In this document: positions 1-64,000 of the stretch, piece after piece
Position numbering within the stretch: position 1 is the first letter of the stretch
Layout of the letters: every line of letters starts with the position of its first letter
Assembly: GCA_045648925.1 (NCBI GenBank)
Contig: JAZROY010000003.1
Span: 57,082 to 121,081 of the forward strand
DNA length: 64,000 bases
Source of the DNA: Candidatus Enterousia sp.
GTDB taxonomy: Bacteria; Pseudomonadota; Alphaproteobacteria; Rs-D84
Direction: 5' to 3'
Program-made: the position numbers and the translations under genes
Notes under the pieces: model-generated
What the model saw: the letters and a program-made list of their open reading frames with translations, nothing else
Database searches by the model: none
What the model was told of the DNA's origin: nothing

Positions 1-240
1 CCGCAATATTTGTGTTGAAAAAAGACCGACAAACATTGAAAACACAGCGATTACTGCTGCATATATACCAACAGCACTTGACGCCATTTCTTCATTAAAA
101 AATAATTTAAAAATTTCAAATAAAACCAGTGAATAAACAGCACTTACCACACTGCTTGCAAAACCAGTAAACAGCCCCAGGTTTGTAAAAGAAAACCCGT
201 TCACATTTTGTCGCATAGAAAGATATTTTTCTCTCCCCAT
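1..240 (-). CDS. Partial CDS (N-terminal 80 aa, runs off window start): hydrophobic membrane protein, possibly transporter N-terminus
   Basis: ATG at 240..238 (minus) preceded by AAGGG SD; open frame to position 1 with no stop; translation MGREKYLSMRQNVNGFSFTNLGLFTGFASSVVSAVYSLVLFEIF... is strongly hydrophobic (TM helices). Not in ORF track because it has no stop inside the window. Confidence 0.4.
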   Translation of the reverse strand, partial: MGREKYLSMRQNVNGFSFTNLGLFTGFASSVVSAVYSLVLFEIFKLFFNEEMASSAVGIYAAVIAVFSMFVGLFSTQILR

Positions 241-281
241 TTTATCCCTTTGTCGTCAATATATCACATATAAATATTTTT

Positions 282-761
282 TTACAATTCAAATCTTGAT
301 GTATTTGCATGTGTCAAAGCAATCGCAATCGCATCGCTTTCGTCCGCTGTTTTTGGATGTGCATCTGGTAATAATATAGATAACATCTTATAAATTTGTT
401 CTTTATCTGCATGTCCAACCCCGGTCAATGCTTTTTTAACTTTATTTGGTTCATATTCAAATACTGGTATATCTTTTACAGCCACCGCAGTAATTGCCGC
501 CGCCCTGGCATGCCCCAACAGTAATGTAGTTTTGCTATTTTTATTTACGAAAATAATTTCTATACTGCATTCCGTTGGCTTAAAAATTTCACACAATTCA
601 TCAACTTTGTTAAAAATAAAAGCCAGCCTTTGTGCAAAATTTATCTTGGTCGGTGGTAAAATAACACCGCTTGCGATATATTTACGCGTTGAGCCTGCAA
701 CATCAATTATTGCCCAACCAGTATGCAAAAGTCCCGGGTCGATTCCCAAAATTCTTTTCAT
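282..761 (-). CDS. ruvC: Crossover junction endodeoxyribonuclease RuvC
   Basis: 159 aa; MKRILGIDPGLLHTGWAIID... RuvC N-terminal catalytic Asp motif, typical length. Confidence 0.9.
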   Translation of the reverse strand: MKRILGIDPGLLHTGWAIIDVAGSTRKYIASGVILPPTKINFAQRLAFIFNKVDELCEIFKPTECSIEIIFVNKNSKTTLLLGHARAAAITAVAVKDIPVFEYEPNKVKKALTGVGHADKEQIYKMLSILLPDAHPKTADESDAIAIALTHANTSRFEL

Positions 762-762
762 T

Positions 763-1098
763 TTATTTCCGTATTGTTATGCGCGACACTGTATCATATC
801 CATAATATTTATTTATTTGATTTTTACAATCTTCAACTTTATACGACAATTCCAGCGCAAACGCAGACGAGATTGGGCGCAACACAATATTAATTTTTTT
901 ATCGCGCGTTTTTTTAACTGCAACAATATTAGCAATATCTGATATATCTTTGCTGACTATATTTTTCCAATTTTTTACCAAATCAGCGTCACTTGCCCTT
1001 ATCCCGAACATTTCAAGCAAGCCGCCCAATGCAGATGCCAATGTCTGGGGTCTTGATTTACGAACATCCCAATTTATTTTTTTATCTTGGTTTGACAT
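763..1098 (-). CDS. DUF721-like small conserved protein
   Basis: 111 aa basic protein between ruvC and mltA; resembles DUF721/DciA-like small proteins; weak assignment. Confidence 0.4.
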   Translation of the reverse strand: MSNQDKKINWDVRKSRPQTLASALGGLLEMFGIRASDADLVKNWKNIVSKDISDIANIVAVKKTRDKKINIVLRPISSAFALELSYKVEDCKNQINKYYGYDTVSRITIRK

Positions 1099-2173
1099 AA
1101 GTATATTCCTTTGGCATTAAAATAAACATCTGACCCTGGGAATGTTGTCCATGCGCCACTTTATACGCTTCATCACCACTACCGAAAAAGATGTCTGCGC
1201 GTATCCAACCTTTTATCGCACCACCTGTATCTTGGGCAATCATCAAACGATTAAACACGCGTCCATCAGACAAATTCGTATTTATGTATACAGGCAATCC
1301 CAATGTATAAATTGAATCGTCCATCGCAATACTGCGTATTTTTGAAAGCGGTGTTCCCAGTTTTCCAATTACACTTTTTTGTTCTGTTTCATAAAAATAC
1401 ACATAACGCGGATTATTGTAAATTACTTCTTTTGCCAATTTTGGATTTTTCTTTAAATGCGTCCATACTGCATCCGCACTATACCCACCTTCGGGTTTAA
1501 TCCCTTTGTCTTGCAATTGTTTACCGATAGATTTGAACGGCATATCATTAACCGCGGCAAAGTTCAATTTGACTAAACTACCATCTTCCAACTTTAACAT
1601 TCCACTACCCTGGATTTGAAGGTTTTGCACATCGACCATATCTGCCCAATAAAGAACGCGCCCTATTTTCTTTGCGACAATATCTTTCTTTGGCACACCC
1701 TTGTATTCTGCACCATTGATTGGCACACCCATAATTGGTTCGTTGCATTTTGCACTTTGTTTTTTGCAACCTGGTATCACAGGCGAATAATATCCAGTAT
1801 AAGTTCCGGTTTTCCCACCATTTTCATTATAAACCTGATACGGCTGGAAATGGGATTCAAACCAAGCACGCACAGTTGCTATATCCGCACTTGCACTTGG
1901 CAACATATTGCATTTTTCCCGCAAAAGTTCCGCATCTGGGACAACAGAACCCTTGTATTGAATCTTTGCTTTGCAAGTATTACGGAATGCCTGCAACGCA
2001 TACCGAACATCGTCATCGCGCCATCCCGGCAGGTTCGAATACGACACAGCCCGCAAATTTGATGGTATTTTTGAATCATCCCCGACATGTGTCGGTGTTG
2101 ATAAATCACACCCTGCCAGCGCAAAAAATCCAATCAAAGCCAGAATTTTCGTAATTTTATATAATTTAAACAT
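1082..2173 (-). CDS. mltA: Membrane-bound lytic murein transglycosylase A (MltA) lipoprotein
   Basis: Start taken at internal ATG 2173 (MFKLYKITKILALIGFFALAGC lipobox); MltA/3D-domain-like sequence; 363 aa. Confidence 0.75.
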   Translation of the reverse strand: MFKLYKITKILALIGFFALAGCDLSTPTHVGDDSKIPSNLRAVSYSNLPGWRDDDVRYALQAFRNTCKAKIQYKGSVVPDAELLREKCNMLPSASADIATVRAWFESHFQPYQVYNENGGKTGTYTGYYSPVIPGCKKQSAKCNEPIMGVPINGAEYKGVPKKDIVAKKIGRVLYWADMVDVQNLQIQGSGMLKLEDGSLVKLNFAAVNDMPFKSIGKQLQDKGIKPEGGYSADAVWTHLKKNPKLAKEVIYNNPRYVYFYETEQKSVIGKLGTPLSKIRSIAMDDSIYTLGLPVYINTNLSDGRVFNRLMIAQDTGGAIKGWIRADIFFGSGDEAYKVAHGQHSQGQMFILMPKEYTYVKPR

Positions 2174-2252
2174 TTTTGTTTCCCCCACTTGTAAAAATGA
2201 TTTCTTAATGCTATATTATCATAAAACCGAGGATAAAAAAAGGAGCAAATAC

Positions 2253-2711
2253 ATGCCAAAGTTTAATATTATTTCACAATTCTTAAAAGACATCTCTTTC
2301 GAAAGCCCAAATGTGCCAGAATTGTTCTTTAAACAAGACAACGGTCAGGCGAAAATTGAAATCAACCTGGACATCAATATCAAGGGTGCAGACAATAACT
2401 TGTTTATGGTTGATTTGATTACCAAGGTTCATTCTAAATTGGAAAAAGACAATAAAACTATATTTATGATTGAATCTACATATACTGGGATGGTTCAATA
2501 CGAAGAAAAAGACGAAGAAACAAAAAGAAAAACATTATTAATTGATGTTCCAACACTTTTGTTCCCATCTGTTCGCGCAATGGTGACAAGATTGACCGCA
2601 GAATCTGGATTTCCTGCATTTGTTATGCAACCTGTTGACTTTGCTGATTTGTATGAACAAAGACAAAAAGCAGCGGCGGCAAAAGAAACACCAAAACCTG
2701 CAAATCAGTAA
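2253..2711 (+). CDS. secB: Protein-export chaperone SecB
   Basis: ATG at 2253 with AGGAG 8 nt upstream; MPKFNIISQFLKDISFESPNVPELF... typical SecB N-terminus, 152 aa; ORF-track 246-aa version is an unrealistic upstream extension. Confidence 0.85.
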   Translation: MPKFNIISQFLKDISFESPNVPELFFKQDNGQAKIEINLDINIKGADNNLFMVDLITKVHSKLEKDNKTIFMIESTYTGMVQYEEKDEETKRKTLLIDVPTLLFPSVRAMVTRLTAESGFPAFVMQPVDFADLYEQRQKAAAAKETPKPANQ

Positions 2712-2839
2712 CAGATTTTCGTTATTGCGCGTGAAGCGCACAATTAAGAAAATCGAGTTCCGCGCCGTAGCAAGTTTCATTATTTTGGAACACATTTCAC
2801 AATTATCGGCGAAGGCGGGAGAGCACATTATTGTTAAAG

Positions 2840-2870
2840 AAAAAAACCGCCAAATCGGCGGTTTTTGTTG
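2840..2870. terminator. Bidirectional intrinsic terminator between secB and yebC
   Basis: Hairpin accgcc-aaatc-ggcggt flanked by A-run upstream and T-run downstream. Confidence 0.6.
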
Positions 2871-2898
2871 AGGATTTATTATTATAATTTATTTTTAT

Positions 2899-3615
2899 TT
2901 ATGCGGCGGCGGTGAATACCTTTTGCACATCATCATTGGCATCCAGCGCATCAACCAATTTTTCGATTTTTGCATATGCTTCATCGTCCAAATCCATTGG
3001 CATATTTGGGACCCAGGTCAATTCTGCATTTTCTGGTTCGCCCAATTTATCGCTTAATGCTTTTTGAACATTCATGAAATTATCTGGTTTGGTTGTGATG
3101 ATAAAGCCCTCTTCGGATGCTTCCAGATTATCCGCATCAACTTCCATAACCAATTCCATCATTTCATCTTCGGTTTTACCAATACTTGCCGGATACATAA
3201 TTTGCCCAACATGAGAAAACATAAACACGACCGATCCTTCTTCACCCATATTTCCACCGTTTTTGGCAAAAATATTGCGAACCTCTGGCACTGTTCTGCG
3301 TGGATTATCGGTTAATGCCTCTACTATAACTGGCACAGCCCCTGGACCATAACCTTCGTAACGCACAGCCACAAAATTATCTGTGTTCGCACCTGATGCC
3401 TTATCAATAGCGCGTTTAATATTATCGTTCGGCATAGAATTTTTACGTGCCTGTAAAATCGCCAAACGCAATCTTGGGTTATTATCTGGATTTTTATCGC
3501 CCAACTTTGCCGCCATAGTTATTTCGCGTGCCAGTTTCGTAAACAAACCGCTGCGCGCTGCATCAACCAATCCTTTTTTGTGTTGGATGTTGTGCCATTT
3601 ACTGTGTCCACTCAT
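2899..3615 (-). CDS. yebC: YebC/PmpR family DNA-binding transcriptional regulator
   Basis: MSGHSKWHNIQHKKG... canonical YebC N-terminus, 238 aa. Confidence 0.9.
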   Translation of the reverse strand: MSGHSKWHNIQHKKGLVDAARSGLFTKLAREITMAAKLGDKNPDNNPRLRLAILQARKNSMPNDNIKRAIDKASGANTDNFVAVRYEGYGPGAVPVIVEALTDNPRRTVPEVRNIFAKNGGNMGEEGSVVFMFSHVGQIMYPASIGKTEDEMMELVMEVDADNLEASEEGFIITTKPDNFMNVQKALSDKLGEPENAELTWVPNMPMDLDDEAYAKIEKLVDALDANDDVQKVFTAAA

Positions 3616-3665
3616 ATTTGACCTTTTTATTAAATTAGATTAGAATTACGACAAAAGGATAACAA

Positions 3666-4238
3666 ATGATTGGAAAATTGCAAGGTGTAATTGATTATAT
3701 CGGTCCAGATTATGTAATTTTAATGGTTTCGGGTGTTGGGTACAAGGTTTATACACCAGAAATCCTTACCTTGAAATCTACGGTCGCACTTTGGATAGAA
3801 ACAATTGTGCGCGAAGATTCCATACGGTTATTTGGTTTTTCAAGTGTCGCCGGTCAAACATTATTCAATCAATTGACCACTGTTTCTGGTGTTGGACCAA
3901 AGGTTGCAATGGCAATTATGGGCACGATAAAGACGGAAACATTGATGTCTGCAATTGCAACTGGGGATGCAAAAACAATCGCAACCGCCCCGGGTGTTGG
4001 CAAAAAAGTCGCTGAAAAAATCATAGTGGAATTAAAGAATAAAATGGGCGGTGGTGCTTTTGATTTTGGCTCTGATATTGCCACTGGCGCATTACCAGAT
4101 TTACTGGCCGCCCTTGAATCTTTGGGTTATCGCAGGCAAGACATTGTTGATATGGCACAAAAATTGGTATCACAAAACCCCGATGCAAATGTATCAAAAC
4201 TTGTTCCAATGGCATTAAAAGAAATAAGCGGTAAATAA
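3666..4238 (+). CDS. ruvA: Holliday junction branch migration protein RuvA
   Basis: MIGKLQGVIDYIGPDYVILMVSGVGYKVYTP...; HhH motifs (GVGPKVAMAI, APGVGKKVAEKI); 190 aa. Confidence 0.9.
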   Translation: MIGKLQGVIDYIGPDYVILMVSGVGYKVYTPEILTLKSTVALWIETIVREDSIRLFGFSSVAGQTLFNQLTTVSGVGPKVAMAIMGTIKTETLMSAIATGDAKTIATAPGVGKKVAEKIIVELKNKMGGGAFDFGSDIATGALPDLLAALESLGYRRQDIVDMAQKLVSQNPDANVSKLVPMALKEISGK

Positions 4239-4239
4239 T

Positions 4240-5574
4240 ATGAATAACGATACAATTTTCGCATTATCGTCTGCACCTGGGAAATCAGGTGTCGCAGTTA
4301 TCCGCATAAGCGGTAACGATTTATTAAAACTTTTCAAACGAATTGTAAACAACCCCGCCCTTGTGGCGGGGCCGAAACTGCCACGGCAGTTTCGGGGGCG
4401 GGTCATACCCCGTCATGCATATTTTACAAATTTAAAAGATAATAATGGCGATTTAATAGACCAATGTATTGCTATTTATTTTAATGCGCCCCATTCTTTT
4501 ACTGGCGAAGATATTATTGAAATACACAGCCACGGCAGCCCTGCGGTAATAAACAAAATCTTTGACTTTTTACGCGGATTCGGCGCAAGGATTGCAGAAC
4601 GCGGTGAATTTTCCCGGCGCGCTTTTTATAACAATAAAATGGATTTAACTGATGTTGACGGTTTAATTGCCCTGCTTGATGCACAAACAGACAAACAAAG
4701 ACAAAACGCACTGCGTTCATTAACTGGGCACGATTCAAAAATCTATAATGATTGGCGCAATGAAATGATTGAAATATCCGCATACAGTGCGGCGATTCTT
4801 GATTACGACGCGGATGATTTACCAAAAAACATTGATAAAAAAATATTAACAAAAACTAAAAAGTTATTGGACGAAATAAAAAGTTCTGTGTCTGGTTTTC
4901 GTGCATCGCGCGCAATTCAAAATGGATTTAATATAGTTTTGGTTGGTAAAACTAATGTCGGAAAATCTTCCATTTTTAATAAACTGATTGGTTCAAATCG
5001 TGCCATAGTGTCTGATATCGCAGGTACCACACGCGATGTAGTTTCAACGCAATTGGATATTGATGGATATCTCGTCAACCTTTCTGATACGGCAGGAATT
5101 CGGCAATCACGCAACAAAATAGAAAAAATCGGTATTGAAAAAACATTCAACGAAATTGAAAACGCAGATTTGATAATTCATGTATATAACGAAGTTCCAA
5201 AAAAAATCATTGATAATGAAATTACCGTTATAAATAAATCTGATTTATTAAAAAGTAAAAACAATAAAAAAGTTATTTATACATCCGTAAAAACTGGTGC
5301 TGGTTTTGATAAATTATTAAAAGCAATAAAACAAAAAATGCATAACATTTTGGGCAATGGCGAATCAAAGATTACCATAAATGAACGCACTTATGAATTA
5401 CTAAATGAAACAATCACTGAATTGGAAAATGCGATAAAAAAATATAATGGCAATTATGATATCTTTGCCGAACATGTCAGACGCGCATCCGATAACATTG
5501 GTAAAATATTGGGGGTAATTACAACCAACGAAATCGCCGACATGACATTTTCTCGTCTTTGTTTGGGAAAGTAA
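4240..5574 (+). CDS. mnmE: tRNA modification GTPase MnmE (TrmE), carrying an in-frame GC-rich palindromic insertion
   Basis: FALSSAPGKSGVAVIRISG N-domain, G-domain motifs (GKTNVGKSS, DTAG, NKSD), C-terminal CLGK; 444 aa. About 18 extra residues (NPALVAGPKLPRQFRGRV) relative to the E. coli MnmE N-domain. Confidence 0.9.
   Translation: MNNDTIFALSSAPGKSGVAVIRISGNDLLKLFKRIVNNPALVAGPKLPRQFRGRVIPRHAYFTNLKDNNGDLIDQCIAIYFNAPHSFTGEDIIEIHSHGSPAVINKIFDFLRGFGARIAERGEFSRRAFYNNKMDLTDVDGLIALLDAQTDKQRQNALRSLTGHDSKIYNDWRNEMIEISAYSAAILDYDADDLPKNIDKKILTKTKKLLDEIKSSVSGFRASRAIQNGFNIVLVGKTNVGKSSIFNKLIGSNRAIVSDIAGTTRDVVSTQLDIDGYLVNLSDTAGIRQSRNKIEKIGIEKTFNEIENADLIIHVYNEVPKKIIDNEITVINKSDLLKSKNNKKVIYTSVKTGAGFDKLLKAIKQKMHNILGNGESKITINERTYELLNETITELENAIKKYNGNYDIFAEHVRRASDNIGKILGVITTNEIADMTFSRLCLGK
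4351..4404. repeat. GC-rich imperfect palindrome inserted in-frame in mnmE (Rickettsia-palindromic-element-like)
   Basis: aaccccgcccttgtggcggggccgaaactgccacggcagtttcgggggcgggtc: inner perfect palindrome ccgaaactgcc/ggcagtttcgg, outer cccgccc/gggcggg; >65% GC in an AT-rich gene; length a multiple of 3, no stop. Confidence 0.6.
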
Positions 5575-5579
5575 TAAAT

Positions 5580-5612
5580 TTGAAAAAAACGGCGCATTTG
5601 CGCCGTTGTTAA
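5580..5612. terminator. Intrinsic terminator (strongest on minus strand, downstream of the acyl-CoA ligase genes; also follows mnmE)
   Basis: acggcgc-attt-gcgccgt hairpin with A7 on one side and T-rich on the other. Confidence 0.55.
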
Positions 5613-5734
5613 TTAGAATAATACCACTTCTATAAATTAAATAGAATTGTTTAGATGCGAAGTTGTCGGCAAGTGCAGTGTACAAATGTTACATAAACGC
5701 GCCGACAACCAGCAGATGAATAATTATATTTAAT

Positions 5735-7315
5735 TTATTCTTTTCTATCTGGATAAAGCCCTTCAATCAAATTCTTGCGAACTTCGTGATGTTTGATTTT
5801 CTGGGTGCTTGTCATCGGCAAATCTTCCGTTGTCATCGCAAAATGTGTCACCCATTTATATGATGCGACTTTCTTGTTTGCTTCTGCCACAGCGGCTGCT
5901 AATTTTTCCATTGTCATATTCGGTTCCACTTGGAACACACCGTATGCAACGGTTTTATCACCAACCTTGTGTTCAAAGACCGCGACATTTTTTACACCAG
6001 GAATTTCCATAAACAATGCTTCCAATTCATCAGGATAAACATTTTTACCAGAATCCAAAACAATCACTTGTTTTTTACGACCGGCAAAATGTAGTTCGCC
6101 ATTTTTATCCATATACATCATATCCCCAGTATTAAAGAAACCTTTTTCATCAAATACTGTCGCATTAACTTCGTCATTATTAAGATAACCGTTAAACACC
6201 TGATGTCCACGAACCCATAAAATTCCAACACCATTTTCATCTTTATCACGAATTTCACATTCATTATTAGATGTTGGCGCACCAACAGAATAAGGCAATC
6301 TTTTACTTGTCGGTTTGGAAATACAGATTGGTCCCACGGTTTCGGTTAAACCATATCCTTGGATAAATGCAAGACCAAGTGATTCATAAAAATTTTCCAC
6401 TTCTGGCTTGGTTGCTGCGCCACCGGCAATCAGTAATCTTACACGACCACCGAATATATCCAACAATGGTTCTTGGACTTTGCGCACAACAAAATCAAGT
6501 CCCATATCTTTTAATGTCTTTTGATTATTCAAAATGAACGAAGCAACGCGCCATTTTTTTTGTTGTTTCATACCATCAATAATCTTGTTACGGAACAATT
6601 CCAAGACACGCGGAACAACAGGGATAACATGCGGTCTGAATTTCTTGAAATCATCCAAAATGTATTTTGGATTAACGACCGGTTGCAAAACCAAACCACC
6701 ACCATAATGAATTGTCCCGAGTATACATACCGCGAATCCAAAGATATGATAAAGTGGTAAAAAACCATACATAATTTCCCCAGAATGATAATAATCAGAC
6801 ATATCTTCCAAAGAATTTGCACACTCTATTAAATTAAAGTGTGTCAATGGGACAACCTTTGGTGTTCCGGTAGACCCTGATGTAAATGACATAGTCGCAA
6901 TATCTGTTGATTCCGATGGATACGCCCTAAGGTCATAATCTATATCCCCATCTTTGCGTGTAATATCATAAAATTTAAACTTATCTGTTTTATAAAAGAA
7001 CGACGGTTCCGCACAAACAAATTTACAACCTGCGATTTCACACATCTTATCATATTCACGTGGTGTTAAATTTGTATCCAGCATCAACACAGTTGCGCCC
7101 AAATACCACACTGCAAAAAGTGTCAATGGAAACTGTGGCAAATTATGTGACAAAACACCAACAACATCTCCATTTTTTATACCCGCTTTGTTCAAAGAAG
7201 ATGCGCGTGCACGCACTTGATTCAAGAATTCAGAATATGTGATATTTTCACGAACCAAGAACAAATTTTCAGGCCATTGATTCACCGCATTTTCTAACTT
7301 TTGATACATATTCAT
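5735..7315 (-). CDS. AMP-dependent synthetase/ligase (long-chain fatty-acid--CoA ligase-like), paralog 1
   Basis: 526 aa; adenylate-forming motifs TSGSTGTPKVVPLTH, QGYGLTETVGP, TGDmmymdknGelhfaGRKKqvIvldsGkNVYPdElE. Confidence 0.8.
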   Translation of the reverse strand: MNMYQKLENAVNQWPENLFLVRENITYSEFLNQVRARASSLNKAGIKNGDVVGVLSHNLPQFPLTLFAVWYLGATVLMLDTNLTPREYDKMCEIAGCKFVCAEPSFFYKTDKFKFYDITRKDGDIDYDLRAYPSESTDIATMSFTSGSTGTPKVVPLTHFNLIECANSLEDMSDYYHSGEIMYGFLPLYHIFGFAVCILGTIHYGGGLVLQPVVNPKYILDDFKKFRPHVIPVVPRVLELFRNKIIDGMKQQKKWRVASFILNNQKTLKDMGLDFVVRKVQEPLLDIFGGRVRLLIAGGAATKPEVENFYESLGLAFIQGYGLTETVGPICISKPTSKRLPYSVGAPTSNNECEIRDKDENGVGILWVRGHQVFNGYLNNDEVNATVFDEKGFFNTGDMMYMDKNGELHFAGRKKQVIVLDSGKNVYPDELEALFMEIPGVKNVAVFEHKVGDKTVAYGVFQVEPNMTMEKLAAAVAEANKKVASYKWVTHFAMTTEDLPMTSTQKIKHHEVRKNLIEGLYPDRKE

Positions 7316-7370
7316 TTTATACCCCTTTTTATTATCCGGTTATGTCCCCATGTTGTGGGGACACAACAGA

Positions 7371-8951
7371 TTATTCGTGTCTATCTGGATATTTACCTTC
7401 TATTAACCATTGACGCACAACATGATGTTTAATCTTTTGTGTACTTGTCACTGGCAAATCATCAGTTGTCATCGCAAAGTGCGTCACCCATTTATATGAC
7501 GCGACTTTTTTATTAGTTGCAGCCACCGCAGCAGCCAATTTTTCCATTGTCATATCTGGCTCAACAGAAAACACACCGTATGCAACTGTCTTGCCATTTA
7601 TTTCATGTTCAAATACAGCCACACTTTTTACACCTGGTATTTCAATGAACAAACCTTCCAGTTCATCAGGATAGACATTTTTACCAGAATCTAAAACGAT
7701 TACTTGTTTTTTACGACCTGCAAAATGTAGTTCGCCATTTTTATCCATAGACACTAAATCGCCAGTGCAAAAGAACCCTTCTTTATCGAATGCTTCTTTG
7801 TTTGCTTCTTCATTATTTAAATAACCATTTAAAACCTGGTTACCGCGAACCCAAAGCATACCAATACCAGATTCATCTTTATTACGAATTTGAATTTCTG
7901 TGTCACCCATCGGCGCCCCAAAAGCATATGGAACACGTTTTTTTAGTGGCTTTGAACAACAGATTGGTCCAACAGTTTCTGTCATACCATAACCTTGAAC
8001 AAAAGCCATTCCCAGTTGCGTATAGAACTTTTCTACTTCTGGTTTTGTAGCCGCACCACCAGCAACCAAAAGACGTGCACGACCACCAAAAACAGAACGA
8101 ATCTGATTTAATACTTTATCAACCAGTTTGCCTAATCCAATCATACGCAAGAACTTTTGGTTATTCATAATGAAAGATACCAGACCCCATTTTTTCTTTT
8201 GCTTGATACCTTCGATAATTTTTTTGCGGAATATTTCCCACAACTTTGGCACCGCAGGTATAACCTGAGGTTTATATTGCGCAAAATCTGCCATAATTGC
8301 ATTAGGATTAATTGTCGATTGTAATAATATTCCCATACCAAAATGAAGTGGTGCCAAGAATCCAACAGCAAAGCCAAACACATGGTAAAGTGGCAAAAAC
8401 GCATAGAACATTTCACCTGGCTTTAACCATTGATTCAGATATTCCAAATTATCAGAACACGAAACCAAATTAAAGTGTGTTAACGGCACAATTTTTGGTG
8501 TTCCTGTTGAACCAGATGTAAATGATAATGTGGCAATATCTTTATCTTTTAATTGATACGGTTTCAAAGATTCATCTTTTTCTTTATCTTTGGTTTGGAT
8601 ATCAAAAAATTTAAATGCTTTGTTATCGTAAAAGAAAGATTTTTCAGCACACACCAATTTACAATTTGTTAAAAGTGTCATATTGTTATATTCCGCAGAT
8701 GTTAAATTTGTGTCCAACAGCAACACAGTCCCGCCCAAATACCAAATTGCAAAAAGTGTTATTGGAAATTCTGGCAAATTATGTGAAAGCAGCCCAACAA
8801 CATCACCAGGTTTTACCCCTGCTTTTTTTAAACTTGTTGCACGCGCTTTTATCAATTCAGGCATTTGTTCAAATGTCACATTTTCACGGACCAAAAATAC
8901 AGTTTTTGGATTTCTTTTTACATTTTTTTCAAGTAATTCATACATATTCAT
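7371..8951 (-). CDS. AMP-dependent synthetase/ligase (long-chain fatty-acid--CoA ligase-like), paralog 2
   Basis: Same motif set as paralog 1; start placed at MNMYELLEK (8951) by alignment with paralog starts MNMYQKLE / MNMYHFLE; ORF-track start 8960 is 3 codons upstream. Confidence 0.8.
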   Translation of the reverse strand: MNMYELLEKNVKRNPKTVFLVRENVTFEQMPELIKARATSLKKAGVKPGDVVGLLSHNLPEFPITLFAIWYLGGTVLLLDTNLTSAEYNNMTLLTNCKLVCAEKSFFYDNKAFKFFDIQTKDKEKDESLKPYQLKDKDIATLSFTSGSTGTPKIVPLTHFNLVSCSDNLEYLNQWLKPGEMFYAFLPLYHVFGFAVGFLAPLHFGMGILLQSTINPNAIMADFAQYKPQVIPAVPKLWEIFRKKIIEGIKQKKKWGLVSFIMNNQKFLRMIGLGKLVDKVLNQIRSVFGGRARLLVAGGAATKPEVEKFYTQLGMAFVQGYGMTETVGPICCSKPLKKRVPYAFGAPMGDTEIQIRNKDESGIGMLWVRGNQVLNGYLNNEEANKEAFDKEGFFCTGDLVSMDKNGELHFAGRKKQVIVLDSGKNVYPDELEGLFIEIPGVKSVAVFEHEINGKTVAYGVFSVEPDMTMEKLAAAVAATNKKVASYKWVTHFAMTTDDLPVTSTQKIKHHVVRQWLIEGKYPDRHE

Positions 8952-8980
8952 TTTTATCACCTTTTCTTAACTTTTAATAA

Positions 8981-10561
8981 TTATTCATGTCTGTTCGTAT
9001 ATTTACCATCTATTAAATTCTGACGAACAATATGATGTTTAACTTTCTGGGTACTGGTCATCGGCAAATCTTCGGTTGTCATCGCAAAGTGTGTAACCCA
9101 TTTATAAGATGCAAGTTTCTTATTAGCACTCGCAACTTCTTTTGCCAGTTTTTCCATTGTCATATTGTCTTCAACAGAAAACACACCATAAGTGACTGTT
9201 TTACCCTTGACCTTGTGTTCGAACACAGCGACATTTTTGACACCTGGAATTTCCATAAACAATGCTTCCAGTTCATCAGGATAAACATTTTTACCAGAAT
9301 CCAAAACAATCACTTGTTTTTTACGACCAGCAAAATGGTATTGATTATTTTTATCCAAATATACCAAATCGCCCGTATTAAACCAGCCATCTTTATCAAA
9401 CAGTTCTTTGTTCGCGACATCATTATTCAAATAACCACGGAATATATTTGGACCACGAACCCATAACGTGCCAATACCTTTGTCATTGACATCCCTGATT
9501 GTACATTCAGAACATCCGATTGGTGTTCCAAACGCAAACGGCACGCGATGTTTCACTGGTCTTGAACAACAAAACGGTCCGACTGTTTCGGTTAAACCAT
9601 AGCCCTGAATAAAAGCCACCCCAAGCGATTCATAGAAACTTTCCACTTCTGGCTTAGTCGCAGCACCACCAGCAATCATTAAACTGACACGACCACCAAA
9701 GATATCAAGTATTGGTTTTTGTACCCGATGCACCAACCAACCCAAACCGATATGTTTCAAAGTTTTTTGGTGTTTCAACACAAATGATACAAACCACCAC
9801 ATGTGTTTTGCTTTGATACCTTCGATAATTTTGTTACGAAAAACCTCCCAAAGACGGGGAACCGCGGGGATACAGTGCGGTTTATAGTTTTTAAAATCAT
9901 CCAAAATATTTTTTGGATTTATTGTCGGCTGTAATAAAATTCCCATATGAAAATGCATAGGTGCCAAAATACCAGCCGCAAAACCAAAGACATGGTAAAG
10001 CGGTAAAAAACCATACATTATTTCATTTTTGTGAATCCATTGCCCCATTTCCGCATAACAATCAGACGATGTCTTTAAATTACCATGCGTTAACGGAACA
10101 ACCTTTGGGTTGCCTGTTGAACCAGATGTAAAAGACATTGTAGCGATATCATCACTTGATGTTTTTGCGGGTTTAATTTTTGTATCTGCTTTGGTATCTT
10201 TGGTTTCTATATCAAAGAATTTAAAATTCTTGGTCTTATAGAAGAAAGATTTTTCTGCACATACAAACTTGCACCCAACTATCTTGGTCATATTATCGTA
10301 TTCAAACGGGGTTAAATTTGTGTCCAACAACAACACAGTCCCGCCCAAATACCAAATTGCGAAAAGAGTCACAGGAAATTCTGGAATATTATGCGCCAAT
10401 AAACCAACAACATCGCCAGGTTTGACACCGGCATTATACAAAGTAGTCGCCCGCGCATGGATTAGTTTCAGAACATCTTTGAATGTGATTTTTTCGCGTA
10501 CCAAATACAAAGCATTTGGCGATTCTTGCGCCACCTGCTCTAAAAAATGATACATGTTCAT
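8981..10561 (-). CDS. AMP-dependent synthetase/ligase (long-chain fatty-acid--CoA ligase-like), paralog 3
   Basis: 526 aa; TSGSTGNPKVVPLTH, QGYGLTETVGP; C-terminal 60 aa nearly identical to paralogs 1 and 2. Confidence 0.8.
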   Translation of the reverse strand: MNMYHFLEQVAQESPNALYLVREKITFKDVLKLIHARATTLYNAGVKPGDVVGLLAHNIPEFPVTLFAIWYLGGTVLLLDTNLTPFEYDNMTKIVGCKFVCAEKSFFYKTKNFKFFDIETKDTKADTKIKPAKTSSDDIATMSFTSGSTGNPKVVPLTHGNLKTSSDCYAEMGQWIHKNEIMYGFLPLYHVFGFAAGILAPMHFHMGILLQPTINPKNILDDFKNYKPHCIPAVPRLWEVFRNKIIEGIKAKHMWWFVSFVLKHQKTLKHIGLGWLVHRVQKPILDIFGGRVSLMIAGGAATKPEVESFYESLGVAFIQGYGLTETVGPFCCSRPVKHRVPFAFGTPIGCSECTIRDVNDKGIGTLWVRGPNIFRGYLNNDVANKELFDKDGWFNTGDLVYLDKNNQYHFAGRKKQVIVLDSGKNVYPDELEALFMEIPGVKNVAVFEHKVKGKTVTYGVFSVEDNMTMEKLAKEVASANKKLASYKWVTHFAMTTEDLPMTSTQKVKHHIVRQNLIDGKYTNRHE

Positions 10562-10631
10562 AACATAAAATCCTTGTTGTTTTTATATTGGACAAGGTAT
10601 ATTATAATATTATAAAAAGAAGATTGCAATT

Positions 10632-11405
10632 ATGAAAATACTAACTCTTAACATAAATTCTATACGCGCCCATATCGAAAGTTTTATGGAAATTTTGCAC
10701 AAAAATGAATACGACACCATTTTAATCCAAGAATTAAAGGTTGAAACCGCCAATTTTCCTTATAATTTATTGGACGAATACGGATATAATATAAAGGTTT
10801 TTGGGCAAAAATCGTGGAACGGGGTCGCTACTTTTTCAAAATTTTCTATTGAAGACACTATTCTTGGCATGCCGTCTTACCCAGATATAAATGCCCGTTT
10901 TTTGGAATGTGTGGTTGACGGTCGGATTCGCGTTATAAATGTGTATATGCCGAACGGTGATTGTATTGAATCGCCAAAGTTCCCTTATAAATTGGATTGG
11001 ATGAATTCATTTACAAAATACATTTCTCAATACCTTGACAGTGAAGAACCTGTTATAATCGGTGGCGATTTTAATGTTGCAATTCGCGACGAAGATGTAT
11101 GGAATCCCAAAAATTATGTTGGCTCTTCAATTTCTGCACCGGCAGCGCGTGAAATTATGCAAAAATGGTTGGATGCTGGTTGGACAGACGCATGGCGAAC
11201 ATTGCACCCAAAGGATACAGGATACACATGGTACGGCTATCGCGGACGCGATACGGTTGGAAACAAACAGGGATTACGCCTTGATTACTTTCTTTGCAAT
11301 AAAACAGCCGTCAAAATGGTTAAAAATTGTGAAATCGATATGCACCCAAGATTGGCATCCAAACCCACCGACCATTGTGGGTTGGTGTTGGAATTAAAAG
11401 GTTAA
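10632..11405 (+). CDS. xth: Exodeoxyribonuclease III
   Basis: MKILTLNINSIRAH...IQELK; EEP-fold motifs, 257 aa. Confidence 0.85.
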   Translation: MKILTLNINSIRAHIESFMEILHKNEYDTILIQELKVETANFPYNLLDEYGYNIKVFGQKSWNGVATFSKFSIEDTILGMPSYPDINARFLECVVDGRIRVINVYMPNGDCIESPKFPYKLDWMNSFTKYISQYLDSEEPVIIGGDFNVAIRDEDVWNPKNYVGSSISAPAAREIMQKWLDAGWTDAWRTLHPKDTGYTWYGYRGRDTVGNKQGLRLDYFLCNKTAVKMVKNCEIDMHPRLASKPTDHCGLVLELKG

Positions 11406-13885
11406 TCCCCAACGCGGGCCAGATCATCGTATTCGTGATATTTTGCGCCAACTGCTTCGCGATATTCGTATTCTGCAACTTTATCAGTGCTGTATTGTCC
11501 AAATAACTCTTTCACCTTTTGCACTGTATTATCAATCATCATTTGCGCTTCGTCGTCCGCGTATTCAATCAAATCTAAATCACCATTTTTTAATTGTAAA
11601 AATTGCAAAACTGGGACAACAGATACATTTTTCATTTTTATTGAAAAGCCACTGTTTTGCATCATATATCCCTCTAATGCGATTTGTGGCATTGTGCCTT
11701 CCATTAATTGTTTTTTTGTTGGCGCCGCCCCCGTCTTTATATCCATAACCACACCGTCCCAGATAATATCTGCACGCGCGCGAACATTGCGTCCCGCGAT
11801 ATTGGTTGAACCCGCAATTTCAATATATTGTGGTTTTTTATCTTTAAATTTATCTTCTACAAAATCAGCGATTTCACAAAATCTTTTATGCCAAAAATAA
11901 AATAAAATTGAATCTGGTGGCAAAACCATTTTTGCCCGTTTATCCATTTCTGCAATCAATTTTGATGCGTCAAAATCTTTTGCGCTTTCAATTACATCAT
12001 GAACCAGATTTCCAAAATTTCGCGCATCTGGCAAAACCCAATAATCGTCTTTTGGTCTAAGGCGTAAAATATGTTTCACATAAAAAGCATATGGATTATG
12101 TATCAATAATTCAATTTCTGTCACATAAACATCACTTTTATCAATTGGTGGTGTTGGCGCAGCATAATCAAGCGGCTTATATTCCACATCATCCCTTTCA
12201 CGCACAGATTGTAAAATATCGTCTGCTGTTTTAATATCACCAATCGCAACGCGTACACGCGACAAAAACCGCGATTCAGTATTTAATGTTCCCCCAGATT
12301 GTTTCGAACGCAACCAATAAACCATTGGTCCACACGAAAGTATCATAAAGTCCAATGCCTGCAACGCAACCTTGCGATTTGGGGACGGTAATCCGATTTT
12401 TTGTGAAATATTTTTTGGTAACCAAGAATTTTCATAACCAATGCTTGGGAACATACCTTCGTTAAGCCCGGTTAAAATTACAACATCCGCGGTCTGCATA
12501 CGCGATTCAATCGTTCCAATAACGCATACACGACAATCTTCGGTTTTTATCGGTCGCACAGAAACACTTTTAATCGCATCCGCAACAAAAGAACGCGCAT
12601 CAAAAACATTTAAAACTATATTATTTGCACATAAAATATCTGATGTTTCTTTTATCGCGTTCCAAATTGGAATATCACTTTCATTTTTCACTTCAAAATT
12701 TGGTTGAAAATTATAATCATTATTTTCATCAACAAATTTCACCAACATATCAAATAAATTATGTTTGCTTTGTGCATATAACTTTTCAAAATCATCTTTG
12801 TTATTTTCAATCCAATCATCAAACAAATTCAATATCGTGCGTCCAACATCTGTCATTGTTCCAGGTGTTCCTGATGAAAAATCAGCATCTATACCAACAC
12901 GCATCATTTCTGATTTTATTCTTTGATTTGCCGCCGCGTCTGGTGTAATTACCAATACGGATTTATTTTGTTTTATTGCGCGTTCCGCGATTTCTGCAAC
13001 ACATTTTGCCTCTTCACTTTCGCGGCCACATTCAATCAATTTGCAATTTTGTAATTTATTATTTATGTGTTGACCGCTGTTTTCAAAAGCGATATTCATA
13101 ATATCAAAGCATTCATTTTTACCTACATTTATTGTTTGAACATCTTGCCAATTCAACCCGACTTTTTGTAAAAATTTATATTCGTTATTATAAGGGTTTG
13201 TATCCAACATAAAATATTCATCCGCCCCAGATATTCTTCCAGATAATATAATTTTTCCGTTTGGTCTTTTTGCGATATTTTCCATCAATGTAGCAGTTGC
13301 CGGAACCGAAGCAGTTGACCCACATACAATCACACAATCATATTCACCCAAATGATTTATCCACGATAAAATACCAGCATTTCTTTTTTGTGTTGTTGTT
13401 AATCTGTCATTTGGTAATTGTTTTAATATATCAAGTATTCGCGCCTTGTTTTGAAAATGAGTGGCATATTTACCATCTATGATTTCAGACCAATTTATAT
13501 CATTTATATCAACACCTTCGTTTTCCAGATAATCTTGCATACGAATAAAATCGTGCGCCAAAGGAAGAGCGGTTGCGATATTTTTTACATTTGCATCCAT
13601 TGATAAAAGTTTTGATAAAACAATAATGCGTTCTGTGTTTGAAACTGTATCTGGATATTCTTCGGTTTCTTCTTCTGCACCATCACCAAGCGGGATTAAG
13701 TTCGGCAATACAACCGCATGCCCTATTTTATCAACAATCATTTTTTCCACGCTTCTGATTGCGCGCCGCGAAGGTAAAAAAATCAAAACCCGCGAAAAAT
13801 CATTTTTGTATTGTTCAATTTCGCCCCATAACGCATCCAGCATTTTACAAGGATTGGAAACATTAAAAATATTTTTATTTAACAC
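11402..13885 (-). CDS. AddB-like double-strand break repair helicase-nuclease subunit (PD-(D/E)XK nuclease superfamily)
   Basis: 827 aa; C-terminal RecB-like nuclease motif GRNVRARADIIWDGVVMDIKTG...QIALEGYM; N-terminal inactive helicase-like region; no addA partner in window. Confidence 0.5.
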   Translation of the reverse strand: MLNKNIFNVSNPCKMLDALWGEIEQYKNDFSRVLIFLPSRRAIRSVEKMIVDKIGHAVVLPNLIPLGDGAEEETEEYPDTVSNTERIIVLSKLLSMDANVKNIATALPLAHDFIRMQDYLENEGVDINDINWSEIIDGKYATHFQNKARILDILKQLPNDRLTTTQKRNAGILSWINHLGEYDCVIVCGSTASVPATATLMENIAKRPNGKIILSGRISGADEYFMLDTNPYNNEYKFLQKVGLNWQDVQTINVGKNECFDIMNIAFENSGQHINNKLQNCKLIECGRESEEAKCVAEIAERAIKQNKSVLVITPDAAANQRIKSEMMRVGIDADFSSGTPGTMTDVGRTILNLFDDWIENNKDDFEKLYAQSKHNLFDMLVKFVDENNDYNFQPNFEVKNESDIPIWNAIKETSDILCANNIVLNVFDARSFVADAIKSVSVRPIKTEDCRVCVIGTIESRMQTADVVILTGLNEGMFPSIGYENSWLPKNISQKIGLPSPNRKVALQALDFMILSCGPMVYWLRSKQSGGTLNTESRFLSRVRVAIGDIKTADDILQSVRERDDVEYKPLDYAAPTPPIDKSDVYVTEIELLIHNPYAFYVKHILRLRPKDDYWVLPDARNFGNLVHDVIESAKDFDASKLIAEMDKRAKMVLPPDSILFYFWHKRFCEIADFVEDKFKDKKPQYIEIAGSTNIAGRNVRARADIIWDGVVMDIKTGAAPTKKQLMEGTMPQIALEGYMMQNSGFSIKMKNVSVVPVLQFLQLKNGDLDLIEYADDEAQMMIDNTVQKVKELFGQYSTDKVAEYEYREAVGAKYHEYDDLARVGD

Positions 13886-14429
13886 CGATAATATCCCTTA
13901 ATTCATCCAGCCCGATTTTCTTTTCAGCAGATGTTTCCAATATTTTTTCAACCATCGCAGGATGATTTTTGTGTTCAATTTTTAATTGTTCTTTTTCACG
14001 AACGCGTTTATCTTTTTTTGTGTAAACAACCTGATAACAAATTCCATTTTCATCGCAAAAATTCATTAAATCTATATCAGAATCTTTGACACCAACCCTT
14101 GAATCTATCAATATAAATAACCGTCTTAGTTGCGAACGATTTAATAAATATTCTTCTAATCTTTCTAGCCAGCGCATTGCTTCTGCCTTGGACACACGCG
14201 CATATCCGTAACCCGGTAAATCAACAATCATTGATTTATCGCGTATATTAAAAAGATTTAAACTTTGTGTTCGCCCCGGTGTATTCGAAGTCCGCGCAAT
14301 CTTTTCATTCACAATCGCATTAATTAACGAAGATTTGCCAACATTACTGCGCCCAACAAAAGCATATTCGGCAAATTGCGTATTTGGCAAAGATTTAACA
14401 TTTTCAAAAGAACCAACAAATTTTATCAT
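13875..14429 (-). CDS. engB: Ribosome biogenesis GTP-binding protein YihA/EngB
   Basis: FVGRSNVGKSSLINA G1 motif, DLPGYGY; 184 aa. Confidence 0.85.
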   Translation of the reverse strand: MIKFVGSFENVKSLPNTQFAEYAFVGRSNVGKSSLINAIVNEKIARTSNTPGRTQSLNLFNIRDKSMIVDLPGYGYARVSKAEAMRWLERLEEYLLNRSQLRRLFILIDSRVGVKDSDIDLMNFCDENGICYQVVYTKKDKRVREKEQLKIEHKNHPAMVEKILETSAEKKIGLDELRDIIGVK

Positions 14430-15214
14430 GATTTTTTCACCAATTTTTTATATGCTTCCTTTTTTGAAATCCCGGCACGCGCTGCAACCAAAGCCGCCGC
14501 AGATTTTGTAGAATTCACAACGACATCATTTACAATTTCACTTATTTCTGCATCACTTATTTTTTTATCTGGTGCAGGCGCAACAACAATAACTATTTCA
14601 CCGCGTGGCGGTTCAATATTTACCAATTCCGCAGGATAACCAATAATAGTTTCTTCGTGAATTTTTGTAATTTCACGCACGATTGCTATTTTGCGTTCTG
14701 GCATAACAGATGCCAAAGTTTTAATTGTGTTCATAACCCGATTCGGACTTTCGTAATAAATTATGGTATGACGAATTTTGTTATCATCACGCACTTTCTT
14801 TTCATCAAAAAAACCACAGAAAGTAAATCTGTCTGTTGGGAAACCAGACAACACCAGCGCTGATATAGCAGCCGTTGGTCCTGGTATAACAAATACATCA
14901 ACCCCCGCGTCCCGCGCAGCGCGCACGATACGAAAACCCGGGTCACTTATTCCCGGCATACCCGCATCAGAAACCGCTGCAATCGCATAACCATTTTGAA
15001 TTTTTTCAATTAAAGAATCAATAACTTCGCGTTCATTATGTTCGTGGCATGACACAGTTTTTGTTTTTATATTAAAATGATGTGCCAATTTTCCAAAAAC
15101 GCGTGTATCTTCTGCCGCGACCAGGTCAACATTTTGTAAAATTTCGATGGCTCTGGGCGACAAATCAGCCAAATTTCCAATTGGTGTTCCAATAATGTAA
15201 AGTCCTGATTGCAT
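14426..15214 (-). CDS. rsmI: 16S rRNA (cytidine1402-2'-O)-methyltransferase RsmI
   Basis: Start at internal ATG 15214 (MQSGLYIIGTPIGNLADLSPRAIEIL... canonical RsmI N-terminus); tetrapyrrole-methylase fold; divergent from lpoA-like gene as in E. coli yraL-yraM. Confidence 0.85.
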   Translation of the reverse strand: MQSGLYIIGTPIGNLADLSPRAIEILQNVDLVAAEDTRVFGKLAHHFNIKTKTVSCHEHNEREVIDSLIEKIQNGYAIAAVSDAGMPGISDPGFRIVRAARDAGVDVFVIPGPTAAISALVLSGFPTDRFTFCGFFDEKKVRDDNKIRHTIIYYESPNRVMNTIKTLASVMPERKIAIVREITKIHEETIIGYPAELVNIEPPRGEIVIVVAPAPDKKISDAEISEIVNDVVVNSTKSAAALVAARAGISKKEAYKKLVKKS

Positions 15215-15267
15215 TTTAAATCCTTTTGCATTAGAATGATAACATACAAGAGGTAGGATTTTCAATA

Positions 15268-16869
15268 ATGATGAATAAATTTTTAATTTGTTTGGGTCTT
15301 TTATTGGCTGGTTGCTCTGGTAATCGTGCTATGAAAACTGCAGAAATTGGAACATCTGCACCGACAGATATCCAATCTAGTTATTTGTATTCGACATCCA
15401 TGTATGGGACAGATAGCGCTGGACCATATGCGAATGTTGCGGTTCTTTTACCGATGACCGGCGATGCGAGGGTTGCTGGCAACGACATAAAAACATCTAT
15501 TGAAACCGCCTTTTTGCGCAAGACAAAGCAAAATATCAAGGTATCATTTTTTGATTTACCAAACAATAAAGCAAACAGATACGATGCGATTCGCAACGCG
15601 CTTGGCACAAACCCAGATGTTATAATCGGACCATTATTCGCCGAAGATGCTGAAAATTTGCGCGATATGAAGTCATCAAACATACCGGTAATATCATTTA
15701 CATCCGATGTCAATGCGTTGGGCGATAATGTAATAACAACAAATTTAATCCCAACACAAAGCATTGAAACAATTGTCCGTCAAATGCAAAAAGATGGCGC
15801 AAGAAATATGCTTGTTCTGGCACCAGACGATAATTCTGGCAAACAAATGGCGGCGGTCGCAGAACGCGTTTCGTCTGCATACAATATGCCAATTAACGGA
15901 TTATTCTATTATCTGCCAAACAATTCATATTCTATCAAAGATGCGGCCCAGCGGGCATCTATGTATAACGCACGCAATGCCGCAAACACCCGCGCAAGAG
16001 AGGTTTTATCAGACATACTTGCCAAAGAATCTTTATCTGCTGCCGACAAACACAATTTGCGCGTTCAGCTGGAGAAAATCTCACGCACGGAAACACTTGG
16101 CCAATTACCATATGATGCAATTTTGTTCCTTGGGAGCGGCGAAGATTCCAAAACACTGGCATCTTTCTTGCGCTATTATGGGGTAAGTAATAAAGATGCA
16201 GGTTTTTACGGGACAACGCTTTGGCACGGTTCTGATATCGCATCTGATTTCACAATGAGTGGCGCAAAGTATGCCACACTGCCAGAAATTTCGGGAAATT
16301 TCGTAAATCTTTATAATATGATGGGTGGCAAAGACCCTGACTATTTGGCTGCTTTTGGGTATGATGCGGCTAATCTTGCTTTGGGGATGTTATATTCTGG
16401 GAAAAATCAATCGGCATATCTTTATGATCCAAATGGATATCTGGGGACAACCGGTGCTTTCCGCCTTCAACCATCTGGCGAATCAGAACGCGCATTGCGT
16501 ATAATGGAATTAAACGGTTCGGGCAGCCCAATTACATTTGCGGATGCACCTACTAATTTCTTAACACCGCTTTATAACATCAGAACAACAAATTTGCGCA
16601 ATGTTTCTGAACGCGAATTGGCAACCCCAGGTATAAACCCTGGTGATTACATCAGCATACCTGATGATTTACGCAGAAAATCTGAATACAAAACCAAGAC
16701 AATCGGCGCAAATGCTGTGTCTGATTATGGGGCAATACAACAAACATATGCCCCGGTTCAAATTTATGAATCAGAAAAAACAGAAACCATATCTAACCCA
16801 GAATATGAAACGGCAAAACCAGAAACAATTTCCCGTTCATATATCGATGTGGTAGAGGTTGAAGAATAA
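15268..16869 (+). CDS. LpoA-like lipoprotein (penicillin-binding protein activator family; periplasmic-binding-protein type I fold)
   Basis: Lipobox LLAGCSG; PBP-I/LivJ-like core (VAVLLPMTGDARVAGND...IIGPLFAED...IPVISFTSD); divergent arrangement with rsmI mirrors E. coli lpoA (yraM). Confidence 0.45.
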   Translation: MMNKFLICLGLLLAGCSGNRAMKTAEIGTSAPTDIQSSYLYSTSMYGTDSAGPYANVAVLLPMTGDARVAGNDIKTSIETAFLRKTKQNIKVSFFDLPNNKANRYDAIRNALGTNPDVIIGPLFAEDAENLRDMKSSNIPVISFTSDVNALGDNVITTNLIPTQSIETIVRQMQKDGARNMLVLAPDDNSGKQMAAVAERVSSAYNMPINGLFYYLPNNSYSIKDAAQRASMYNARNAANTRAREVLSDILAKESLSAADKHNLRVQLEKISRTETLGQLPYDAILFLGSGEDSKTLASFLRYYGVSNKDAGFYGTTLWHGSDIASDFTMSGAKYATLPEISGNFVNLYNMMGGKDPDYLAAFGYDAANLALGMLYSGKNQSAYLYDPNGYLGTTGAFRLQPSGESERALRIMELNGSGSPITFADAPTNFLTPLYNIRTTNLRNVSERELATPGINPGDYISIPDDLRRKSEYKTKTIGANAVSDYGAIQQTYAPVQIYESEKTETISNPEYETAKPETISRSYIDVVEVEE

Positions 16870-16921
16870 ACACTTGCGTTTGTAAAAAAATACGATATAA
16901 TCGTATGGCTTTGAATTTATA

Positions 16922-16996
16922 GCGAGCATAGTTCAAAGGCTAGAATGCAAGCCTTCCAAGCTTGAAATGAGGGTTCGATTCCCTCTGCTCGCACCA
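16922..16996 (+). tRNA. tRNA-Gly (anticodon UCC)
   Basis: Manual fold: acceptor gcgagca/tgctcgc, D arm gttc..gaat, anticodon stem caagc/gcttg with loop cttccaa, T arm gaggg-ttcgatt-ccctc, discriminator A, encoded CCA. Confidence 0.85.
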
Positions 16997-17018
16997 CAGA
17001 TTGTGGTAACTTAGTTCA

Positions 17019-17104
17019 GGGCGCGCGCCGGAGTCGGAGAGCCGGGGCAGACTGTAAATCTGTTGTCTTTGACTGAGGTGGTTCGACTCCACCCGCTCCC
17101 ACCA
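17019..17104 (+). tRNA. tRNA-Tyr (anticodon GUA), class II with long variable arm
   Basis: Anticodon stem gcaga/tctgt with loop ctgtaaa; 13-nt variable arm; T arm ggtgg-ttcgact-ccacc; acceptor gggcgcg/cgctccc with one mismatch; CCA encoded. The 5' boundary is the least certain part. Confidence 0.7.
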
Positions 17105-17109
17105 AAATA

Positions 17110-17140
17110 AAAATCACACCCTTGCGGTGTGTTTTTTATT
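17110..17140 (+). terminator. Intrinsic terminator after tRNA-Gly/tRNA-Tyr
   Basis: cacacc-cttgc-ggtgtg hairpin followed by T6. Confidence 0.7.
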
Positions 17141-17198
17141 TTGTGGTCGTGGTTAAATTTATGTGTTACAATTATTTTGTAATCAAAAAGGATTTGTT

Positions 17199-17450
17199 AT
17201 GTCGCGGATTTGTCAGAGTTGTGCCATGCCTATGGACGATTCACAATTGTTTGGAACAAATAAAGATGGTTCCAGAAATTCTGATTATTGTATGTATTGT
17301 TATAAAAATGGTGAATTTGTCGATAATGTGTCGATGGAAAAATATATTGATATGATGATACCTTTTTCGGCGCAGGCAAATATGACACCGGACCAGATGC
17401 GTAAATATTGTGAAGAAGTTTTTCCAACACTGAAACGATGGAAAAAATAA
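17199..17450 (+). CDS. Putative zinc-ribbon domain protein
   Basis: Start at 17199 (AAGGA 9 nt upstream); MSRICQSCAMPM...DYCMYCYKNGEF matches the 'putative zinc ribbon' CxxC...CxxC family; 83 aa. Confidence 0.55.
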   Translation: MSRICQSCAMPMDDSQLFGTNKDGSRNSDYCMYCYKNGEFVDNVSMEKYIDMMIPFSAQANMTPDQMRKYCEEVFPTLKRWKK

Positions 17451-17465
17451 AAAAACTTCATTGTA

Positions 17466-18113
17466 TCAAAGAATATTATTTTTTAACGCCAATTCAACCA
17501 AAGTTTTACCTTTATACAGAAAATCTGTCGCACCATCTGGCAACCCTTTTACTTCATTGTTTGGATTTATTTTATTACGATAATCTTTAGCTGCTTTTGA
17601 AATCGTATTTGTTGTCCCATCTGGCATAGCCACGATACGAGAATCATTATAAGTTTTTACTGTATATTTAGGATTACCAACAAATGTTAATATTGTACCC
17701 TTTGGCAATCCAAGCTTTTTAAACGTAATTTTTGATCGCTGTTTTCTTACTTTTTGTATTACTTTTTTATCTTTAGATAACATTATATTATCTATTGTGA
17801 TTTCTTCTGCATCACCGCTAAGAGTGTATGTTCGTAGCAGACAAATCGCTTCTTCTACACTTAATTTAAAAAATTCACGATGAGAATTATGGCGAAGCTT
17901 ACCAAGAGCCTTGTGAATCATGGGTTCTATCTTATTATAATTATTAACACAAATTGCGAATTTTGCTTCGAATGGTTGTGGCATGTTTTCGCCATGTGAT
18001 AATTCTTTGCGACGCTTTTCAACATCTTTTGATGTACTGCCTTTTGTAACGCCTATTTTTACCAAGTCCGGAAATAATTCATTCCACATTACATATATAA
18101 TTCCACGTGTCAT
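17466..18113 (-). CDS. T5orf172/GIY-YIG-like domain protein with DUF4357-like C-terminal region
   Basis: Start at internal ATG 18113 (AAAGGA SD); GIIYVMWNELFPDLVKIGVTKG...RRKELS is the T5orf172 (Mug113) GIY-YIG-like signature; a basic C-terminal domain follows. Confidence 0.5.
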   Translation of the reverse strand: MTRGIIYVMWNELFPDLVKIGVTKGSTSKDVEKRRKELSHGENMPQPFEAKFAICVNNYNKIEPMIHKALGKLRHNSHREFFKLSVEEAICLLRTYTLSGDAEEITIDNIMLSKDKKVIQKVRKQRSKITFKKLGLPKGTILTFVGNPKYTVKTYNDSRIVAMPDGTTNTISKAAKDYRNKINPNNEVKGLPDGATDFLYKGKTLVELALKNNIL

Positions 18114-18282
18114 AACAATTCCTTTTTGTATTACACATATTATTTTATCACAATTTAGGTAAACATTCAAATTTCACCCTTAGGTGAAATTGGGCATTTT
18201 TCTTTAAACTCTTTTACCCCAAACATTAAATCGGCAAACCGTTGCTTATTTTCTGCTAAGATAGTGCAAGCAGTCCCATAAC

Positions 18283-18317
18283 AAAAAAACGCACCAAATT
18301 GGTGCGTTTTAATTTTT
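18283..18317. terminator. Bidirectional intrinsic terminator in non-coding gap
   Basis: A7-acgcacc-aaatt-ggtgcgt-TTTAATTTTT. Confidence 0.55.
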
Positions 18318-18526
18318 ACAACACTTAGCAATTAGAATATGCGGCCGAATAAACCACCATCCAAAGCCAATGTTAACAATATCCACCACCAAGAACATTT
18401 AAGAACATTAACTAATTTCAATATGATAAATATCAATGTCAGCATTTTTGACTCCTTTTGTTTGACACAATATGATTATATTCTATTTTATGAATTTTTG
18501 CAATCAACATTTTACAATGCGCGATA

Positions 18527-18567
18527 TAAAAAAAACCGGGTTATCAAATAACCCGGTATTTCTTTTT
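18527..18567. terminator. Bidirectional intrinsic terminator at the 3' end of the 88-aa gene
   Basis: A8-accgggttat-caaa-taacccggt-atttcttttt. Confidence 0.6.
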
Positions 18568-18832
18568 ATTTCACTGGCGGGAAACAATTATCGCCAATTT
18601 CTGGGCAACATACCATCCATCCATCCCCGGCATCGGTATAAGTTTCCCCGGCACAGCAACCGTTTTTATCTGGGCTTTCGCCATTTGGACATGTTGCAAA
18701 AAATCCGTTCCAGTTTGAAATAGTATAATGGGCGGCATAACCAATTATTCCACCAGCAAAAAAAGCAATTACCACCCATAACCATAATCTAGATTTTTTA
18801 TTTGTTGTTTGTTTAGCTACAACTTTTTTCAT
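18566..18832 (-). CDS. Small Cys-rich membrane-anchored protein, hypothetical
   Basis: 88 aa; N-terminal TM (LWLWVVIAFFAGGIIGYAA) followed by a CC..C..CC..C periplasmic tail. Confidence 0.4.
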   Translation of the reverse strand: MKKVVAKQTTNKKSRLWLWVVIAFFAGGIIGYAAHYTISNWNGFFATCPNGESPDKNGCCAGETYTDAGDGWMVCCPEIGDNCFPPVK

Positions 18833-18843
18833 TTTGTTTCCCC

Positions 18844-19551
18844 CTATTCTTCTATGATTTTTTCAAGCTCTATTATAAAATCAATTGCAGGACTGGTCAA
18901 CTTTTTTGCTTTTTCAATCATCCGTTCCGCTTCCTTTTGCATTTGAAGACGTTTATAAGTTTCAACAATTTCAATTGTATCATCAACATCTTCTAAATCA
19001 TCATCATTTAATGCACGCGCGATATCAAGTTCTTGTGCAGCCAAATCTTTATATTTTTTTGAATTTTCTGGACATCCGCGTTCGGACAAATTCGCATAAA
19101 TTTTTGCATTATCAATATGTGCCTCTGCATCTGGATTATCCGCGGGATATAATCTTGCCATTAATAAATTTTCGATTTTTCCACATGTTGTTTCTGGTAA
19201 TTTCTTTTTTTCAACCTTTGGTGTGGGCTGTGTTTTTGGTTGTTCAAACTCACGATTCAAACAATTCATTGAATATAATTCATTTGCAATCTTTAATTGT
19301 TCAAATTGATTCGTATAAATCAAATTGCTTATTCTGTCTGATAACTGTTTACATTGACTTTCCGACATTGTTGAACGATTAACATGGTCGGCACCATTTA
19401 ATATATAACCAAAAATTACCCCGGTCAAAAACAGCGCAACCATACCAATTATGCCGTATACACGATTTTTATTTGATTCTGTATTTTTTATTTCTGTTTT
19501 TGATTCTATATTTTTAACAACTTTCTTTTTCATATCTCTCTCCTTTATCAA
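18844..19551 (-). CDS. Membrane-anchored hypothetical protein
   Basis: 235 aa; single N-terminal TM (IIGMVALFLTGVIFGYIL), acidic C-terminus; directly downstream of lolD in the same orientation. Confidence 0.4.
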   Translation of the reverse strand: MIKERDMKKKVVKNIESKTEIKNTESNKNRVYGIIGMVALFLTGVIFGYILNGADHVNRSTMSESQCKQLSDRISNLIYTNQFEQLKIANELYSMNCLNREFEQPKTQPTPKVEKKKLPETTCGKIENLLMARLYPADNPDAEAHIDNAKIYANLSERGCPENSKKYKDLAAQELDIARALNDDDLEDVDDTIEIVETYKRLQMQKEAERMIEKAKKLTSPAIDFIIELEKIIEE

Positions 19552-20262
19552 CTATTTAACGATACCATTTTTAATTGTAATTATTCTATCTGCTTTTTTT
19601 GCTAGGTTCATATCATGTGTCACAAACAACATAGTCATCTTGTTTTTACGCACAAGATTAAGCAACAAATCAAAAACCATCGCAGCATGTTGCGGATCCA
19701 AACTTCCCGTTGGCTCATCCGCCAATAAAATCTCTGGATTATTTGCAATAGCGCGCGCAATCGCAACGCGTTGTTGTTCACCACCAGACATTTCAGATGG
19801 GAAATGATTGCTACGATGTGCAACATTTGCCGCCTGTAATAACTTCATAGCGCGTGAACACGCAACATCTTCTTTTATTTCGTTTGCCATCATCGGTAAA
19901 ACTACATTTTCAAGTGCAGTAAAATCAGACAACAAATTATGCTTTTGATAAACAAAACCTATTTTTTTTCGGCGCAATAATGTCCGCGTTTCTTCACTGA
20001 TTTTATCGGTTGGTGCACCGTTTATAAAAATATCCCCCCCTGTGGGTTTGTCTAAAAGCCCTACACATTGCAATAATGTGGTTTTACCAGAACCGCTTTG
20101 CCCAACCAATGCGACAATTTCACCACGATACAAATCAAAGCCACCACCATGTAAGACCTTTAATGGTTGACCTGCCTCTATGAAAGTTTTTTTAATATCG
20201 CGCACAGACATCACTATGTCTTTTCTGGATATCTTTGATAAAGAATTTAATATGCTCGCCAT
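19552..20262 (-). CDS. lolD: Lipoprotein-releasing system ATP-binding protein LolD
   Basis: Walker A GQSGSGKTTLL, ABC signature LSGGEQQRVAIARA, Walker B LLADEPTGSLD; the true start may be the internal MSVRDIKKTF. Confidence 0.85.
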   Translation of the reverse strand: MASILNSLSKISRKDIVMSVRDIKKTFIEAGQPLKVLHGGGFDLYRGEIVALVGQSGSGKTTLLQCVGLLDKPTGGDIFINGAPTDKISEETRTLLRRKKIGFVYQKHNLLSDFTALENVVLPMMANEIKEDVACSRAMKLLQAANVAHRSNHFPSEMSGGEQQRVAIARAIANNPEILLADEPTGSLDPQHAAMVFDLLLNLVRKNKMTMLFVTHDMNLAKKADRIITIKNGIVK

Positions 20263-20271
20263 TATTTACAC

Positions 20272-21528
20272 CTATTCATTTCTCAAAACCTCTACCGGGT
20301 CTGTGTTTGCCGCTTTCCATGCAGGATAAAGTGTTGCCAAAAATGCCAATGCTATCGCGATAACCGCTATACCAATTACAGTTGATGGCACGACTTTTGA
20401 TGGCAATTCAGACAAAGAATAAAGTTCTGCCGGGAATAAATCATGCCCTGTTACAAACTGGAAAAACTTTCTTATTGGTTCAATATATATCGCGATTATA
20501 ACACCCAGCAAAGTCCCAAAGGTTGCACCAATAATACCAATTGATGTTCCAGACAAAATAAATATTTTCATCATAGATTTGCGCGACACACCAAAAGTTC
20601 TAAGCACAGCAATATCTTTATTTTTATCTTTGACCAGCATAACCAGCGATGAAATAATATTAAACGCAGCAACAATGACTATTAACATCAATATTAAAAA
20701 CATAACACTGGACTCAACTTGTAATGCGCCAACAAAACCACGATTTAAATCGCGCCAATCACGCACAATAAAACCTTCTGGTAATAATGTAGTTAATGCC
20801 TTTACCACCCGTTCGCTTTCTTCGGCATCTGTTAGGAACAAATCAATATGCGTGACAGAATTTTCAATATTCAAATATTTTTGTGCGGTTTCTAATGGCA
20901 TGAATATATAACCACTATCATATTCATACATACCCATAAAGAACGAAGAAACGACCGGATACGCCATAATACGCGGCATTGTTCCAAATGGTGTTGCCGT
21001 TCCACCATTGGCAGAAATCAATGATACTTTGTCACCAGCGGTCACACGCAAATTGCGTGACAAAGTTGAACCAATAACCAATTCACCATCATTAACTTTG
21101 TCTAAACTTTTACCATATATTCGTGTTCCACTTGCTTTTTTTGATATCAAATCAGGCATCCGAATTCCGCGCACCATCGCACCAGAATTATTCCCGTTGG
21201 CAGACGCCATAATTTGCCCCTCTGCAATTGGGACCATTGATACAACATATTTTTCAACGACTTTGTTTTGGCGCATTTTATCCATTAAAAAGTCATAATC
21301 AGAAATAGTTCCGTTTTGATGATAAACAACAACATGCCCATTCATACCAATAATACGCGAAAGCAGTGTATCGTGGAATCCACCCATCACAGACATCACA
21401 ACAATTAATGTTGCCACACCCAAAGTAATCCCAATCAAAGACACCCACGAAATTACAGAACCAAAACCGCGCTTTTTCGCACGCAAATATCGATAAGCAA
21501 TTTTCTTTTCTAGGCTTGAAAACAACAT
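20272..21528 (-). CDS. Lipoprotein-releasing system permease LolC/LolE family
   Basis: 418 aa; FtsX-like permease with MacB-type periplasmic domain; [42 protein letters not shown] is the LolC/E signature start. Confidence 0.8.
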   Translation of the reverse strand: [418 protein letters not shown]

Positions 21529-21538
21529 ATTTTACCCT

Positions 21539-22873
21539 TTACTGATTCAAAAAATCCCGCAATTCATCGCCAGACAACCGCTTTGTCTTTTGTGTTTGCG
21601 TTGCATCTATGATTGAAATAAGACGCGGCGACATAAACACAACTAATTCAGCAAATGGCGATATCAAAGTTTCTGGTGTTGTCACAAAAGAATGTGTCGG
21701 GATACCAATAATGACATAATTATCACCCACACTGGATGGAATTGTGAACGAAGATAATTCCCCATTACTTGTTGATAGAACTATTTTTGCATCAATTTTT
21801 TTAGAATCACCAAAATCACCATAAGTTCCAGTTGCACCAATAATTAAATCTGTTTCCAATCTGTCTTCTTTGCTACATTGACCGATATCAAACCTGGTCT
21901 GCCAACCATTTGGAACCGCGAAAGTCCCTTGGGAAATCAAGACCATACTGGCCTGGCTTGATATAAATTCTTGCAATGTTTTTGTGTTTATTTCTGGACT
22001 AACGACCAGCGCACGACCAACTACACCTGGGATAGACATATGTATATTATTTTCCCCGAACGCAGGTAACATATTCATCCAAATAATCGGATTATCTGTT
22101 TTTGGATACACACGATAAACATCAACATCCCACGCCAACACATACTTTTTTGATGCAACATCCGCTATAATCTTAGACACTTCGCGTTCTGTTTGATAAT
22201 CGCCTTCAAAAATAACCGTTTTATCAGTCCAATTTATCAACAAATTATGAATACCAACCCCACGCATAGCATCAATCATAGCCATTATCATCGTTTCATT
22301 TTTCGGCATTTTTATCAGCCATTTTCCATTTGACTTTAAATGAATTTCACCGAATTCACCATCATAAGTATAATAAACATGTCCTATTTTAGTTATCAAT
22401 TCCACAGCATCAGACAAAGAACTTGTGGAAATTGAGCCAGATATTTTTTCCAACGCAACCTGGTCTTCAACAATGCTTATATCTGTATCAAGCAACAATT
22501 TTTCCAGTACTTCTTTGACCGGCATCTTTTTAAAATCATAATCCGACACCTTTAAATCAGGCAATTTATCACCGGTATTAAGACGGATAATTTCTATTTT
22601 TTCTTCTGGGATAACAGAAACAATATTTTGATTATCCCAATTTACCAAACATCTTTTTGGTAAATCAAGCGCAAAATGTTGCGCAGTATCTGTGGTCAAA
22701 GCCGCTTTTTTAGGGAAAATCGGAACAGAATTTTCATCAATTACAACATTTTCCACAACATCTATTGTGTCATAAAGGTCTTCTTCGGTATATTGACGCT
22801 TGGCACACCCGGTCAACATAATACCAGCGCACAAACATACAAACACCAGTTTTTTTACTTTATTACATATCAT
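21539..22873 (-). CDS. Outer-membrane lipoprotein, possibly secretin-like (T2SS/type IVb pilus secretin family) - tentative
   Basis: 444 aa; lipobox MLTGC; C-terminal region VIIGIPTHSFVTTPETLISPFAELVVFMSPRLI resembles the secretin C-domain consensus (..IP.LG..F...eLvifitPrii). Type IVb secretins (BfpB, PilN, TcpC) are lipoproteins. Confidence 0.3.
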   Translation of the reverse strand: MICNKVKKLVFVCLCAGIMLTGCAKRQYTEEDLYDTIDVVENVVIDENSVPIFPKKAALTTDTAQHFALDLPKRCLVNWDNQNIVSVIPEEKIEIIRLNTGDKLPDLKVSDYDFKKMPVKEVLEKLLLDTDISIVEDQVALEKISGSISTSSLSDAVELITKIGHVYYTYDGEFGEIHLKSNGKWLIKMPKNETMIMAMIDAMRGVGIHNLLINWTDKTVIFEGDYQTEREVSKIIADVASKKYVLAWDVDVYRVYPKTDNPIIWMNMLPAFGENNIHMSIPGVVGRALVVSPEINTKTLQEFISSQASMVLISQGTFAVPNGWQTRFDIGQCSKEDRLETDLIIGATGTYGDFGDSKKIDAKIVLSTSNGELSSFTIPSSVGDNYVIIGIPTHSFVTTPETLISPFAELVVFMSPRLISIIDATQTQKTKRLSGDELRDFLNQ

Positions 22874-22898
22874 TTTCCGTCCTTTTTTATTCCTTATA

Positions 22899-23222
22899 CT
22901 ATATATTCATAATTTTTTCAAATTCTTCCAAAGTCATTTCATATATAGGTTTTTGATTTGGAGTCACCAAATTTTTAACACTTTCAAATTGTTTTTCGAA
23001 CAAATTCATCACTGATGCGACATCAGGTTCTATTTTTGCCCCCGCTTTTTTTAACCTGTTTCCATATTCTACTATGTATTCCAATACATCTGCAGCAAAA
23101 AATCGACCAACATAATTTTCCAACGCAATTCCACCTTTTTCAACACAAATAGCAGACAAAACCTTTGCCATTTCGTTATAAAAGTTAGCTAATTTGATAT
23201 AATTTTGAACTGATATAGCCAT
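22899..23222 (-). CDS. Hypothetical protein
   Basis: ORF with internal start MAISVQNY at 23222; no recognisable domain. Confidence 0.3.
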   Translation of the reverse strand: MAISVQNYIKLANFYNEMAKVLSAICVEKGGIALENYVGRFFAADVLEYIVEYGNRLKKAGAKIEPDVASVMNLFEKQFESVKNLVTPNQKPIYEMTLEEFEKIMNI

Positions 23223-23295
23223 TATTTTTTCCCATCCTTTTTTTACATTATAAAAACTATTGCCACACAAACGCAATTAAATTATAATATAAAAT

Positions 23296-23676
23296 ATGAA
23301 AATGAAATATTTATTTTTTCTGCTTGGTCTGACAGCGTGTGCTTCTGCCAATCGTGGCTCGATTGATGACGCCACTATTTTGAACTGGGAAAACGATGCT
23401 GTGACAACCGAACAATTCGTTCGCGACCATAAATCATGCCTTGGAATAAAAGAGACCAGTTATACCCCCCGTTCCAGGATTGCGAAACTGTTATCCCCGA
23501 ACCAAAGCGCACAAATGCCAGATTGGGACGGTCTTTGGGTAACATTCCAATCTAATGAATACAAAGATGTTGGTCAACGGGCGCTACTTTCTGTCCCAAG
23601 GAATCGCGCTTCAAAAACTGTCGGATATTATCGTAAGTGTATGTTAAGACGCGGTTATTTGCTACGCGCTCAATAA
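23296..23676 (+). CDS. Hypothetical lipoprotein
   Basis: 126 aa; lipobox LLGLTACAS. Confidence 0.4.
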   Translation: MKMKYLFFLLGLTACASANRGSIDDATILNWENDAVTTEQFVRDHKSCLGIKETSYTPRSRIAKLLSPNQSAQMPDWDGLWVTFQSNEYKDVGQRALLSVPRNRASKTVGYYRKCMLRRGYLLRAQ

Positions 23677-23725
23677 AAAAATTGTATTGTTGGATATTTT
23701 ATAAAAATGTGATATAATAAAAGGC

Positions 23726-24412
23726 ATGAAAAAATCCATCTGGTTTTGGTTATGTTTTGTGCTGTCAATTATATTGGCGATTTATTTTGCTGTCCGCGTT
23801 ATAACCAGTCAAATTGGGCGCGGCCCGATATCAACTGTCCAAGGCATTGAAACCTACGGCACAAATACCAAAGACGAAGAAATAATAAAACTTTCGTTGG
23901 GCATTGGTCCGGGAACCAGTTTGCGCGCCATAGATTTACATCAATTAAATTACCGTGTTTCTAATATCCCCGGGGTAAAAAATTCTGCTGTCCGACTTTT
24001 GCCAAATGGGAAAATTATCGTAAAAATCCAAAAACACAAAGTTATCGCCAGTTGGACAGATGGCGCTTATTATTACCCTCTATCGGCAGACGGAACCAAG
24101 ATAAACACACCATCAGAAGCCCGCAATGATAATGCCATTGTATTCCAGGGCGATTTACCAAATAACTTAAAAGATATAATATCGGATGTGTCTTCTATAT
24201 CAAAATACATTGATTATATAAACATGGTGGAATCCAGGCGCTGGAACATACATACAAAAAATGGGACAACTATATATTTGCCAGAAAAAGACCCTGCGGT
24301 TGCAATAAATAAAATCAAGGTATTAAATCAAACACATAAATTATTATCACGAAAACTTGATATTATTGATATGCGCGACAGTGCAAGAATTCTGGTCAAA
24401 GAAAAAAAATGA
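23726..24412 (+). CDS. ftsQ: Cell division protein FtsQ
   Basis: 228 aa; N-terminal TM then POTRA-like region; immediately upstream of, and ATGA-overlapping, the ftsA-like gene (canonical ftsQ-ftsA order). Confidence 0.65.
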   Translation: MKKSIWFWLCFVLSIILAIYFAVRVITSQIGRGPISTVQGIETYGTNTKDEEIIKLSLGIGPGTSLRAIDLHQLNYRVSNIPGVKNSAVRLLPNGKIIVKIQKHKVIASWTDGAYYYPLSADGTKINTPSEARNDNAIVFQGDLPNNLKDIISDVSSISKYIDYINMVESRRWNIHTKNGTTIYLPEKDPAVAINKIKVLNQTHKLLSRKLDIIDMRDSARILVKEKK

Positions 24413-26193
24413 AACTATCTAATTCATCTTTTTTATGCCTTGATATCGGAACATACGGTGTTCGTGGGTTTGCTCATTGTATACGGGATGCAAAAATTAT
24501 TCAATCTGCTATGCATTTTGTAAAAAGTCCAAACACATTATTTGCTTTGAAAAGCGTGGTGGATGAATTGGAACAACAATTAAACACTCACTTTAATTCT
24601 GCATTTATAACTGGTAATTTTGGTGAAATGGATTTTCAAACATTTACAGACATAATAACATGGCGCGAAGAACACAAAATAACTGATCTGGATTTAAAAC
24701 ATCAAATTGGAAAAATAACAAAACCAGATGGATTTTACGCGATGCATATTATACCTGTATTTTACGGGACAGAACATTTACCAAACATAAACAACACACC
24801 GATTGGACAAATTGATACTGAGTTAAAATCTATATTCAGTGTTATTTCTTATGAAGAAGAACAAACAAGGTATATATCTGATATTTTGCGTCGCGCACAT
24901 ATTCAATCTGGTGGATTTTTTGATTCAACATTTTTGCAAAATGCCATATATAAAAAACAAAAAGAAAAAGTATTATTTTTGGACCTTGGCAATGAATTTA
25001 CAACCGTTTCTATATGGACAGCACGTGGTCCTTTGTATATGAATAAAATCAAATTCGGGCAACAAGATATAACCAAGGCAATATCTGATGAATTACAAAT
25101 CAGCAGAAATGATGCTGACACATTAAAAATATCCATCGCCAGTGCAACACCAAATGAAATGGACAGATTTACACCGGCTGATTCTTCTGAAAAATTTGCG
25201 GCTTTTTCTGTTTCAGATATAAATGATGTATTTATACCAAAATTAACAGAATTATTAAATACTGTTATTGAACAATCAGAAAAATATATAAATCAATATA
25301 AACCTGAAAAAATTATTTTGACTGGTGGTGGAACTTCTATCAATAACATAAATACATTTATTGAACGGGCTTTTAATTTACCTGTGGAAAATTTGGGCGA
25401 CAGTGCGACCATAAATGCTTTATCAGAATACATATGGGCATCACATTTGCCAGAAAGAAATGCTTATATACAAAAACAACAAAAATTACAAAATCTGGTT
25501 TATAAAATTGCAAAACTTTTCAAAAGAAAAAAAAGAAACAAAAAGGCAAAATTTATCCCGATTATGCCAAGCACACTTTGCTTTAATATGAATGATATGT
25601 CAACATATACAATGTTTGCATCGGCTGGTATTTCGGCAATACATGTTGATATAATGGACGGCTTTTATGTCGATAATATTGCAGGCAGTATTGAAGAATT
25701 ATCAAACATACGAACAAAGACCAAATCATATTTGCATGTTCATTTAATGACGGAAAGCCCATCAATCTGGGCGCGCGATGCAATAAATGCTGGTGCAGAT
25801 ACAATCATAATTTCTACAAATACATCTGGGGTTCATGATGCTATACACATTATAAAATCCGCTGGAAAAAGATGTGGCATCGCATTAAACCCAGATTCTA
25901 ATATTGAAATATTAAAACCGATACTTACACAAATTGATGAAATAATGGTGATGGGGGTTGAACCTGGTGCAGCGGGTCAAAAATTTGATGAACGCGCAAT
26001 TCAAAAAATAAAAATATTAAATTTTACACGAAAGAAACATGGGTTAAAATATTTAATCAGTGTTGATGGCGGAATAAATCCAGATACCGCAAAATTATGT
26101 TGGGATGCAGGCGCAGATTTATTGGTAAGCGGTTCTTATCTTGCCAAATCCCCCGATTTCCCATTAGCAGTACAAAGTTTATTGAACCGTTAA
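24409..26193 (+). CDS. FtsA-like actin-family cell-division protein fused in-frame to ribulose-phosphate 3-epimerase (Rpe)
   Basis: Residues 1-385: FtsA signatures (CLDIGTYGVRG phosphate-1, LFLDLGNEFTTV phosphate-2, IILTGGGTSINNI adenosine motif, C-terminal amphipathic basic helix LVYKIAKLFKRKKRNKKAKF). Residues 386-594 (ATG at 25564): full Rpe (HVDIMDG, HLM, MGVEPG, VDGGIN). No stop codon between the two. Confidence 0.7.
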   Translation: MKLSNSSFLCLDIGTYGVRGFAHCIRDAKIIQSAMHFVKSPNTLFALKSVVDELEQQLNTHFNSAFITGNFGEMDFQTFTDIITWREEHKITDLDLKHQIGKITKPDGFYAMHIIPVFYGTEHLPNINNTPIGQIDTELKSIFSVISYEEEQTRYISDILRRAHIQSGGFFDSTFLQNAIYKKQKEKVLFLDLGNEFTTVSIWTARGPLYMNKIKFGQQDITKAISDELQISRNDADTLKISIASATPNEMDRFTPADSSEKFAAFSVSDINDVFIPKLTELLNTVIEQSEKYINQYKPEKIILTGGGTSINNINTFIERAFNLPVENLGDSATINALSEYIWASHLPERNAYIQKQQKLQNLVYKIAKLFKRKKRNKKAKFIPIMPSTLCFNMNDMSTYTMFASAGISAIHVDIMDGFYVDNIAGSIEELSNIRTKTKSYLHVHLMTESPSIWARDAINAGADTIIISTNTSGVHDAIHIIKSAGKRCGIALNPDSNIEILKPILTQIDEIMVMGVEPGAAGQKFDERAIQKIKILNFTRKKHGLKYLISVDGGINPDTAKLCWDAGADLLVSGSYLAKSPDFPLAVQSLLNR

Positions 26194-26577
26194 TTTTCTT
26201 CCCAGTCCATTTTGTGTTATATAAATATGTATTGTATTTTTCGGCAGAATATCTTTTGCAACATCGGGCCATTCAATAAGTGTAATATCATTATCAAGCG
26301 CATATTGCAAACCAATTTCTGTTAATTCAGAAGCATCCCCTATTCTGTACAAATCAAAATGTGAAATCCCGTCATAATTTTGAACAAGTGTAAAAGTTGG
26401 AGATGGAACAACAGTATTTTCACCACGCAAAGTTTTAATTATTGTGCGTGCGATTTCTGATTTCCCCATTCCCAAATCACCATGCAAAGCAACAACCACC
26501 GGCGCATGTAAAGTTTTTGCAAAATCGTGCGCCCATGCACGTGTTTCATCTAAATTATTTAAGATATATTCTTTCAT
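26179..26577 (-). CDS. tsaE: tRNA threonylcarbamoyladenosine biosynthesis protein TsaE
   Basis: LHGDLGMGKSEIAR P-loop variant typical of TsaE/YjeE; 132 aa. Confidence 0.8.
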   Translation of the reverse strand: MKEYILNNLDETRAWAHDFAKTLHAPVVVALHGDLGMGKSEIARTIIKTLRGENTVVPSPTFTLVQNYDGISHFDLYRIGDASELTEIGLQYALDNDITLIEWPDVAKDILPKNTIHIYITQNGLGRKLTVQ

Positions 26578-26579
26578 TT

Positions 26580-28592
26580 TTATTCCACCAATAATAAATC
26601 ATCTTCCAGTTTATGAAGTGTGTCACGCAAAGTGGCCGCTTCTTCAAATTCTAAGTTTTCTGCTGCTTTCTTCATCTTTTTTGTTAAATCCGCAATTTCT
26701 TTGCGCAAAGAATCAGCATCCCAAACACCATTTTTATTATAAACAAATTTTCTTGCTTTGTCAGTTTTTTCTTCTTTTTCTTTAACTTCTTCAAACACAG
26801 ATTTCGAAATTGTTTTCGGAACGATATTATGTTCTTTGTTATATTTTTCTTGCTTTTCACGTCTTCGCGCAGTTTCATCCAGCGCGCTTCGCATAGATTC
26901 AGTGATTGTATCCGCATACAAAATTACCCGGCCATTTGCGTTACGTGCAGCGCGCCCAATTGTTTGAATCAAAGAACGCGTTGAACGCAAAAAACCTTCT
27001 TTGTCTGCATCCATAATCGCAACCAGTTCACATTCTGGAACATCTAAACCTTCGCGCAACAAATTTATCCCGACCAAAACATCATATTTCCCAAGACGCA
27101 AATCACGCAACAAATCTATGCGTTCCAAAGTTTCAATATCAGAATGTAAATATCGTGCGCGCACACCATTTTCAACGAAATAATCTGTTAATTGTTCTGC
27201 CATTTTTTTAGTTAATGTTGTAACAATAACACGACCATTGGTCTTTTTTACTTCATCTAATAAATCATCAACCTGATGTGTTGTTGGACGCACATAACAA
27301 ACCGGGTCAAGCAATCCAGTTGGACGAATAACCTGTTCTGACACAACACCATGCGCCTGATCCAATTCCCATTGTGCGGGTGTTGCAGATACAAATATCG
27401 TTTGTGGGCGCAGATCATCCCACTCTTCAAAAGTTAATGGACGATTATCTACACACGAAGGAAGTCGAAAACCATACTGTGCCAAAGTTTCCTTACGCGC
27501 CCTGTCCCCACGCGACATCGCGCCAATTTGTGGTACCGTCACATGACTTTCATCCAAAAATAAAATTGCATCTTTTGGTAAATATTCAAATAATGTTGGT
27601 GGCGGTTGTCCCGGAAGTCGTCCTGTTAAATATCTCGAATAATTTTCGATACCACGACAAGTCCCTGTTGATTCCATCATTTCTATATCAAAGCCTACGC
27701 GTTCACGCAATCTTTGTTCTTCGACATATTTCATATTTTCGTGAAAATATTTTAATCTTTCATCTAAATCTTTGCGTATATTCCCAATTGCCTGAATCAC
27801 AGACGGCATAGGTGTTGCATAATGCGTATTTGGATATACCGTAATTCTGTCCAGTTTTTGTAATTTACCACCAGTTAAAGTATCAAATTCCCAAATCTCA
27901 TCAATCTCATCCCCAAAGAAAGATATTTTCCACGCTCTGTCTTGTGAATGGGATGGGAATACATCCAAAGTATCACCACGCACACGAAAATCGCCACGCG
28001 CGAATCCAACATCATTTCGCTTATATTGAATATCAACCAAGGCGCGCATAACATCTTTTTCAGATATTTTATCACCTACATTTAATGTTAATTTCATCTC
28101 TGAATACTGCTCTGGCGAACCAATACCATAAATAGAAGATACAGACGAAACAACAATTACATCGCGTTCTTCCAACATTGCACGCGTAGCACTATGGCGC
28201 ATACGGTCAAGTTGCTCGTTAATCGAGGCATCTTTGTCTATGTAAGTATCAGTTGTTGGAACATATGCCTCTGGTTGATAATAATCATAAAAAGACACGA
28301 AATATTCCACATGATTATGCGGAAAGAAAGATTTCATTTCTGTATACAATTGTGCCGCCAATATCTTATTTGGTGCCATAATCATGGTTGGACGCGATAA
28401 TTTTTCAATAACATTGGCCATTGTAAATGTCTTTCCAGAACCCGTTACCCCCAATAAAACCTGGGATTTCTTACCATCATTTACACCTTTGACCAATTCG
28501 GAAATTGCCGTTGGCTGGTCCCCCATCGGTGCATAATCAGATTCCAAAGAAAATACACTTTTTTTGTTTTTCATATTATTTTTTTTATTCAC
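26580..28592 (-). CDS. uvrB: Excinuclease ABC subunit B
   Basis: 670 aa; [15 protein letters not shown], helicase motifs, C-terminal UVR domain ([14 protein letters not shown]). Confidence 0.95.
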
Positions 28593-28615
28593 ATATACTA
28601 ATATAATCTATTATA

Positions 28616-31117
28616 ATGAAAATACAAGGAAAGAGAATCATGGCATCAAAAAATTCATCAAGAAATAAAATCGTATGGTTTTTAGTATTCATTGTATCAA
28701 TATTGGCTTTGGCTGTTATTATAATTCCGCCAATGGTCAATCTTAATTTTCTTAAACCAAAGATAGAAAATATGATTTTATCTAAAACCGGTATTCCTGC
28801 TAAAATTCATGGAAACATTAATTTTACTTTGCTTGGCGGAACAACAATTGTTGCACATAATATAACCGTGCCAAATGGAACTGTGGCATCTTGCAAATTC
28901 ACGATACCATTTCTTGATATATTCAATTTGAAAAACACTAATATGTCCAAAGATATTTCTATTTCTGGGGCTTCGTTATTTATTGAAAAAATTACCCCAT
29001 TTGAAATCAATGACACAATAACTGTTCATAATTCAAATATACAATTTCTTAACAAAGAATATACTATAATTGACGCGAGATTATCTAAAAACGATGTTGA
29101 TGCTATTGTTCGCACAGACCAACATAAATACGAAATAAAATCACGCAACAACAAATTTGTAATAAAAAACAGAAATAATAATCTGAATATGTCTGGCAGA
29201 TTATTTAACAACGGCACAGCCACGGCACATATTGAGATTATTGCCCAAGATATAAATAGTTGGTTTGAATTTGAAACACCGCGTATAACCAGTCATTTCC
29301 CAATCAGTGCAGATTTATTTTGGGATGGTAAATACGGTGTAAAATTCAAAAACATATCCGCAAATGGAATAACCGGATCTGTTGATTTACAAGAAGATGG
29401 TCACAGAATAGTAAATTTAAAATCTGATTCTGCGAATTACGATTTAACTTTCTTTTTACAAACCCCCGATGTTTTACACAACACATCTTTTGATTTAGAT
29501 TTTTATGGCAATATTAAATTTGCAGACAATAATTTCAAACATATAAAAATTGTCACAGTTGGTTCAGAAAACGAAATCAAAGTTGACACAATTATCGCAG
29601 ACGATTTACAAATACACGGCGGAACAGTTGATAAAGATGGTGGACATAATTTACATGTATCTGTTCCTGAATTCGGCGCATTAAGTACATGTCTTTTCAA
29701 CGGTTCGCCTGTTGCATGGACATGTGATAATTTTTCATATGGTGGCATAGTTTCCGGAACATTAAAAGTTGACACAAAACATTTCGAAGCAGATCTTTAT
29801 TCGCCAGAACCATTTAAAAATTTCAATACTGTTATTGGCATGGCAAAATTACTTGGGACTAATGGCTATGTGAAATTTGACACACCTGATATGAAAGGTA
29901 CTATGACTTTGACAGACAATCAACCTTCGGTATCTTATACAAGATTAAACAACAAATCTCTGGATTGGGCAAAAATAGATTTGCCTTTGATTCCAGAATT
30001 TATGCGCAAAGAAAAAGGTGATTTTGTTTGGACAAAAGATTCTATGATGTTCATCCCAGAATCTAAACAATGGCAATTATCCACATCCAAAGATTTCTTT
30101 ATTATTCGCGGGAATAATTTTAAAAAATTATTTTCAAATGTTGATTTACAATCTTTGCGTGATTTATATTATACCATATCTGGCAATTATAAAAATGGAA
30201 ATGTATCAAATTTAATATTTGAAATTGGTCGTCAAAAATTTACTGGTTCTGCAACCAATAAATCGATAACACTGAAAACAGAAGTTTTAGATATTGATTA
30301 TTTACTTGACCCGTATTTTATGGACAATTTTGAAGAAATGTCTTTCTTTGCACAATCACCGATTTTGATTCCTTTTGATTTAACTGCAAATTTTGCAATC
30401 TCGGCAAACAGCATAATTTACAATCACAAAGAATATAATAATTTCATATATTCATTACACGATGATACACAAACTTTTTCTATCAGCGATTCAAAACACG
30501 GGAACATTCTGACAAAAATAAAAAGACACAACACAAAATATGCTGTGAATATCCAATTAAATAAATTTGTTTTTGATAAAAAATTATTACCAACAAATAT
30601 GCCACTTAATCTTTCAGACACAATTATTACCGCAGATATAAAATTAAATACATCTGGGAAAATCGCTCACGATATTATTGATAATTTAAACGGTACATTT
30701 GATATGTCTTTTGATGGCGGTAAATTATATGGATTTGGATTTGATGATTTTTATGCTTCGGCAAAACAACTTACATTATTAAACAGCGAATACTTTTTAT
30801 CAAATGCGTTAAACGAAGGTATAACACAAATCAAGAAAATGCATATAATTGGAACTTATGAAAGTGGCGACATAAAAACATTACGACCATTTGAATTATC
30901 AATGCGCCATGTTGATGCATCTGGTATGCTGGAAATAAAAAATAATGAAATGAATGCTGATATAAATCTTGTTTTGCGTGGAACATCTGCCGAGCCAGAA
31001 TCAATAAATATTATCGTTTTCCCAGATAACAACCGTAATTTTTCATTATCAGAAATTATGACACATTTCGATTCTGAATATATGAAGGCATTTGTAGAAT
31101 CACATGATAAATTTTGA
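28616..31117 (+). CDS. AsmA-family outer-membrane assembly protein (tentative)
   Basis: 833 aa; N-terminal TM anchor then a long beta-rich periplasmic region, an architecture like the AsmA/TamB family. Confidence 0.45.
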   Translation: MKIQGKRIMASKNSSRNKIVWFLVFIVSILALAVIIIPPMVNLNFLKPKIENMILSKTGIPAKIHGNINFTLLGGTTIVAHNITVPNGTVASCKFTIPFLDIFNLKNTNMSKDISISGASLFIEKITPFEINDTITVHNSNIQFLNKEYTIIDARLSKNDVDAIVRTDQHKYEIKSRNNKFVIKNRNNNLNMSGRLFNNGTATAHIEIIAQDINSWFEFETPRITSHFPISADLFWDGKYGVKFKNISANGITGSVDLQEDGHRIVNLKSDSANYDLTFFLQTPDVLHNTSFDLDFYGNIKFADNNFKHIKIVTVGSENEIKVDTIIADDLQIHGGTVDKDGGHNLHVSVPEFGALSTCLFNGSPVAWTCDNFSYGGIVSGTLKVDTKHFEADLYSPEPFKNFNTVIGMAKLLGTNGYVKFDTPDMKGTMTLTDNQPSVSYTRLNNKSLDWAKIDLPLIPEFMRKEKGDFVWTKDSMMFIPESKQWQLSTSKDFFIIRGNNFKKLFSNVDLQSLRDLYYTISGNYKNGNVSNLIFEIGRQKFTGSATNKSITLKTEVLDIDYLLDPYFMDNFEEMSFFAQSPILIPFDLTANFAISANSIIYNHKEYNNFIYSLHDDTQTFSISDSKHGNILTKIKRHNTKYAVNIQLNKFVFDKKLLPTNMPLNLSDTIITADIKLNTSGKIAHDIIDNLNGTFDMSFDGGKLYGFGFDDFYASAKQLTLLNSEYFLSNALNEGITQIKKMHIIGTYESGDIKTLRPFELSMRHVDASGMLEIKNNEMNADINLVLRGTSAEPESINIIVFPDNNRNFSLSEIMTHFDSEYMKAFVESHDKF

Positions 31118-31152
31118 AAAAAATATCCCGCGATTTGCGGGATATTTTTATA
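31116..31152. terminator. Bidirectional intrinsic terminator between asmA-like and aspS (convergent)
   Basis: A-run, atatcccgc-gattt-gcgggatat hairpin, T5. Confidence 0.7.
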
Positions 31153-31164
31153 TACTTTTTCATA

Positions 31165-32934
31165 TTAATTCTTATTACGAATTTTAATATGAACATCGCG
31201 TAATTGTTGTTCGCTGACTTCGTTTGGTGATCCCATCAGCAAATCTTGACCGCGTTGATTTGCAGGGAAAGCAACAGTTTCACGAACACTATCACCATCG
31301 CCCAAAATCTCTGAAACCAATCTGTCGATACCAAAAGCACATCCACCATGTGGTGGCGCGCCATATTTAAATGCAGTATAAAGCGCATTAAAATTCTTTT
31401 CGACTGCTTCAATTGGGTATCCAGCAATATCAAAACATTTTTTCATAACTTCTGGGTTATAATTACGCAATCCACCGCTACAAATTTCAAGGCCATTAAG
31501 CACCATATCAAATTGCGCCGCCTTAATCGTAAACGGATCTTTTGTATCCAATTCTTCCAATGTTGCCAATGGGTAAGAAAATGGATTATGCGTGAATGCA
31601 GGCGCACCACCACGTTCTTCATCTGGTTCAAAGAACGGGAAATTATCCACCCAACAAAAAGCAAAATCACGCGGATTTACCAGACCTAAATCAGTACCAA
31701 GTTTATTACGCAAACGACCTGCCGCTTTAGATGCAATATCAACATTATCACAAATAAAGAACAACGAAGAATTATCCCCAGCAATTTCACGCAATTTTGC
31801 AATACGCGATGCATCTAATTTTTTTGCAACCGGTCCCTTGGCTTCTTCGGCAAAAACGATATAGCCGAGTCCCCCAAGCCCCAATTCTTTTGTTGCATAT
31901 TCGCCCAATTTATCAAACCAAGAACGTGGTTTGTCTGCACTGTTCGGTGCAGGAATAGCACGAACCACAGCCCCATTTTCAATCGCATTTGCAAAGATTC
32001 CAAAATCAGAGCCACGGAAAATTTCCGTCACATCACTAATTAGAATAGGATTACGCAAATCAGGTTTATCACACCCATATTTCAGCATTGCATCATCAAA
32101 AGATATATGTGGAATTTCTGGATAAACATTTGCATCAGGAGCAAAAGCACGAACTAATTCAGGAATAACTTTTTCGCCAACCTCTTGAATTTCTGGCAAA
32201 TCAACAAAAGACATTTCTAAATCAAGTTGATAAAATTCCAACAATCTGTCCGCACGCAAATCTTCATCACGAAAACAAGGCGCGATCTGAAAATATCTAT
32301 CAAACCCAGAAACTTGCAACAATTGTTTAAACATCTGTGGTGCCTGAGGTAATGCATAAAACTTTCCATGATGCAAACGAGAAGGGACCAAGAAACAACG
32401 CGCACCCTCTGGCGAATCAGCAGTTAATAATGGCGTTTGAAATTCTGAAAAACCCAAATCCCACATTTTATCACGCAACCATTTAATCATTTTATTACGC
32501 ATTAAAATATTGTTATGTAATCTTTCGCGCCGCAAATCCAAGAATCGATATTGATAACGCAATTCTTCGCTTGTATCATCATCACCAAATACTTGGAAAG
32601 GCAGAACTTCTGCATTAGTCAACACTTCCCAATTTTGCGATTGAATTTCGATATGACCAGTTGGAATTTTATCGTTTATCGCATCACTACTACGCGCAAC
32701 AACCTTGCCAGTAATTTTAATAACAGATTCTGGACGAATTTTTTCCAAATTTTCATCCCCCCCATCGAATACACACTGTGTTATTCCATAATTATCACGC
32801 AAATCAACGAACAATAACGAACCATGATCGCGTTTACGATGAACCCAACCAGACAAAGTGACCACTTCGCCGACATTTTTTTCATTCAATTCGCCACAAG
32901 TATGTGTACGATATTTAGATTTCAAAGATAACAT
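31165..32934 (-). CDS. aspS: Aspartate--tRNA ligase
   Basis: Start taken at ATG 32934 (MLSLKSKYRTHTCGEL..., AGGG SD) rather than the upstream TTG; class II aaRS motifs and anticodon-binding OB fold; 589 aa. Confidence 0.9.
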   Translation of the reverse strand: MLSLKSKYRTHTCGELNEKNVGEVVTLSGWVHRKRDHGSLLFVDLRDNYGITQCVFDGGDENLEKIRPESVIKITGKVVARSSDAINDKIPTGHIEIQSQNWEVLTNAEVLPFQVFGDDDTSEELRYQYRFLDLRRERLHNNILMRNKMIKWLRDKMWDLGFSEFQTPLLTADSPEGARCFLVPSRLHHGKFYALPQAPQMFKQLLQVSGFDRYFQIAPCFRDEDLRADRLLEFYQLDLEMSFVDLPEIQEVGEKVIPELVRAFAPDANVYPEIPHISFDDAMLKYGCDKPDLRNPILISDVTEIFRGSDFGIFANAIENGAVVRAIPAPNSADKPRSWFDKLGEYATKELGLGGLGYIVFAEEAKGPVAKKLDASRIAKLREIAGDNSSLFFICDNVDIASKAAGRLRNKLGTDLGLVNPRDFAFCWVDNFPFFEPDEERGGAPAFTHNPFSYPLATLEELDTKDPFTIKAAQFDMVLNGLEICSGGLRNYNPEVMKKCFDIAGYPIEAVEKNFNALYTAFKYGAPPHGGCAFGIDRLVSEILGDGDSVRETVAFPANQRGQDLLMGSPNEVSEQQLRDVHIKIRNKN

Positions 32935-33268
32935 TTTACACCCTTTTACTTTTGTCCTGGTGTCAAATAATTGGATTTGGCACCGATTCAAATCTTAAAT
33001 TTTCAGGGGCGCTTAAGATTTTTTTCGCGCGGTGCCACCCTGATTTTTTACTTTTTGTTTTTATTCAGATATTCCGCGGTTGTCAGTCGCATCACTACAT
33101 CTGATAAAAAACGAACAAACGCAAGATAGATAACGCATTTGTTATGTGCCCGACGGGCGACACAAATGTATCAGATATTGCGGATTGTGAAGTTTTTGTA
33201 ATGGGAGTGTATTAAACATACATGACCAGAAACAAAAACGAACAAACGCAAGATAGATAATGCATTTG

Positions 33269-33342
33269 TGGTGCCCTAAACAAGAATCGGACTTGTGACT
33301 CGTCCTTACCAAGGACGTGTTTTACCACTAGACTATTAGGGC
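33269..33342 (-). tRNA. tRNA-Thr (anticodon GGU)
   Basis: Minus-strand fold: acceptor gccctaa/ttagggc, anticodon stem cgtcc/ggacg with loop ttggtaa, T arm acaag-tccgatt-cttgt, CCA encoded; the D stem has one mismatch. Confidence 0.75.
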
Positions 33343-33381
33343 AATCGCTCATTATTGTACCTACACATACGGAAAAATCAA

Positions 33382-34251
33382 CTAAAAATTAGATATCGCG
33401 CATTTAATTTTTTTAGTCAATTTTACACCACCAAATTCATTACAATGATCCGGGCTATCAAAATCAGAATCTTTAAAATCTTTATCTCGTTGGAAATTCA
33501 GCAATTTAACATCTTTATGTTTGTTTAAAAAATCGAATAACTCTCGATAAACAACACTTTCATCTGGTAAACATTTTAAATAGTCAGATCGATATGGAGG
33601 CAATACAACATAAACATTATGTTTTACGCGTTTGGCTTTATTTACAATTTTTTCCAGATATTGTATCTGGTTATTATTACGCATAGTATTCTTAAGATGT
33701 TTTCCGACCAAAACACTTGTAGGTTCATTAAAATGTGTCAAGTTATAAGTCGCCTTGCCCCTAAAACCATCTGGACAAACAGTGCTTTTCTTTTGTTTTT
33801 TTAATATCTCCATACCTTCTTTGTCATCTATTGGTAATTTAGATGCATAAGTTATATTATATAATCCCTTATAGGGGATACATCGAACAAACTCGCGCGT
33901 TTTTTCTAATTGAAGCCCGGCATGAAACACAGACCAAAATAAAATCACATTTTTAAGTTTTTTGCCGTTATGCTTTGCCACATATTCATACAGCTTCCAA
34001 CCTCTATATAAATCTTGTGAAGAATTAGCCAGATTGAAATCAAATTTTGTTGGGATAAAACCATCCCTACCATGAGAAGAGCCAAGCACTAAATTTTTTA
34101 AATCATGACACTTGCCCAGCGCAATAAATTTCATAATATCATAACTGAAATCTGGTAGAGCCACCGGCTTGTAATAAGACCAAATTTTAATCCCACAAAA
34201 ATAGATATTTCTGGTCCCATTAAGCAAGCATATTTTTTTGAAAATCTTCAT
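33382..34251 (-). CDS. Hypothetical protein (accessory gene between two tRNA genes)
   Basis: 289 aa; no confident family; lies between tRNA-Thr and the tRNA-Met repeat array. Confidence 0.4.
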   Translation of the reverse strand: MKIFKKICLLNGTRNIYFCGIKIWSYYKPVALPDFSYDIMKFIALGKCHDLKNLVLGSSHGRDGFIPTKFDFNLANSSQDLYRGWKLYEYVAKHNGKKLKNVILFWSVFHAGLQLEKTREFVRCIPYKGLYNITYASKLPIDDKEGMEILKKQKKSTVCPDGFRGKATYNLTHFNEPTSVLVGKHLKNTMRNNNQIQYLEKIVNKAKRVKHNVYVVLPPYRSDYLKCLPDESVVYRELFDFLNKHKDVKLLNFQRDKDFKDSDFDSPDHCNEFGGVKLTKKIKCAISNF

Positions 34252-34353
34252 AAAACTGCCTTTTTTGCTAAACTATTTTATCAATAAAGGATTCGAAATC
34301 AAACAAAATAAAAACATTGCAAAGTCAAAAAACTCTGATATAATGCGTTTCAC

Positions 34354-34428
34354 TGGCGGCGTAGCTCAGTGGTAGAGCAGAGGAATCATAATCCTTTGGT
34401 CAGGGGTCCGAATCCCTTCGCCGCTACC
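34354..34428 (+). tRNA. tRNA-Met (anticodon CAU), elongator type (could alternatively be tRNA-Ile2 read with lysidine)
   Basis: Acceptor ggcggcg/cgccgct (G1-U72), D arm gctc-agtggta-gagc, anticodon loop atCATaa, T arm, CCA encoded; lacks the initiator hallmarks. Confidence 0.8.
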
Positions 34429-34759
34429 AAAATAACAAACGACCTTTGTGGTCGTTTTTTATTTTGATATCTGGGATTTGGACACCGGCACAGGGGTCCG
34501 ACCCGCAGCAAAAAGGCGGAATAACGCCGGTTTGCCGTCAGGCAAATTTTGCAAGGGAGTGAAGCGCAGCGAAACAATCCCTTCGCCGCTACCAAAATAA
34601 TAAATGACCCTTGTGGTCATTTTTTATTTTGATATCTGGGATTTGGACACCGGCACAGGGGTCCGACCCGTAGCAAAAAGGCGGAATAACGCCGGTTTGC
34701 CGTCAGGCAAATTTTGCAAGGGAGTGAAGCGCAGCGAAACAATCCCTTCGCCGCTACCA
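34429..34759 (+). repeat. Two tandem ~166-bp units (34429-34594, 34595-34759), each = terminator hairpin + GC-richer structured body + exact copy of the last ~20 nt of tRNA-Met
   Basis: The units are >90% identical; each ends ...gcagcgaaacaatcccttcgccgctacca, reproducing the tRNA T-arm/acceptor 3' end. Internal hairpins gggtc-c-gaccc, ggcg-gaataa-cgcc, tttgcc-gtcag-gcaaa. Confidence 0.85.
34436..34462 (+). terminator. Intrinsic terminator immediately after tRNA-Met; a second copy sits inside repeat unit 2
   Basis: acgacc-tttgt-ggtcgt + T6. Confidence 0.6.
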
Positions 34760-34808
34760 CGAATATTTCAATTTGTCTTATTTCTTATTTTGTGATAAAA
34801 TATAGTTC

Positions 34809-35384
34809 ATGAAAAAAATACTATTATTGCTAAGCATTTTTGTTTTACCGTTACCAGTCATGGCTGACCCGTGTATTTTACCGGAAAATAATCCTTTTAT
34901 GGGAACATATCAGCAACAGGTTGCCTTTGGTATTGGTCAAGGTTTTGATACTGGTATTTTATTACCACCACCGGTGCGCCCTGTTCCTTTTTACATCGCA
35001 ACTTTTCAATATTCCCAACCAACGACCTTTTTCCGTGTTCCAGCGCGTCGTTCTTTGAATATATCTGAAACACTTGGTTTTTATCGCAAATACGGCTGGG
35101 AATGGCAAGATTATACGATTCCCATGATTTATTTTACCGAAGATATTGCACTTTTTAGATACGACAGCATTTATGCAGGTCTTGGTGCAGGTGCTGGATT
35201 ACAGGCAAAGCAAAACAAGCGCATTGGTTCTAAATTAATTTTTGAATTTAAATTAACTTTTGGTTATAACTTTAATGAACAGTGGGCAATGGAATTCTTT
35301 ATTCAACATTTTTCCAATGCCAACACCGCGGACGAAAATAATTCTTATGCATTTTATGGTCTTGGGTTTACATATAATTATTAA
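34809..35384 (+). CDS. PagL-like outer-membrane lipid A deacylase / acyloxyacyl hydrolase family beta-barrel (tentative)
   Basis: 191 aa; signal peptide; C-terminal aromatic OMP terminus ...GLGFTYNY; QHFSNAN resembles the PagL H-x-S-N active-site motif. Confidence 0.45.
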   Translation: MKKILLLLSIFVLPLPVMADPCILPENNPFMGTYQQQVAFGIGQGFDTGILLPPPVRPVPFYIATFQYSQPTTFFRVPARRSLNISETLGFYRKYGWEWQDYTIPMIYFTEDIALFRYDSIYAGLGAGAGLQAKQNKRIGSKLIFEFKLTFGYNFNEQWAMEFFIQHFSNANTADENNSYAFYGLGFTYNY

Positions 35385-35387
35385 AAA

Positions 35388-36053
35388 TTACCAATTAATC
35401 GGTATTTCGCCATTAGCAATCAAATATTCATTAGCGCGTGAAAAATGATGATTACCAAAGAAACCACGATATGCAGAAAGTGGTGATGGATGCGCACTTT
35501 TTAAAATTAGATTTTCTTGTTCATTAACAAACTCTGCTTTCTTTTGCGCGAACGATCCCCACAACATATAAACCACATGTTTTCTGGTTTGTGCAACAAT
35601 ACGAATAACAGAATCTGTAAATGTTTCCCAACCCATTCCACCATGGGAAGCAGCAATATGCGCCCGAACAGTCAATGTCGCATTAAGCAATAAAACACCC
35701 TGACGCGCCCAAGATGTTAAATCACCATTTGTGATACTTTTATGTCCAATATCAGATTCTATTTCTTTATAAATATTTATCAGTGACGGTGGAAATTCTG
35801 TCCCGCTTTCCACAGAAAAACAAAGCCCATGTGCTTGATGCGGTTCATGATACGGGTCTTGACCAATAATCACAACTTTGACTTTATCCAGCGGACATAA
35901 ATTGAACGCATTAAAAATATTTTTTGCCTCTGGATAAATTGTTTTTCCAGACAGATATTCGTTTCGCACAAAATCAGTCAATTTTTTAAAATAATCTTTT
36001 TCAAATTCCGCGTTCAATGCATCTTTCCAAGATTGTTCAATTTTTACATCCAT
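35388..36053 (-). CDS. ung: Uracil-DNA glycosylase (family 1)
   Basis: IIGQDPYHEPHQAHGLCFSV water-activating loop, HPSPLS; 221 aa. Confidence 0.9.
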   Translation of the reverse strand: MDVKIEQSWKDALNAEFEKDYFKKLTDFVRNEYLSGKTIYPEAKNIFNAFNLCPLDKVKVVIIGQDPYHEPHQAHGLCFSVESGTEFPPSLINIYKEIESDIGHKSITNGDLTSWARQGVLLLNATLTVRAHIAASHGGMGWETFTDSVIRIVAQTRKHVVYMLWGSFAQKKAEFVNEQENLILKSAHPSPLSAYRGFFGNHHFSRANEYLIANGEIPINW

Positions 36054-36088
36054 TTTTCAATTCCTTTAACATATTTTACTAAATTGAT

Positions 36089-36817
36089 TTATATATGACA
36101 AGAACGCAGTGTAAAACAAGGGAGTGTATTGGACATACATGACTGCGATTTACACAAGTTATTATCCATAGAAATCAATTTATTTTGGCAAGCTTTCCAT
36201 AAAACAACATCAATATAACCAATCGGTAAATTTGTTTCTTGATGTAAATGTTCAAACATATCATCACAACATTTTTTAATATCTGTGTCTAATTTTCCAT
36301 TATCTATTTTTTGCGCTATACGGCTATTTCCGCCGTAAAGAACGCCCAAGCGCTGAATCCAAATATCATATTTAACAACATTTTCACCCAAATTTCGCGC
36401 CAGATGATTTGCAGTTATTTTTCCAATATGTGGTAATTTTTGAAGATATAATAATTTTTCATCCAAAGATTTGCATGAATAAAAACCATCACGAAAATTT
36501 TGTCTGTTGTTCCAAATTTTACAAATTGCATTTATTTTATTTTTATTATTAAAGATTTTTAATAAATCGTCTATTGCTGGGTTTTCTGGCATTTTTTCCA
36601 TAATTATGCTATGAATTTTTTTTGCTGTTTTTTGTGAAAAGCCCCCCGCCAAAATAACATAAATAACAGCAGACGCAAATTCATCTGGTGTTAGTTTTTT
36701 CGGTTGCGCAAGATTTTTCTTTATTTCATCAAATGACTTATCATCACTATCCAAACCCAATTTTCGCAACTGCGATTCCAAATCAAAAAACCAATATGCA
36801 GAAAATATCTTATCCAT
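36089..36817 (-). CDS. HhH-GPD superfamily DNA glycosylase (MagIII/3-methyladenine glycosylase-like), with unusual Cys-rich C-terminal tail
   Basis: 242 aa; helix-hairpin-helix LPHIGKITANHLARNLG followed by a conserved Asp region; the last ~20 codons overlap a short repeat also found at 33203. Confidence 0.4.
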   Translation of the reverse strand: MDKIFSAYWFFDLESQLRKLGLDSDDKSFDEIKKNLAQPKKLTPDEFASAVIYVILAGGFSQKTAKKIHSIIMEKMPENPAIDDLLKIFNNKNKINAICKIWNNRQNFRDGFYSCKSLDEKLLYLQKLPHIGKITANHLARNLGENVVKYDIWIQRLGVLYGGNSRIAQKIDNGKLDTDIKKCCDDMFEHLHQETNLPIGYIDVVLWKACQNKLISMDNNLCKSQSCMSNTLPCFTLRSCHI

Positions 36818-37133
36818 TTCTTTTTTTAAAATTTGTTATCGCGGCATAAAAAACAGAATTATCATTTGATTTATCAGATGAAATCATCTCATTTTTTATT
36901 TTTTCACGTGCCTCATCCAATGCCTTATTTGATTCATCTATGTTTAACTGTTTTTTCAATTCATTATATCGCGCAATTTTTATTGGGTCCCTTGTTGGGT
37001 TATGGTGATTATTCAAAACTTCGTATTCCAGTTTGGAAAATTCTTTCCACAAAGGGTCAGAATCAAGCACTTTTCTGGTGGTTCCATTTTTAAAAACAAC
37101 TTCGCCAGATTCATTTATTTTATAATCAGCCAT
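36810..37133 (-). CDS. Hypothetical protein
   Basis: 107 aa; charged, no recognisable domain. Confidence 0.3.
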   Translation of the reverse strand: MADYKINESGEVVFKNGTTRKVLDSDPLWKEFSKLEYEVLNNHHNPTRDPIKIARYNELKKQLNIDESNKALDEAREKIKNEMISSDKSNDNSVFYAAITNFKKRNG

Positions 37134-37157
37134 AACTCCCCCTTTGGTTTTGGTTAA

Positions 37158-39557
<2,400 letters not shown>

Positions 39558-39651
39558 TTAAAAATCCTTTCTTTTTGCTGTTCAAACCATAGCAATTTAT
39601 GGTATAATTATCAAGAGAAAATAAGAAAAAAACACAAAAAAAGGATATATA

Positions 39652-40221
39652 ATGAAATTCAAATTATTGTATTACGGAGACATACTAACAAACCCGAAAA
39701 AGCGGGCACAACATATTGCCGATATCCGCATGCAATTCCACCCACAATTAAAAAAATTGATGGAATTTAAGCCATGGGACAATCTTGGCAAATTTATGAT
39801 GCCGAACGCTAAAAAAAGCCCAATTATAACCCGTCACATTGGTGGCATAGATTGGAATCCAATTATTACACCAAATTTAAAGATGATTGCAGAATTGGAT
39901 ATTTTGTTAATGCATCCAGAAATTGTTGGTGTTCCGCGTTCAGACATTGATAATCGCGTTAAAACGATTCTTGACGGACTTCGTTGCCCACAGAACGAAC
40001 ACGAAATTGGACAAAATACACCGCGTGACATTGGACCAATTTATACATTATTGGACGATGACCATTTGGTAACCAAGTTAACAGTTAACACCAGCCATTT
40101 ATTATCGCCAAACGCATTTGTTGGACGCGGACATAAATCACCAGATGCAGTATTTATGCTGATTGATGTAAATGTCCGTGTAACCGAAGGGACTTTGGAA
40201 AATTTACCATTTATGGTATAA
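39652..40221 (+). CDS. Hypothetical protein
   Basis: 189 aa; good RBS (AAAGGA); no recognisable family; followed by a strong terminator. Confidence 0.35.
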   Translation: MKFKLLYYGDILTNPKKRAQHIADIRMQFHPQLKKLMEFKPWDNLGKFMMPNAKKSPIITRHIGGIDWNPIITPNLKMIAELDILLMHPEIVGVPRSDIDNRVKTILDGLRCPQNEHEIGQNTPRDIGPIYTLLDDDHLVTKLTVNTSHLLSPNAFVGRGHKSPDAVFMLIDVNVRVTEGTLENLPFMV

Positions 40222-40231
40222 ACAAAAAAAT

Positions 40232-40260
40232 GTAAAAACACCGCAACCGCGGTGTTTTTC
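40232..40260. terminator. Bidirectional intrinsic terminator between convergent genes
   Basis: A5-acaccgc-aacc-gcggtgt-TTTTC. Confidence 0.7.
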
Positions 40261-40277
40261 AATTCTTGTTTATTGTA

Positions 40278-41162
<885 letters not shown>

Positions 41163-41226
41163 ATTTTCTCCTTTCTCTATGCCAGCATTATATCATTTTT
41201 TCAGCATGAAAAAAAGTGTTTTTTGT

Positions 41227-42297
41227 TTACATCAACACAGATGTAATTTGTTCTTGCATTTGGAATGTGCCCATAACGACCCAACCAATTATTATGGATA
41301 CAACAATAATACCAATACTGTTCAAAACACTTGATATACTTTCCATTTTTCGGACAGACTCTTCCATATAATCTGTCGCAATTTGATTTACATTTTTCGC
41401 AAAATCATTCATATCAGAATAAATTATTAAATCGCCGATAATTTCTTGGCTTGGGAAATCTTTACCAGTTGCCGCCAGCGCATTACCTAAATTTTCACCG
41501 TTTGAAATATAGTGTAATGCTTCTTCTAAAATATCAGACAAATAACGATTGGAATAATCTGCCAATAAACGCATCGCATCTGGCACAGACACCCCGGCAG
41601 ATACCATTGCTGATAAAGACATCAACCAACTGACCGACAATTGTAATTTATAAGTATTCCATGGTGGCAATTTATCAAACCATGTTCGCAATTTTCCAGT
41701 CCATACTGGCAACGATGCCCATATTAAAACAACCAATATAACAAAACCCCCGGCCAAAATATGCCAATATTTCCCAGCCATCTCTGATACCCAGACCAAT
41801 GATGCTGCACTGCCACGCCAAACAACTGTTGAACCAGCTGCCTCGGTCAATGGTGGCACCAGATACAACCCAACCATTATTACTATGGCAATTGTCAAAA
41901 CAAATAAAAACAATGGATAAGTAATCGCAGACCACATAGCACGCTTAATACGATTTATTCCGCCAACTATGCGTCCAATATTTTCCAAAGACACCAATAA
42001 ACTTGAAACACTGCCCGAAGTTAATAACAAAGTTTCTTCACGCGGAACCCAATCATAAGTTGCCTGGGCAAAAGTCATACCGCGTTCCAAATTTTGTTGA
42101 ATATCACGCATCGCTATCGCAAAGGGTTCATTTGGTTTCTGACCATTTTGCGATTCTATCATTTCTATTCTGTTCAACGCATCCATCAAAGTGAAATTAT
42201 TTCGCAATAATGACGCCACCTTGCGCGAAATAGCCATGCGCTTTTCAGTATCTGTTTTAAAAATTAATTTTGCATAAAGCAATTCTAACTTATTCAT
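41227..42297 (-). CDS. Type II secretion/type IV pilus platform protein, GspF family (BfpE/TcpE/PilR-R64-like)
   Basis: 356 aa polytopic membrane protein with a GspF-like domain; follows the ATPase gene as in bfpD-bfpE / pilQ-pilR. Confidence 0.6.
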   Translation of the reverse strand: MNKLELLYAKLIFKTDTEKRMAISRKVASLLRNNFTLMDALNRIEMIESQNGQKPNEPFAIAMRDIQQNLERGMTFAQATYDWVPREETLLLTSGSVSSLLVSLENIGRIVGGINRIKRAMWSAITYPLFLFVLTIAIVIMVGLYLVPPLTEAAGSTVVWRGSAASLVWVSEMAGKYWHILAGGFVILVVLIWASLPVWTGKLRTWFDKLPPWNTYKLQLSVSWLMSLSAMVSAGVSVPDAMRLLADYSNRYLSDILEEALHYISNGENLGNALAATGKDFPSQEIIGDLIIYSDMNDFAKNVNQIATDYMEESVRKMESISSVLNSIGIIVVSIIIGWVVMGTFQMQEQITSVLM

Positions 42298-42301
42298 GAT
42301 T

Positions 42302-43927
42302 TTAATACACCCATGGTCTGTCTAACATGCCAACCCAACGTTCCAGTTCATCTACACCGATAATTCCACGCAACATCAATTCTTCTGCAGCTTCTTTTAA
42401 TGTTCGCCCGTTCATTTTTTCCAGCCAATATTTTAATGCGTTTTCCGTTTCACCACTTAATGCCAGATTTAAAAATTCGCTATTTGTCATAATAATTTCA
42501 CCGGCCTTGATACGACCAATAGTCCCAGTTCCATTACAGTATTCACACCCAACACCACGAACATAAACCTGATTTAATCCTAATTCACCAAATGCATCTT
42601 TGACACGATTATACGCAGGGTGTTCACGTTTTTCAGATAATTTTTCACGACAATGTGGGCACAATTTTTTAAACAAACGCATGGAAACAAGACCGCGTAT
42701 CATTGTTTCATCTTTTAATTTAAATGCCTCTACACCCATATCCAGTAAACGCGTCAATGCACCCATTGCAGAATTTGCGTGTAAAGTAGTCCAAACATTA
42801 TGTCCAGAAAGCGCGCCTTTGACCGTTAACTGTGCCGCAGATAATGTTCTTATTTCACCGACCATCAATGTGTCAGGGTCGCTGCGCAATGCCGCCGCCA
42901 ACGCTTCTGTGAATTTTTCTTCGCGTTGTTCTTCGTTAATCGCGTTAACCACAGGAATTTGATGTGCACCGAAAATCTTTTGTTCCGCAGGATCTTCCAC
43001 AGTAATAAGATTTATTTCGTATCTTCTTTCTTTTAACATCAACGCCATATTATGAACCAAAGTCGTAGATTTACCAGATGATGTAGGCCCAGCCACAATT
43101 ACCAACCCTGTTGGCGCAGAACGAAGACGCATCAATAATTTTTGTTCGTATTCATTAAATTCTTGTTCTAATTTAACACCTTCGCTTGGGTTATCATAAA
43201 GAAGACGCATAACAACATATTGCGAACCAAACGCAATAGGATTAAATTGCATTCTTATACCCAAAACACCCGCAGGTAAATATAAATCTTTGGTTCCGCG
43301 CAATGGTGTTCGTCCGTCTTTTTGCGCAGTTTGATATTCGTTTTGCGCATAACTGGAATTAGAAATATCTGCAGATGCAAAAGCCGCCCGAACAAAAGAT
43401 TCGCCCCATTGTGAATTATATTCCAACACCGGTTGCATACTGCCATCAATACGAAAATAAATTGTTGTCTGGTCTGCAACTTCGATATGAACATCAGAAA
43501 CCTTTTGTGCCGCAGCACGAGCAATTATATCGACAAAATCTTTTTGCATTTGGTTGTCGTAATCCACACGCGAACGATTACCAAACCCCAATCTTTCATC
43601 ACTTGTTTTATATATATTTGAAATCAAACCCAAATCAGAATAATAAGGTTCCTTGACCGCAAGATTTTTTTGTTGCAACAAATCAAGAAAAGCCAAAACG
43701 CGACCATCATATTGATGTGTTCGCGATATAACAATTTCACCACCAGAAAAATATGCAATTAAATTCTGGGTATCTTTTGGTAAAGCCAATTCACCAGCAT
43801 ATGCCGTCAACAATCGATTATTATTGGAAAATAAATAATCCAGTATTTCTTTGCTGTTAGCTTTTTCTAAACTAACTGGAACAGACAATTCTTTAACATT
43901 TGCAAAATTATTATCTGTATATTGCAT
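42302..43927 (-). CDS. Type IV pilus/T2SS assembly ATPase, GspE family (BfpD/TcpT/PilQ-R64-like)
   Basis: 541 aa; Walker A VIVAGPTSSGKSTTL, Asp box, His box, C-terminal tetracysteine CPHC...CEYC zinc motif. Confidence 0.8.
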   Translation of the reverse strand: MQYTDNNFANVKELSVPVSLEKANSKEILDYLFSNNNRLLTAYAGELALPKDTQNLIAYFSGGEIVISRTHQYDGRVLAFLDLLQQKNLAVKEPYYSDLGLISNIYKTSDERLGFGNRSRVDYDNQMQKDFVDIIARAAAQKVSDVHIEVADQTTIYFRIDGSMQPVLEYNSQWGESFVRAAFASADISNSSYAQNEYQTAQKDGRTPLRGTKDLYLPAGVLGIRMQFNPIAFGSQYVVMRLLYDNPSEGVKLEQEFNEYEQKLLMRLRSAPTGLVIVAGPTSSGKSTTLVHNMALMLKERRYEINLITVEDPAEQKIFGAHQIPVVNAINEEQREEKFTEALAAALRSDPDTLMVGEIRTLSAAQLTVKGALSGHNVWTTLHANSAMGALTRLLDMGVEAFKLKDETMIRGLVSMRLFKKLCPHCREKLSEKREHPAYNRVKDAFGELGLNQVYVRGVGCEYCNGTGTIGRIKAGEIIMTNSEFLNLALSGETENALKYWLEKMNGRTLKEAAEELMLRGIIGVDELERWVGMLDRPWVY

Positions 43928-43931
43928 ATCT

Positions 43932-44630
43932 TTATTTTCCGATATTTAAACTTTCTTCTATACCATCTTTTTCAAGAATGATGCCATCATTCAAAGATAT
44001 AGATTTTACGATATATCCATCTAAATCTTTACCCACAGCGATGCGTTTATTTTGACCCGTAGATAATTCCTGAATAGTTGCCTGCAATTGGTTATCCATA
44101 CCAACAATATTTATCAATTTATATCTTTTGCTGAAATTACCATCCTCCTTTTTTGGGGTTGTTTTTTTGACAACAACCTCATCAATTTCTTCATCCAAAG
44201 CATATCTTTGTTGCTTTAATTTTTCAGTTTGGATTTCCAATTGAGTTTTCGCAGTTTCCAATTCATGTTGTTGTTGTTCTGCACGTCCAGACAAAGTATC
44301 CAATTCCATTTGTAATTTGATTCTTTCTGCATTTAATCTGTCCAAATCTAAATCAAGTTGTGCGCGTTCTTTTTCCAGTTGTGCGACAACTTTTTCTTGT
44401 TCCAACATTGTAATTTTTTCAAACAAAGAACCGGTCATATCATAATCTTGCAATGCCTGAACAGACATTTCATCCGCCAATTCAGAATCATTTTGCTGAT
44501 TATCATAATCATCATATTCAATAAAATCGTCCATAAAAACTTCTTCGGACCAACCAGAAGAAATATGAAGCCCCAAAGCTATCATACATGCAACAACTAT
44601 AATATTTAATTTTTTAAACATGTTTTCCAC
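43932..44630 (-). CDS. Periplasmic coiled-coil pilus-assembly protein (PilP/BfpU-like, tentative)
   Basis: 232 aa; signal peptide, acidic stretch, long coiled coil, C-terminal beta-domain (KRIAVGKDLDGYIVKSISLNDGIILEKDG). Confidence 0.35.
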   Translation of the reverse strand: MENMFKKLNIIVVACMIALGLHISSGWSEEVFMDDFIEYDDYDNQQNDSELADEMSVQALQDYDMTGSLFEKITMLEQEKVVAQLEKERAQLDLDLDRLNAERIKLQMELDTLSGRAEQQQHELETAKTQLEIQTEKLKQQRYALDEEIDEVVVKKTTPKKEDGNFSKRYKLINIVGMDNQLQATIQELSTGQNKRIAVGKDLDGYIVKSISLNDGIILEKDGIEESLNIGK

Positions 44631-44632
44631 CT

Positions 44633-45883
44633 TTATTTAGAATAAATTACTACTTCGTAATTCCAAACCTTTGTATTTGCACGCCATGTCACAGACGGCA
44701 TATATACACCATCAAATTCATCGAAAGCCCGCATAAATTCCGGCGGTATCAATTTCGAAGAAACCCCTACTTCGGTCACATAGATATTTTCTGTATCTCC
44801 CCCATTTGAAACTCTGTCTATGACGCCTTGGATATTTGCGTTGATATTAGATTGTTGAAAAATAGTTGTCACATCACGCATCAAAGTTGTTTGATCGCGT
44901 TCATCAATCGAAGAATAAGTTTTTAATGCGGGCAACTTTACACGAACAATGATTTCATCATCGGACATTTGTTGCACCATCGCCCCAGGCATTAAATCAC
45001 CACCAATATCATAAAAATCATTTAATGTGCCAAAATCACGCGAAAAATTAGCCGACACATATTCTTCATCACATCTAGCATAGGTTTGATTCCAACCCAT
45101 CACAGGTTGCATTACAAAAGCAATTGCACGATAACACAATTCTGCGCGTTCTTTGACATTTGGTAAATGATTATATGCGTAATCAACACTTTGTTCTGTG
45201 ATGACTGGCATTATTTTTTCAGTCATCTTTTGTGTTTTTTCTTCTATTTGCTTTTTGTATTCTGCGATTTTTTCTGCGTTTATCGTTGGTTTGTTTGCAT
45301 TTTGATTTATCACAGAATTTTTTAATACAACATATCCAAATATCGCGAACAAAATTAAAAACACAATTGTTGGTATCATTGATTTTACAGTGCTTATCTC
45401 ATGTAATTTTACATTTGCACCCTGACCCATTAAATCAGACAACTGTTTTTCTTGGGATTTTGGTATCCCCCAACTTGCAGGTGCGAATAAAGCACCCCAA
45501 TCTGGGATTTCAACCATTTGCATAAATAATTTCCTGGCACTTTGGGCATCAGTAAGCAAAATATCGCGAATAATAACACCATTACGCACAGCGATTAAAT
45601 AATAATTGTTGTTATCTGCCTGGAAAACCCCCAAAAAAGAAACCAAATCTGACAATGCACTGACTATCTCTATTGCGGCACTTGGCATACCAGCATTTGC
45701 GCCTTCGCGCGTATCGGTTAAACCGACCATAGATTTATATCCAACATAAAGTGTATATTTTTTATCGCCATTTTTTGCCAACTGTTTCGCATAATTTTGC
45801 GCAGTATTACCAACCCGCAGGGGCTGCCAAAACAGACCTGTTGCGTATTTTTTATGATTAACGGTTATTACTTGTTTTATCAA
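44633..45883 (-). CDS. Bitopic inner-membrane pilus biogenesis protein (BfpC / R64 PilO-like, tentative)
   Basis: 416 aa; ~170-aa cytoplasmic domain, one TM (IPTIVFLILFAIFGYVVL), ~225-aa periplasmic domain; position and size match bfpC/pilO upstream of the ATPase. Confidence 0.4.
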   Translation of the reverse strand: MIKQVITVNHKKYATGLFWQPLRVGNTAQNYAKQLAKNGDKKYTLYVGYKSMVGLTDTREGANAGMPSAAIEIVSALSDLVSFLGVFQADNNNYYLIAVRNGVIIRDILLTDAQSARKLFMQMVEIPDWGALFAPASWGIPKSQEKQLSDLMGQGANVKLHEISTVKSMIPTIVFLILFAIFGYVVLKNSVINQNANKPTINAEKIAEYKKQIEEKTQKMTEKIMPVITEQSVDYAYNHLPNVKERAELCYRAIAFVMQPVMGWNQTYARCDEEYVSANFSRDFGTLNDFYDIGGDLMPGAMVQQMSDDEIIVRVKLPALKTYSSIDERDQTTLMRDVTTIFQQSNINANIQGVIDRVSNGGDTENIYVTEVGVSSKLIPPEFMRAFDEFDGVYMPSVTWRANTKVWNYEVVIYSK

Positions 45884-45956
45884 TTCTCTCTCGTTATAGA
45901 GACATTATAACACAAATCGATAAAAAAAATAAAGCCGAAATTTATAATAAAAAAGT

Positions 45957-45988
45957 CGTATTTCTACGACTTTTTTCTTACTTTATAC
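45957..45988. terminator. Bidirectional intrinsic terminator upstream of the pilus-like operon
   Basis: A5-agtcgta-tttc-tacgact-T6. Confidence 0.6.
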
Positions 45989-46295
45989 AATCATATACTT
46001 TGACTTTGAACTTATATGTGTGTTCTGGTCCAAATACAGCCCCGATATTATCAATTATATCTTCATTAACAATCAGGTAAGAATCCCCGATTAAATTTTT
46101 GTTTTCCAAGATACTTTTTTCAATATAATCATACGCACCAGATATTTTATATGTTGTCACACTTGAATCCAGATTATACAAAAATTCGCAATTTTTTGGT
46201 TCTTCGGTCAATCTTGTCAGACCATTTCCGCCATCAGTTGTCTTTGCGCAAGCACACAAAGCCAACACAGACATTAAAACAATACTTTTTTTCAT
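45978..46295 (-). CDS. Small hypothetical lipoprotein
   Basis: 105 aa; lipobox VLALCACAK. Confidence 0.4.
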   Translation of the reverse strand: MKKSIVLMSVLALCACAKTTDGGNGLTRLTEEPKNCEFLYNLDSSVTTYKISGAYDYIEKSILENKNLIGDSYLIVNEDIIDNIGAVFGPEHTYKFKVKVYDCIK

Positions 46296-46314
46296 TTTTT
46301 ACTCCTTTTTTTGA

Positions 46315-47244
46315 TTAAACGATTTCATAGTTAGATTTATCACTAAACAATTTTCTTAAAACCAAATTATTCAGTGCATGCGACCCCTTATAAGATTCAA
46401 GATGCCCATAAATAAAACCAGAACTTGTAAACATATCACCAATTGCGTCTATGATTTTATGGCGAACAAATTCATCTTTGTAATATAACTTGTTAAGTGT
46501 TCCATCACCAGCATCATTCAAAGCAATAACATTTTTTTCATTTGCACCATGTGCCATACCATGTGCTTTTAAATAATCCCATTCAGAATATTTTCCAAAA
46601 GTTCTTGACCGTGATACATTTTTCACAAAATTATCAACCGACTTTTTTGTCCCGTCCAACAAACAAGAATAAGATTGTGTTCCAATAATTTTATCATCAT
46701 AAACCAAAGTAGCATCTATCAATAAACCATTTTCATTTGGCGATAATTTAACATAACCATTGCCACGGCGCCAAATTGTGTGATTCAAAATAGTTGTTTT
46801 TATGCATTTCCAAAACGGCATATATTTTGCCAATTCATTTCGTTTTGCGACAACAGTTTTTTTCACGATAATTTTTTTCATCTTATTTTTTTTACCGACT
46901 GCTTTTTCCAACGCGTTAAAAAATTCAAAAGCACTGCCATCCATAATTGGTGTTTCATAATTATCTATTTCGACAATTGCACTGTCAATACCGAGCACGA
47001 AAAAAGTAGCCATCAAATGTTCAACAGTTTGAACATGCGCACCTTTTTTATCACCGATTGTTGTATTGCGCATAAAAGTATCGCCAACATTATCAAATGT
47101 CGCAGGAATTAAATCAGAACCAGCAATATCAATTCTTTTGAAAAAAATCCCCGGCCTTAAAGATGGTTTTATAACCATATTGACTGGCAATCCAGAATGT
47201 ATACCAACACCAGAAACTTTAACTTTTTTTGTTAATGTTGTCAT
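46315..47244 (-). CDS. lpxC: UDP-3-O-acyl-N-acetylglucosamine deacetylase
   Basis: 309 aa; N-terminus ...KVSGVGIHSG, HVQTVEHLMATF zinc site, IMDGSAFEF. Confidence 0.85.
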   Translation of the reverse strand: MTTLTKKVKVSGVGIHSGLPVNMVIKPSLRPGIFFKRIDIAGSDLIPATFDNVGDTFMRNTTIGDKKGAHVQTVEHLMATFFVLGIDSAIVEIDNYETPIMDGSAFEFFNALEKAVGKKNKMKKIIVKKTVVAKRNELAKYMPFWKCIKTTILNHTIWRRGNGYVKLSPNENGLLIDATLVYDDKIIGTQSYSCLLDGTKKSVDNFVKNVSRSRTFGKYSEWDYLKAHGMAHGANEKNVIALNDAGDGTLNKLYYKDEFVRHKIIDAIGDMFTSSGFIYGHLESYKGSHALNNLVLRKLFSDKSNYEIV

Positions 47245-48145
47245 CTACCTTTCCTTTTATCCAATTATAAAAACCTTTTTCGATTTCTATATCCAGCGCA
47301 GAAAATTTTATTTTGTCTTTTGCCCAATCTGGGATACGCACCCAATCTTTTTCTGTGGTTAACAATCGTGCATTTTTCGATTTTGCTTTTTGAATCAACA
47401 AATTGATATCCGCATCACTATATTGATAATGGTCTGGGAAAGATATCTTTTCAACAACATTGCATGGTATGTTATCGAAAAACTTTTTTGGATACCCAAT
47501 CCCGGCAAACGCGATTACATTTACCTTTTTATCATATGGGCAACTTTCACTACTTTTTGCATTAAATATCGGAATATCTGTCGGCAAAGCAAAATTTCGC
47601 GCGACATTTTTTCTTTTTATCAATATAATCGCATCAGCGCGTTTAATCGCAGATTTCCCTTCGCGTAACGGTCCCGCAGGTAACAAAAAACCATTACCAA
47701 ACCCAATTGCTTCATCAAAAACCAGCACAGAAATATCTTTTTTTATAGAAGAATTTTGAAATCCATCATCCATAACAATCGGTGAATTTGATTTTTGTTT
47801 GTTTAATAAAATTAAATTACTTTTTCGATTCCCCACATGCACCAGAATACCATCATTTGACAACATTTTTGCTTCATCACCGACATAATCAGTTTGCTTG
47901 GAATTTTTATATCCCCGCATAACCACAGGAGAATTAAAAAACTTTGCTACTTCGCGCACAATGGGTGTTTTTCCAACCCCACCAGATAAAATATTACCGA
48001 AACAAATTACCGGTCGTCTTGATTTATATTCGCGCATTTTGCGAAAACCAAAGACAGTTTTCGATGCAATAAAATAAAACAAAGACAGTGGCAATAATAA
48101 AATCGCCATAAACCCGCGCTTTAAAAACCATTTTGGTGTTTTCAC
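47219..48145 (-). CDS. lpxK: Tetraacyldisaccharide 4'-kinase
   Basis: 308 aa; P-loop ICFGNILSGGVGKTP; N-terminal membrane anchor. Confidence 0.8.
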   Translation of the reverse strand: MKTPKWFLKRGFMAILLLPLSLFYFIASKTVFGFRKMREYKSRRPVICFGNILSGGVGKTPIVREVAKFFNSPVVMRGYKNSKQTDYVGDEAKMLSNDGILVHVGNRKSNLILLNKQKSNSPIVMDDGFQNSSIKKDISVLVFDEAIGFGNGFLLPAGPLREGKSAIKRADAIILIKRKNVARNFALPTDIPIFNAKSSESCPYDKKVNVIAFAGIGYPKKFFDNIPCNVVEKISFPDHYQYSDADINLLIQKAKSKNARLLTTEKDWVRIPDWAKDKIKFSALDIEIEKGFYNWIKGKVDDNINKKS

Positions 48146-48900
48146 AGTATCACCGCCCTATCTTTAAAATTGTCTGGGGTTAAATCTTGTTCAACCCGGA
48201 ATTTAGTAAATCTTTTATCCAAATCATATGCCTGTTTTACCATAACATCTTCAAGATTTTTACGAATTTTTTCAAAATCTTCGATTTTTGTTTTTCTATC
48301 GATAAATATAGGTTTTCCAACAGTTCCCGCGATAATAGAAAACGGTTTAGTCAACAAATATCTGTCCCATCGATTTTGGAACCACGGTCTGGACGAAGAA
48401 TAACAAACCGGAATTATCGGCGCACCAGTCATTTTCGCGAAATAAAGCGCACCATCATGAAACCGCATAGACGGTCCACACGGGCCATCTGGCGAAAGTG
48501 CCAGACAATTTCCACCGCGTTTAAGTGCCTCTACCCCCTTACGCAGAACAGACACCCCGCCCCCATCAGACGAACCGTATATGGTTTTAAGACCGAATAA
48601 CTTTTCCATTTTTGCGATTGCCCGCCCATCTTTCTTGGCATCAGCAATCGCATACCCGCGCACCCTGTTAAGAGCAATTACCGGCGACAACATCATTGTC
48701 CGTCCATGCCAAAACACGAAAATCGCGGGCTTTCTGGCATATTTTTTCAAAACGGATAAACCCGTAATATCTTTTTTAGATGTGAAATAAACGAACCAGA
48801 TTAAAACATAATAGACAATCGCCATAATCCACTGAACAACCCCCCAACCATATAGAAATCTGAAAAATCGTTTAAATCTTTTTGATATTGATTTTTTCAT
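48142..48900 (-). CDS. DUF374/lysophospholipid-acyltransferase-like protein (commonly lpxK-adjacent in alphaproteobacteria)
   Basis: 252 aa; N-terminal TM, FVFWHGRTMM..SPDGP motif region. Confidence 0.5.
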   Translation of the reverse strand: MKKSISKRFKRFFRFLYGWGVVQWIMAIVYYVLIWFVYFTSKKDITGLSVLKKYARKPAIFVFWHGRTMMLSPVIALNRVRGYAIADAKKDGRAIAKMEKLFGLKTIYGSSDGGGVSVLRKGVEALKRGGNCLALSPDGPCGPSMRFHDGALYFAKMTGAPIIPVCYSSSRPWFQNRWDRYLLTKPFSIIAGTVGKPIFIDRKTKIEDFEKIRKNLEDVMVKQAYDLDKRFTKFRVEQDLTPDNFKDRAVIL

Positions 48901-48920
48901 GTTTTAAAACCTTGATGTAT

Positions 48921-48949
48921 ATCCTAGCAATAAAAAAAATACAATGCAA
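48921..48949 (-). promoter_or_regulatory. Candidate sigma70-type promoter (TTGCAT-17-TAGGAT) for the DUF374 gene/lpx operon
   Basis: Minus strand ttgcat (48949-48944), 17-nt spacer, taggat (48926-48921); the spacer is nearly identical to that of the promoter-like element at 57196-57224. Confidence 0.3.
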
Positions 48950-49011
48950 GTAAGGGTTTATTTGATAAAAAACTATCATATTTGACATTTTTAGAATAAA
49001 GTGCCATTCTC

Positions 49012-49350
49012 ACCCCCAGGTTGGAGTGTGCGAATATATTGAATAAGCACAGCAAACTGTACTTTGTTTAGTGAACTCCAACCACTTTGTTTTTTACAGG
49101 GTGGTATTTTACATATATATTTATAATTACTTTTTTATTTTGACAATTTTGTCAAATGATGTAAAAATACCATTGACGATATGTGTTATATCGTTGGGTT
49201 TATCGACCCATAAGCATAGCAGTTAGAGATGACTGAAAAAATCTCCAACCACAGGTTGGAGTGTGCGAATATAAAGAATAAGCACAACAAACTATGCTTT
49301 GTTCGATAAACTCCAACCACTTTGTTTTTTACAAGGTGGTATTTTGTTTG
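49012..49350. repeat. Two ~100-bp direct repeat copies (49012-49110, 49243-49350) rich in palindromes, separated by an AT-rich spacer carrying the palindrome ttgacaattttgtcaa; candidate cis-regulatory/ncRNA region upstream of an XRE regulator
   Basis: Each copy has ggttggagt ... ~50 nt ... aactccaacc, then the hairpin ccactttg-tttttta-caaggtgg and T-rich tail. Copy 2 adds the perfect 18-bp palindrome ctccaacc-ac-aggttggag. Confidence 0.7.
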
Positions 49351-49366
49351 CTAAAAAAGGTTCAAA

Positions 49367-49699
49367 ATGAAACAAAAAAATATCACGACGCATATAACAA
49401 AAACCATTGCTGAACGAATAAAATTACGAAGAATTATGTTGGGTATGTCGCAATCTGATTTGGGAAAATTGTGCGGGGTTTCTTTTCAACAAATACAAAA
49501 ATACGAAAGCGGGCAAACCAGCATATCTTGCCAACGATTGTTTCAAATCAGCACTGCGCTAGGCACCCCTGTTGATTTTTTCTTTGATACACAAAACAAA
49601 ATGTATGGTTCGGAATCATTAAAATTATTGATTTTATATTGGAAATTACCACAAAATAAGAAAAAACTAATCTTTGAAATGGTAAAAAACATAAAATAA
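49367..49699 (+). CDS. XRE-family helix-turn-helix transcriptional regulator
   Basis: 110 aa; LRRIMLGMSQSDLGKLCGVSFQQIQKYESGQTSIS is a classic HTH_XRE. Confidence 0.75.
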   Translation: MKQKNITTHITKTIAERIKLRRIMLGMSQSDLGKLCGVSFQQIQKYESGQTSISCQRLFQISTALGTPVDFFFDTQNKMYGSESLKLLILYWKLPQNKKKLIFEMVKNIK

Positions 49700-49775
49700 T
49701 TATGAATATACCTAAGATTAAAAGCATTTATTTATTTGACAACCGCATATAAACATGTATAATAAAGCCCGTTAT

Positions 49776-49852
<77 letters not shown>

Positions 49853-50385
49853 GTTAAATGAAAAATACACCCCTGTGGTGTATTTTTTATTTAATGTGTG
49901 TTGTGTTGGGTTTGAACCACCGGGGCAAGGTGGTTCAGTGCAAGGATTAGGCAGACGGCAGTATGCCGGTTTGCGACAGCAAAAATCCGCAGCCAATGAA
50001 GCGAAGCGAAATAAATCCATCTCCCGCAACCAGTTTAAATAAAAAACGTGTCCAAAGCGGCACGTTTTTTATTTAATTTGTTGTGGATTGTTGGTTTGAT
50101 ATCATACAACGCAGTTGTTTGGTTCAAAATTTGTATATAAGAACGAGTTTTTACCCATATTTGGTAAAAACGAAGTTCGAATAACTACAAATTTGCGCGC
50201 AGACACAAAGTGTCGAGCGAATTCCATCTCCCGCAACCAAGATTTAATAAAAAGCACCCCTTGTGGGTGTTTTTTTGTTAAATATGTGTGTTGTGTTGGG
50301 TTTGAACCACCGGGGCAAAGTGGTGCAAAACAAGGATTAGGCAGACGGCAGTATGCCGGTTTGCGACAGCAAAAATCCGCAACTA
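49853..50385 (+). repeat. Array of three tRNA-fMet 3'-end-associated units: A 49853-50042 and B 50043-50239 each end in a copy of the last ~20 nt of tRNA-fMet; C 50240-50385 repeats the body of A (49895-49990 vs 50285-50380, ~93% id) and is cut off at the galE stop
   Basis: Units A and B end ...aaatccatctcccgcaacca and ...aattccatctcccgcaacca; each unit begins with a terminator-like hairpin + T-run. Body hairpin gaaccacc-ggggcaa-ggtggttc. The 3' part (gccggtttgc...tgaagcgNagcgaaaNaaatcc) is shared with the tRNA-Met locus units at 34429-34759. Confidence 0.85.
49860..49888 (+). terminator. Intrinsic terminator after tRNA-fMet
   Basis: tacacc-cctgt-ggtgta + T6. Confidence 0.65.
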
Positions 50386-51387
50386 TTAAACATCCAATTT
50401 ATTTTGATAATTCCAAGAATCACGACACATATCATCCAAAGAATATTCTGCAACCCATCCCAATACGCGTTTCGCTTTTTCTGGATTGGCATAGCACATC
50501 GCGACATCGCCGGGTCGCCGCGCTATAATTTCATACGGGATTTTTATCTTATTTACTTTTTCAAAGGTTTTTATTACATCCAATACAGAATATCCATGCC
50601 CTGTTCCCAGATTAAATATTTCCAAACCACACTTTTTATCAATCGCGAACATTGCGCACACATGCCCACGCGCCAAATCAACCACATGGATATAATCCCT
50701 GACGCCTGTGCCATCAGGTGTATCATAATCATTGCCATATACAAACAATTTTTCACGTTTTCCACACGCAACTTGGGTAATATAAGGCATCAAATTATTT
50801 GGGATACCGTTCGGGTTTTCACCAATCAAACCTGATGGATGTGCGCCAACAGGGTTAAAATAACGCAAAATAACAACATTCATATCTGGGTTTGCTTTTT
50901 GCATATCCACCAAAATTTGTTCTATCATATGTTTGGTCCAACCATATGGATTTGTACATATACCTTTTGGGCATTCTTCGGTAATCGGCACAAATGCAGG
51001 TATTCCATAAACAGTTGCACTGGACGAAAAAATAATATTTTTGCATCCTATTTCATTTAAAACATTTAACAAAGATATTGTCCCAGAAATGTTATTATCG
51101 TAATATTCAACAGGTTTAACCACAGATTCTCCGACAGCCTTTAACCCAGCAAAATGAATACAAGCGTCAATTTTGTACCCAGACAAGAAATTTTTTAATA
51201 CATCTTTATCGCGGATATCGATATTTGAAAATTCTATTTTTTTACCTGTAATTTTTTGAATATTATCCAAAACATTAATTGATGAATTACATAAATTATC
51301 TATACCAACGATATCAAAACCATTATTTTGCAATTCAACAATTGTATGCGAAGCAATAAATCCTGTGGCACCTGTTACTAGAATCAT
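50386..51387 (-). CDS. galE: UDP-glucose 4-epimerase
   Basis: 333 aa; MILVTGATGFIASH Rossmann motif, YxxxK, GalE-like throughout. Confidence 0.85.
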   Translation of the reverse strand: MILVTGATGFIASHTIVELQNNGFDIVGIDNLCNSSINVLDNIQKITGKKIEFSNIDIRDKDVLKNFLSGYKIDACIHFAGLKAVGESVVKPVEYYDNNISGTISLLNVLNEIGCKNIIFSSSATVYGIPAFVPITEECPKGICTNPYGWTKHMIEQILVDMQKANPDMNVVILRYFNPVGAHPSGLIGENPNGIPNNLMPYITQVACGKREKLFVYGNDYDTPDGTGVRDYIHVVDLARGHVCAMFAIDKKCGLEIFNLGTGHGYSVLDVIKTFEKVNKIKIPYEIIARRPGDVAMCYANPEKAKRVLGWVAEYSLDDMCRDSWNYQNKLDV

Positions 51388-51484
51388 TTTTTACCTTTTT
51401 ACTTGTCTTTCATCCTATTTTTGATTCAGCAGTAATTATCCATATCTATATCATACAAATCTATAACTATGTGGCCCAATAAAA

Positions 51485-51763
51485 TCAATCTAATCTGGTA
51501 AATTCTACATAAGTATATTCAGTATCATTTGTCATATCTGGTATTTTTGTTTTATCAAGACCGGACCAATCGACCCACTTTCCGCTTGATTCCAGAGCTT
51601 TTACATTCTGCACCCATTCTAAATCCGAAGGACATTTATAAACAATATGTGTAGATGTTTTTGCTATTCTTTCGCAATCGGTCATTGTGTTTTCTATATT
51701 TTTGCTATCATTATAACATCCGCCCAACACAAGAACAGGTAATATTAACAATAGAAATTTCAT
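51485..51763 (-). CDS. Small hypothetical lipoprotein
   Basis: 92 aa; lipobox VLGGCYN. Confidence 0.4.
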   Translation of the reverse strand: MKFLLLILPVLVLGGCYNDSKNIENTMTDCERIAKTSTHIVYKCPSDLEWVQNVKALESSGKWVDWSGLDKTKIPDMTNDTEYTYVEFTRLD

Positions 51764-51945
51764 AAAAACCCCTTTCGCTTATACTGGTAAGTATACTTTA
51801 AAATTTGTTTTTTCGCAATATGTATTTAACATGGGTCTATTAAATTCCGCATAAATTTTACATTCGATTACAAAAACATTCAAATTGGCATACAGCAAGT
51901 ATACATAATCAAAATCCTAAACCAAGGAATTTGATTATGTATTTT

Positions 51946-54900
51946 TTACAAAGTAGTCAACCAAGATAAATCTGATGAACACAATAATCCAAGTTGTTTA
52001 TCACTTTTATAAATTGCTTCTTTGAATAATATATTTTTTTCTGTTAATTTTGACTTTAACATTGACCAGGTTTCTTGTTCCCCTATACGATTCATATCAT
52101 CCAATAAAATTACAAAAGATTTATCCAGATTATCAACAATATCCAATATTTCTGGTCTGGAATAATGTGCACTACCCAAAGGTCCATCAATCATCACAAG
52201 ATTAAATTTTTTACCTTTGATAACTGATTCAAAACCTTTATAAGTTCTAGATTCATGCTCAGGAACAATATGTACCATTTCAGTATCCAAAATTTTTGTA
52301 TATTTATCAGCTGTGGGAAATTGAAGTTTAAAGAACGACAACCAATCTTGGTTATTTTCACAAATCATCAACTTTGCTTTATATGCATCAGCATATTGAA
52401 TTGTTAATTTAGAACTTTGACCAAGTCCACACTCTAATATAGATTGTGGTTTAATTTCATCTAGTATTCTAAACAAAACATATAAAACAATATACGACAC
52501 TGCCCAGCGACCAGGCGATACAGATTTATCTTTTAACCAAACGCTGTTTAATATAGTATCATGATAAACATTTGCCCAATAAGGTTCCATGTTTAATAAA
52601 GAAAATTTATGTTGAACATTGATAAAAAAATCTTGCATATTTTTCATACTAATTTCATGCTGTTTATTAATACAATCCAATTGTAAATTCAATTGCAAAT
52701 TCAATTCGTTAATATGCTTTTCCAACTTATCTATACTACTACGCGTGCTGTGAGAATACATAACTTGTTTTATATGTCTTCTAAATTTTGCCAAAGGCAA
52801 AGAAACAACATTCATCCATACGGTTGCGAGCAAGTAATACGGGAATAAAACATAACTTTTTACATGATTATCTTTGTACAAAAATGCTAATTTAGATTTA
52901 TCATATCGTTTTAATAAATGTTTCATATCTTTGATATATAACTTTTTATCTGTCTGATCCAGCTTTACAAAATCATTCACCAGAATTCCTAAATACGAAT
53001 TCACATAATTATTGAATGTTTTTTTATTTATTTTACACTGTTTCAAATACCCAAGAAGTATATCTGTTATTTTCAAAAAATCCGCAAAATGGTGATTCCG
53101 AGTTTGTGTTGTAGATTTAGGATGTAATCTACGACAATACAATTTCTCATTTAATATTCCACACGCAGATGCCTTGGTTAACCCTTTGACAAAGAAAACA
53201 TTGTCTTCGAAAAAAAGTTCTTCTGGAAATTGTAAATTATTTTTTTCTATAAAAGAATGTTTATAAATTGTTAAACATGTTGATACAGCCATTAAATGTG
53301 CAAAATCTAAACAATCTTTAAACGAAAAAACTGTCTTGTTCCAATTTTGTGGTAAATAATTAAAATCCCAAAGTTTATTTGGTTCCATAATATCTGTTCC
53401 ATCTTTAAAATTTCTACCACTGAACATCAACATATCTAAATTGTTTTTATTTGCATATGTATATAATTTTTCAATAGCATTTAATTGCAGATAGTCATCA
53501 GAATCTACAAATTGAATATAATGACCTTTGGCTATATTTAAAGCTTGATTTCTTGCAGTTCCTTGTTTTCTATTAACACGATTATCTATTACTTTTATTC
53601 TAGAATCTTTATCAGCATATTTTTTAATGATATTCAATGAATTATCTGTTGAACCATCATTTACACAGATAATTTCAATATTTTTCTCTGTTTGATTAAT
53701 AACAGAATCTAAACATTTTTCTAAATATTTTTCTGTATTATAAACAGGTATTATAACAGAAACTTTTACATCATAGGATTCATTGTTATTTGACTGTAAT
53801 ATTTTATTCTTTTCAATATATTCATTTGGATTATTCATAATCATTTGTAAATCAGACCATTGATTATTGTTGAAATATTTTTTATCAATATCACCATGTT
53901 TTTTGTGTTGTTTAAATTCTTTACCAATGGCTGTTAAATATTCCGGCCAATATTCAACATCCAAACGCGCAATCATATGATAAATATACGCATTAAATTT
54001 ACGCAAAAAATAAACAGGAAGCAATTTAGCCACTTTTTTATGTTTCGCAAATATATTATCAATAAAATGATATTCATTTGGAATTGTCCAAACATTATTC
54101 TTTTTCTTTATAGACTGATTTGGATTATCTTGGCGGTAACAATAAAATACACAGTTCATAAAATATACTTTATCTGCCAAATATGTTGTTTGTGCCCAAA
54201 AACCATTATCTTGATATGCAGCCCCAGGGGTTTCATTATGACGGATTTTATATTTATCCAAAAAGGAATGTTTAAATATTCCCGCTGGATTAATAGCAAA
54301 AATATACAATATTTTTTCATCTTTTTCGGGTGTTAAAACACGGTTATAAAAACTCTCTGGCGCATTAAATACTTTTTTATTTGTATATCTATATTGTTTG
54401 TTTTCACCTGTAAATTCACAATAATCAGCCTTGATAACATCCAAATCTAATTCTTTTGCCTTATTATATAATGTTTCATACATATCAGGTTTAATAAAAT
54501 CATCAGGTTCAACAATACCAATATATTCACCGCACGCTAAATCAATACCACAATTCATTGTTTGACCATAACCTGCATTTGGTTTATCGATATATTTAAC
54601 ACGTTTGTCTTTATCAGCATATTCTTTAATGATATTCAATGAATTATCTGTTGAACCATCATTAACACAAATAATTTCAATATCTTTTAATGTCTGATTA
54701 ACAACGCTGTCCAAACATTCACGTAAATAAGGTTCCGCATTATAAATTGGCAGAACAACTGAAACTTTTGGTGACTCTTTCATAATATCTTTTCGAAACA
54801 TATAAGATTTATCTGGCTCATAAAAATATTTTGTATCATATAAGTGACGATATATATCCAAATCATACACCAGTTTATTTTGTAAATCGTTTAAAAGTTT

Positions 54901-55845
54901 GCTTTTTACCTCTACATCTTTAATTGAATTGTAATTATATAAAGCTCCAGACAAAACACAATTTACAAAAGATTGTTCATAAATATCGTATATTTTCATC
55001 TTCTGTAATTCTTTCTTTACAGACATTGATGCTGTATACCAATCCAAAGGACTTTTATGGTTATTAGACTGTAAACTGCTATTATTTCCAACACGATAAT
55101 GCCCTAAACATTCTTGTATAACAGACATTCTTTTTGCTTTTACCAGTGCCATAAAGACAAAGTATAAATCATTTGTTCTTGATAAAGATTGAAAATACAA
55201 TTTATTAGCTTTAATAAAATTATGATTAAACATTTTATTCCATGGCCAACTACACGAAAAATTAAAAATGTATTTTGAAATATCTTGTGCAGAAAACACG
55301 TCATTATTTGGCATATACTTGTTTGACAGCAACCAATTTTGTGGGGAATATTTTTTTGAACCGGTATCATACGCATCTGTTCTATAAATAACAATATCCA
55401 AATTTTTGTTTGTCGCCAAAGAATATGCATTTTTTAACATATTTAACTCAAAAAAATCATCACTATCTAAAAAAGATAAATACTCACCTTTAGCAACAGC
55501 AAGACCTGCATTACGGGCAACACCAGCATATAAATTTTTTTGCGTAATAACTGTAATTCTATTATCTTTTTTTGCATATTCTTTCAATATTTCCAGAGAA
55601 TTATCAGTTGAACCATCGTCAACACAAATTATTTCAATGTCGTGTAAAGTTTGATTTACTATTGAATCTAAACATTCGCGCAAATATTGTTCAACATTAT
55701 AAACAGGAATAATCACAGAAACCTTTGGGATATAATCAATCTTGTTTTGAATCAAAATAGTAGCATCAGTATCTTTGATACCATCCGCATTTCGCACACT
55801 AATCATGGCATGTTTTTTTGTTTGCTTTGTTTCTGTTTTTTTCAT
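51946..55845 (-). CDS. Multidomain glycan synthase: three tandem GT2 glycosyltransferase modules + coiled-coil segment + C-terminal class-I SAM-methyltransferase-like domain
   Basis: 1299 aa. GT2 signature (VSV[IV]IPVYN.E.YL..CLDS..NQT...IE[IV]ICV[DN]DGSTDNSL.I[LI]KEYA.KD.R[IV]) occurs three times (~aa 43, ~365, ~694), each with a DxD downstream (LDSDD / VEPDD / VDSDD). Coiled coil SSIDKLEKHINELNLQLNLQLDCINKQ. C-terminal ILECGLGQSS...LVMIDGP resembles MTase motif I / post-I. Confidence 0.75.
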   Translation of the reverse strand: MKKTETKQTKKHAMISVRNADGIKDTDATILIQNKIDYIPKVSVIIPVYNVEQYLRECLDSIVNQTLHDIEIICVDDGSTDNSLEILKEYAKKDNRITVITQKNLYAGVARNAGLAVAKGEYLSFLDSDDFFELNMLKNAYSLATNKNLDIVIYRTDAYDTGSKKYSPQNWLLSNKYMPNNDVFSAQDISKYIFNFSCSWPWNKMFNHNFIKANKLYFQSLSRTNDLYFVFMALVKAKRMSVIQECLGHYRVGNNSSLQSNNHKSPLDWYTASMSVKKELQKMKIYDIYEQSFVNCVLSGALYNYNSIKDVEVKSKLLNDLQNKLVYDLDIYRHLYDTKYFYEPDKSYMFRKDIMKESPKVSVVLPIYNAEPYLRECLDSVVNQTLKDIEIICVNDGSTDNSLNIIKEYADKDKRVKYIDKPNAGYGQTMNCGIDLACGEYIGIVEPDDFIKPDMYETLYNKAKELDLDVIKADYCEFTGENKQYRYTNKKVFNAPESFYNRVLTPEKDEKILYIFAINPAGIFKHSFLDKYKIRHNETPGAAYQDNGFWAQTTYLADKVYFMNCVFYCYRQDNPNQSIKKKNNVWTIPNEYHFIDNIFAKHKKVAKLLPVYFLRKFNAYIYHMIARLDVEYWPEYLTAIGKEFKQHKKHGDIDKKYFNNNQWSDLQMIMNNPNEYIEKNKILQSNNNESYDVKVSVIIPVYNTEKYLEKCLDSVINQTEKNIEIICVNDGSTDNSLNIIKKYADKDSRIKVIDNRVNRKQGTARNQALNIAKGHYIQFVDSDDYLQLNAIEKLYTYANKNNLDMLMFSGRNFKDGTDIMEPNKLWDFNYLPQNWNKTVFSFKDCLDFAHLMAVSTCLTIYKHSFIEKNNLQFPEELFFEDNVFFVKGLTKASACGILNEKLYCRRLHPKSTTQTRNHHFADFLKITDILLGYLKQCKINKKTFNNYVNSYLGILVNDFVKLDQTDKKLYIKDMKHLLKRYDKSKLAFLYKDNHVKSYVLFPYYLLATVWMNVVSLPLAKFRRHIKQVMYSHSTRSSIDKLEKHINELNLQLNLQLDCINKQHEISMKNMQDFFINVQHKFSLLNMEPYWANVYHDTILNSVWLKDKSVSPGRWAVSYIVLYVLFRILDEIKPQSILECGLGQSSKLTIQYADAYKAKLMICENNQDWLSFFKLQFPTADKYTKILDTEMVHIVPEHESRTYKGFESVIKGKKFNLVMIDGPLGSAHYSRPEILDIVDNLDKSFVILLDDMNRIGEQETWSMLKSKLTEKNILFKEAIYKSDKQLGLLCSSDLSWLTTL

Positions 55846-55846
55846 T

Positions 55847-57013
55847 TTATTTCCCTATAATTTTATTAAATGTTTCAAACGCACCTTGGATTGTTCGATT
55901 CATATCATAATATCTGTATGCACCCAATCTGCCTAAGAAATATACATTTGATAATTTTTTTGCTTCTTCGAAATATCTATCATAAATTGCTTGGTTTGTT
56001 GGATTTAATATTGGATAAATTCGTTCGTTTTTGCCATTTTCAAAATCTTCTGGATATTCAAAAGTCAATACAGTTTTGTCTGATTTTTCATTTAAAAACC
56101 ATTTGTTTTCTGTAATTCTTGTAAAATCATAATTTTCAGGATAATTTACAACTGCAGCATTTTGAAAATGTGACACATTAAATGTTTCTATTCTTATATC
56201 CAAACTGCGATACGGTAATTTACCAAACTTGTAATCGAAATATTCTTCTATGGCGCCAGTATAAAATAGACGCTTGTATTTTATTGATTTTTTCAGTTTT
56301 TCAAAATTTGTATTCAACATTACACTTATATTTGGGTGTGCCAACATACGTTCAAACATCACAGTATAACCATCACGTGGAATTCCTTGAAACCGTTCTT
56401 GGAAATAACGACTATCGCGACCGATAAATACTGGGACAGAACCCGTAACAGATGGATCTAGTTGTTCTGGACTTAATCCCCATTGTTTAAGGGTATAGTT
56501 TAAAAATACTTTTTTATAAATGTAATCAGCCAAAAAGTTTAAATCTTCATCGTTTGTTTTACGTAATTCCAGAATAGGAACCTTGGTATTAAAACCAAAC
56601 TTTGCAATTAATTTTCCTTCTAATTTATTTGCCAAAGTTTCTGGCAACGCACGATGTAAAGAATCTAGATTAAACGGAATTGGAACTTCTATACCGTCAA
56701 TTATACCAAGAACGCGATGCATAAATGGATTCCAAGTCGTATATTTAGATAAAAAATTCCATACTTCTGTAGAATTAGTTCTGAAAATGTGGGGGCCATA
56801 TTTATGAACATGAATGCCTGTCTCATTGTCAATATAATCAAAACAAGTGCCGCCAATATGGTCTTTCTTGTCAATAATCACAACAGGTTCATTTAATTCC
56901 GTAGCGATTTTGTTTGCCATTACTATTCCAGATAACCCACACCCAACAATAAAATTCGTATTCTCATTTACAGAACTAGTATCTGATATGTATCTTACAT
57001 TTTGCTTTACCAT
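55847..57013 (-). CDS. glf: UDP-galactopyranose mutase
   Basis: 388 aa; FAD motif FIVGCGLSGIVMA, Glf-like throughout, canonical length. Confidence 0.85.
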   Translation of the reverse strand: MVKQNVRYISDTSSVNENTNFIVGCGLSGIVMANKIATELNEPVVIIDKKDHIGGTCFDYIDNETGIHVHKYGPHIFRTNSTEVWNFLSKYTTWNPFMHRVLGIIDGIEVPIPFNLDSLHRALPETLANKLEGKLIAKFGFNTKVPILELRKTNDEDLNFLADYIYKKVFLNYTLKQWGLSPEQLDPSVTGSVPVFIGRDSRYFQERFQGIPRDGYTVMFERMLAHPNISVMLNTNFEKLKKSIKYKRLFYTGAIEEYFDYKFGKLPYRSLDIRIETFNVSHFQNAAVVNYPENYDFTRITENKWFLNEKSDKTVLTFEYPEDFENGKNERIYPILNPTNQAIYDRYFEEAKKLSNVYFLGRLGAYRYYDMNRTIQGAFETFNKIIGK

Positions 57014-57195
57014 AACACAACCCCATCATTTACTATTTTTAATTTGTCTGATTTTATCTTTTAACCTGTGGTATTTATTGTGAACTTTTATTGGATATTT
57101 AAAAAATCTTAAATCACAAATATGTCTTATAAAATGCATGTTTGTTTCCTTTGTCTTATTTTCAGATTTTTTCATGCTTTAAACATTATTATGGG

Positions 57196-57224
57196 AATTT
57201 TAGCAATAAAAAATAAATAATGCA
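57196..57224 (-). promoter_or_regulatory. Candidate sigma70-type promoter (TTGCAT-17-TAAAAT) for the glf / multidomain GT operon
   Basis: Minus strand ttgcat (57224-57219), 17-nt spacer, taaaat (57201-57196), within a 317-bp AT-rich intergenic region upstream of glf. Confidence 0.35.
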
Positions 57225-57330
57225 AGCCGGCCGCAAAAACTATTTAACAATGAAAATTAAAGGTTTATACCGGGTTTATTCATACAATCAGTGTAATAAT
57301 TTGAACATAAAATACATATAAATTTTACAA

Positions 57331-58374
57331 CTATCTCTTATAACTTAAAATTTTTATTCCACAAAAATACACATGTATTCTACCATTTGAACAATATTCT
57401 TTTGCGAATAAGAAATTTCTTTTAATTACAGAATCTGGCGCAAAATGTAATTTATAACTAAGAAATTTTATTCCAAATATATAAAATTTATGGCGTCCAT
57501 TTATAAAAGTATGTTTAAAAACAAAACTTAATATATATCTAACAATACTTGTTTTAATTTGATAACAGTTATTATACTTGTCCCATAAAGCACTGCCAGG
57601 GGCACCCTCAGAATTCCAAGGTTTCTTTTTATTTGTTAAATGTAAAATTACAGGTTTTTTTAATATTTTTTCTATATCTTTTTCTTGATAAAAATCAGAA
57701 ATTTCATTGTCTGGATAATCTAAATTTTGTACCATACAATTATATTTCAAAGAAACATATATAACATTTTCATTAAACACCTGATTCAAAGCATCTTGGT
57801 CCATAAAGTGTTTATATTTATCATGTTTTTTTGCATAAAGTAATTTATCAGTACTATTATTTTCGCGCATTTTTTTTAAATTTAACAACATCATACCAGA
57901 ATTAAAATATTTATCTATCCCCAGTTTTAGATGATGTTTTTCATTAACCATTGCTTTCATATCAGTAACAACCGCAGCATATTTTCCATTTAAATTTGTA
58001 CTATACAAATCATATAAATCACCTAAAATTAACATATCTCCATCTAAATATAAAATTTTATCCAAATCCGGAAACATATTTGGTAAATTAAATTTTAACA
58101 TTGCGGCTTTACTTACATGCTGATGTGTTGTTTGAATATCAGAATAAATATTTTCAGTATTTATTACATATATATTTACATTGTGCTCTTTTAATTTCTT
58201 AAATTTATTTATTATCTTTTCAGCCACATCAACAGCAATAATATAGATATTATACATTGTGTCTTTTTTACAATTTTCAATCAAAGATTCAATAGCCACA
58301 CCCGTAGGAACCGCATAATTTGTATCAGTTATAAAACAAATATTTACTGTTCTTTTCATTTTTTTATTTTTCAT
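57331..58374 (-). CDS. Glycosyltransferase family 8 (LPS alpha-1,2/1,3-glycosyltransferase-like)
   Basis: 347 aa; N-terminal VNICFITDTNYAVPTGVAIESL, DxD (YLDGDMLILGD), HxxGxxKPW (HLTNKKKPW). Confidence 0.65.
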   Translation of the reverse strand: MKNKKMKRTVNICFITDTNYAVPTGVAIESLIENCKKDTMYNIYIIAVDVAEKIINKFKKLKEHNVNIYVINTENIYSDIQTTHQHVSKAAMLKFNLPNMFPDLDKILYLDGDMLILGDLYDLYSTNLNGKYAAVVTDMKAMVNEKHHLKLGIDKYFNSGMMLLNLKKMRENNSTDKLLYAKKHDKYKHFMDQDALNQVFNENVIYVSLKYNCMVQNLDYPDNEISDFYQEKDIEKILKKPVILHLTNKKKPWNSEGAPGSALWDKYNNCYQIKTSIVRYILSFVFKHTFINGRHKFYIFGIKFLSYKLHFAPDSVIKRNFLFAKEYCSNGRIHVYFCGIKILSYKR

Positions 58375-59293
58375 AAGTTTTTATAATATCAGATATTGTT
58401 TGTTGTAATGTATATTTTTGATTCCATCCTAATTCTTTTTTTAATTTAGTGTTATCCCCAATAACCGAAGAAATTTCGTTAGCACGAATACGCGATGAAT
58501 CTATAATTATATTTGGTTTGATATTTAATTCCTTTGCAGTTGTGTTTATTATATCGCGCAATTTAACCCCTTGACCACTGCATACATTATAAACACTGCG
58601 ATTTTGCGCATTTTTAATTATTAAATAATACGCATTAACAACATCACGAACATCTGTAAAATCACGAACCACATCAATATTACCAACCATCATTTTATTT
58701 TCGCTTTTTCCTTTTGATATATTCACCAACTGTTCAATAAAAGATGGTATAACAAAACGAGTATTTTGACGCGGACCAATATGATTAAAAGAACGTGTCA
58801 TTACAATATCCATATTAAAATTATCAACATATAATTTTGACATATATTCTTGTGATAAACGAGCAACTGAATACGGACTTTTTGGATGTAAATTTAAATC
58901 TTCAGTCATTGGGTTATCATATATTCCGTATTCTTCAGACGAACCAACAGATAAAATTCTTGTTTTTAATTTATTATTACGCACAGCATCAGCCAAATTC
59001 AAAAATGCCGACATATTATTCATAAAACAATTTGCTGGTTCTTTCCAACTTTGTGCCACAGAAGACATAGCAGCTAAATGAACAATATAATCAGGTTTCA
59101 AAGACCTTACTATCCTGTTTACCTGTTCATTATCCATCAGATTCAAAGATCTGTATTTAATATTCATGTCACATTTTGGTGTTATATCAATTCCATATAT
59201 TTTTGATTCAGGTTCTTTTTCATTAAGATATTCTACAAAATATCTTCCAACAAAGCCCATAACACCTGTTATTAAATACTTACTCATATACAC
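58364..59293 (-). CDS. rmd: GDP-4-dehydro-6-deoxy-D-mannose reductase (Rmd-like, GDP-D-rhamnose forming)
   Basis: 309 aa SDR; GVMGFVGRY, YSVARLSQEY; block-wise similarity to Pseudomonas Rmd (RSFNHIGPRQ..FVIPSF, GNIDVVRDFTDVRDVVNAY, VYNVCSGQGVKLRDII); adjacent to gmd. Confidence 0.65.
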   Translation of the reverse strand: MYMSKYLITGVMGFVGRYFVEYLNEKEPESKIYGIDITPKCDMNIKYRSLNLMDNEQVNRIVRSLKPDYIVHLAAMSSVAQSWKEPANCFMNNMSAFLNLADAVRNNKLKTRILSVGSSEEYGIYDNPMTEDLNLHPKSPYSVARLSQEYMSKLYVDNFNMDIVMTRSFNHIGPRQNTRFVIPSFIEQLVNISKGKSENKMMVGNIDVVRDFTDVRDVVNAYYLIIKNAQNRSVYNVCSGQGVKLRDIINTTAKELNIKPNIIIDSSRIRANEISSVIGDNTKLKKELGWNQKYTLQQTISDIIKTYEK

Positions 59294-59301
59294 TACCTTT
59301 A

Positions 59302-60351
59302 TTATCTTTGAGGTTGTTTCAGCGTTTTTTCCATTTTTACCAATTTTAAATCTTCAGCAACCATTTCTTGTGCCAAAGTTTTCCAAGTATATGTTGGTTT
59401 CCAGCCCAATTGAGTTCTTGCCTTTGTTGAATCACCTAATAACAAATCAACTTCGGCTGGACGGAAGAATTGTGGGTCCACAGCGACAACAGTTTTACCA
59501 GTTTTTTTATCAACTGCCTTTTCATTAACACCATTGCCAGACCATTCTAAATCAAAACCAGCTTCTTTAAAAGCAACCTTTACAAAATCACGAATAGATG
59601 TAGTAACACCTGTGGCCAAAACATAATCCGATGGTTTTTCTGCTTGTAATATACGCCACATACCTTCGACATAATCTTTGGCATGACCCCAATCGCGTTT
59701 GGAATCCATATTCCCAAGATATAAACAATCTTGAAGACCTTCTTTGATTCTGGCTGCTGCTAATGTAATTTTGCGTGTCACAAAATTATCACCGCGTCTT
59801 GGACTTTCATGATTAAACAAAATACCATTGCACGCAAATATGCCATAAGATTCACGATAATTCACAGTAATCCAATAACCATATAATTTAGCCACACCAT
59901 ACGGAGAACGCGGATAAAACGGTGTTTTTTCAGACTGAATTGGTTCTTGAATTAAACCAAATAACTCAGATGTAGATGCCTGGTAAAATCTTGTTTTTTT
60001 ATCCAACCCATTTGTATGGATTGCCTCTAATAAACGCAAAACACCAATCGCGTCAGATTCTGCAGTAAATTCTGGACAATCCCATGATATTTTAACATGT
60101 GATTGTGCAGCCAAATTATAAACTTCATCTGGTTGTAATTGACGAACTAAATTATTTAAATTTGTAGAATCTGTCATATCACCATAATGCAAATGTATTT
60201 TATCAGATATATGGTCTATTCTTTGTGTATTCGGTACAGAAGCACGACGAACAATACCATGAACTTCATAACCTTTACCCAATAACAATTCTGCCAAATA
60301 TGAACCATCTTGTCCTGTAATACCTGTAATCAAAGCAACTTTTTTTGTCAT
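59302..60351 (-). CDS. gmd: GDP-mannose 4,6-dehydratase
   Basis: 349 aa; [38 protein letters not shown] is the canonical Gmd N-terminus; YGVAKLY catalytic motif. Confidence 0.9.
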
Positions 60352-60368
60352 ATCCTACCTTTTTATTA

Positions 60369-61616
60369 TTAATTTTCCTGATTAATTGTTTTTATGATTA
60401 TATCAACTGTATTTTCCCAAGAAAACAGTCCACTCCTTTTTAAACCTTTCTTTGCCATTTCGTCACGATATTTTTTATCCATATAATATTTTTCATATGC
60501 AGCGATATGTTGTTCATCACTGTCCCAATCTATCATAATTCCAGCATCACCAACAACCTCTGGCAAAGATGAATTATTTGATGTAATTACCGGACATCCA
60601 CACTTCATTGCTTCCAATGGTGGCAAACCAAAACCTTCGTATTGACTGGTATAAACAAAAAATTCTGCACCACTATAAAGTGCAGCCAAATCTTCATCAT
60701 CTATATAACCAGCACGAATAATTTTATCTTTATATTTACCCAAATCTTTTATCTCTTGTTCTAATTTACCAATAAATTCATCCCAATGCGCACCACCAAG
60801 AACAAATACCATATCATCAATTTTATTCTTTTTGATAAATTCTATAAATGTCTTAACAGCACGAATCAAATTTTTACGTGGCTCTAATGTACATAAACTG
60901 AATACATATTTTTTATCTGTTGGTATATTATATTTTTTACAAACTTGTTTTATTTTATTTTTATCTTTTTCTTGATAAAAATTATCACTTGCTGCCAATG
61001 GCATAATAGTTATATCATCTGGATTCATATTTAATAATCTAACAAAATCATTTTTACAAGATTGCGATATAGCAAAATATTTACAGTTTGGTTTAGATTT
61101 AATATATTTTATCAAGTGATAAAACCAATGTTGTTTTGATAAATAATATTCTGGAATTAACAAAGGTATTGTATCATATAAAACAATATATTTATGTGTT
61201 GCTTTCACTTTTTTAGACATATATGTCCATGCGGAAAAAGCAATATCAAAAGTCGGTAATTTAACAAATTTTCCAATAAATCTTACAGGTTTTCTAACGA
61301 GTATATTTAACAGTAATTTTAAAATATTATGTTTTTTATTACGCAATTTTGCATCTAAAACTTGCATTTTTGCCAAAAACATTCCACAACGATTGCCAAA
61401 ATAAATTTTAACATTTTCCCCAAAATTATTTTTTATAAAATTTGCAAATTTTTCATTATACATAGTATCACAATACAAAGATACATCAAATTCATTAGAT
61501 TTAAAAATATGTTTTAATATATTAAATTCTGTAAAAAATATCCCTGTTCTACCACGTTCTGCCATATAACTTTCAGCAATAATAGTCGCATCAAAAAGTA
61601 ATGTTTTATTTTTCAT
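60369..61616 (-). CDS. Glycosyltransferase family 4
   Basis: 415 aa; [20 protein letters not shown]4 (GT-B) signature. Confidence 0.75.
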
Positions 61617-61624
61617 ATCAATAC

Positions 61625-62635
61625 CTATTTTTCAAACTCACTTTTGTTTGGGAATTTTGTTTCAAAAAATTGTCTATTATGTTCATATGTTTCTTTTGTA
61701 GAATAAATACTGTCATTTATACAAACAACTGGCGCTTTACAAGATAAAACATTTGACTTGATTGCATCATTACAGAAAAATACTGAATTTTTTATAGATT
61801 TATAATTAACCAAATTATACAAAAAATCTAAAATAATATTATGTCCAACATGTTTTGAATGAGAAACAATTACATCTGCACGATTTTTTACAACATCGTA
61901 CAAATTAAAAACCAACCGATGAACATCATTTTCATCACGAAAACGATGATATTTTGTATTGTCTATATATTTCGAAAGTATTGGATGTTCACAACACTCT
62001 TTTATTGAAGATTTTATATATGGGTCAATACCATGCGAAGATTTATATTGATATAAATCAATACTAAAAACATCTTCAATAGCATGTGCTGAATTTATCA
62101 ATAATTTTAAATATATACTCTTTTCATCACGAAGATGCTTGCCATTTTTTCGCCGTATACAACGAAACTTTGCGCGTCCATTTTTATTAAAAAAATAATC
62201 TGGTTTAATCGGTTTATTAAAAAACATATCATCATTAGATAATAAAAAATATTCTGATAAATTTGGAATATTTGCAAGACATGCCTCAACTGCACAAGAA
62301 TTAAATATTGGACCAGCGTCCGATGGTAAAATAGATTCTTGGGGAACAATTGTAATTTTTGGATTTTTTGTATCCAACCAAGATGGAATCTGACCCAAAG
62401 CAGTCACAATATAAATATGATTTATCCATGGCGCATTTTGCTCTATTGAACGCAAAGAATATTTTAATTCATCATTATCACGAAAAATTTCATCCCTGAC
62501 ATCATCAACATATTTATTTGTATCTTTTTTACTTTCTTTTAAATATTTATTTTTTTCTGAATTAAACTTGGCATCACGGCTATCCACCCACAAATAAACA
62601 ATATCTATTGGAAAAATACTATTCATTTTAGTCAT
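61625..62635 (-). CDS. Stealth-family protein (capsular polysaccharide hexose-1-phosphoryltransferase family)
   Basis: 336 aa; CR1 IDIVYLWVDSRDAKF, CR2 NDELKYSLRSIEQNAPWINHIYIVT, CR3/CR4-like downstream blocks. Confidence 0.65.
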   Translation of the reverse strand: MTKMNSIFPIDIVYLWVDSRDAKFNSEKNKYLKESKKDTNKYVDDVRDEIFRDNDELKYSLRSIEQNAPWINHIYIVTALGQIPSWLDTKNPKITIVPQESILPSDAGPIFNSCAVEACLANIPNLSEYFLLSNDDMFFNKPIKPDYFFNKNGRAKFRCIRRKNGKHLRDEKSIYLKLLINSAHAIEDVFSIDLYQYKSSHGIDPYIKSSIKECCEHPILSKYIDNTKYHRFRDENDVHRLVFNLYDVVKNRADVIVSHSKHVGHNIILDFLYNLVNYKSIKNSVFFCNDAIKSNVLSCKAPVVCINDSIYSTKETYEHNRQFFETKFPNKSEFEK

Positions 62636-62699
62636 ATTAAACCTATTTGAACCACAGGCTAGGATTTTAGACTATAAAATACGATAAATCAAGTATTTA

Positions 62700-62740
62700 T
62701 AAGAAAAACACCCCTTCCGGGGTGTATTTTTATTTTTAAT
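62700..62740. terminator. Intrinsic terminator separating the tail-fibre-like genes from the glycan operon
   Basis: acacccc-ttcc-ggggtgt hairpin with T/A runs on both sides; sits just downstream (minus sense) of the 118-aa gene stop. Confidence 0.6.
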
Positions 62741-63092
62741 CTGTTAAATAAGGAATTTTTTTCTTTATTTCTTTAATTTTTTCATTTCGTTCAAATATTA
62801 AATTATTAATTTTTTTTATAACTTCCTCTGTTTGTTCTTCATCACGCAAACGGCTGATATGCGCTGTAATTGGGTCAATTTCTGTTAAGTATGCTTGCGC
62901 CCGTTTTTCACTCTGTTCTTCTTGCGTTGGTGCTGGTATATCTGATAACAACAAATATTCACCATTATATGCGCCAAAATCTGATATCGTATGCTCTGTA
63001 TCTTCGACCACTTTATCTTTTATTAAACAGAAAAACTTATTATCTGTATCAGATATTGCTATGATTTTACTATCTTTTATTGCTTTATACAT
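62736..63092 (-). CDS. Small protein resembling phage tail-fibre assembly chaperones (Tfa / Caudo_TAP-like), tentative
   Basis: 118 aa; ...ISDFGAYNGEYLLLSDIPAPTQEE... resembles the Tfa N-terminal segment; lies immediately downstream of a tail-fibre-like gene. Confidence 0.35.
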   Translation of the reverse strand: MYKAIKDSKIIAISDTDNKFFCLIKDKVVEDTEHTISDFGAYNGEYLLLSDIPAPTQEEQSEKRAQAYLTEIDPITAHISRLRDEEQTEEVIKKINNLIFERNEKIKEIKKKIPYLTD

Positions 63093-63104
63093 AACTTTAC
63101 TCCT

Positions 63105-64000
63105 TTATATTGCGCCTTGGGCATATACAAATTTAAAAACAACAGTGCTTCCTGCCAAGTTATATTCTACTTTGAAAGTTTCGCCATTTTTAACTGGGAT
63201 ATAGCCGGCTATATAACCACCAGATGTTGCTGATTTATTAACAACCTGTATATTACTGCCATACAACACAAAATATTGCCCCACAGCAGTAGCATCTTTT
63301 CTAAAATAAACATAACCATCAGCAGGTGCTGTATAACTATTTCCACTTGCACCAAGGGTTAAATCAATATATTTACCACTTGGCATTGATTGATGCACGA
63401 TAAAATTTGTGTCATTATAATCTAGTGAACGAAACGCTTGCTTTGGTATAAATTCTCCTGTTATAGAATTAAAATAACATATTGTTGCACCAACTATTAT
63501 CTGTTCTGCACCTTGAGCTGTCATAGTATTATACAATATATTTTCAGACGGTTTGTACCATGCTTTATAATTTGTTCCAGGGTATGTTTCTTGACTATAT
63601 TCTCTATATAAGAAATAAGATAAACCATTATTAGTTATCGCAACAGTATAACCCAAATTACTTGTAAGATTATTTATTGTTTTTACAGTCGTAATTTCAA
63701 CAACAGTATTATTTAATGTTCCATCGGTATTTCTACCATTAGGTGCTATACCTTTTACACCCGGTAAAACAAACAATGTTGAACCAATATAACCAAAACC
63801 GTTAAAAATTTTATCAATAGATGTAATTTTACCACCTGATACAGTGATAACCGCCAAAGGTAAAGAATATGTGTCTGGTAAAGTTGAATAATTATATGTT
63901 GTTGTTAAAATTGTTGATAATGTTGAACCGTTGTATACGGCAAAATATATGCCATTCGTCGTTTGTGTTGTTGTTAAATCTGATGTTATTAAAACACTTG
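63105..64000 (-). CDS. Partial CDS (C-terminal region; gene continues past window end): beta-rich Ser/Thr/Tyr/Asn/Gly-rich protein resembling phage tail-fibre / receptor-binding proteins
   Basis: The frame of the 250-aa ORF stays open upstream of its TTG (63857) to 64000 (...TTQTTNGIYFAVYNGSTLSTILTTTYNYSTLPDTYSLP-LAVITVSGG...); low-complexity G/S/T/N/Y beta-strand composition; followed by a Tfa-like gene. Confidence 0.4.
   Translation of the reverse strand, partial: SVLITSDLTTTQTTNGIYFAVYNGSTLSTILTTTYNYSTLPDTYSLPLAVITVSGGKITSIDKIFNGFGYIGSTLFVLPGVKGIAPNGRNTDGTLNNTVVEITTVKTINNLTSNLGYTVAITNNGLSYFLYREYSQETYPGTNYKAWYKPSENILYNTMTAQGAEQIIVGATICYFNSITGEFIPKQAFRSLDYNDTNFIVHQSMPSGKYIDLTLGASGNSYTAPADGYVYFRKDATAVGQYFVLYGSNIQVVNKSATSGGYIAGYIPVKNGETFKVEYNLAGSTVVFKFVYAQGAI

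Follow-up and report, generated by a model that had tools for sequence, protein, structure and literature searches.

A pseudoknotted, Brt-like leader RNA as a candidate attenuator of an XRE regulator gene, with relatives in gut bacteria

The intergenic region upstream of an XRE-family gene in the window (the whole stretch of DNA analysed, 64,000 nt) holds, as modelled in the present study, one intact and one relic copy of a pseudoknotted leader RNA that is architecturally equivalent to the Brt attenuators of Bartonella. We favour the reading that this Brt-like leader conditionally attenuates transcription into the XRE gene, the terminated product probably also being a stable sRNA, and assign it a probability of roughly 60%. 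The element belongs to an uncatalogued and widespread RNA family in gut bacteria.

An XRE locus with two repeat copies

The window has a GC content of 36% and carries lpxC/lpxK genes, as well as an AddB of alphaproteobacterial type (HMM match below the curated cut-off). The region of interest is a 466-bp intergenic gap between a DUF374 gene (48142-48900, minus strand) and a divergent HTH_3/XRE gene (Table 1), the product of which has its nearest relatives in gut Alphaproteobacteria/Enterousia MAGs (37-41% identity). Taken together with GC content, lpxC/lpxK and AddB, these relatives make it likely that the host is a gut alphaproteobacterium that has not been cultured; a tblastn comparison between proteins of the window and the named MAG loci produced no overlaps. 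The gap contains a direct repeat of 100 nt with 88% identity between its copies (49011-49110 and 49246-49345). The arrangement GGTTGGAGT, ~47 nt, ACTCCAACC is found at two sites of the 64-kb window and no others (49019-49083 and 49254-49318; 0 expected, 100 shuffles), and both the b-arm motif and the motif composed of the c arm and terminator are confined to the same two sites. Each copy has a T-tailed, terminator-like hairpin, at 49081-49105 and 49316-49340 respectively. Most of what the first-pass annotation had described here is confirmed, including a pair of ~100-bp direct repeats with ggttggagt/aactccaacc and T-tailed hairpins, an XRE-family gene downstream, and a 16-bp palindrome overlapping a -35-like ttgaca, which is TTGACAATTTTGTCAA (49140-49155) in the spacer between the copies. 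The "perfect 18-bp palindrome" ascribed to copy 2 exists as an inverted repeat, CTCCAACC-ACA-GGTTGGAG at 49243-49261, the arms of which are in fact 8 nt long and separated by a 3-nt loop. Overlooked in that annotation was a domain of copy 2 that reaches ~75 nt further 5' (from ~49172) and is missing from copy 1.

Copy 2 (~49172-49347) is the intact element. Its transcript would start at ~49172-49176 and has a predicted length of ~176 nt; the XRE start codon follows 20 nt past the U tail, with no promoter of its own between terminator and ATG. The CM R1 score of this copy is 104.9 bits (E 6.5e-21), and its PK and P1b strands are its own and mutually compensating.

Table 1 Predicted features of the two copies and the downstream gene, with positions in the window
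Feature	Position	Strand	Basis or detail
Copy 1 promoter remnant	48982-49010	+	-35 TTGACA 48982-48987, 17-nt spacer, -10 position CATTCT 49005-49010
Copy 1 degenerate arm a, TCTCACCCCCA	49008-49018	+	alignment
Copy 1 arm b	49019-49027	+	repeat alignment
Copy 1 P4, loop GAATATATTGAATAA	49027-49051	+	repeat alignment
Copy 1 P1b/PK 3' strands	49057-49074	+	repeat alignment
Copy 1 arm c	49075-49083	+	repeat alignment
Copy 1 terminator, T tail to 49110	49081-49105	+	terminator scan
Copy 2 promoter	49140-49168	+	promoter scan; -35 TTGACA 49140-49145 inside TTGACAATTTTGTCAA, 17-nt spacer, TG-extended -10 AAAAAT ending at 49168
P0 hairpin at RNA 5' end, GACGAUAUG / UAUAUCGUU	49175-49195	+	MFE fold
PA hairpin, GGGU-UUAUCG-ACCC	49196-49209	+	covariation; UUAUCGA (loop and 3' side) is the PK 5' strand
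P1b 5' strand, AAGCAUAG	49212-49219	+	pairs with 49292-49299; duplex self-versus-cross test, covariation
P2 hairpin, CAGUUA-GAGA-UGACUG	49220-49235	+	covariation, MFE fold
Conserved A-rich joiner	49236-49242	+	directly before arm a
Arm a, CUCCAACC, anti-antiterminator strand	49243-49250	+	a:b pairing, three-way covariation
Arm b, GGUUGGAGU	49254-49262	+	partner is arm a or arm c
P4 hairpin, UGUGC / GCACA, conserved AU-rich loop GAAUAUAAAGAAUAA	49262-49286	+	covariation
P1b 3' strand, CUAUGCUU	49292-49299	+	within loop and 3' half of alternative local hairpin P5
PK 3' strand, UUCGAUAA	49302-49309	+	directly 5' of arm c
Arm c, ACUCCAACC	49310-49318	+	its final ACC doubles as nt 1-3 of the terminator stem
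Intrinsic terminator, ACCACUUUG-UUUUUUA-CAAGGUGGU and U tail	49316-49347 (hairpin to 49340)	+	terminator scan, MFE fold
XRE-family HTH gene, 110 aa	49367-49699	+	Pfam HTH_3, E 5.9e-14

Copy 1 (49008-49110) is, judging from the alignments, a decayed tandem copy that has been reduced to a 5'-truncated relic, so that of the "pair of RNAs" suggested by the first-pass annotation only copy 2 stands as an intact element. It lacks P0, PA, P2 and the 5' strand of P1b through a deletion whose junction follows 49007, where ...AAAGTGCCAT (48998-49007) runs into the mutated arm a, and its CM R1 score is 54.9 bits (E 1.5e-9). The promoter remnant is considered weak because it is absent from the promoter-scan list. 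Contig L141, which comes from a sister strain and is ~98% identical to and syntenic with positions 44001-51925 of the window, carries only one element, intact, ahead of the XRE gene; the 3' half of this element is 97.8% identical to copy 1, and its 5' domain (P0, PA, P1b 5' strand, P2 and arm a) is retained. The -10 counterpart in L141 is CATATT, in front of an intact element, and the CATTCT of copy 1 is a damaged form. In the relic, where arm a is missing, the fold with b:c forced is isoenergetic with the MFE fold (-28.7 and -28.9 kcal/mol).

The two arrangements are strain alleles, each of them recurrent in independent samples. The one-element allele has an intergenic region of 311 nt (L141 and L206-L208), and the allele with relic and intact copy one of ~470 nt (the window and L209-L212), the copy 1 junction being identical in L209-L212. 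Such copy-number polymorphism (311 versus ~470 nt), the multi-copy nature of the element and the few copies on viral contigs are what might be expected of a REP/MITE-like element or a recombination site, maintained as selfish or structural DNA and with no RNA function. However, the copies keep a constant orientation and a fixed distance to the start codon, each has a promoter and a terminator, their G.U pairs are strand-specific, and no terminal inverted repeats or target duplications are seen at the one-copy/two-copy junction (window versus L141), leaving this explanation highly improbable.

Covarying helices and the alternative pairing of three arms

Covariation across the family supports the predicted helices P0, P1b, P2 and P4, the last with the conserved loop GAAUAUAUUGAAUAAG, and the predicted pseudoknot PA/PK. 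RNAalifold recovers the 8-bp P0, the b:c helix with a covarying ninth pair and a covarying terminator stem, and across the family each pair of the 8-bp P0 is changed on both sides in 30-55 sequences. Pair counts were obtained from 119 re-aligned matches of CM R1, which has 129 positions and 31 pairs. In the terminated-state helix set 93.5% of cells are paired, compared with 68.6% after shuffling and at most 51% when slid, with 845 double-change cells observed against 242 in the shuffled set; these counts lean towards the terminated state because the alignment was fitted to that helix set. Paired cells amount to 96.2% for PK, where all 7 pairs change on both sides, 87.6% for P1b (all 7 pairs covary), 98.5% for P4 (all 5 pairs covary), 88.7-91.7% for PA depending on the pair set (GC/AU/GU types), 93.6% for the variable P2, which is missing in a short subclass, 93.6% for a:b, 80.9% for P5 and 98.6% for b:c. 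The ninth, closing pair of b:c is GC in 85 sequences, UA in 13, UG in 8 and AU in 3, and UG pairs are found at two positions of a:b (20 and 14 sequences).

A duplex test that needs no alignment gave -16.9 kcal/mol for a sequence's own 5' domain and 3' segment and -7.3 kcal/mol for cross combinations, the self pairing being better in 104 of 105 cases, which delineates a bipartite long-range duplex made of PK and P1b. PK joins the loop of the G-rich hairpin PA to the 7-8 nt that abut arm c on its 5' side, and P1b joins the next 5' segment to the loop and 3' half of the local hairpin P5. These compensatory helix substitutions, together with the terminator and promoter signals and the lack of ORF conservation, run against a further possibility raised in the first-pass annotation, that the repeats are remnants of a duplicated and degraded protein-coding gene; short ORFs do exist, at most 51 aa in length, and there is nothing more in its favour, which makes it scarcely credible.

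Three arms alternate in this structure. The canonical arms a, b and c are CUCCAACC / GGUUGGAG / CUCCAACC, and in several copies that do not fit the scan pattern they are changed together, to CUCCUGGC / GUCAGGAG / CUCCUGAC in L159, to CUCCUGGC / GUCAGGAG / CUCCUGGC in L137 and to CUCCUGAU / GUCAGGAG / CUCCUGAC in L084. Since a, b and c change together, selection must be acting on b to keep it complementary to a as well as to c. The last 2-4 nt of arm c (AACC) start the terminator stem, and for this reason b:c and the terminator are mutually exclusive. A structured RNA with attenuator logic, as envisaged in the first-pass annotation, thus gains support, far more than a single locus could provide, from three arms that covary across paralogues and from the overlap of b:c with the 5' arm of the terminator, and promoter, helices and terminator are common to >100 relatives. 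The invariance of arm b in our first sample is an artefact, because the pattern used for scanning fixed arm b; the pattern also fixed the P4 loop, so that the apparent conservation of b and loop is inflated, an effect partly offset by 15 pattern-independent copies obtained with the CM. These 15 copies still conserve the P4 loop core AAUAUAUUGAAUAA and the CUCC/GGAG half of each arm, and the arm halves other than CUCC/GGAG covary. This suggests a role beyond simple pairing for the CUCC/GGAG halves and the P4 loop core.

The palindromes could instead be DNA operators for autoregulation by the XRE protein, the repeat then being an operator array, as the first-pass annotation had also considered. 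XRE proteins bind dyads, and TTGACAATTTTGTCAA overlaps the -35 box. Yet the arms are kept paired by G.U wobbles on one strand, which are meaningless in duplex DNA, and compensatory changes reach across ~80-90 nt; based on these two observations we exclude an operator role for arms a, b and c. Moreover, the element also precedes many non-XRE genes, among them surface-protein, HsdM, GT2 and ABC transporter genes, and homologous XRE-linked promoters have TGACA/TGTCA repeats at other spacings or none, so the -35 dyad is not conserved. Overall the operator reading is very unlikely; the -35 dyad TTGACAATTTTGTCAA could by itself be a candidate operator, which is compatible with the RNA model.

The MFE structure of copy 2 (49172-49350; -65.9 kcal/mol, z = -7.6) equals the terminated state; in addition to P0, P2, a:b, P4 and the terminator it contains the long-range helix, which GGG:CUC pairing extends into arm c. 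Folds in which b:c was forced are 10-17 kcal/mol worse, and the default is therefore taken to be termination, with read-through needing outside input. According to the attenuator model, copy 2 would be transcribed from its own sigma70-type promoter, beginning at ~49172, and the RNA would fold into P0, the PA/PK pseudoknot joined to P1b, P2, the a:b hairpin and P4. With arm c not paired to b, the terminator (49316-49340) would form and transcription would stop ~20 nt before the XRE start, giving a default OFF state. If b:c (9 bp) formed instead, the ACC shared with the terminator would be sequestered and polymerase could read into the XRE gene. The regulatory input would be whatever moves b from a to c, presumably through destabilisation or sequestration of arm a or the 5' domain, or through stabilisation of PA against GGG:CUC pairing. 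Because the long-range helix of 18-25 bp is so stable, the ON state may be reached rarely or never, in which case termination could be constitutive.

Family members in metagenomes and their downstream genes

The first-pass annotation had proposed looking for the motif elsewhere. A scan of metagenome contigs with the pattern GGTTGGAG-N4-9-GAATATNNNGAATAAG matched at least 120 stretches, which come from the rumen, the human gut and the termite gut, often with several per assembly. Rfam 15 returned only tRNAs for the whole window at the gathering score and nothing relevant for the region 48700-49900 at E <= 10. A full-text literature search with the arm and loop sequences found unrelated siRNA/miRNA papers only, the 16-nt loop having 0 occurrences. 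A MAFFT alignment of 105 instances revealed a conserved TATAAT ~7 nt before P0, followed by a conserved architecture of ~180-200 nt, the terminator and, at 45-55 nt past arm c, an RBS with a start codon. Members are often arranged in tandem; L100, L137, L196 and L119 have 3-5 units with a period of ~200 nt and no ORF between them.

A total of 68 downstream genes were scanned. At least 10 of these encode small XRE/Cro-type HTH proteins, and eight encode Listeria-Bacteroides repeat proteins, which are found among the signal-peptide surface proteins. Other groups are Cys-rich surface families without a Pfam match and tiny proteins of unknown function, with single cases of HsdM, GT2, T5orf172/GIY-YIG, Bro-N and an ABC transporter. 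These genes do not make up a metabolic regulon, and as a set they are more like the targets of global signals or of accessory-gene regulators.

When 80 loci with XRE homologues from GTDB genomes were searched with CM R1, a match was found in L001 alone, a sheep-rectum Alphaproteobacteria MAG in which the element lies upstream of a signal-peptide ORF and not beside the XRE gene. A generic detector of a-b-c triple arms picked out two of the same 80 loci (background 11%). Based on both results, the leader is not a general feature of the XRE family. Matches on viral contigs numbered only four, and the element is therefore not mainly phage-borne.

Comparison with Bartonella Brt RNAs and other known systems

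The closest known counterparts are Brt1-9, abundant RNAs of 194-203 nt, each encoded directly ahead of an XRE gene (trp) that is weakly expressed (Tu et al. 2016, PMC5387305). These have been reported as specific to the genus Bartonella, with 74-100% nucleotide similarity among members (PMC5387305). Deletion of the Brt1 3' stem-loop de-represses trp1, which marks this stem-loop as an experimentally demonstrated attenuator (PMC8070961), and action in trans has been proposed for Brt1 as well (PMC5387305, PMC8070961). Temperature and pH were without effect, and a Brt1 reporter rose as heme fell (PMC8070961); these reporter data make heme the only lead for a sensed cue.

Using the published primers, we located Brt copies on five Bartonella plasmids. 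On the sense strand a P0 hairpin follows right after the -10 box, and the loop of a G-rich hairpin is paired to the 7 nt directly preceding arm c, in the variants UUAAAAG/CUUUUAA, AAUAAAG/CUUUAUU and AGUAAAG/CUUUACU. A second long-range helix, with the variants AAUUAUAG/CUAUAAUU, AAUUCUAG/CUAGAAUU, AGUUCGAG/CUCGAACU and GUUUGG/CCAAAC, targets the loop of a local hairpin (GCUGA...UCAG); long-range compensation was judged from an RNAduplex self/cross matrix of the five sequences. After a variable hairpin, arms a and b form an adjacent hairpin and arm c is distal (CUUCCCGGA / UUCCGGGAG / CUCCCGGAA); P4 covaries. When folded independently, the five Brt sequences all give MFE structures with the helix order of copy 2. 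In BLASTP comparisons, the XRE protein of the window is 36% identical over 115 aa (E 2e-20) to the product of the HTH gene beside Brt on pBGR3, and 46% identical over 61 aa (E 6e-18) to that on pTLV-1.

The architecture and the linked gene are thus common to the window element and Brt. Both are RNAs with a promoter of their own, a predicted one in the window, and lie ~15-25 nt ahead of an XRE-type HTH gene lacking a promoter, the product of which is in both cases a Trp-group XRE HTH protein (BLASTP). Both families are multi-copy, chromosomal Brt copies numbering 34 in B. tribocorum, with a stable multi-helix fold, a bipartite long-range duplex in which changes are compensatory, and invariant CUCC/GGAG arm halves. 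At the 3' end Brt1 has its experimentally demonstrated attenuator and the window a predicted terminator, and the predicted window RNA of ~176 nt is slightly shorter than the 194-203 nt of Brt. In contrast, the arm core is CCGG in Brt and AACC in the window family; and the P4 loop of Brt is short, whereas the window family has GAAUAUAUUGAAUAAG. The Brt 3' hairpin is without a U tract and stands apart from arm c, whereas the terminator of the window has a U tract and adjoins arm c. Brt has been reported from Bartonella only, while the window family occurs in uncultured gut bacteria and, unlike Brt, also precedes surface-protein and other accessory genes. CM R1 and the broader R2, run with filters off against the five Brt loci, gave no significant match, the best scores of 9-12 bits (E 0.09-1.4) being comparable to those that the wrong strand yields; weak R2 matches of 7-11 bits had the correct strand and span in four Brt loci, a similar score being found on the opposite strand. 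No BLAST similarity was detected between the window family and Brt, and primary likeness is confined to the CUCC/GGAG cores of the arms. As the CMs gave no significant detection, homology to Brt, which we consider plausible, is argued from architecture and the linked XRE gene only.

The main rival to the attenuator reading, albeit an unlikely one, is that family members are mainly genes for trans-acting sRNAs, single or arrayed, with termination essentially constitutive and downstream expression by leakage only. The a, b and c arms would then serve folding or targets, and the invariant CUCC halves would be seeds resembling an anti-Shine-Dalgarno sequence. Such genes would be expected to have a -10 box and terminator per unit, as is found here, and to occur in arrays of 3-5 units with a ~200-nt period and no intervening ORF. 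The advantage of 10-17 kcal/mol for the terminated fold and the invariance of the CUCC/GGAG halves, while other arm halves covary, point in the same direction, as do the great abundance of Brt RNAs, the poor transcription of trp and the trans action proposed for Brt1 (PMC5387305, PMC8070961). Against it, the last unit of an array almost always lies 45-55 nt from an RBS and a promoterless ORF, and trp1 is de-repressed when the Brt1 3' stem-loop is deleted (PMC8070961). In addition, the b:c helix, the closing pair of which covaries, overlaps the terminator stem, a feature that a pure sRNA gene would not need.

The attenuator reading finds its parallels among known leaders with terminator, antiterminator and anti-antiterminator, such as the expression platforms of OFF riboswitches and the PyrR-controlled pyr attenuators. 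Like the window element, these have three mutually exclusive segments, where a:b frees the terminator and b:c overlaps its 5' arm. The clamp is far longer in the window (~15-25 bp, bipartite and pseudoknotted) than a typical P1, the genes concerned are not a metabolic regulon, and there is no Rfam match. An attenuator with a leader peptide finds no counterpart, as inspection of the 105-sequence alignment detected no conserved start codon with an SD in the 5' domain; where the peptide would lie, this domain is occupied by the covarying P0, PA, P1b and P2. Tandem sRNA arrays with C-rich motifs resembling an anti-SD are represented by the alphaproteobacterial CcsR/'cuckoo' RNAs (alpha-r14) and by LhrC1-5 of Listeria. 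The window family shares with CcsR and LhrC tandem units with their own promoter and terminator, a conserved CUCC and an association with surface-protein genes. In contrast to those RNAs, its units are ~2x longer, multi-helix and pseudoknotted, and they are coupled to a downstream ORF. No Rfam match of the window region to the CcsR/alpha-r14 or LhrC families was obtained.

In a test of the idea of a metabolite or second-messenger riboswitch, the conserved unpaired nucleotides were found to be the P4 loop, the A-rich joiner and the GGG/CC of PA, and the downstream mixture of XRE regulators, surface and accessory genes is of a kind that would go only with global signals. A bolder proposal, which we regard as rather unlikely, is that the family and Brt together form a superfamily of ~200-nt pseudoknotted riboswitches in host-associated Alphaproteobacteria, which directly sense a global host cue and in which the flip of b activates XRE, surface and adhesin genes. 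If true, this would be a new riboswitch class with an unusual expression platform of three arms clamped by a pseudoknot.

To the Brt RNAs, which govern the BadA adhesin/biofilm circuit in Bartonella henselae, the present work adds a large and diverse sister family with >100 instances and many paralogues per genome. Its covariation-supported structure, a pseudoknot with a three-arm terminator switch, maps onto Brt and enables specific mutational tests in Bartonella. A sizeable class of structured RNAs has been missing from Rfam, and this class appears to act as a gate on regulators and surface proteins in gut Alphaproteobacteria that are poorly characterised.

Arrays, variants and downstream genes of the RNA element

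The structured leader RNA element also occurs in tandem arrays of three to five diverged copies with a period of ~200 nt (see table). In every array copy the 5' domain is matched to its own 3' domain, and some units have lost the loop of the P4 hairpin or carry changes in the mutually complementary arms a, b or c. A variant subtype, with the c arm CCUCCAGC, a distinct 5' domain and a distinct 3' hairpin, scores ~44–48 bits with the covariance model of the element (R1). Its downstream genes encode Bro-N (antirepressor-like) proteins, and one copy is from an IMG/VR viral contig.

A Cys-rich motif, YCWC(K/R/Q)..SPA.S.WV, is shared at the C terminus by secreted proteins encoded downstream of the element in metagenome loci, and a second family carries TTNVVSASYVKGAYNDAIAAI. 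Both families, neither of which had a match in Pfam, are repeatedly encoded downstream of the element (e.g. L086, L088, L102, L104, L162 and L177), and their control by it is predicted.

Brt copies on Bartonella plasmids

The Bartonella regulatory transcripts (Brt) on five plasmids are without annotation in the sequence records. The Shine-Dalgarno region of the HTH gene, CCGGAGGGGG, lies directly downstream of the Brt 3' hairpin and shows partial complementarity to arms a and c (CUCCCGG), which hints at translational control of the gene in addition to transcriptional control.

The tRNA-Met locus and low-GC stretch of the window

A promoter scan identified a perfect TTGACA-16-TATAAT promoter immediately 5' of tRNA-Met(CAT). 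There are three copies of the 3' end of this tRNA (AAATCCATCTCCCGCAACCA), all in the same orientation and spaced 180 and 207 nt apart; interspersed with them is a 107-nt direct repeat (92% identity). The repeats had no match in Rfam, and the syntenic sister strain (L141) is not the same as the window across it. The tRNA 3'-end repeats look like stacked att scars left by the integration of elements into the tRNA gene; alternatively, they may belong to a small element carrying a tRNA 3' end.

Coordinates of RNA-element copies and window features
Feature	Sequence	Position	Strand
Tandem array	L100	178–980	+
Tandem array	L137	8444–9356	+
Tandem array	L196	3318–3809	−
Tandem array	L119	2363–2864	−
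CCUCCAGC-arm variant	L081	1485–1702	−
CCUCCAGC-arm variant	L116, L125, L197, L218		
Brt (pTLV-1, pBGR3, pTT0105, pBHa, pOE11-1)	L201; L202–L205	901–1100 (L201)	− (L201)
Promoter	window	49736–49763	
tRNA-Met(CAT) gene	window	49776–49852	
tRNA-Met 3'-end copies	window	49833–49865, 50013–50045, 50220–50252	
107-nt repeat	window	49894–50000, 50284–50390	
1299-aa ORF	window	51946–55845	−

GC content is 27–31% across 52000–64000 of the window, compared with 35–39% in the rest. This low-GC stretch, opened by a 1299-aa ORF with repeated glycosyltransferase-2-like modules, is possibly a glycosylation island gained by horizontal transfer.

Follow-up and report, generated by a model that had tools for sequence, protein, structure and literature searches.

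A two-gene fibre cassette beside a glycan island

The 3′ part of a fibre gene and, directly after it, a small gene for a 118-aa protein lie at the end of the 64,000-nt stretch of DNA analysed here (the window), whose host is a Candidatus Enterousia-like alphaproteobacterium of the order Rs-D84, a reduced-genome gut bacterium (Table 1). The initial annotation took the fibre frame to be the last ~300 codons of a longer gene. Indeed, the frame, open from the window edge (63998) onwards, ends in a TAA codon at 63105–63107 and comprises 297 residues and the stop, i.e. 298 codons, and the near-identical contigs L001, L002, and L004 carry 93 codons more, which gives a complete protein of 391 aa. Over the fibre stretch these contigs are 99.94% (L002, L004) and about 99.8% (L001) identical to the window. 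The gap of 12 nt between the fibre gene and the 118-aa gene suggests that the two are co-transcribed. A strong terminator had been annotated ahead of the polysaccharide operon, and the hairpin found there has 7 base pairs, 5 of them G–C, with a folding energy of −14.3 kcal/mol. A promoter-like site follows it, which suggests that the fibre unit and the downstream glycan operon are transcribed separately. The terminator hairpin also scores as a terminator on the plus strand.

Table 1. Features of the fibre cassette and its surroundings (positions in the window)
Feature	Position	Strand	Basis or remark
Fibre gene, 3′ part (codons 94–391 and stop)	63105..64000	−	Open frame
Fibre gene, first 93 codons (Mtd_N domain), and leader	about 280–410 nt past the window edge	−	L001/L002
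AGGAG ribosome-binding site of the 118-aa gene	63100..63104	−	Directly past the fibre stop, read from the sequence
118-aa partner gene	62736..63092	−	ORF
Intrinsic terminator: ACACCCCGGAAGGGGUGU followed by UUUUCUU	62708..62725	−	Closes the two-gene unit; scan on the identical L002 sequence
Promoter-like TTGATT-17-TAAAAT of the downstream glycan operon	62664..62692	−	Mapped from L002 9179–9207; consensus match only
Variable glycan (LPS/O-antigen-type) island	50386..62635	−	The cassette belongs to the island
Conserved island flank: DUF374, LpxK, LpxC (lipid A/Kdo genes)	46315..48900	−	

The island codes for Stealth and GT4 proteins, a GDP-mannose dehydratase, an epimerase, a GT8 protein, a UDP-galactopyranose mutase, a 1299-aa triple GT2 protein, a 92-aa ORF, and a further epimerase. 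Its lipid A/Kdo flank is 72–81% identical to that of the Candidatus Enterousia locus L009, and is also present in L010 and L076. The statement that the window holds no other phage genes was confirmed by Pfam searches on about 40 ORFs, which returned housekeeping and glycan functions (RuvABC, MnmE, UvrB, AspRS, GyrB, FtsQ/A, LpxK/C, type IV pilus, and glycan enzymes). The 7.8 kb upstream of the fibre gene, available in L002 from the same strain, contain ychF, sufBD, virB4, and dnaG. Neither the window nor these 7.8 kb contain an integrase, capsid, portal, terminase, or baseplate gene adjoining the cassette, or att-like repeats. The cassette stands without a surrounding prophage.

The fibre is a phage-type receptor-binding protein

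Glycine, serine, threonine, asparagine, and tyrosine make up 47% of the fibre part in the window, against 26% in eight other window proteins, which agrees with the composition given in the initial annotation. The tail-fibre character proposed there is also upheld, by a domain lying just outside the window: PF18454 (Mtd_N) is found on the 391-aa fibre and on most full-length homologues. It is the sole Pfam family recorded for the complete fibre, and the DUF2793 domain of Rcc00171 is absent. The AF2 model (pLDDT 87.7) matches Mtd best (PDB 1yu0–1yu4) and also C1q/TNF-like heads, so that the protein starts with an Mtd_N tail-docking domain, continues in a beta-rich shaft, and ends in a C1q/TNF-like head (about residues 300–391). 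Many of the 646 homologues lie within phage tail modules, where they come last among the structural genes (L007, L008 after baseplate J, L077, L099, and L100); phage homologues of the fibre and of the 118-aa protein alike occupy the distal end of the tail module, immediately ahead of the lysis genes. The window gene is a phage-type receptor-binding fibre of the trimeric type.

The resemblance to Mtd raised the candidate of a DGR-diversified target, which was rejected. Mtd of Bordetella phage BPP-1 ends in a C-type-lectin fold that is DGR-diversified, whereas the C-terminus here is a C1q/TNF-like jelly roll. The window holds no template repeat, the fibre gene sharing no repeat >43 nt with any other part of it, and none of the roughly 40 annotated window ORFs codes for a reverse transcriptase.

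The N-terminus, MSRQIQIRRGT..., is Mtd_N itself, with no signal peptide and no recognisable export or anchor signal, and Pfam detects no adhesin or translocator domain on the fibre. Among the related fibres two N-terminal types occur, Mtd_N and a T7 gp17-N-like domain (PF03906, weak match), and neither carries such a signal. Of the observations that the initial annotation had named as pointing away from a phage module, upstream sequence free of phage structural genes was found, but a large protein of an autotransporter or other non-phage adhesin family was not.

Fibre ORFs are intact, at 379–596 aa, in 14 of 15 diverged loci, the exception being L024 with 308 aa, and dN/dS across loci at 50–56% identity is 0.1–0.4 (all <0.45). 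These ratios indicate that the fibre is under purifying selection and presumably functional, in genomes that show no accumulation of pseudogenes (PMC12306168). Conservation is uneven along the cassette: its ends (the leader with the N-domain, and the C-terminal half of the small protein) are conserved and its centre is variable. Chromosomal Mtd_N copies are 70–80% identical over their first 60 residues, against 40–45% over the heads. Compared with the sampled phages, chromosomal fibre N-domains are only about 48% identical, and the 118-aa protein is 62–69% identical to phage copies.

A small partner protein follows the fibre

The 118-aa protein consists of a variable N-terminal beta domain (residues 1–50) and a conserved C-terminal helical hairpin (57–83 and 89–112), with an AF2 pLDDT of 93. 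It has 314 homologues at 60–75% identity, and members of the family lie directly downstream of fibre genes in phages L007, L099 (twice), and L101. It had been annotated as a Tfa-like chaperone, and this position is in line with that proposal, since Caudo_TAP proteins (PF02413; lambda Tfa, P2 gpG, Mu U′) are likewise encoded by a small gene directly downstream of a fibre gene. Both are also modular, with one conserved and one variable half; here it is the N-half that varies and the C-half that is conserved. The likeness in sequence is marginal: 4 of 55 family members match PF02413 at E ≤ 0.05, the best at 0.0014, which is below threshold, and the window protein itself has no match.

Structural comparison did not add to this. 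For the fold of a beta domain plus a helical hairpin, Foldseek against the PDB gave no match at E < 1, to solved Tfa structures or others, and returned generic helical hairpins only; an assignment to Tfa by fold was rejected. A profile search of PDB sequences gave nothing relevant. The families that the protein matches best are phrog_2432, 2687, and 5714, all without assigned function, with phrog_2432/2687 matched by 50 of the 55 members. phrog_188 is matched by two members of the family, and by the window protein weakly (E 0.048). Weak matches to PinA (PF10465, 27/55) and phrog_2167 (16/55), with a best E of 1e-3, were set aside as helical-hairpin noise. The 118-aa protein is a probable assembly or specificity partner of the fibre, while membership in the Tfa family, judged from these profile matches, is unproven.

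A predicted promoter and two predicted tandem terminators precede the fibre gene

A conserved leader precedes the island cassettes. In it, a near-consensus extended −10 promoter is followed by two tandem hairpin/U-tract terminators and then by a ribosome-binding site, and SD-proximal U/A pairing is present as well. In L002 the promoter (TTGATT-17-TG-TAAAAT) lies at 7472–7500 and a predicted terminator at 7545–7561. We collected 32 distinct leader copies, in which each of the two hairpin positions is occupied by 22–23 different sequences. A MAFFT and RNAalifold consensus of the leaders gave no pairs, as hairpins of differing sequence were not aligned in register. The structure was therefore judged by per-sequence folding together with in-register stem counts, and two stable hairpins followed by U-tracts were obtained in all 14 leaders folded (z = −2.7 to −6.4). 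No known RNA family came near its gathering score. Both the leader promoter and termination at the leader hairpins are predictions from sequence.

The leader is closely tied to fibre genes. Searching metagenomes with the leader DNA alone yielded 19 further leaders, all ahead of fibre-type genes, and among those loci of at least 3.8 kb, 10 of 12 had glycan genes. In about 1.3 Mb screened, every instance but one of the extended −10 promoter with tandem terminators lay upstream of a fibre gene. The remaining one, in L036, precedes an operon that encodes a 216-aa protein and, as judged by eye from the sequence, a DUF488-like protein and a cytosine methyltransferase. This non-fibre operon suggests that the leader may be a more general silencing device. 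IMG/VR scans with two leader patterns gave one match (L123, the same element as L105) and zero, respectively, and with the promoter alone the scan found 21 generic AT-rich promoters, all of them lacking tandem terminators.

The same architecture occurs in phage settings, before a fibre–holin–lysozyme operon (L105/L123) and before a fibre gene that belongs to a true temperate prophage (L124 19073–19203). L124 and L074 represent temperate podophage clusters ending in fibre genes in related gut Alphaproteobacteria; both carry repressor and terminase genes and have the appearance of ordinary prophages. The strikingly conserved L074 capsid was considered as a GTA signature and rejected, as the S24 repressor, terminase, and portal in its surroundings mark an ordinary temperate podophage; this capsid has 5105 homologues, the top 120 at 65–79% identity.

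One explanation for an orphan fibre of this kind is co-option to the cell surface, as an adhesin or lectin for attachment to a partner cell or for anchoring to the cell's own LPS, with the small protein as its folding partner. It would then resemble the chimeric (MAT) fibres of Bdellovibrio, e.g. Bd2133, which are displayed on the predator's own surface. Purifying selection without a prophage nearby and the conserved residence in a surface-glycan island fit this explanation, as does the biology of the host, since Rs-D84 bacteria have genomes of about 0.75–1.0 Mb, lack standard transporters, and have been proposed to depend on a partner (PMC12306168). Nevertheless, we judge a surface fibre unlikely. 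Unlike in the Bdellovibrio proteins, both N-terminal types are of the virion-docking kind and lack any export or anchor signal, and they are the best conserved part of the protein. Moreover, a strong promoter followed by two terminators would be odd for a structural surface protein, and in one element the same leader drives a fibre together with holin and lysozyme.

The cassette is a conserved resident of glycan islands

The module was sought in related genomes, as the initial annotation had proposed, and was found in or beside an LPS/glycan island in at least 15 of them, with varying position and orientation (island-associated loci include L001, L009, L010, L011, L015, L019, L024, L026, L027, L043, L054, L075, and L076). 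Leader-positive loci had glycan markers within 6 kb in 12 of 15 cases and phage markers in none (0/15), while glycan markers accompanied 8 of the 55 leader-negative loci (odds ratio 23.5, p = 3.6e-6); these counts come from related genomes, with some markers drawn from the same loci, and do not represent independent events. The gene pair and its leader are kept across genomes whose housekeeping proteins are only 72–82% identical. Together, these results point to a conserved, separately regulated unit of the glycan island, whose adjacency is not coincidence.

The island itself is recombining at the strain level: one breakpoint lies at about 62200, within the Stealth gene, and a GMD-plus-epimerase insertion/deletion distinguishes strains. 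Two strains with different glycan genes beside the cassette have fibres that are about 99.8% identical, which speaks against a close match between fibre and glycan at the level of strains.

Such a recombination hot spot could also be a mere landing site, in which the cassette is a phage moron that arrives repeatedly, for instance via shared glycan-modifying genes, and has no host function, being transient or a host-range reservoir for phages. On this account the fibre units of local temperate podophages are autonomous promoter–terminator cassettes, which matches the identical architecture inside prophage L124, the varying position and orientation in the island, and the conserved ends with a variable centre expected from swapping by homologous recombination. 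It accords poorly with the absence of phage markers from all leader-positive loci and with intact ORFs and a conserved leader in more than 30 loci of strongly streamlined genomes (PMC12306168). The chromosomal N-domains, in addition, group together as a conserved set apart from the phage copies, which suggests vertical maintenance, and we regard a functionless passenger as distinctly unlikely.

The initial annotation left undecided between a prophage remnant, a tailocin or GTA module, and a co-opted adhesin, and the conserved, separately regulated cassette is evidence against the first. Both genes have phage homologues, and elsewhere an orphan fibre with its chaperone is a common type of remnant, e.g. 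in the cryptic prophages of E. coli. A decaying remnant that is functionless and lacks regulation of interest is, however, largely refuted by the conservation of pair and leader at this phylogenetic distance, by dN/dS values below 0.45, and by flanks free of phage genes, integrase, and att-like repeats over the window and the 7.8 kb upstream; we give it hardly any weight.

Comparison with known systems and proposed explanation

The closest precedent, by analogy, is the RcGTA tail fibre gene rcc00171. [quoted passage not shown] It is, like the gene described here, a phage-derived fibre gene of an alphaproteobacterium that stands alone adjoining polysaccharide genes, and it shares with the cassette fibre a fast rate of evolution and homologues in prophages (PMC5026251, PMC10218006). 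The likeness seen is one of arrangement; Rcc00171 carries DUF2793 where cassette fibres have an Mtd_N or T7-type N-domain. A small partner gene and a promoter-plus-tandem-terminator leader, both present here, are not reported for rcc00171 in the available text (PMC5026251, PMC10218006). The hosts differ as well, R. capsulatus having a known GTA cluster, of which none was seen in about 72 kb of the roughly 0.9 Mb genome here, a size itself unlike that of R. capsulatus.

For the leader, the nearest parallel is antitermination in GTA loci, in which a constitutive promoter is followed by a terminating leader (bioRxiv 10.1101/2024.11.20.624540; PMC11150451). The units controlled by Q, BrrG, and GafYZ have the same form, a near-consensus, apparently constitutive sigma-70 promoter and then a terminating leader, which in those systems precedes late structural or lysis genes (bioRxiv 10.1101/2024.11.20.624540, PMC11150451). 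They have one long leader controlling a whole late operon, whereas here two short tandem terminators within about 90 nt would control a single fibre gene with or without its partner. The parallel is drawn from the leader sequence, with no antiterminator recognised: no conserved gene adjoins the leaders, none was recognised among the window ORFs, and the roughly 72 kb of this genome at hand contain neither an antiterminator gene nor a particle-encoding cluster.

We tentatively propose that the cassette is a free-standing, phage-derived receptor-binding module, maintained as its own transcription unit in the glycan island, gated by antitermination, and mounted on particles; we put the probability of this reading at roughly 0.4. 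The unit would be transcribed constitutively and stopped in the leader, and would hence be off by default. A processive antiterminator of the lambda Q, Bartonella BrrG, or Caulobacter GafYZ type, supplied in trans by a resident or infecting phage-like element, would switch it on. The lack of a secretion signal and the retention of a virion-docking N-domain suggest that the fibre would then be mounted on particles encoded elsewhere and freed by lysis, with its head binding the kind of surface glycan that the adjoining island specifies.

The same switch could serve anti-phage defence, with the fibre acting as a decoy: the late antiterminator of an infecting phage would induce the host fibre, which would compete for baseplate docking and leave progeny mistargeted or non-infective for kin. 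In this regard, the promoter-plus-tandem-terminator leader is common to phage fibre units, docking domains are conserved while heads diverge, the island specifies likely phage receptors, and a further leader drives the methyltransferase-containing, defence-like operon. The small protein is close enough to its phage copies to indicate that phage and host pools are in contact, yet the chromosomal N-domains are much more distant from those of the sampled phages. We know of no experimental precedent for a host-encoded decoy fibre. The RcGTA precedent offers the simpler reading, and we hold a decoy to be very unlikely.

A further speculation, distinctly unlikely at present, is that host-encoded fibre cassettes in the glycan islands of gut Rs-D84 Alphaproteobacteria, silent until a phage-type late antiterminator passes the double-terminator leader, let the host choose the receptor-binding protein on particles made in its cells. 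If so, progeny of an infecting phage might be retargeted or disarmed, a kind of fibre sabotage that protects kin, or alternatively a GTA-like particle might be fitted to the glycan type of the strain itself. In either case glycan locus and virion tropism would be connected in both regulation and function, in a way not previously described.

Significance

Orphan tail-fibre genes are usually dismissed as prophage debris. That the same cassette and control region are kept in the islands of many species with genomes below 1 Mb makes an active role likely. What is new is the conserved residence of the cassette in or beside a glycan island and its conserved promoter/double-terminator leader. The extended −10 promoter, two terminators, and fibre gene form a DNA signature by which further cassettes can be found, and the leader is a ready test object for antitermination in a lineage without genetics. 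If the proposed mechanism holds, a glycan receptor locus and a receptor-binding protein, which both drive phage–host arms races, would be combined in one island and tied to phage-like late antitermination, and the R. capsulatus GTA precedent of a fibre gene beside EPS genes would extend to uncultured gut Alphaproteobacteria.

Chromosomal setting of the fibre gene

The initial annotation had described a phage tail-fibre-like gene, a 118-aa ORF and a terminator abutting the glycan locus, and this description is correct, as the open frame, the 118-codon ORF and the terminator hairpin were all found on the minus strand of the window. The fibre frame is 47% G, S, T, N and Y, compared with 26% for eight other window proteins. 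The Stealth gene of the neighbouring glycan operon has its own promoter-like site 5' of it.

Positions of the cassette (fibre and partner genes), its leader and the glycan island
Feature	Locus	Position	Strand	Remarks
Fibre open frame	window	window edge to TAA at 63105-63107	minus	297 residues
AGGAG, 5' of 118-codon ORF	window	63100-63104	minus	
118-codon ORF	window	63092 to 62736	minus	starts twelve bases past fibre stop
G+C-rich hairpin + U-tract ending gene pair	window	62708-62725	minus	7 pairs, 5 G-C, -14.3 kcal/mol
Leader	L002	7472-7590		~280-410 nt past window position 64000, outside window
Glycan island	window	50386-62635	minus	flanked by DUF374-LpxK-LpxC
Cassette in island	window	upstream end		adjoining ychF
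Cassette in island	L076, L027, L011	mid-locus		
Cassette in island	L009, L010, L075	downstream end		adjoining DUF374-lpxK-lpxC

The complete fibre gene was read from L001, a contig ~99.8% identical to the window over the cassette, from L002, which comes from the same strain as the window, and from L004 (L002 and L004 at 99.94% identity across the 1.7 kb in common). It encodes only 391 aa, with the N-terminus MSRQIQIRRGT..., and the full-length protein contains Pfam PF18454 (Mtd_N). The identical 118-aa protein is recorded on 14 contigs. The sequence beyond 64000, 5' of the fibre gene, carries ychF, a SufBD-family gene, a lone virB4, dnaG and topA in these near-identical contigs, and no phage genes. 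The remaining window is ordinary chromosome, with RuvABC, MnmE, UvrB, AspRS, GyrB, FtsQ/A, type IV pilus genes, DUF374-LpxK-LpxC, glycan enzymes and three AMP-binding paralogues. The closest genomes are Candidatus Enterousia MAGs, to one of which LpxC, T2SSE and DUF374 are ~80% identical. This genus belongs to the order Rs-D84, with genomes of 0.75-1.0 Mb that show no pseudogene accumulation and for which a partner-dependent lifestyle has been suggested (PMC12306168).

Several further genes are of separate interest. A few kb from the cassette, the interval from dnaG to sufBD holds the lone VirB4/TrbE-type ATPase and a 207-aa gene (L001 3603-6020; L002 2376-4793), and in the related locus L027 the same virB4 adjoins the glycan island. 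The three tandem AMP-binding paralogues (acyl/aryl-CoA ligase-type, 526-529 aa; 5735-10561, minus) are notable for a genome under 1 Mb. In a single 594-aa ORF (24409-26193, plus), an FtsA-like domain is joined to a full ribulose-phosphate 3-epimerase domain; this is an unusual fusion or else reflects a missed stop or frameshift. The sole other mobile-element-flavoured gene in the window encodes a GIY-YIG-like T5orf172/MUG113 domain, typical of mobile or defence contexts (17466-18170, minus), and adjoins tRNA-Gly and tRNA-Tyr (16922-17104).

The fibre and its partner protein

The phage affinity of the fibre is borne out by its Mtd_N domain and by homologues in phage tail modules. At least 646 proteins belong to the family, and some of them start with a different phage docking domain (e.g. 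PF03906, T7 tail fibre N; PF21939). In phages of 36-53 kb, members close the set of structural genes; others follow baseplate J in a myovirus-like genome or occur in a ~93-kb sheath-bearing phage. The AlphaFold model, for which 93 homologues were used, has high confidence (pLDDT 87.7) and predicts a C-terminal C1q/TNF-like jelly roll, resembling the receptor-binding heads of lactococcal phages, BclA and the fibre tip of Bdellovibrio Bd2133. No export signal was found in the fibre, and the N-domain is its best conserved part, at 70-80% identity among chromosomal copies versus 40-45% for the heads. We separately considered a diversity-generating retroelement (DGR) target and rejected it, as the fibre lacks a lectin fold, the window holds no template repeat, and no reverse transcriptase occurs among the scanned ORFs.

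The 118-aa protein has 314 homologues at 60-75% identity and is therefore better conserved than the fibre. Its N-half comes in two types and its C-half is conserved; in the model (pLDDT 93) a helical hairpin comes after a small beta domain. Phage copies always lie 3' of the fibre gene and 5' of the lysis genes, and one phage bears two tandem fibre-partner pairs. Based on gene position, we regard the protein as the fibre's partner, probably an assembly factor. The earlier label of a Tfa-like chaperone draws its support from this adjacency in phages. The link to the Tfa family is marginal, with Caudo_TAP matched in 4/55 members, phrog_188 in 2/55 and no fold match for the model, and we do not class the protein there.

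Residence in a variable glycan island

Diverged relatives of the cassette (fibres 36-52% identical) in other Enterousia-like genomes occupy the same kind of site, with no phage genes nearby. We scored 70 non-redundant fibre loci for the leader (promoter, two tandem terminators and ribosome-binding site) by regular expression, and for glycan markers within 6 kb. Glycan markers accompanied 12/15 leader-positive loci, or 6/9 once six leader-bearing loci that had supplied some of the markers were excluded, and phage markers none of the 15. Among the 55 loci scored negative, a class that includes genuine or variant leaders missed by the expression (L015 has a leader; L040, L050 and L053 have promoter variants), glycan markers were found in 8 and phage markers in 27. 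The association of leader and glycan markers has an odds ratio of 23.5 (p = 3.6e-6) across these 70 loci, whose genomes are related.

The island recombines and is mosaic at strain level (60383-62200, 58348-60383). Between the window and L001, the near-identity of the cassette falls to ~65-85% within the Stealth gene at ~62200, the GT4 proteins share 72% identity, and the window has GMD (GDP-mannose dehydratase) and an epimerase that L001 lacks. Chromosomal fibre ORFs are 379-596 aa long in 14/15 examined (308 aa in L024), with dN/dS of 0.1-0.4 at dS near saturation. Plain decay of a prophage is essentially excluded. Of the initial reading, a phage fibre stands and a prophage remnant is unlikely.

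An XRE/Cro-type HTH_3 protein (49367-49699, plus) at the border of the island and DUF374-lpxK is 56% identical to its counterpart at the same border in the Enterousia locus L009 (12985-13296) and is a possible local regulator. A ~350-aa protein recurs beside the cassette (L009 11661-12716; homologues in L010, L075, L076, L013, L015 and L026) and is absent from the window; it has a membrane anchor at its N-terminus and two DUF7024-like beta-sandwich repeats.

A double-terminator leader

Every chromosomal copy examined has the same order of elements: promoter, hairpin 1, hairpin 2, Shine-Dalgarno. The promoter reads TTGATT/TTTATT, 17 nt, TG-TATAAT (extended -10); hairpin 1 with its U-tract starts ~10 nt past it, and hairpin 2 with its U-tract follows ~9 nt later. 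Pairing of the second U-tract with an A-rich stretch before the Shine-Dalgarno (TTTTGTTATAACAAAAGGAG) is possible in many copies. Two hairpins were obtained in 14/14 folded leaders (z-scores -2.7 to -6.4), and 32 distinct leaders hold 22-23 different hairpin sequences at each position, so it is the structure of the leader that is conserved, not its sequence. The leaders also hold palindromes, e.g. TTTTGTTATAACAAAA, which could be operators. The leader is not represented in Rfam.

Across ~1.3 Mb of comparison DNA and the window, the extended -10 with tandem terminators occurs only 5' of fibre genes, with one exception. In L036 (15732-18414) it precedes genes for a 216-aa unknown protein and, as assigned by eye from sequence, a 141-aa DUF488-like protein and a 425-aa DNA cytosine methyltransferase-like protein, suggesting that the leader may gate further accessory or defence-type genes. 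A metagenome scan by leader DNA alone (TATAAT, 60-90 nt, TTGTTATAACAAAAGGAG) gave 20 matches, 19 with the whole leader. In all 19, the next gene starts MQKVSYMGNG..FNFPYF, resembling the T7 gp17 N-terminal docking domain (PF03906 E 8e-4, below threshold), and glycan genes lay alongside in 10/12 loci of at least 3.8 kb.

Related units in phages

Leader-type units also occur in phages. In L105 (2637-7555; = L123), a contig classed as viral by IMG/VR, the leader drives an 801-aa fibre, two small genes, a holin, an HNH gene and a phage lysozyme; further on are phage-type helicase and HNH genes, and glycan-type genes adjoin. A second case is the true temperate prophage L124 of a gut alphaproteobacterium; it encodes an S24 repressor, terminase, portal, capsid and SU10-like adaptor. 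In front of its distal fibre-like gene (YadA_stalk) come TTGACA-17-TAATAT, two hairpin/T-run elements and a ribosome-binding site, and a promoter and then a terminator lie 5' of its terminase operon. Phages of the host group thus appear to be where the cassette design is native, and the chromosomal cassettes are such units that have become detached from a phage. A selfish phage unit landing repeatedly in a recombination hot spot would agree with the modular ends but sits badly with conservation in streamlined genomes.

Temperate podophages in which a fibre of the present family is the final structural gene are widespread in gut Alphaproteobacteria MAG chromosomes (L074 707-12399, L020, L055, L056, L059, L071, L073, L124). 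Their 321-aa capsid protein is unusually conserved, with 5105 homologues, the best 120 of 5105 at 65-79% identity.

Proposed mechanism and alternatives

In the model we propose, the hairpins, as predicted terminators, would end most transcripts from the strong promoter. The RNA preceding hairpin 1 is too short to form an alternative structure, and read-through would therefore depend on a factor acting on RNA polymerase, such as lambda Q, Bartonella BrrG or Caulobacter GafYZ. In those systems a constitutive promoter and a terminating leader control late or GTA genes (bioRxiv 10.1101/2024.11.20.624540; PMC11150451). Neither an antiterminator gene nor a particle cluster was found in the ~72 kb of genome read. 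The absent export signal and the best-conserved virion-docking N-domain suggest that the fibre may be loaded onto particles whose genes lie elsewhere, with release through lysis. A self-displayed adhesin would agree with the proposed partner-dependent lifestyle but is difficult to square with the docking domains, the absent export signal and the leader.

The head of the fibre would bind a surface glycan, and the nearest precedent is rcc00171, the tail fibre gene of the R. capsulatus GTA. It is located directly 3' of EPS genes and far from the GTA cluster, is fast-evolving, has homologues in prophages and encodes a capsule-binding product (PMC5026251, PMC10218006). Against the model stand the non-fibre operon of L036 and the lack of co-variation of the fibre with neighbouring glycan genes between the two strains. 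The leader and location would also agree with a host decoy sabotaging progeny phage, for which we know of no precedent.

We found no description of the glycan-island residence or the double-terminator leader in the literature searched. The cassette belongs with the stand-alone receptor-binding loci of phage-like elements, a known kind, and its interest lies in two new aspects, the conserved residence in glycan islands and the double-terminator leader.
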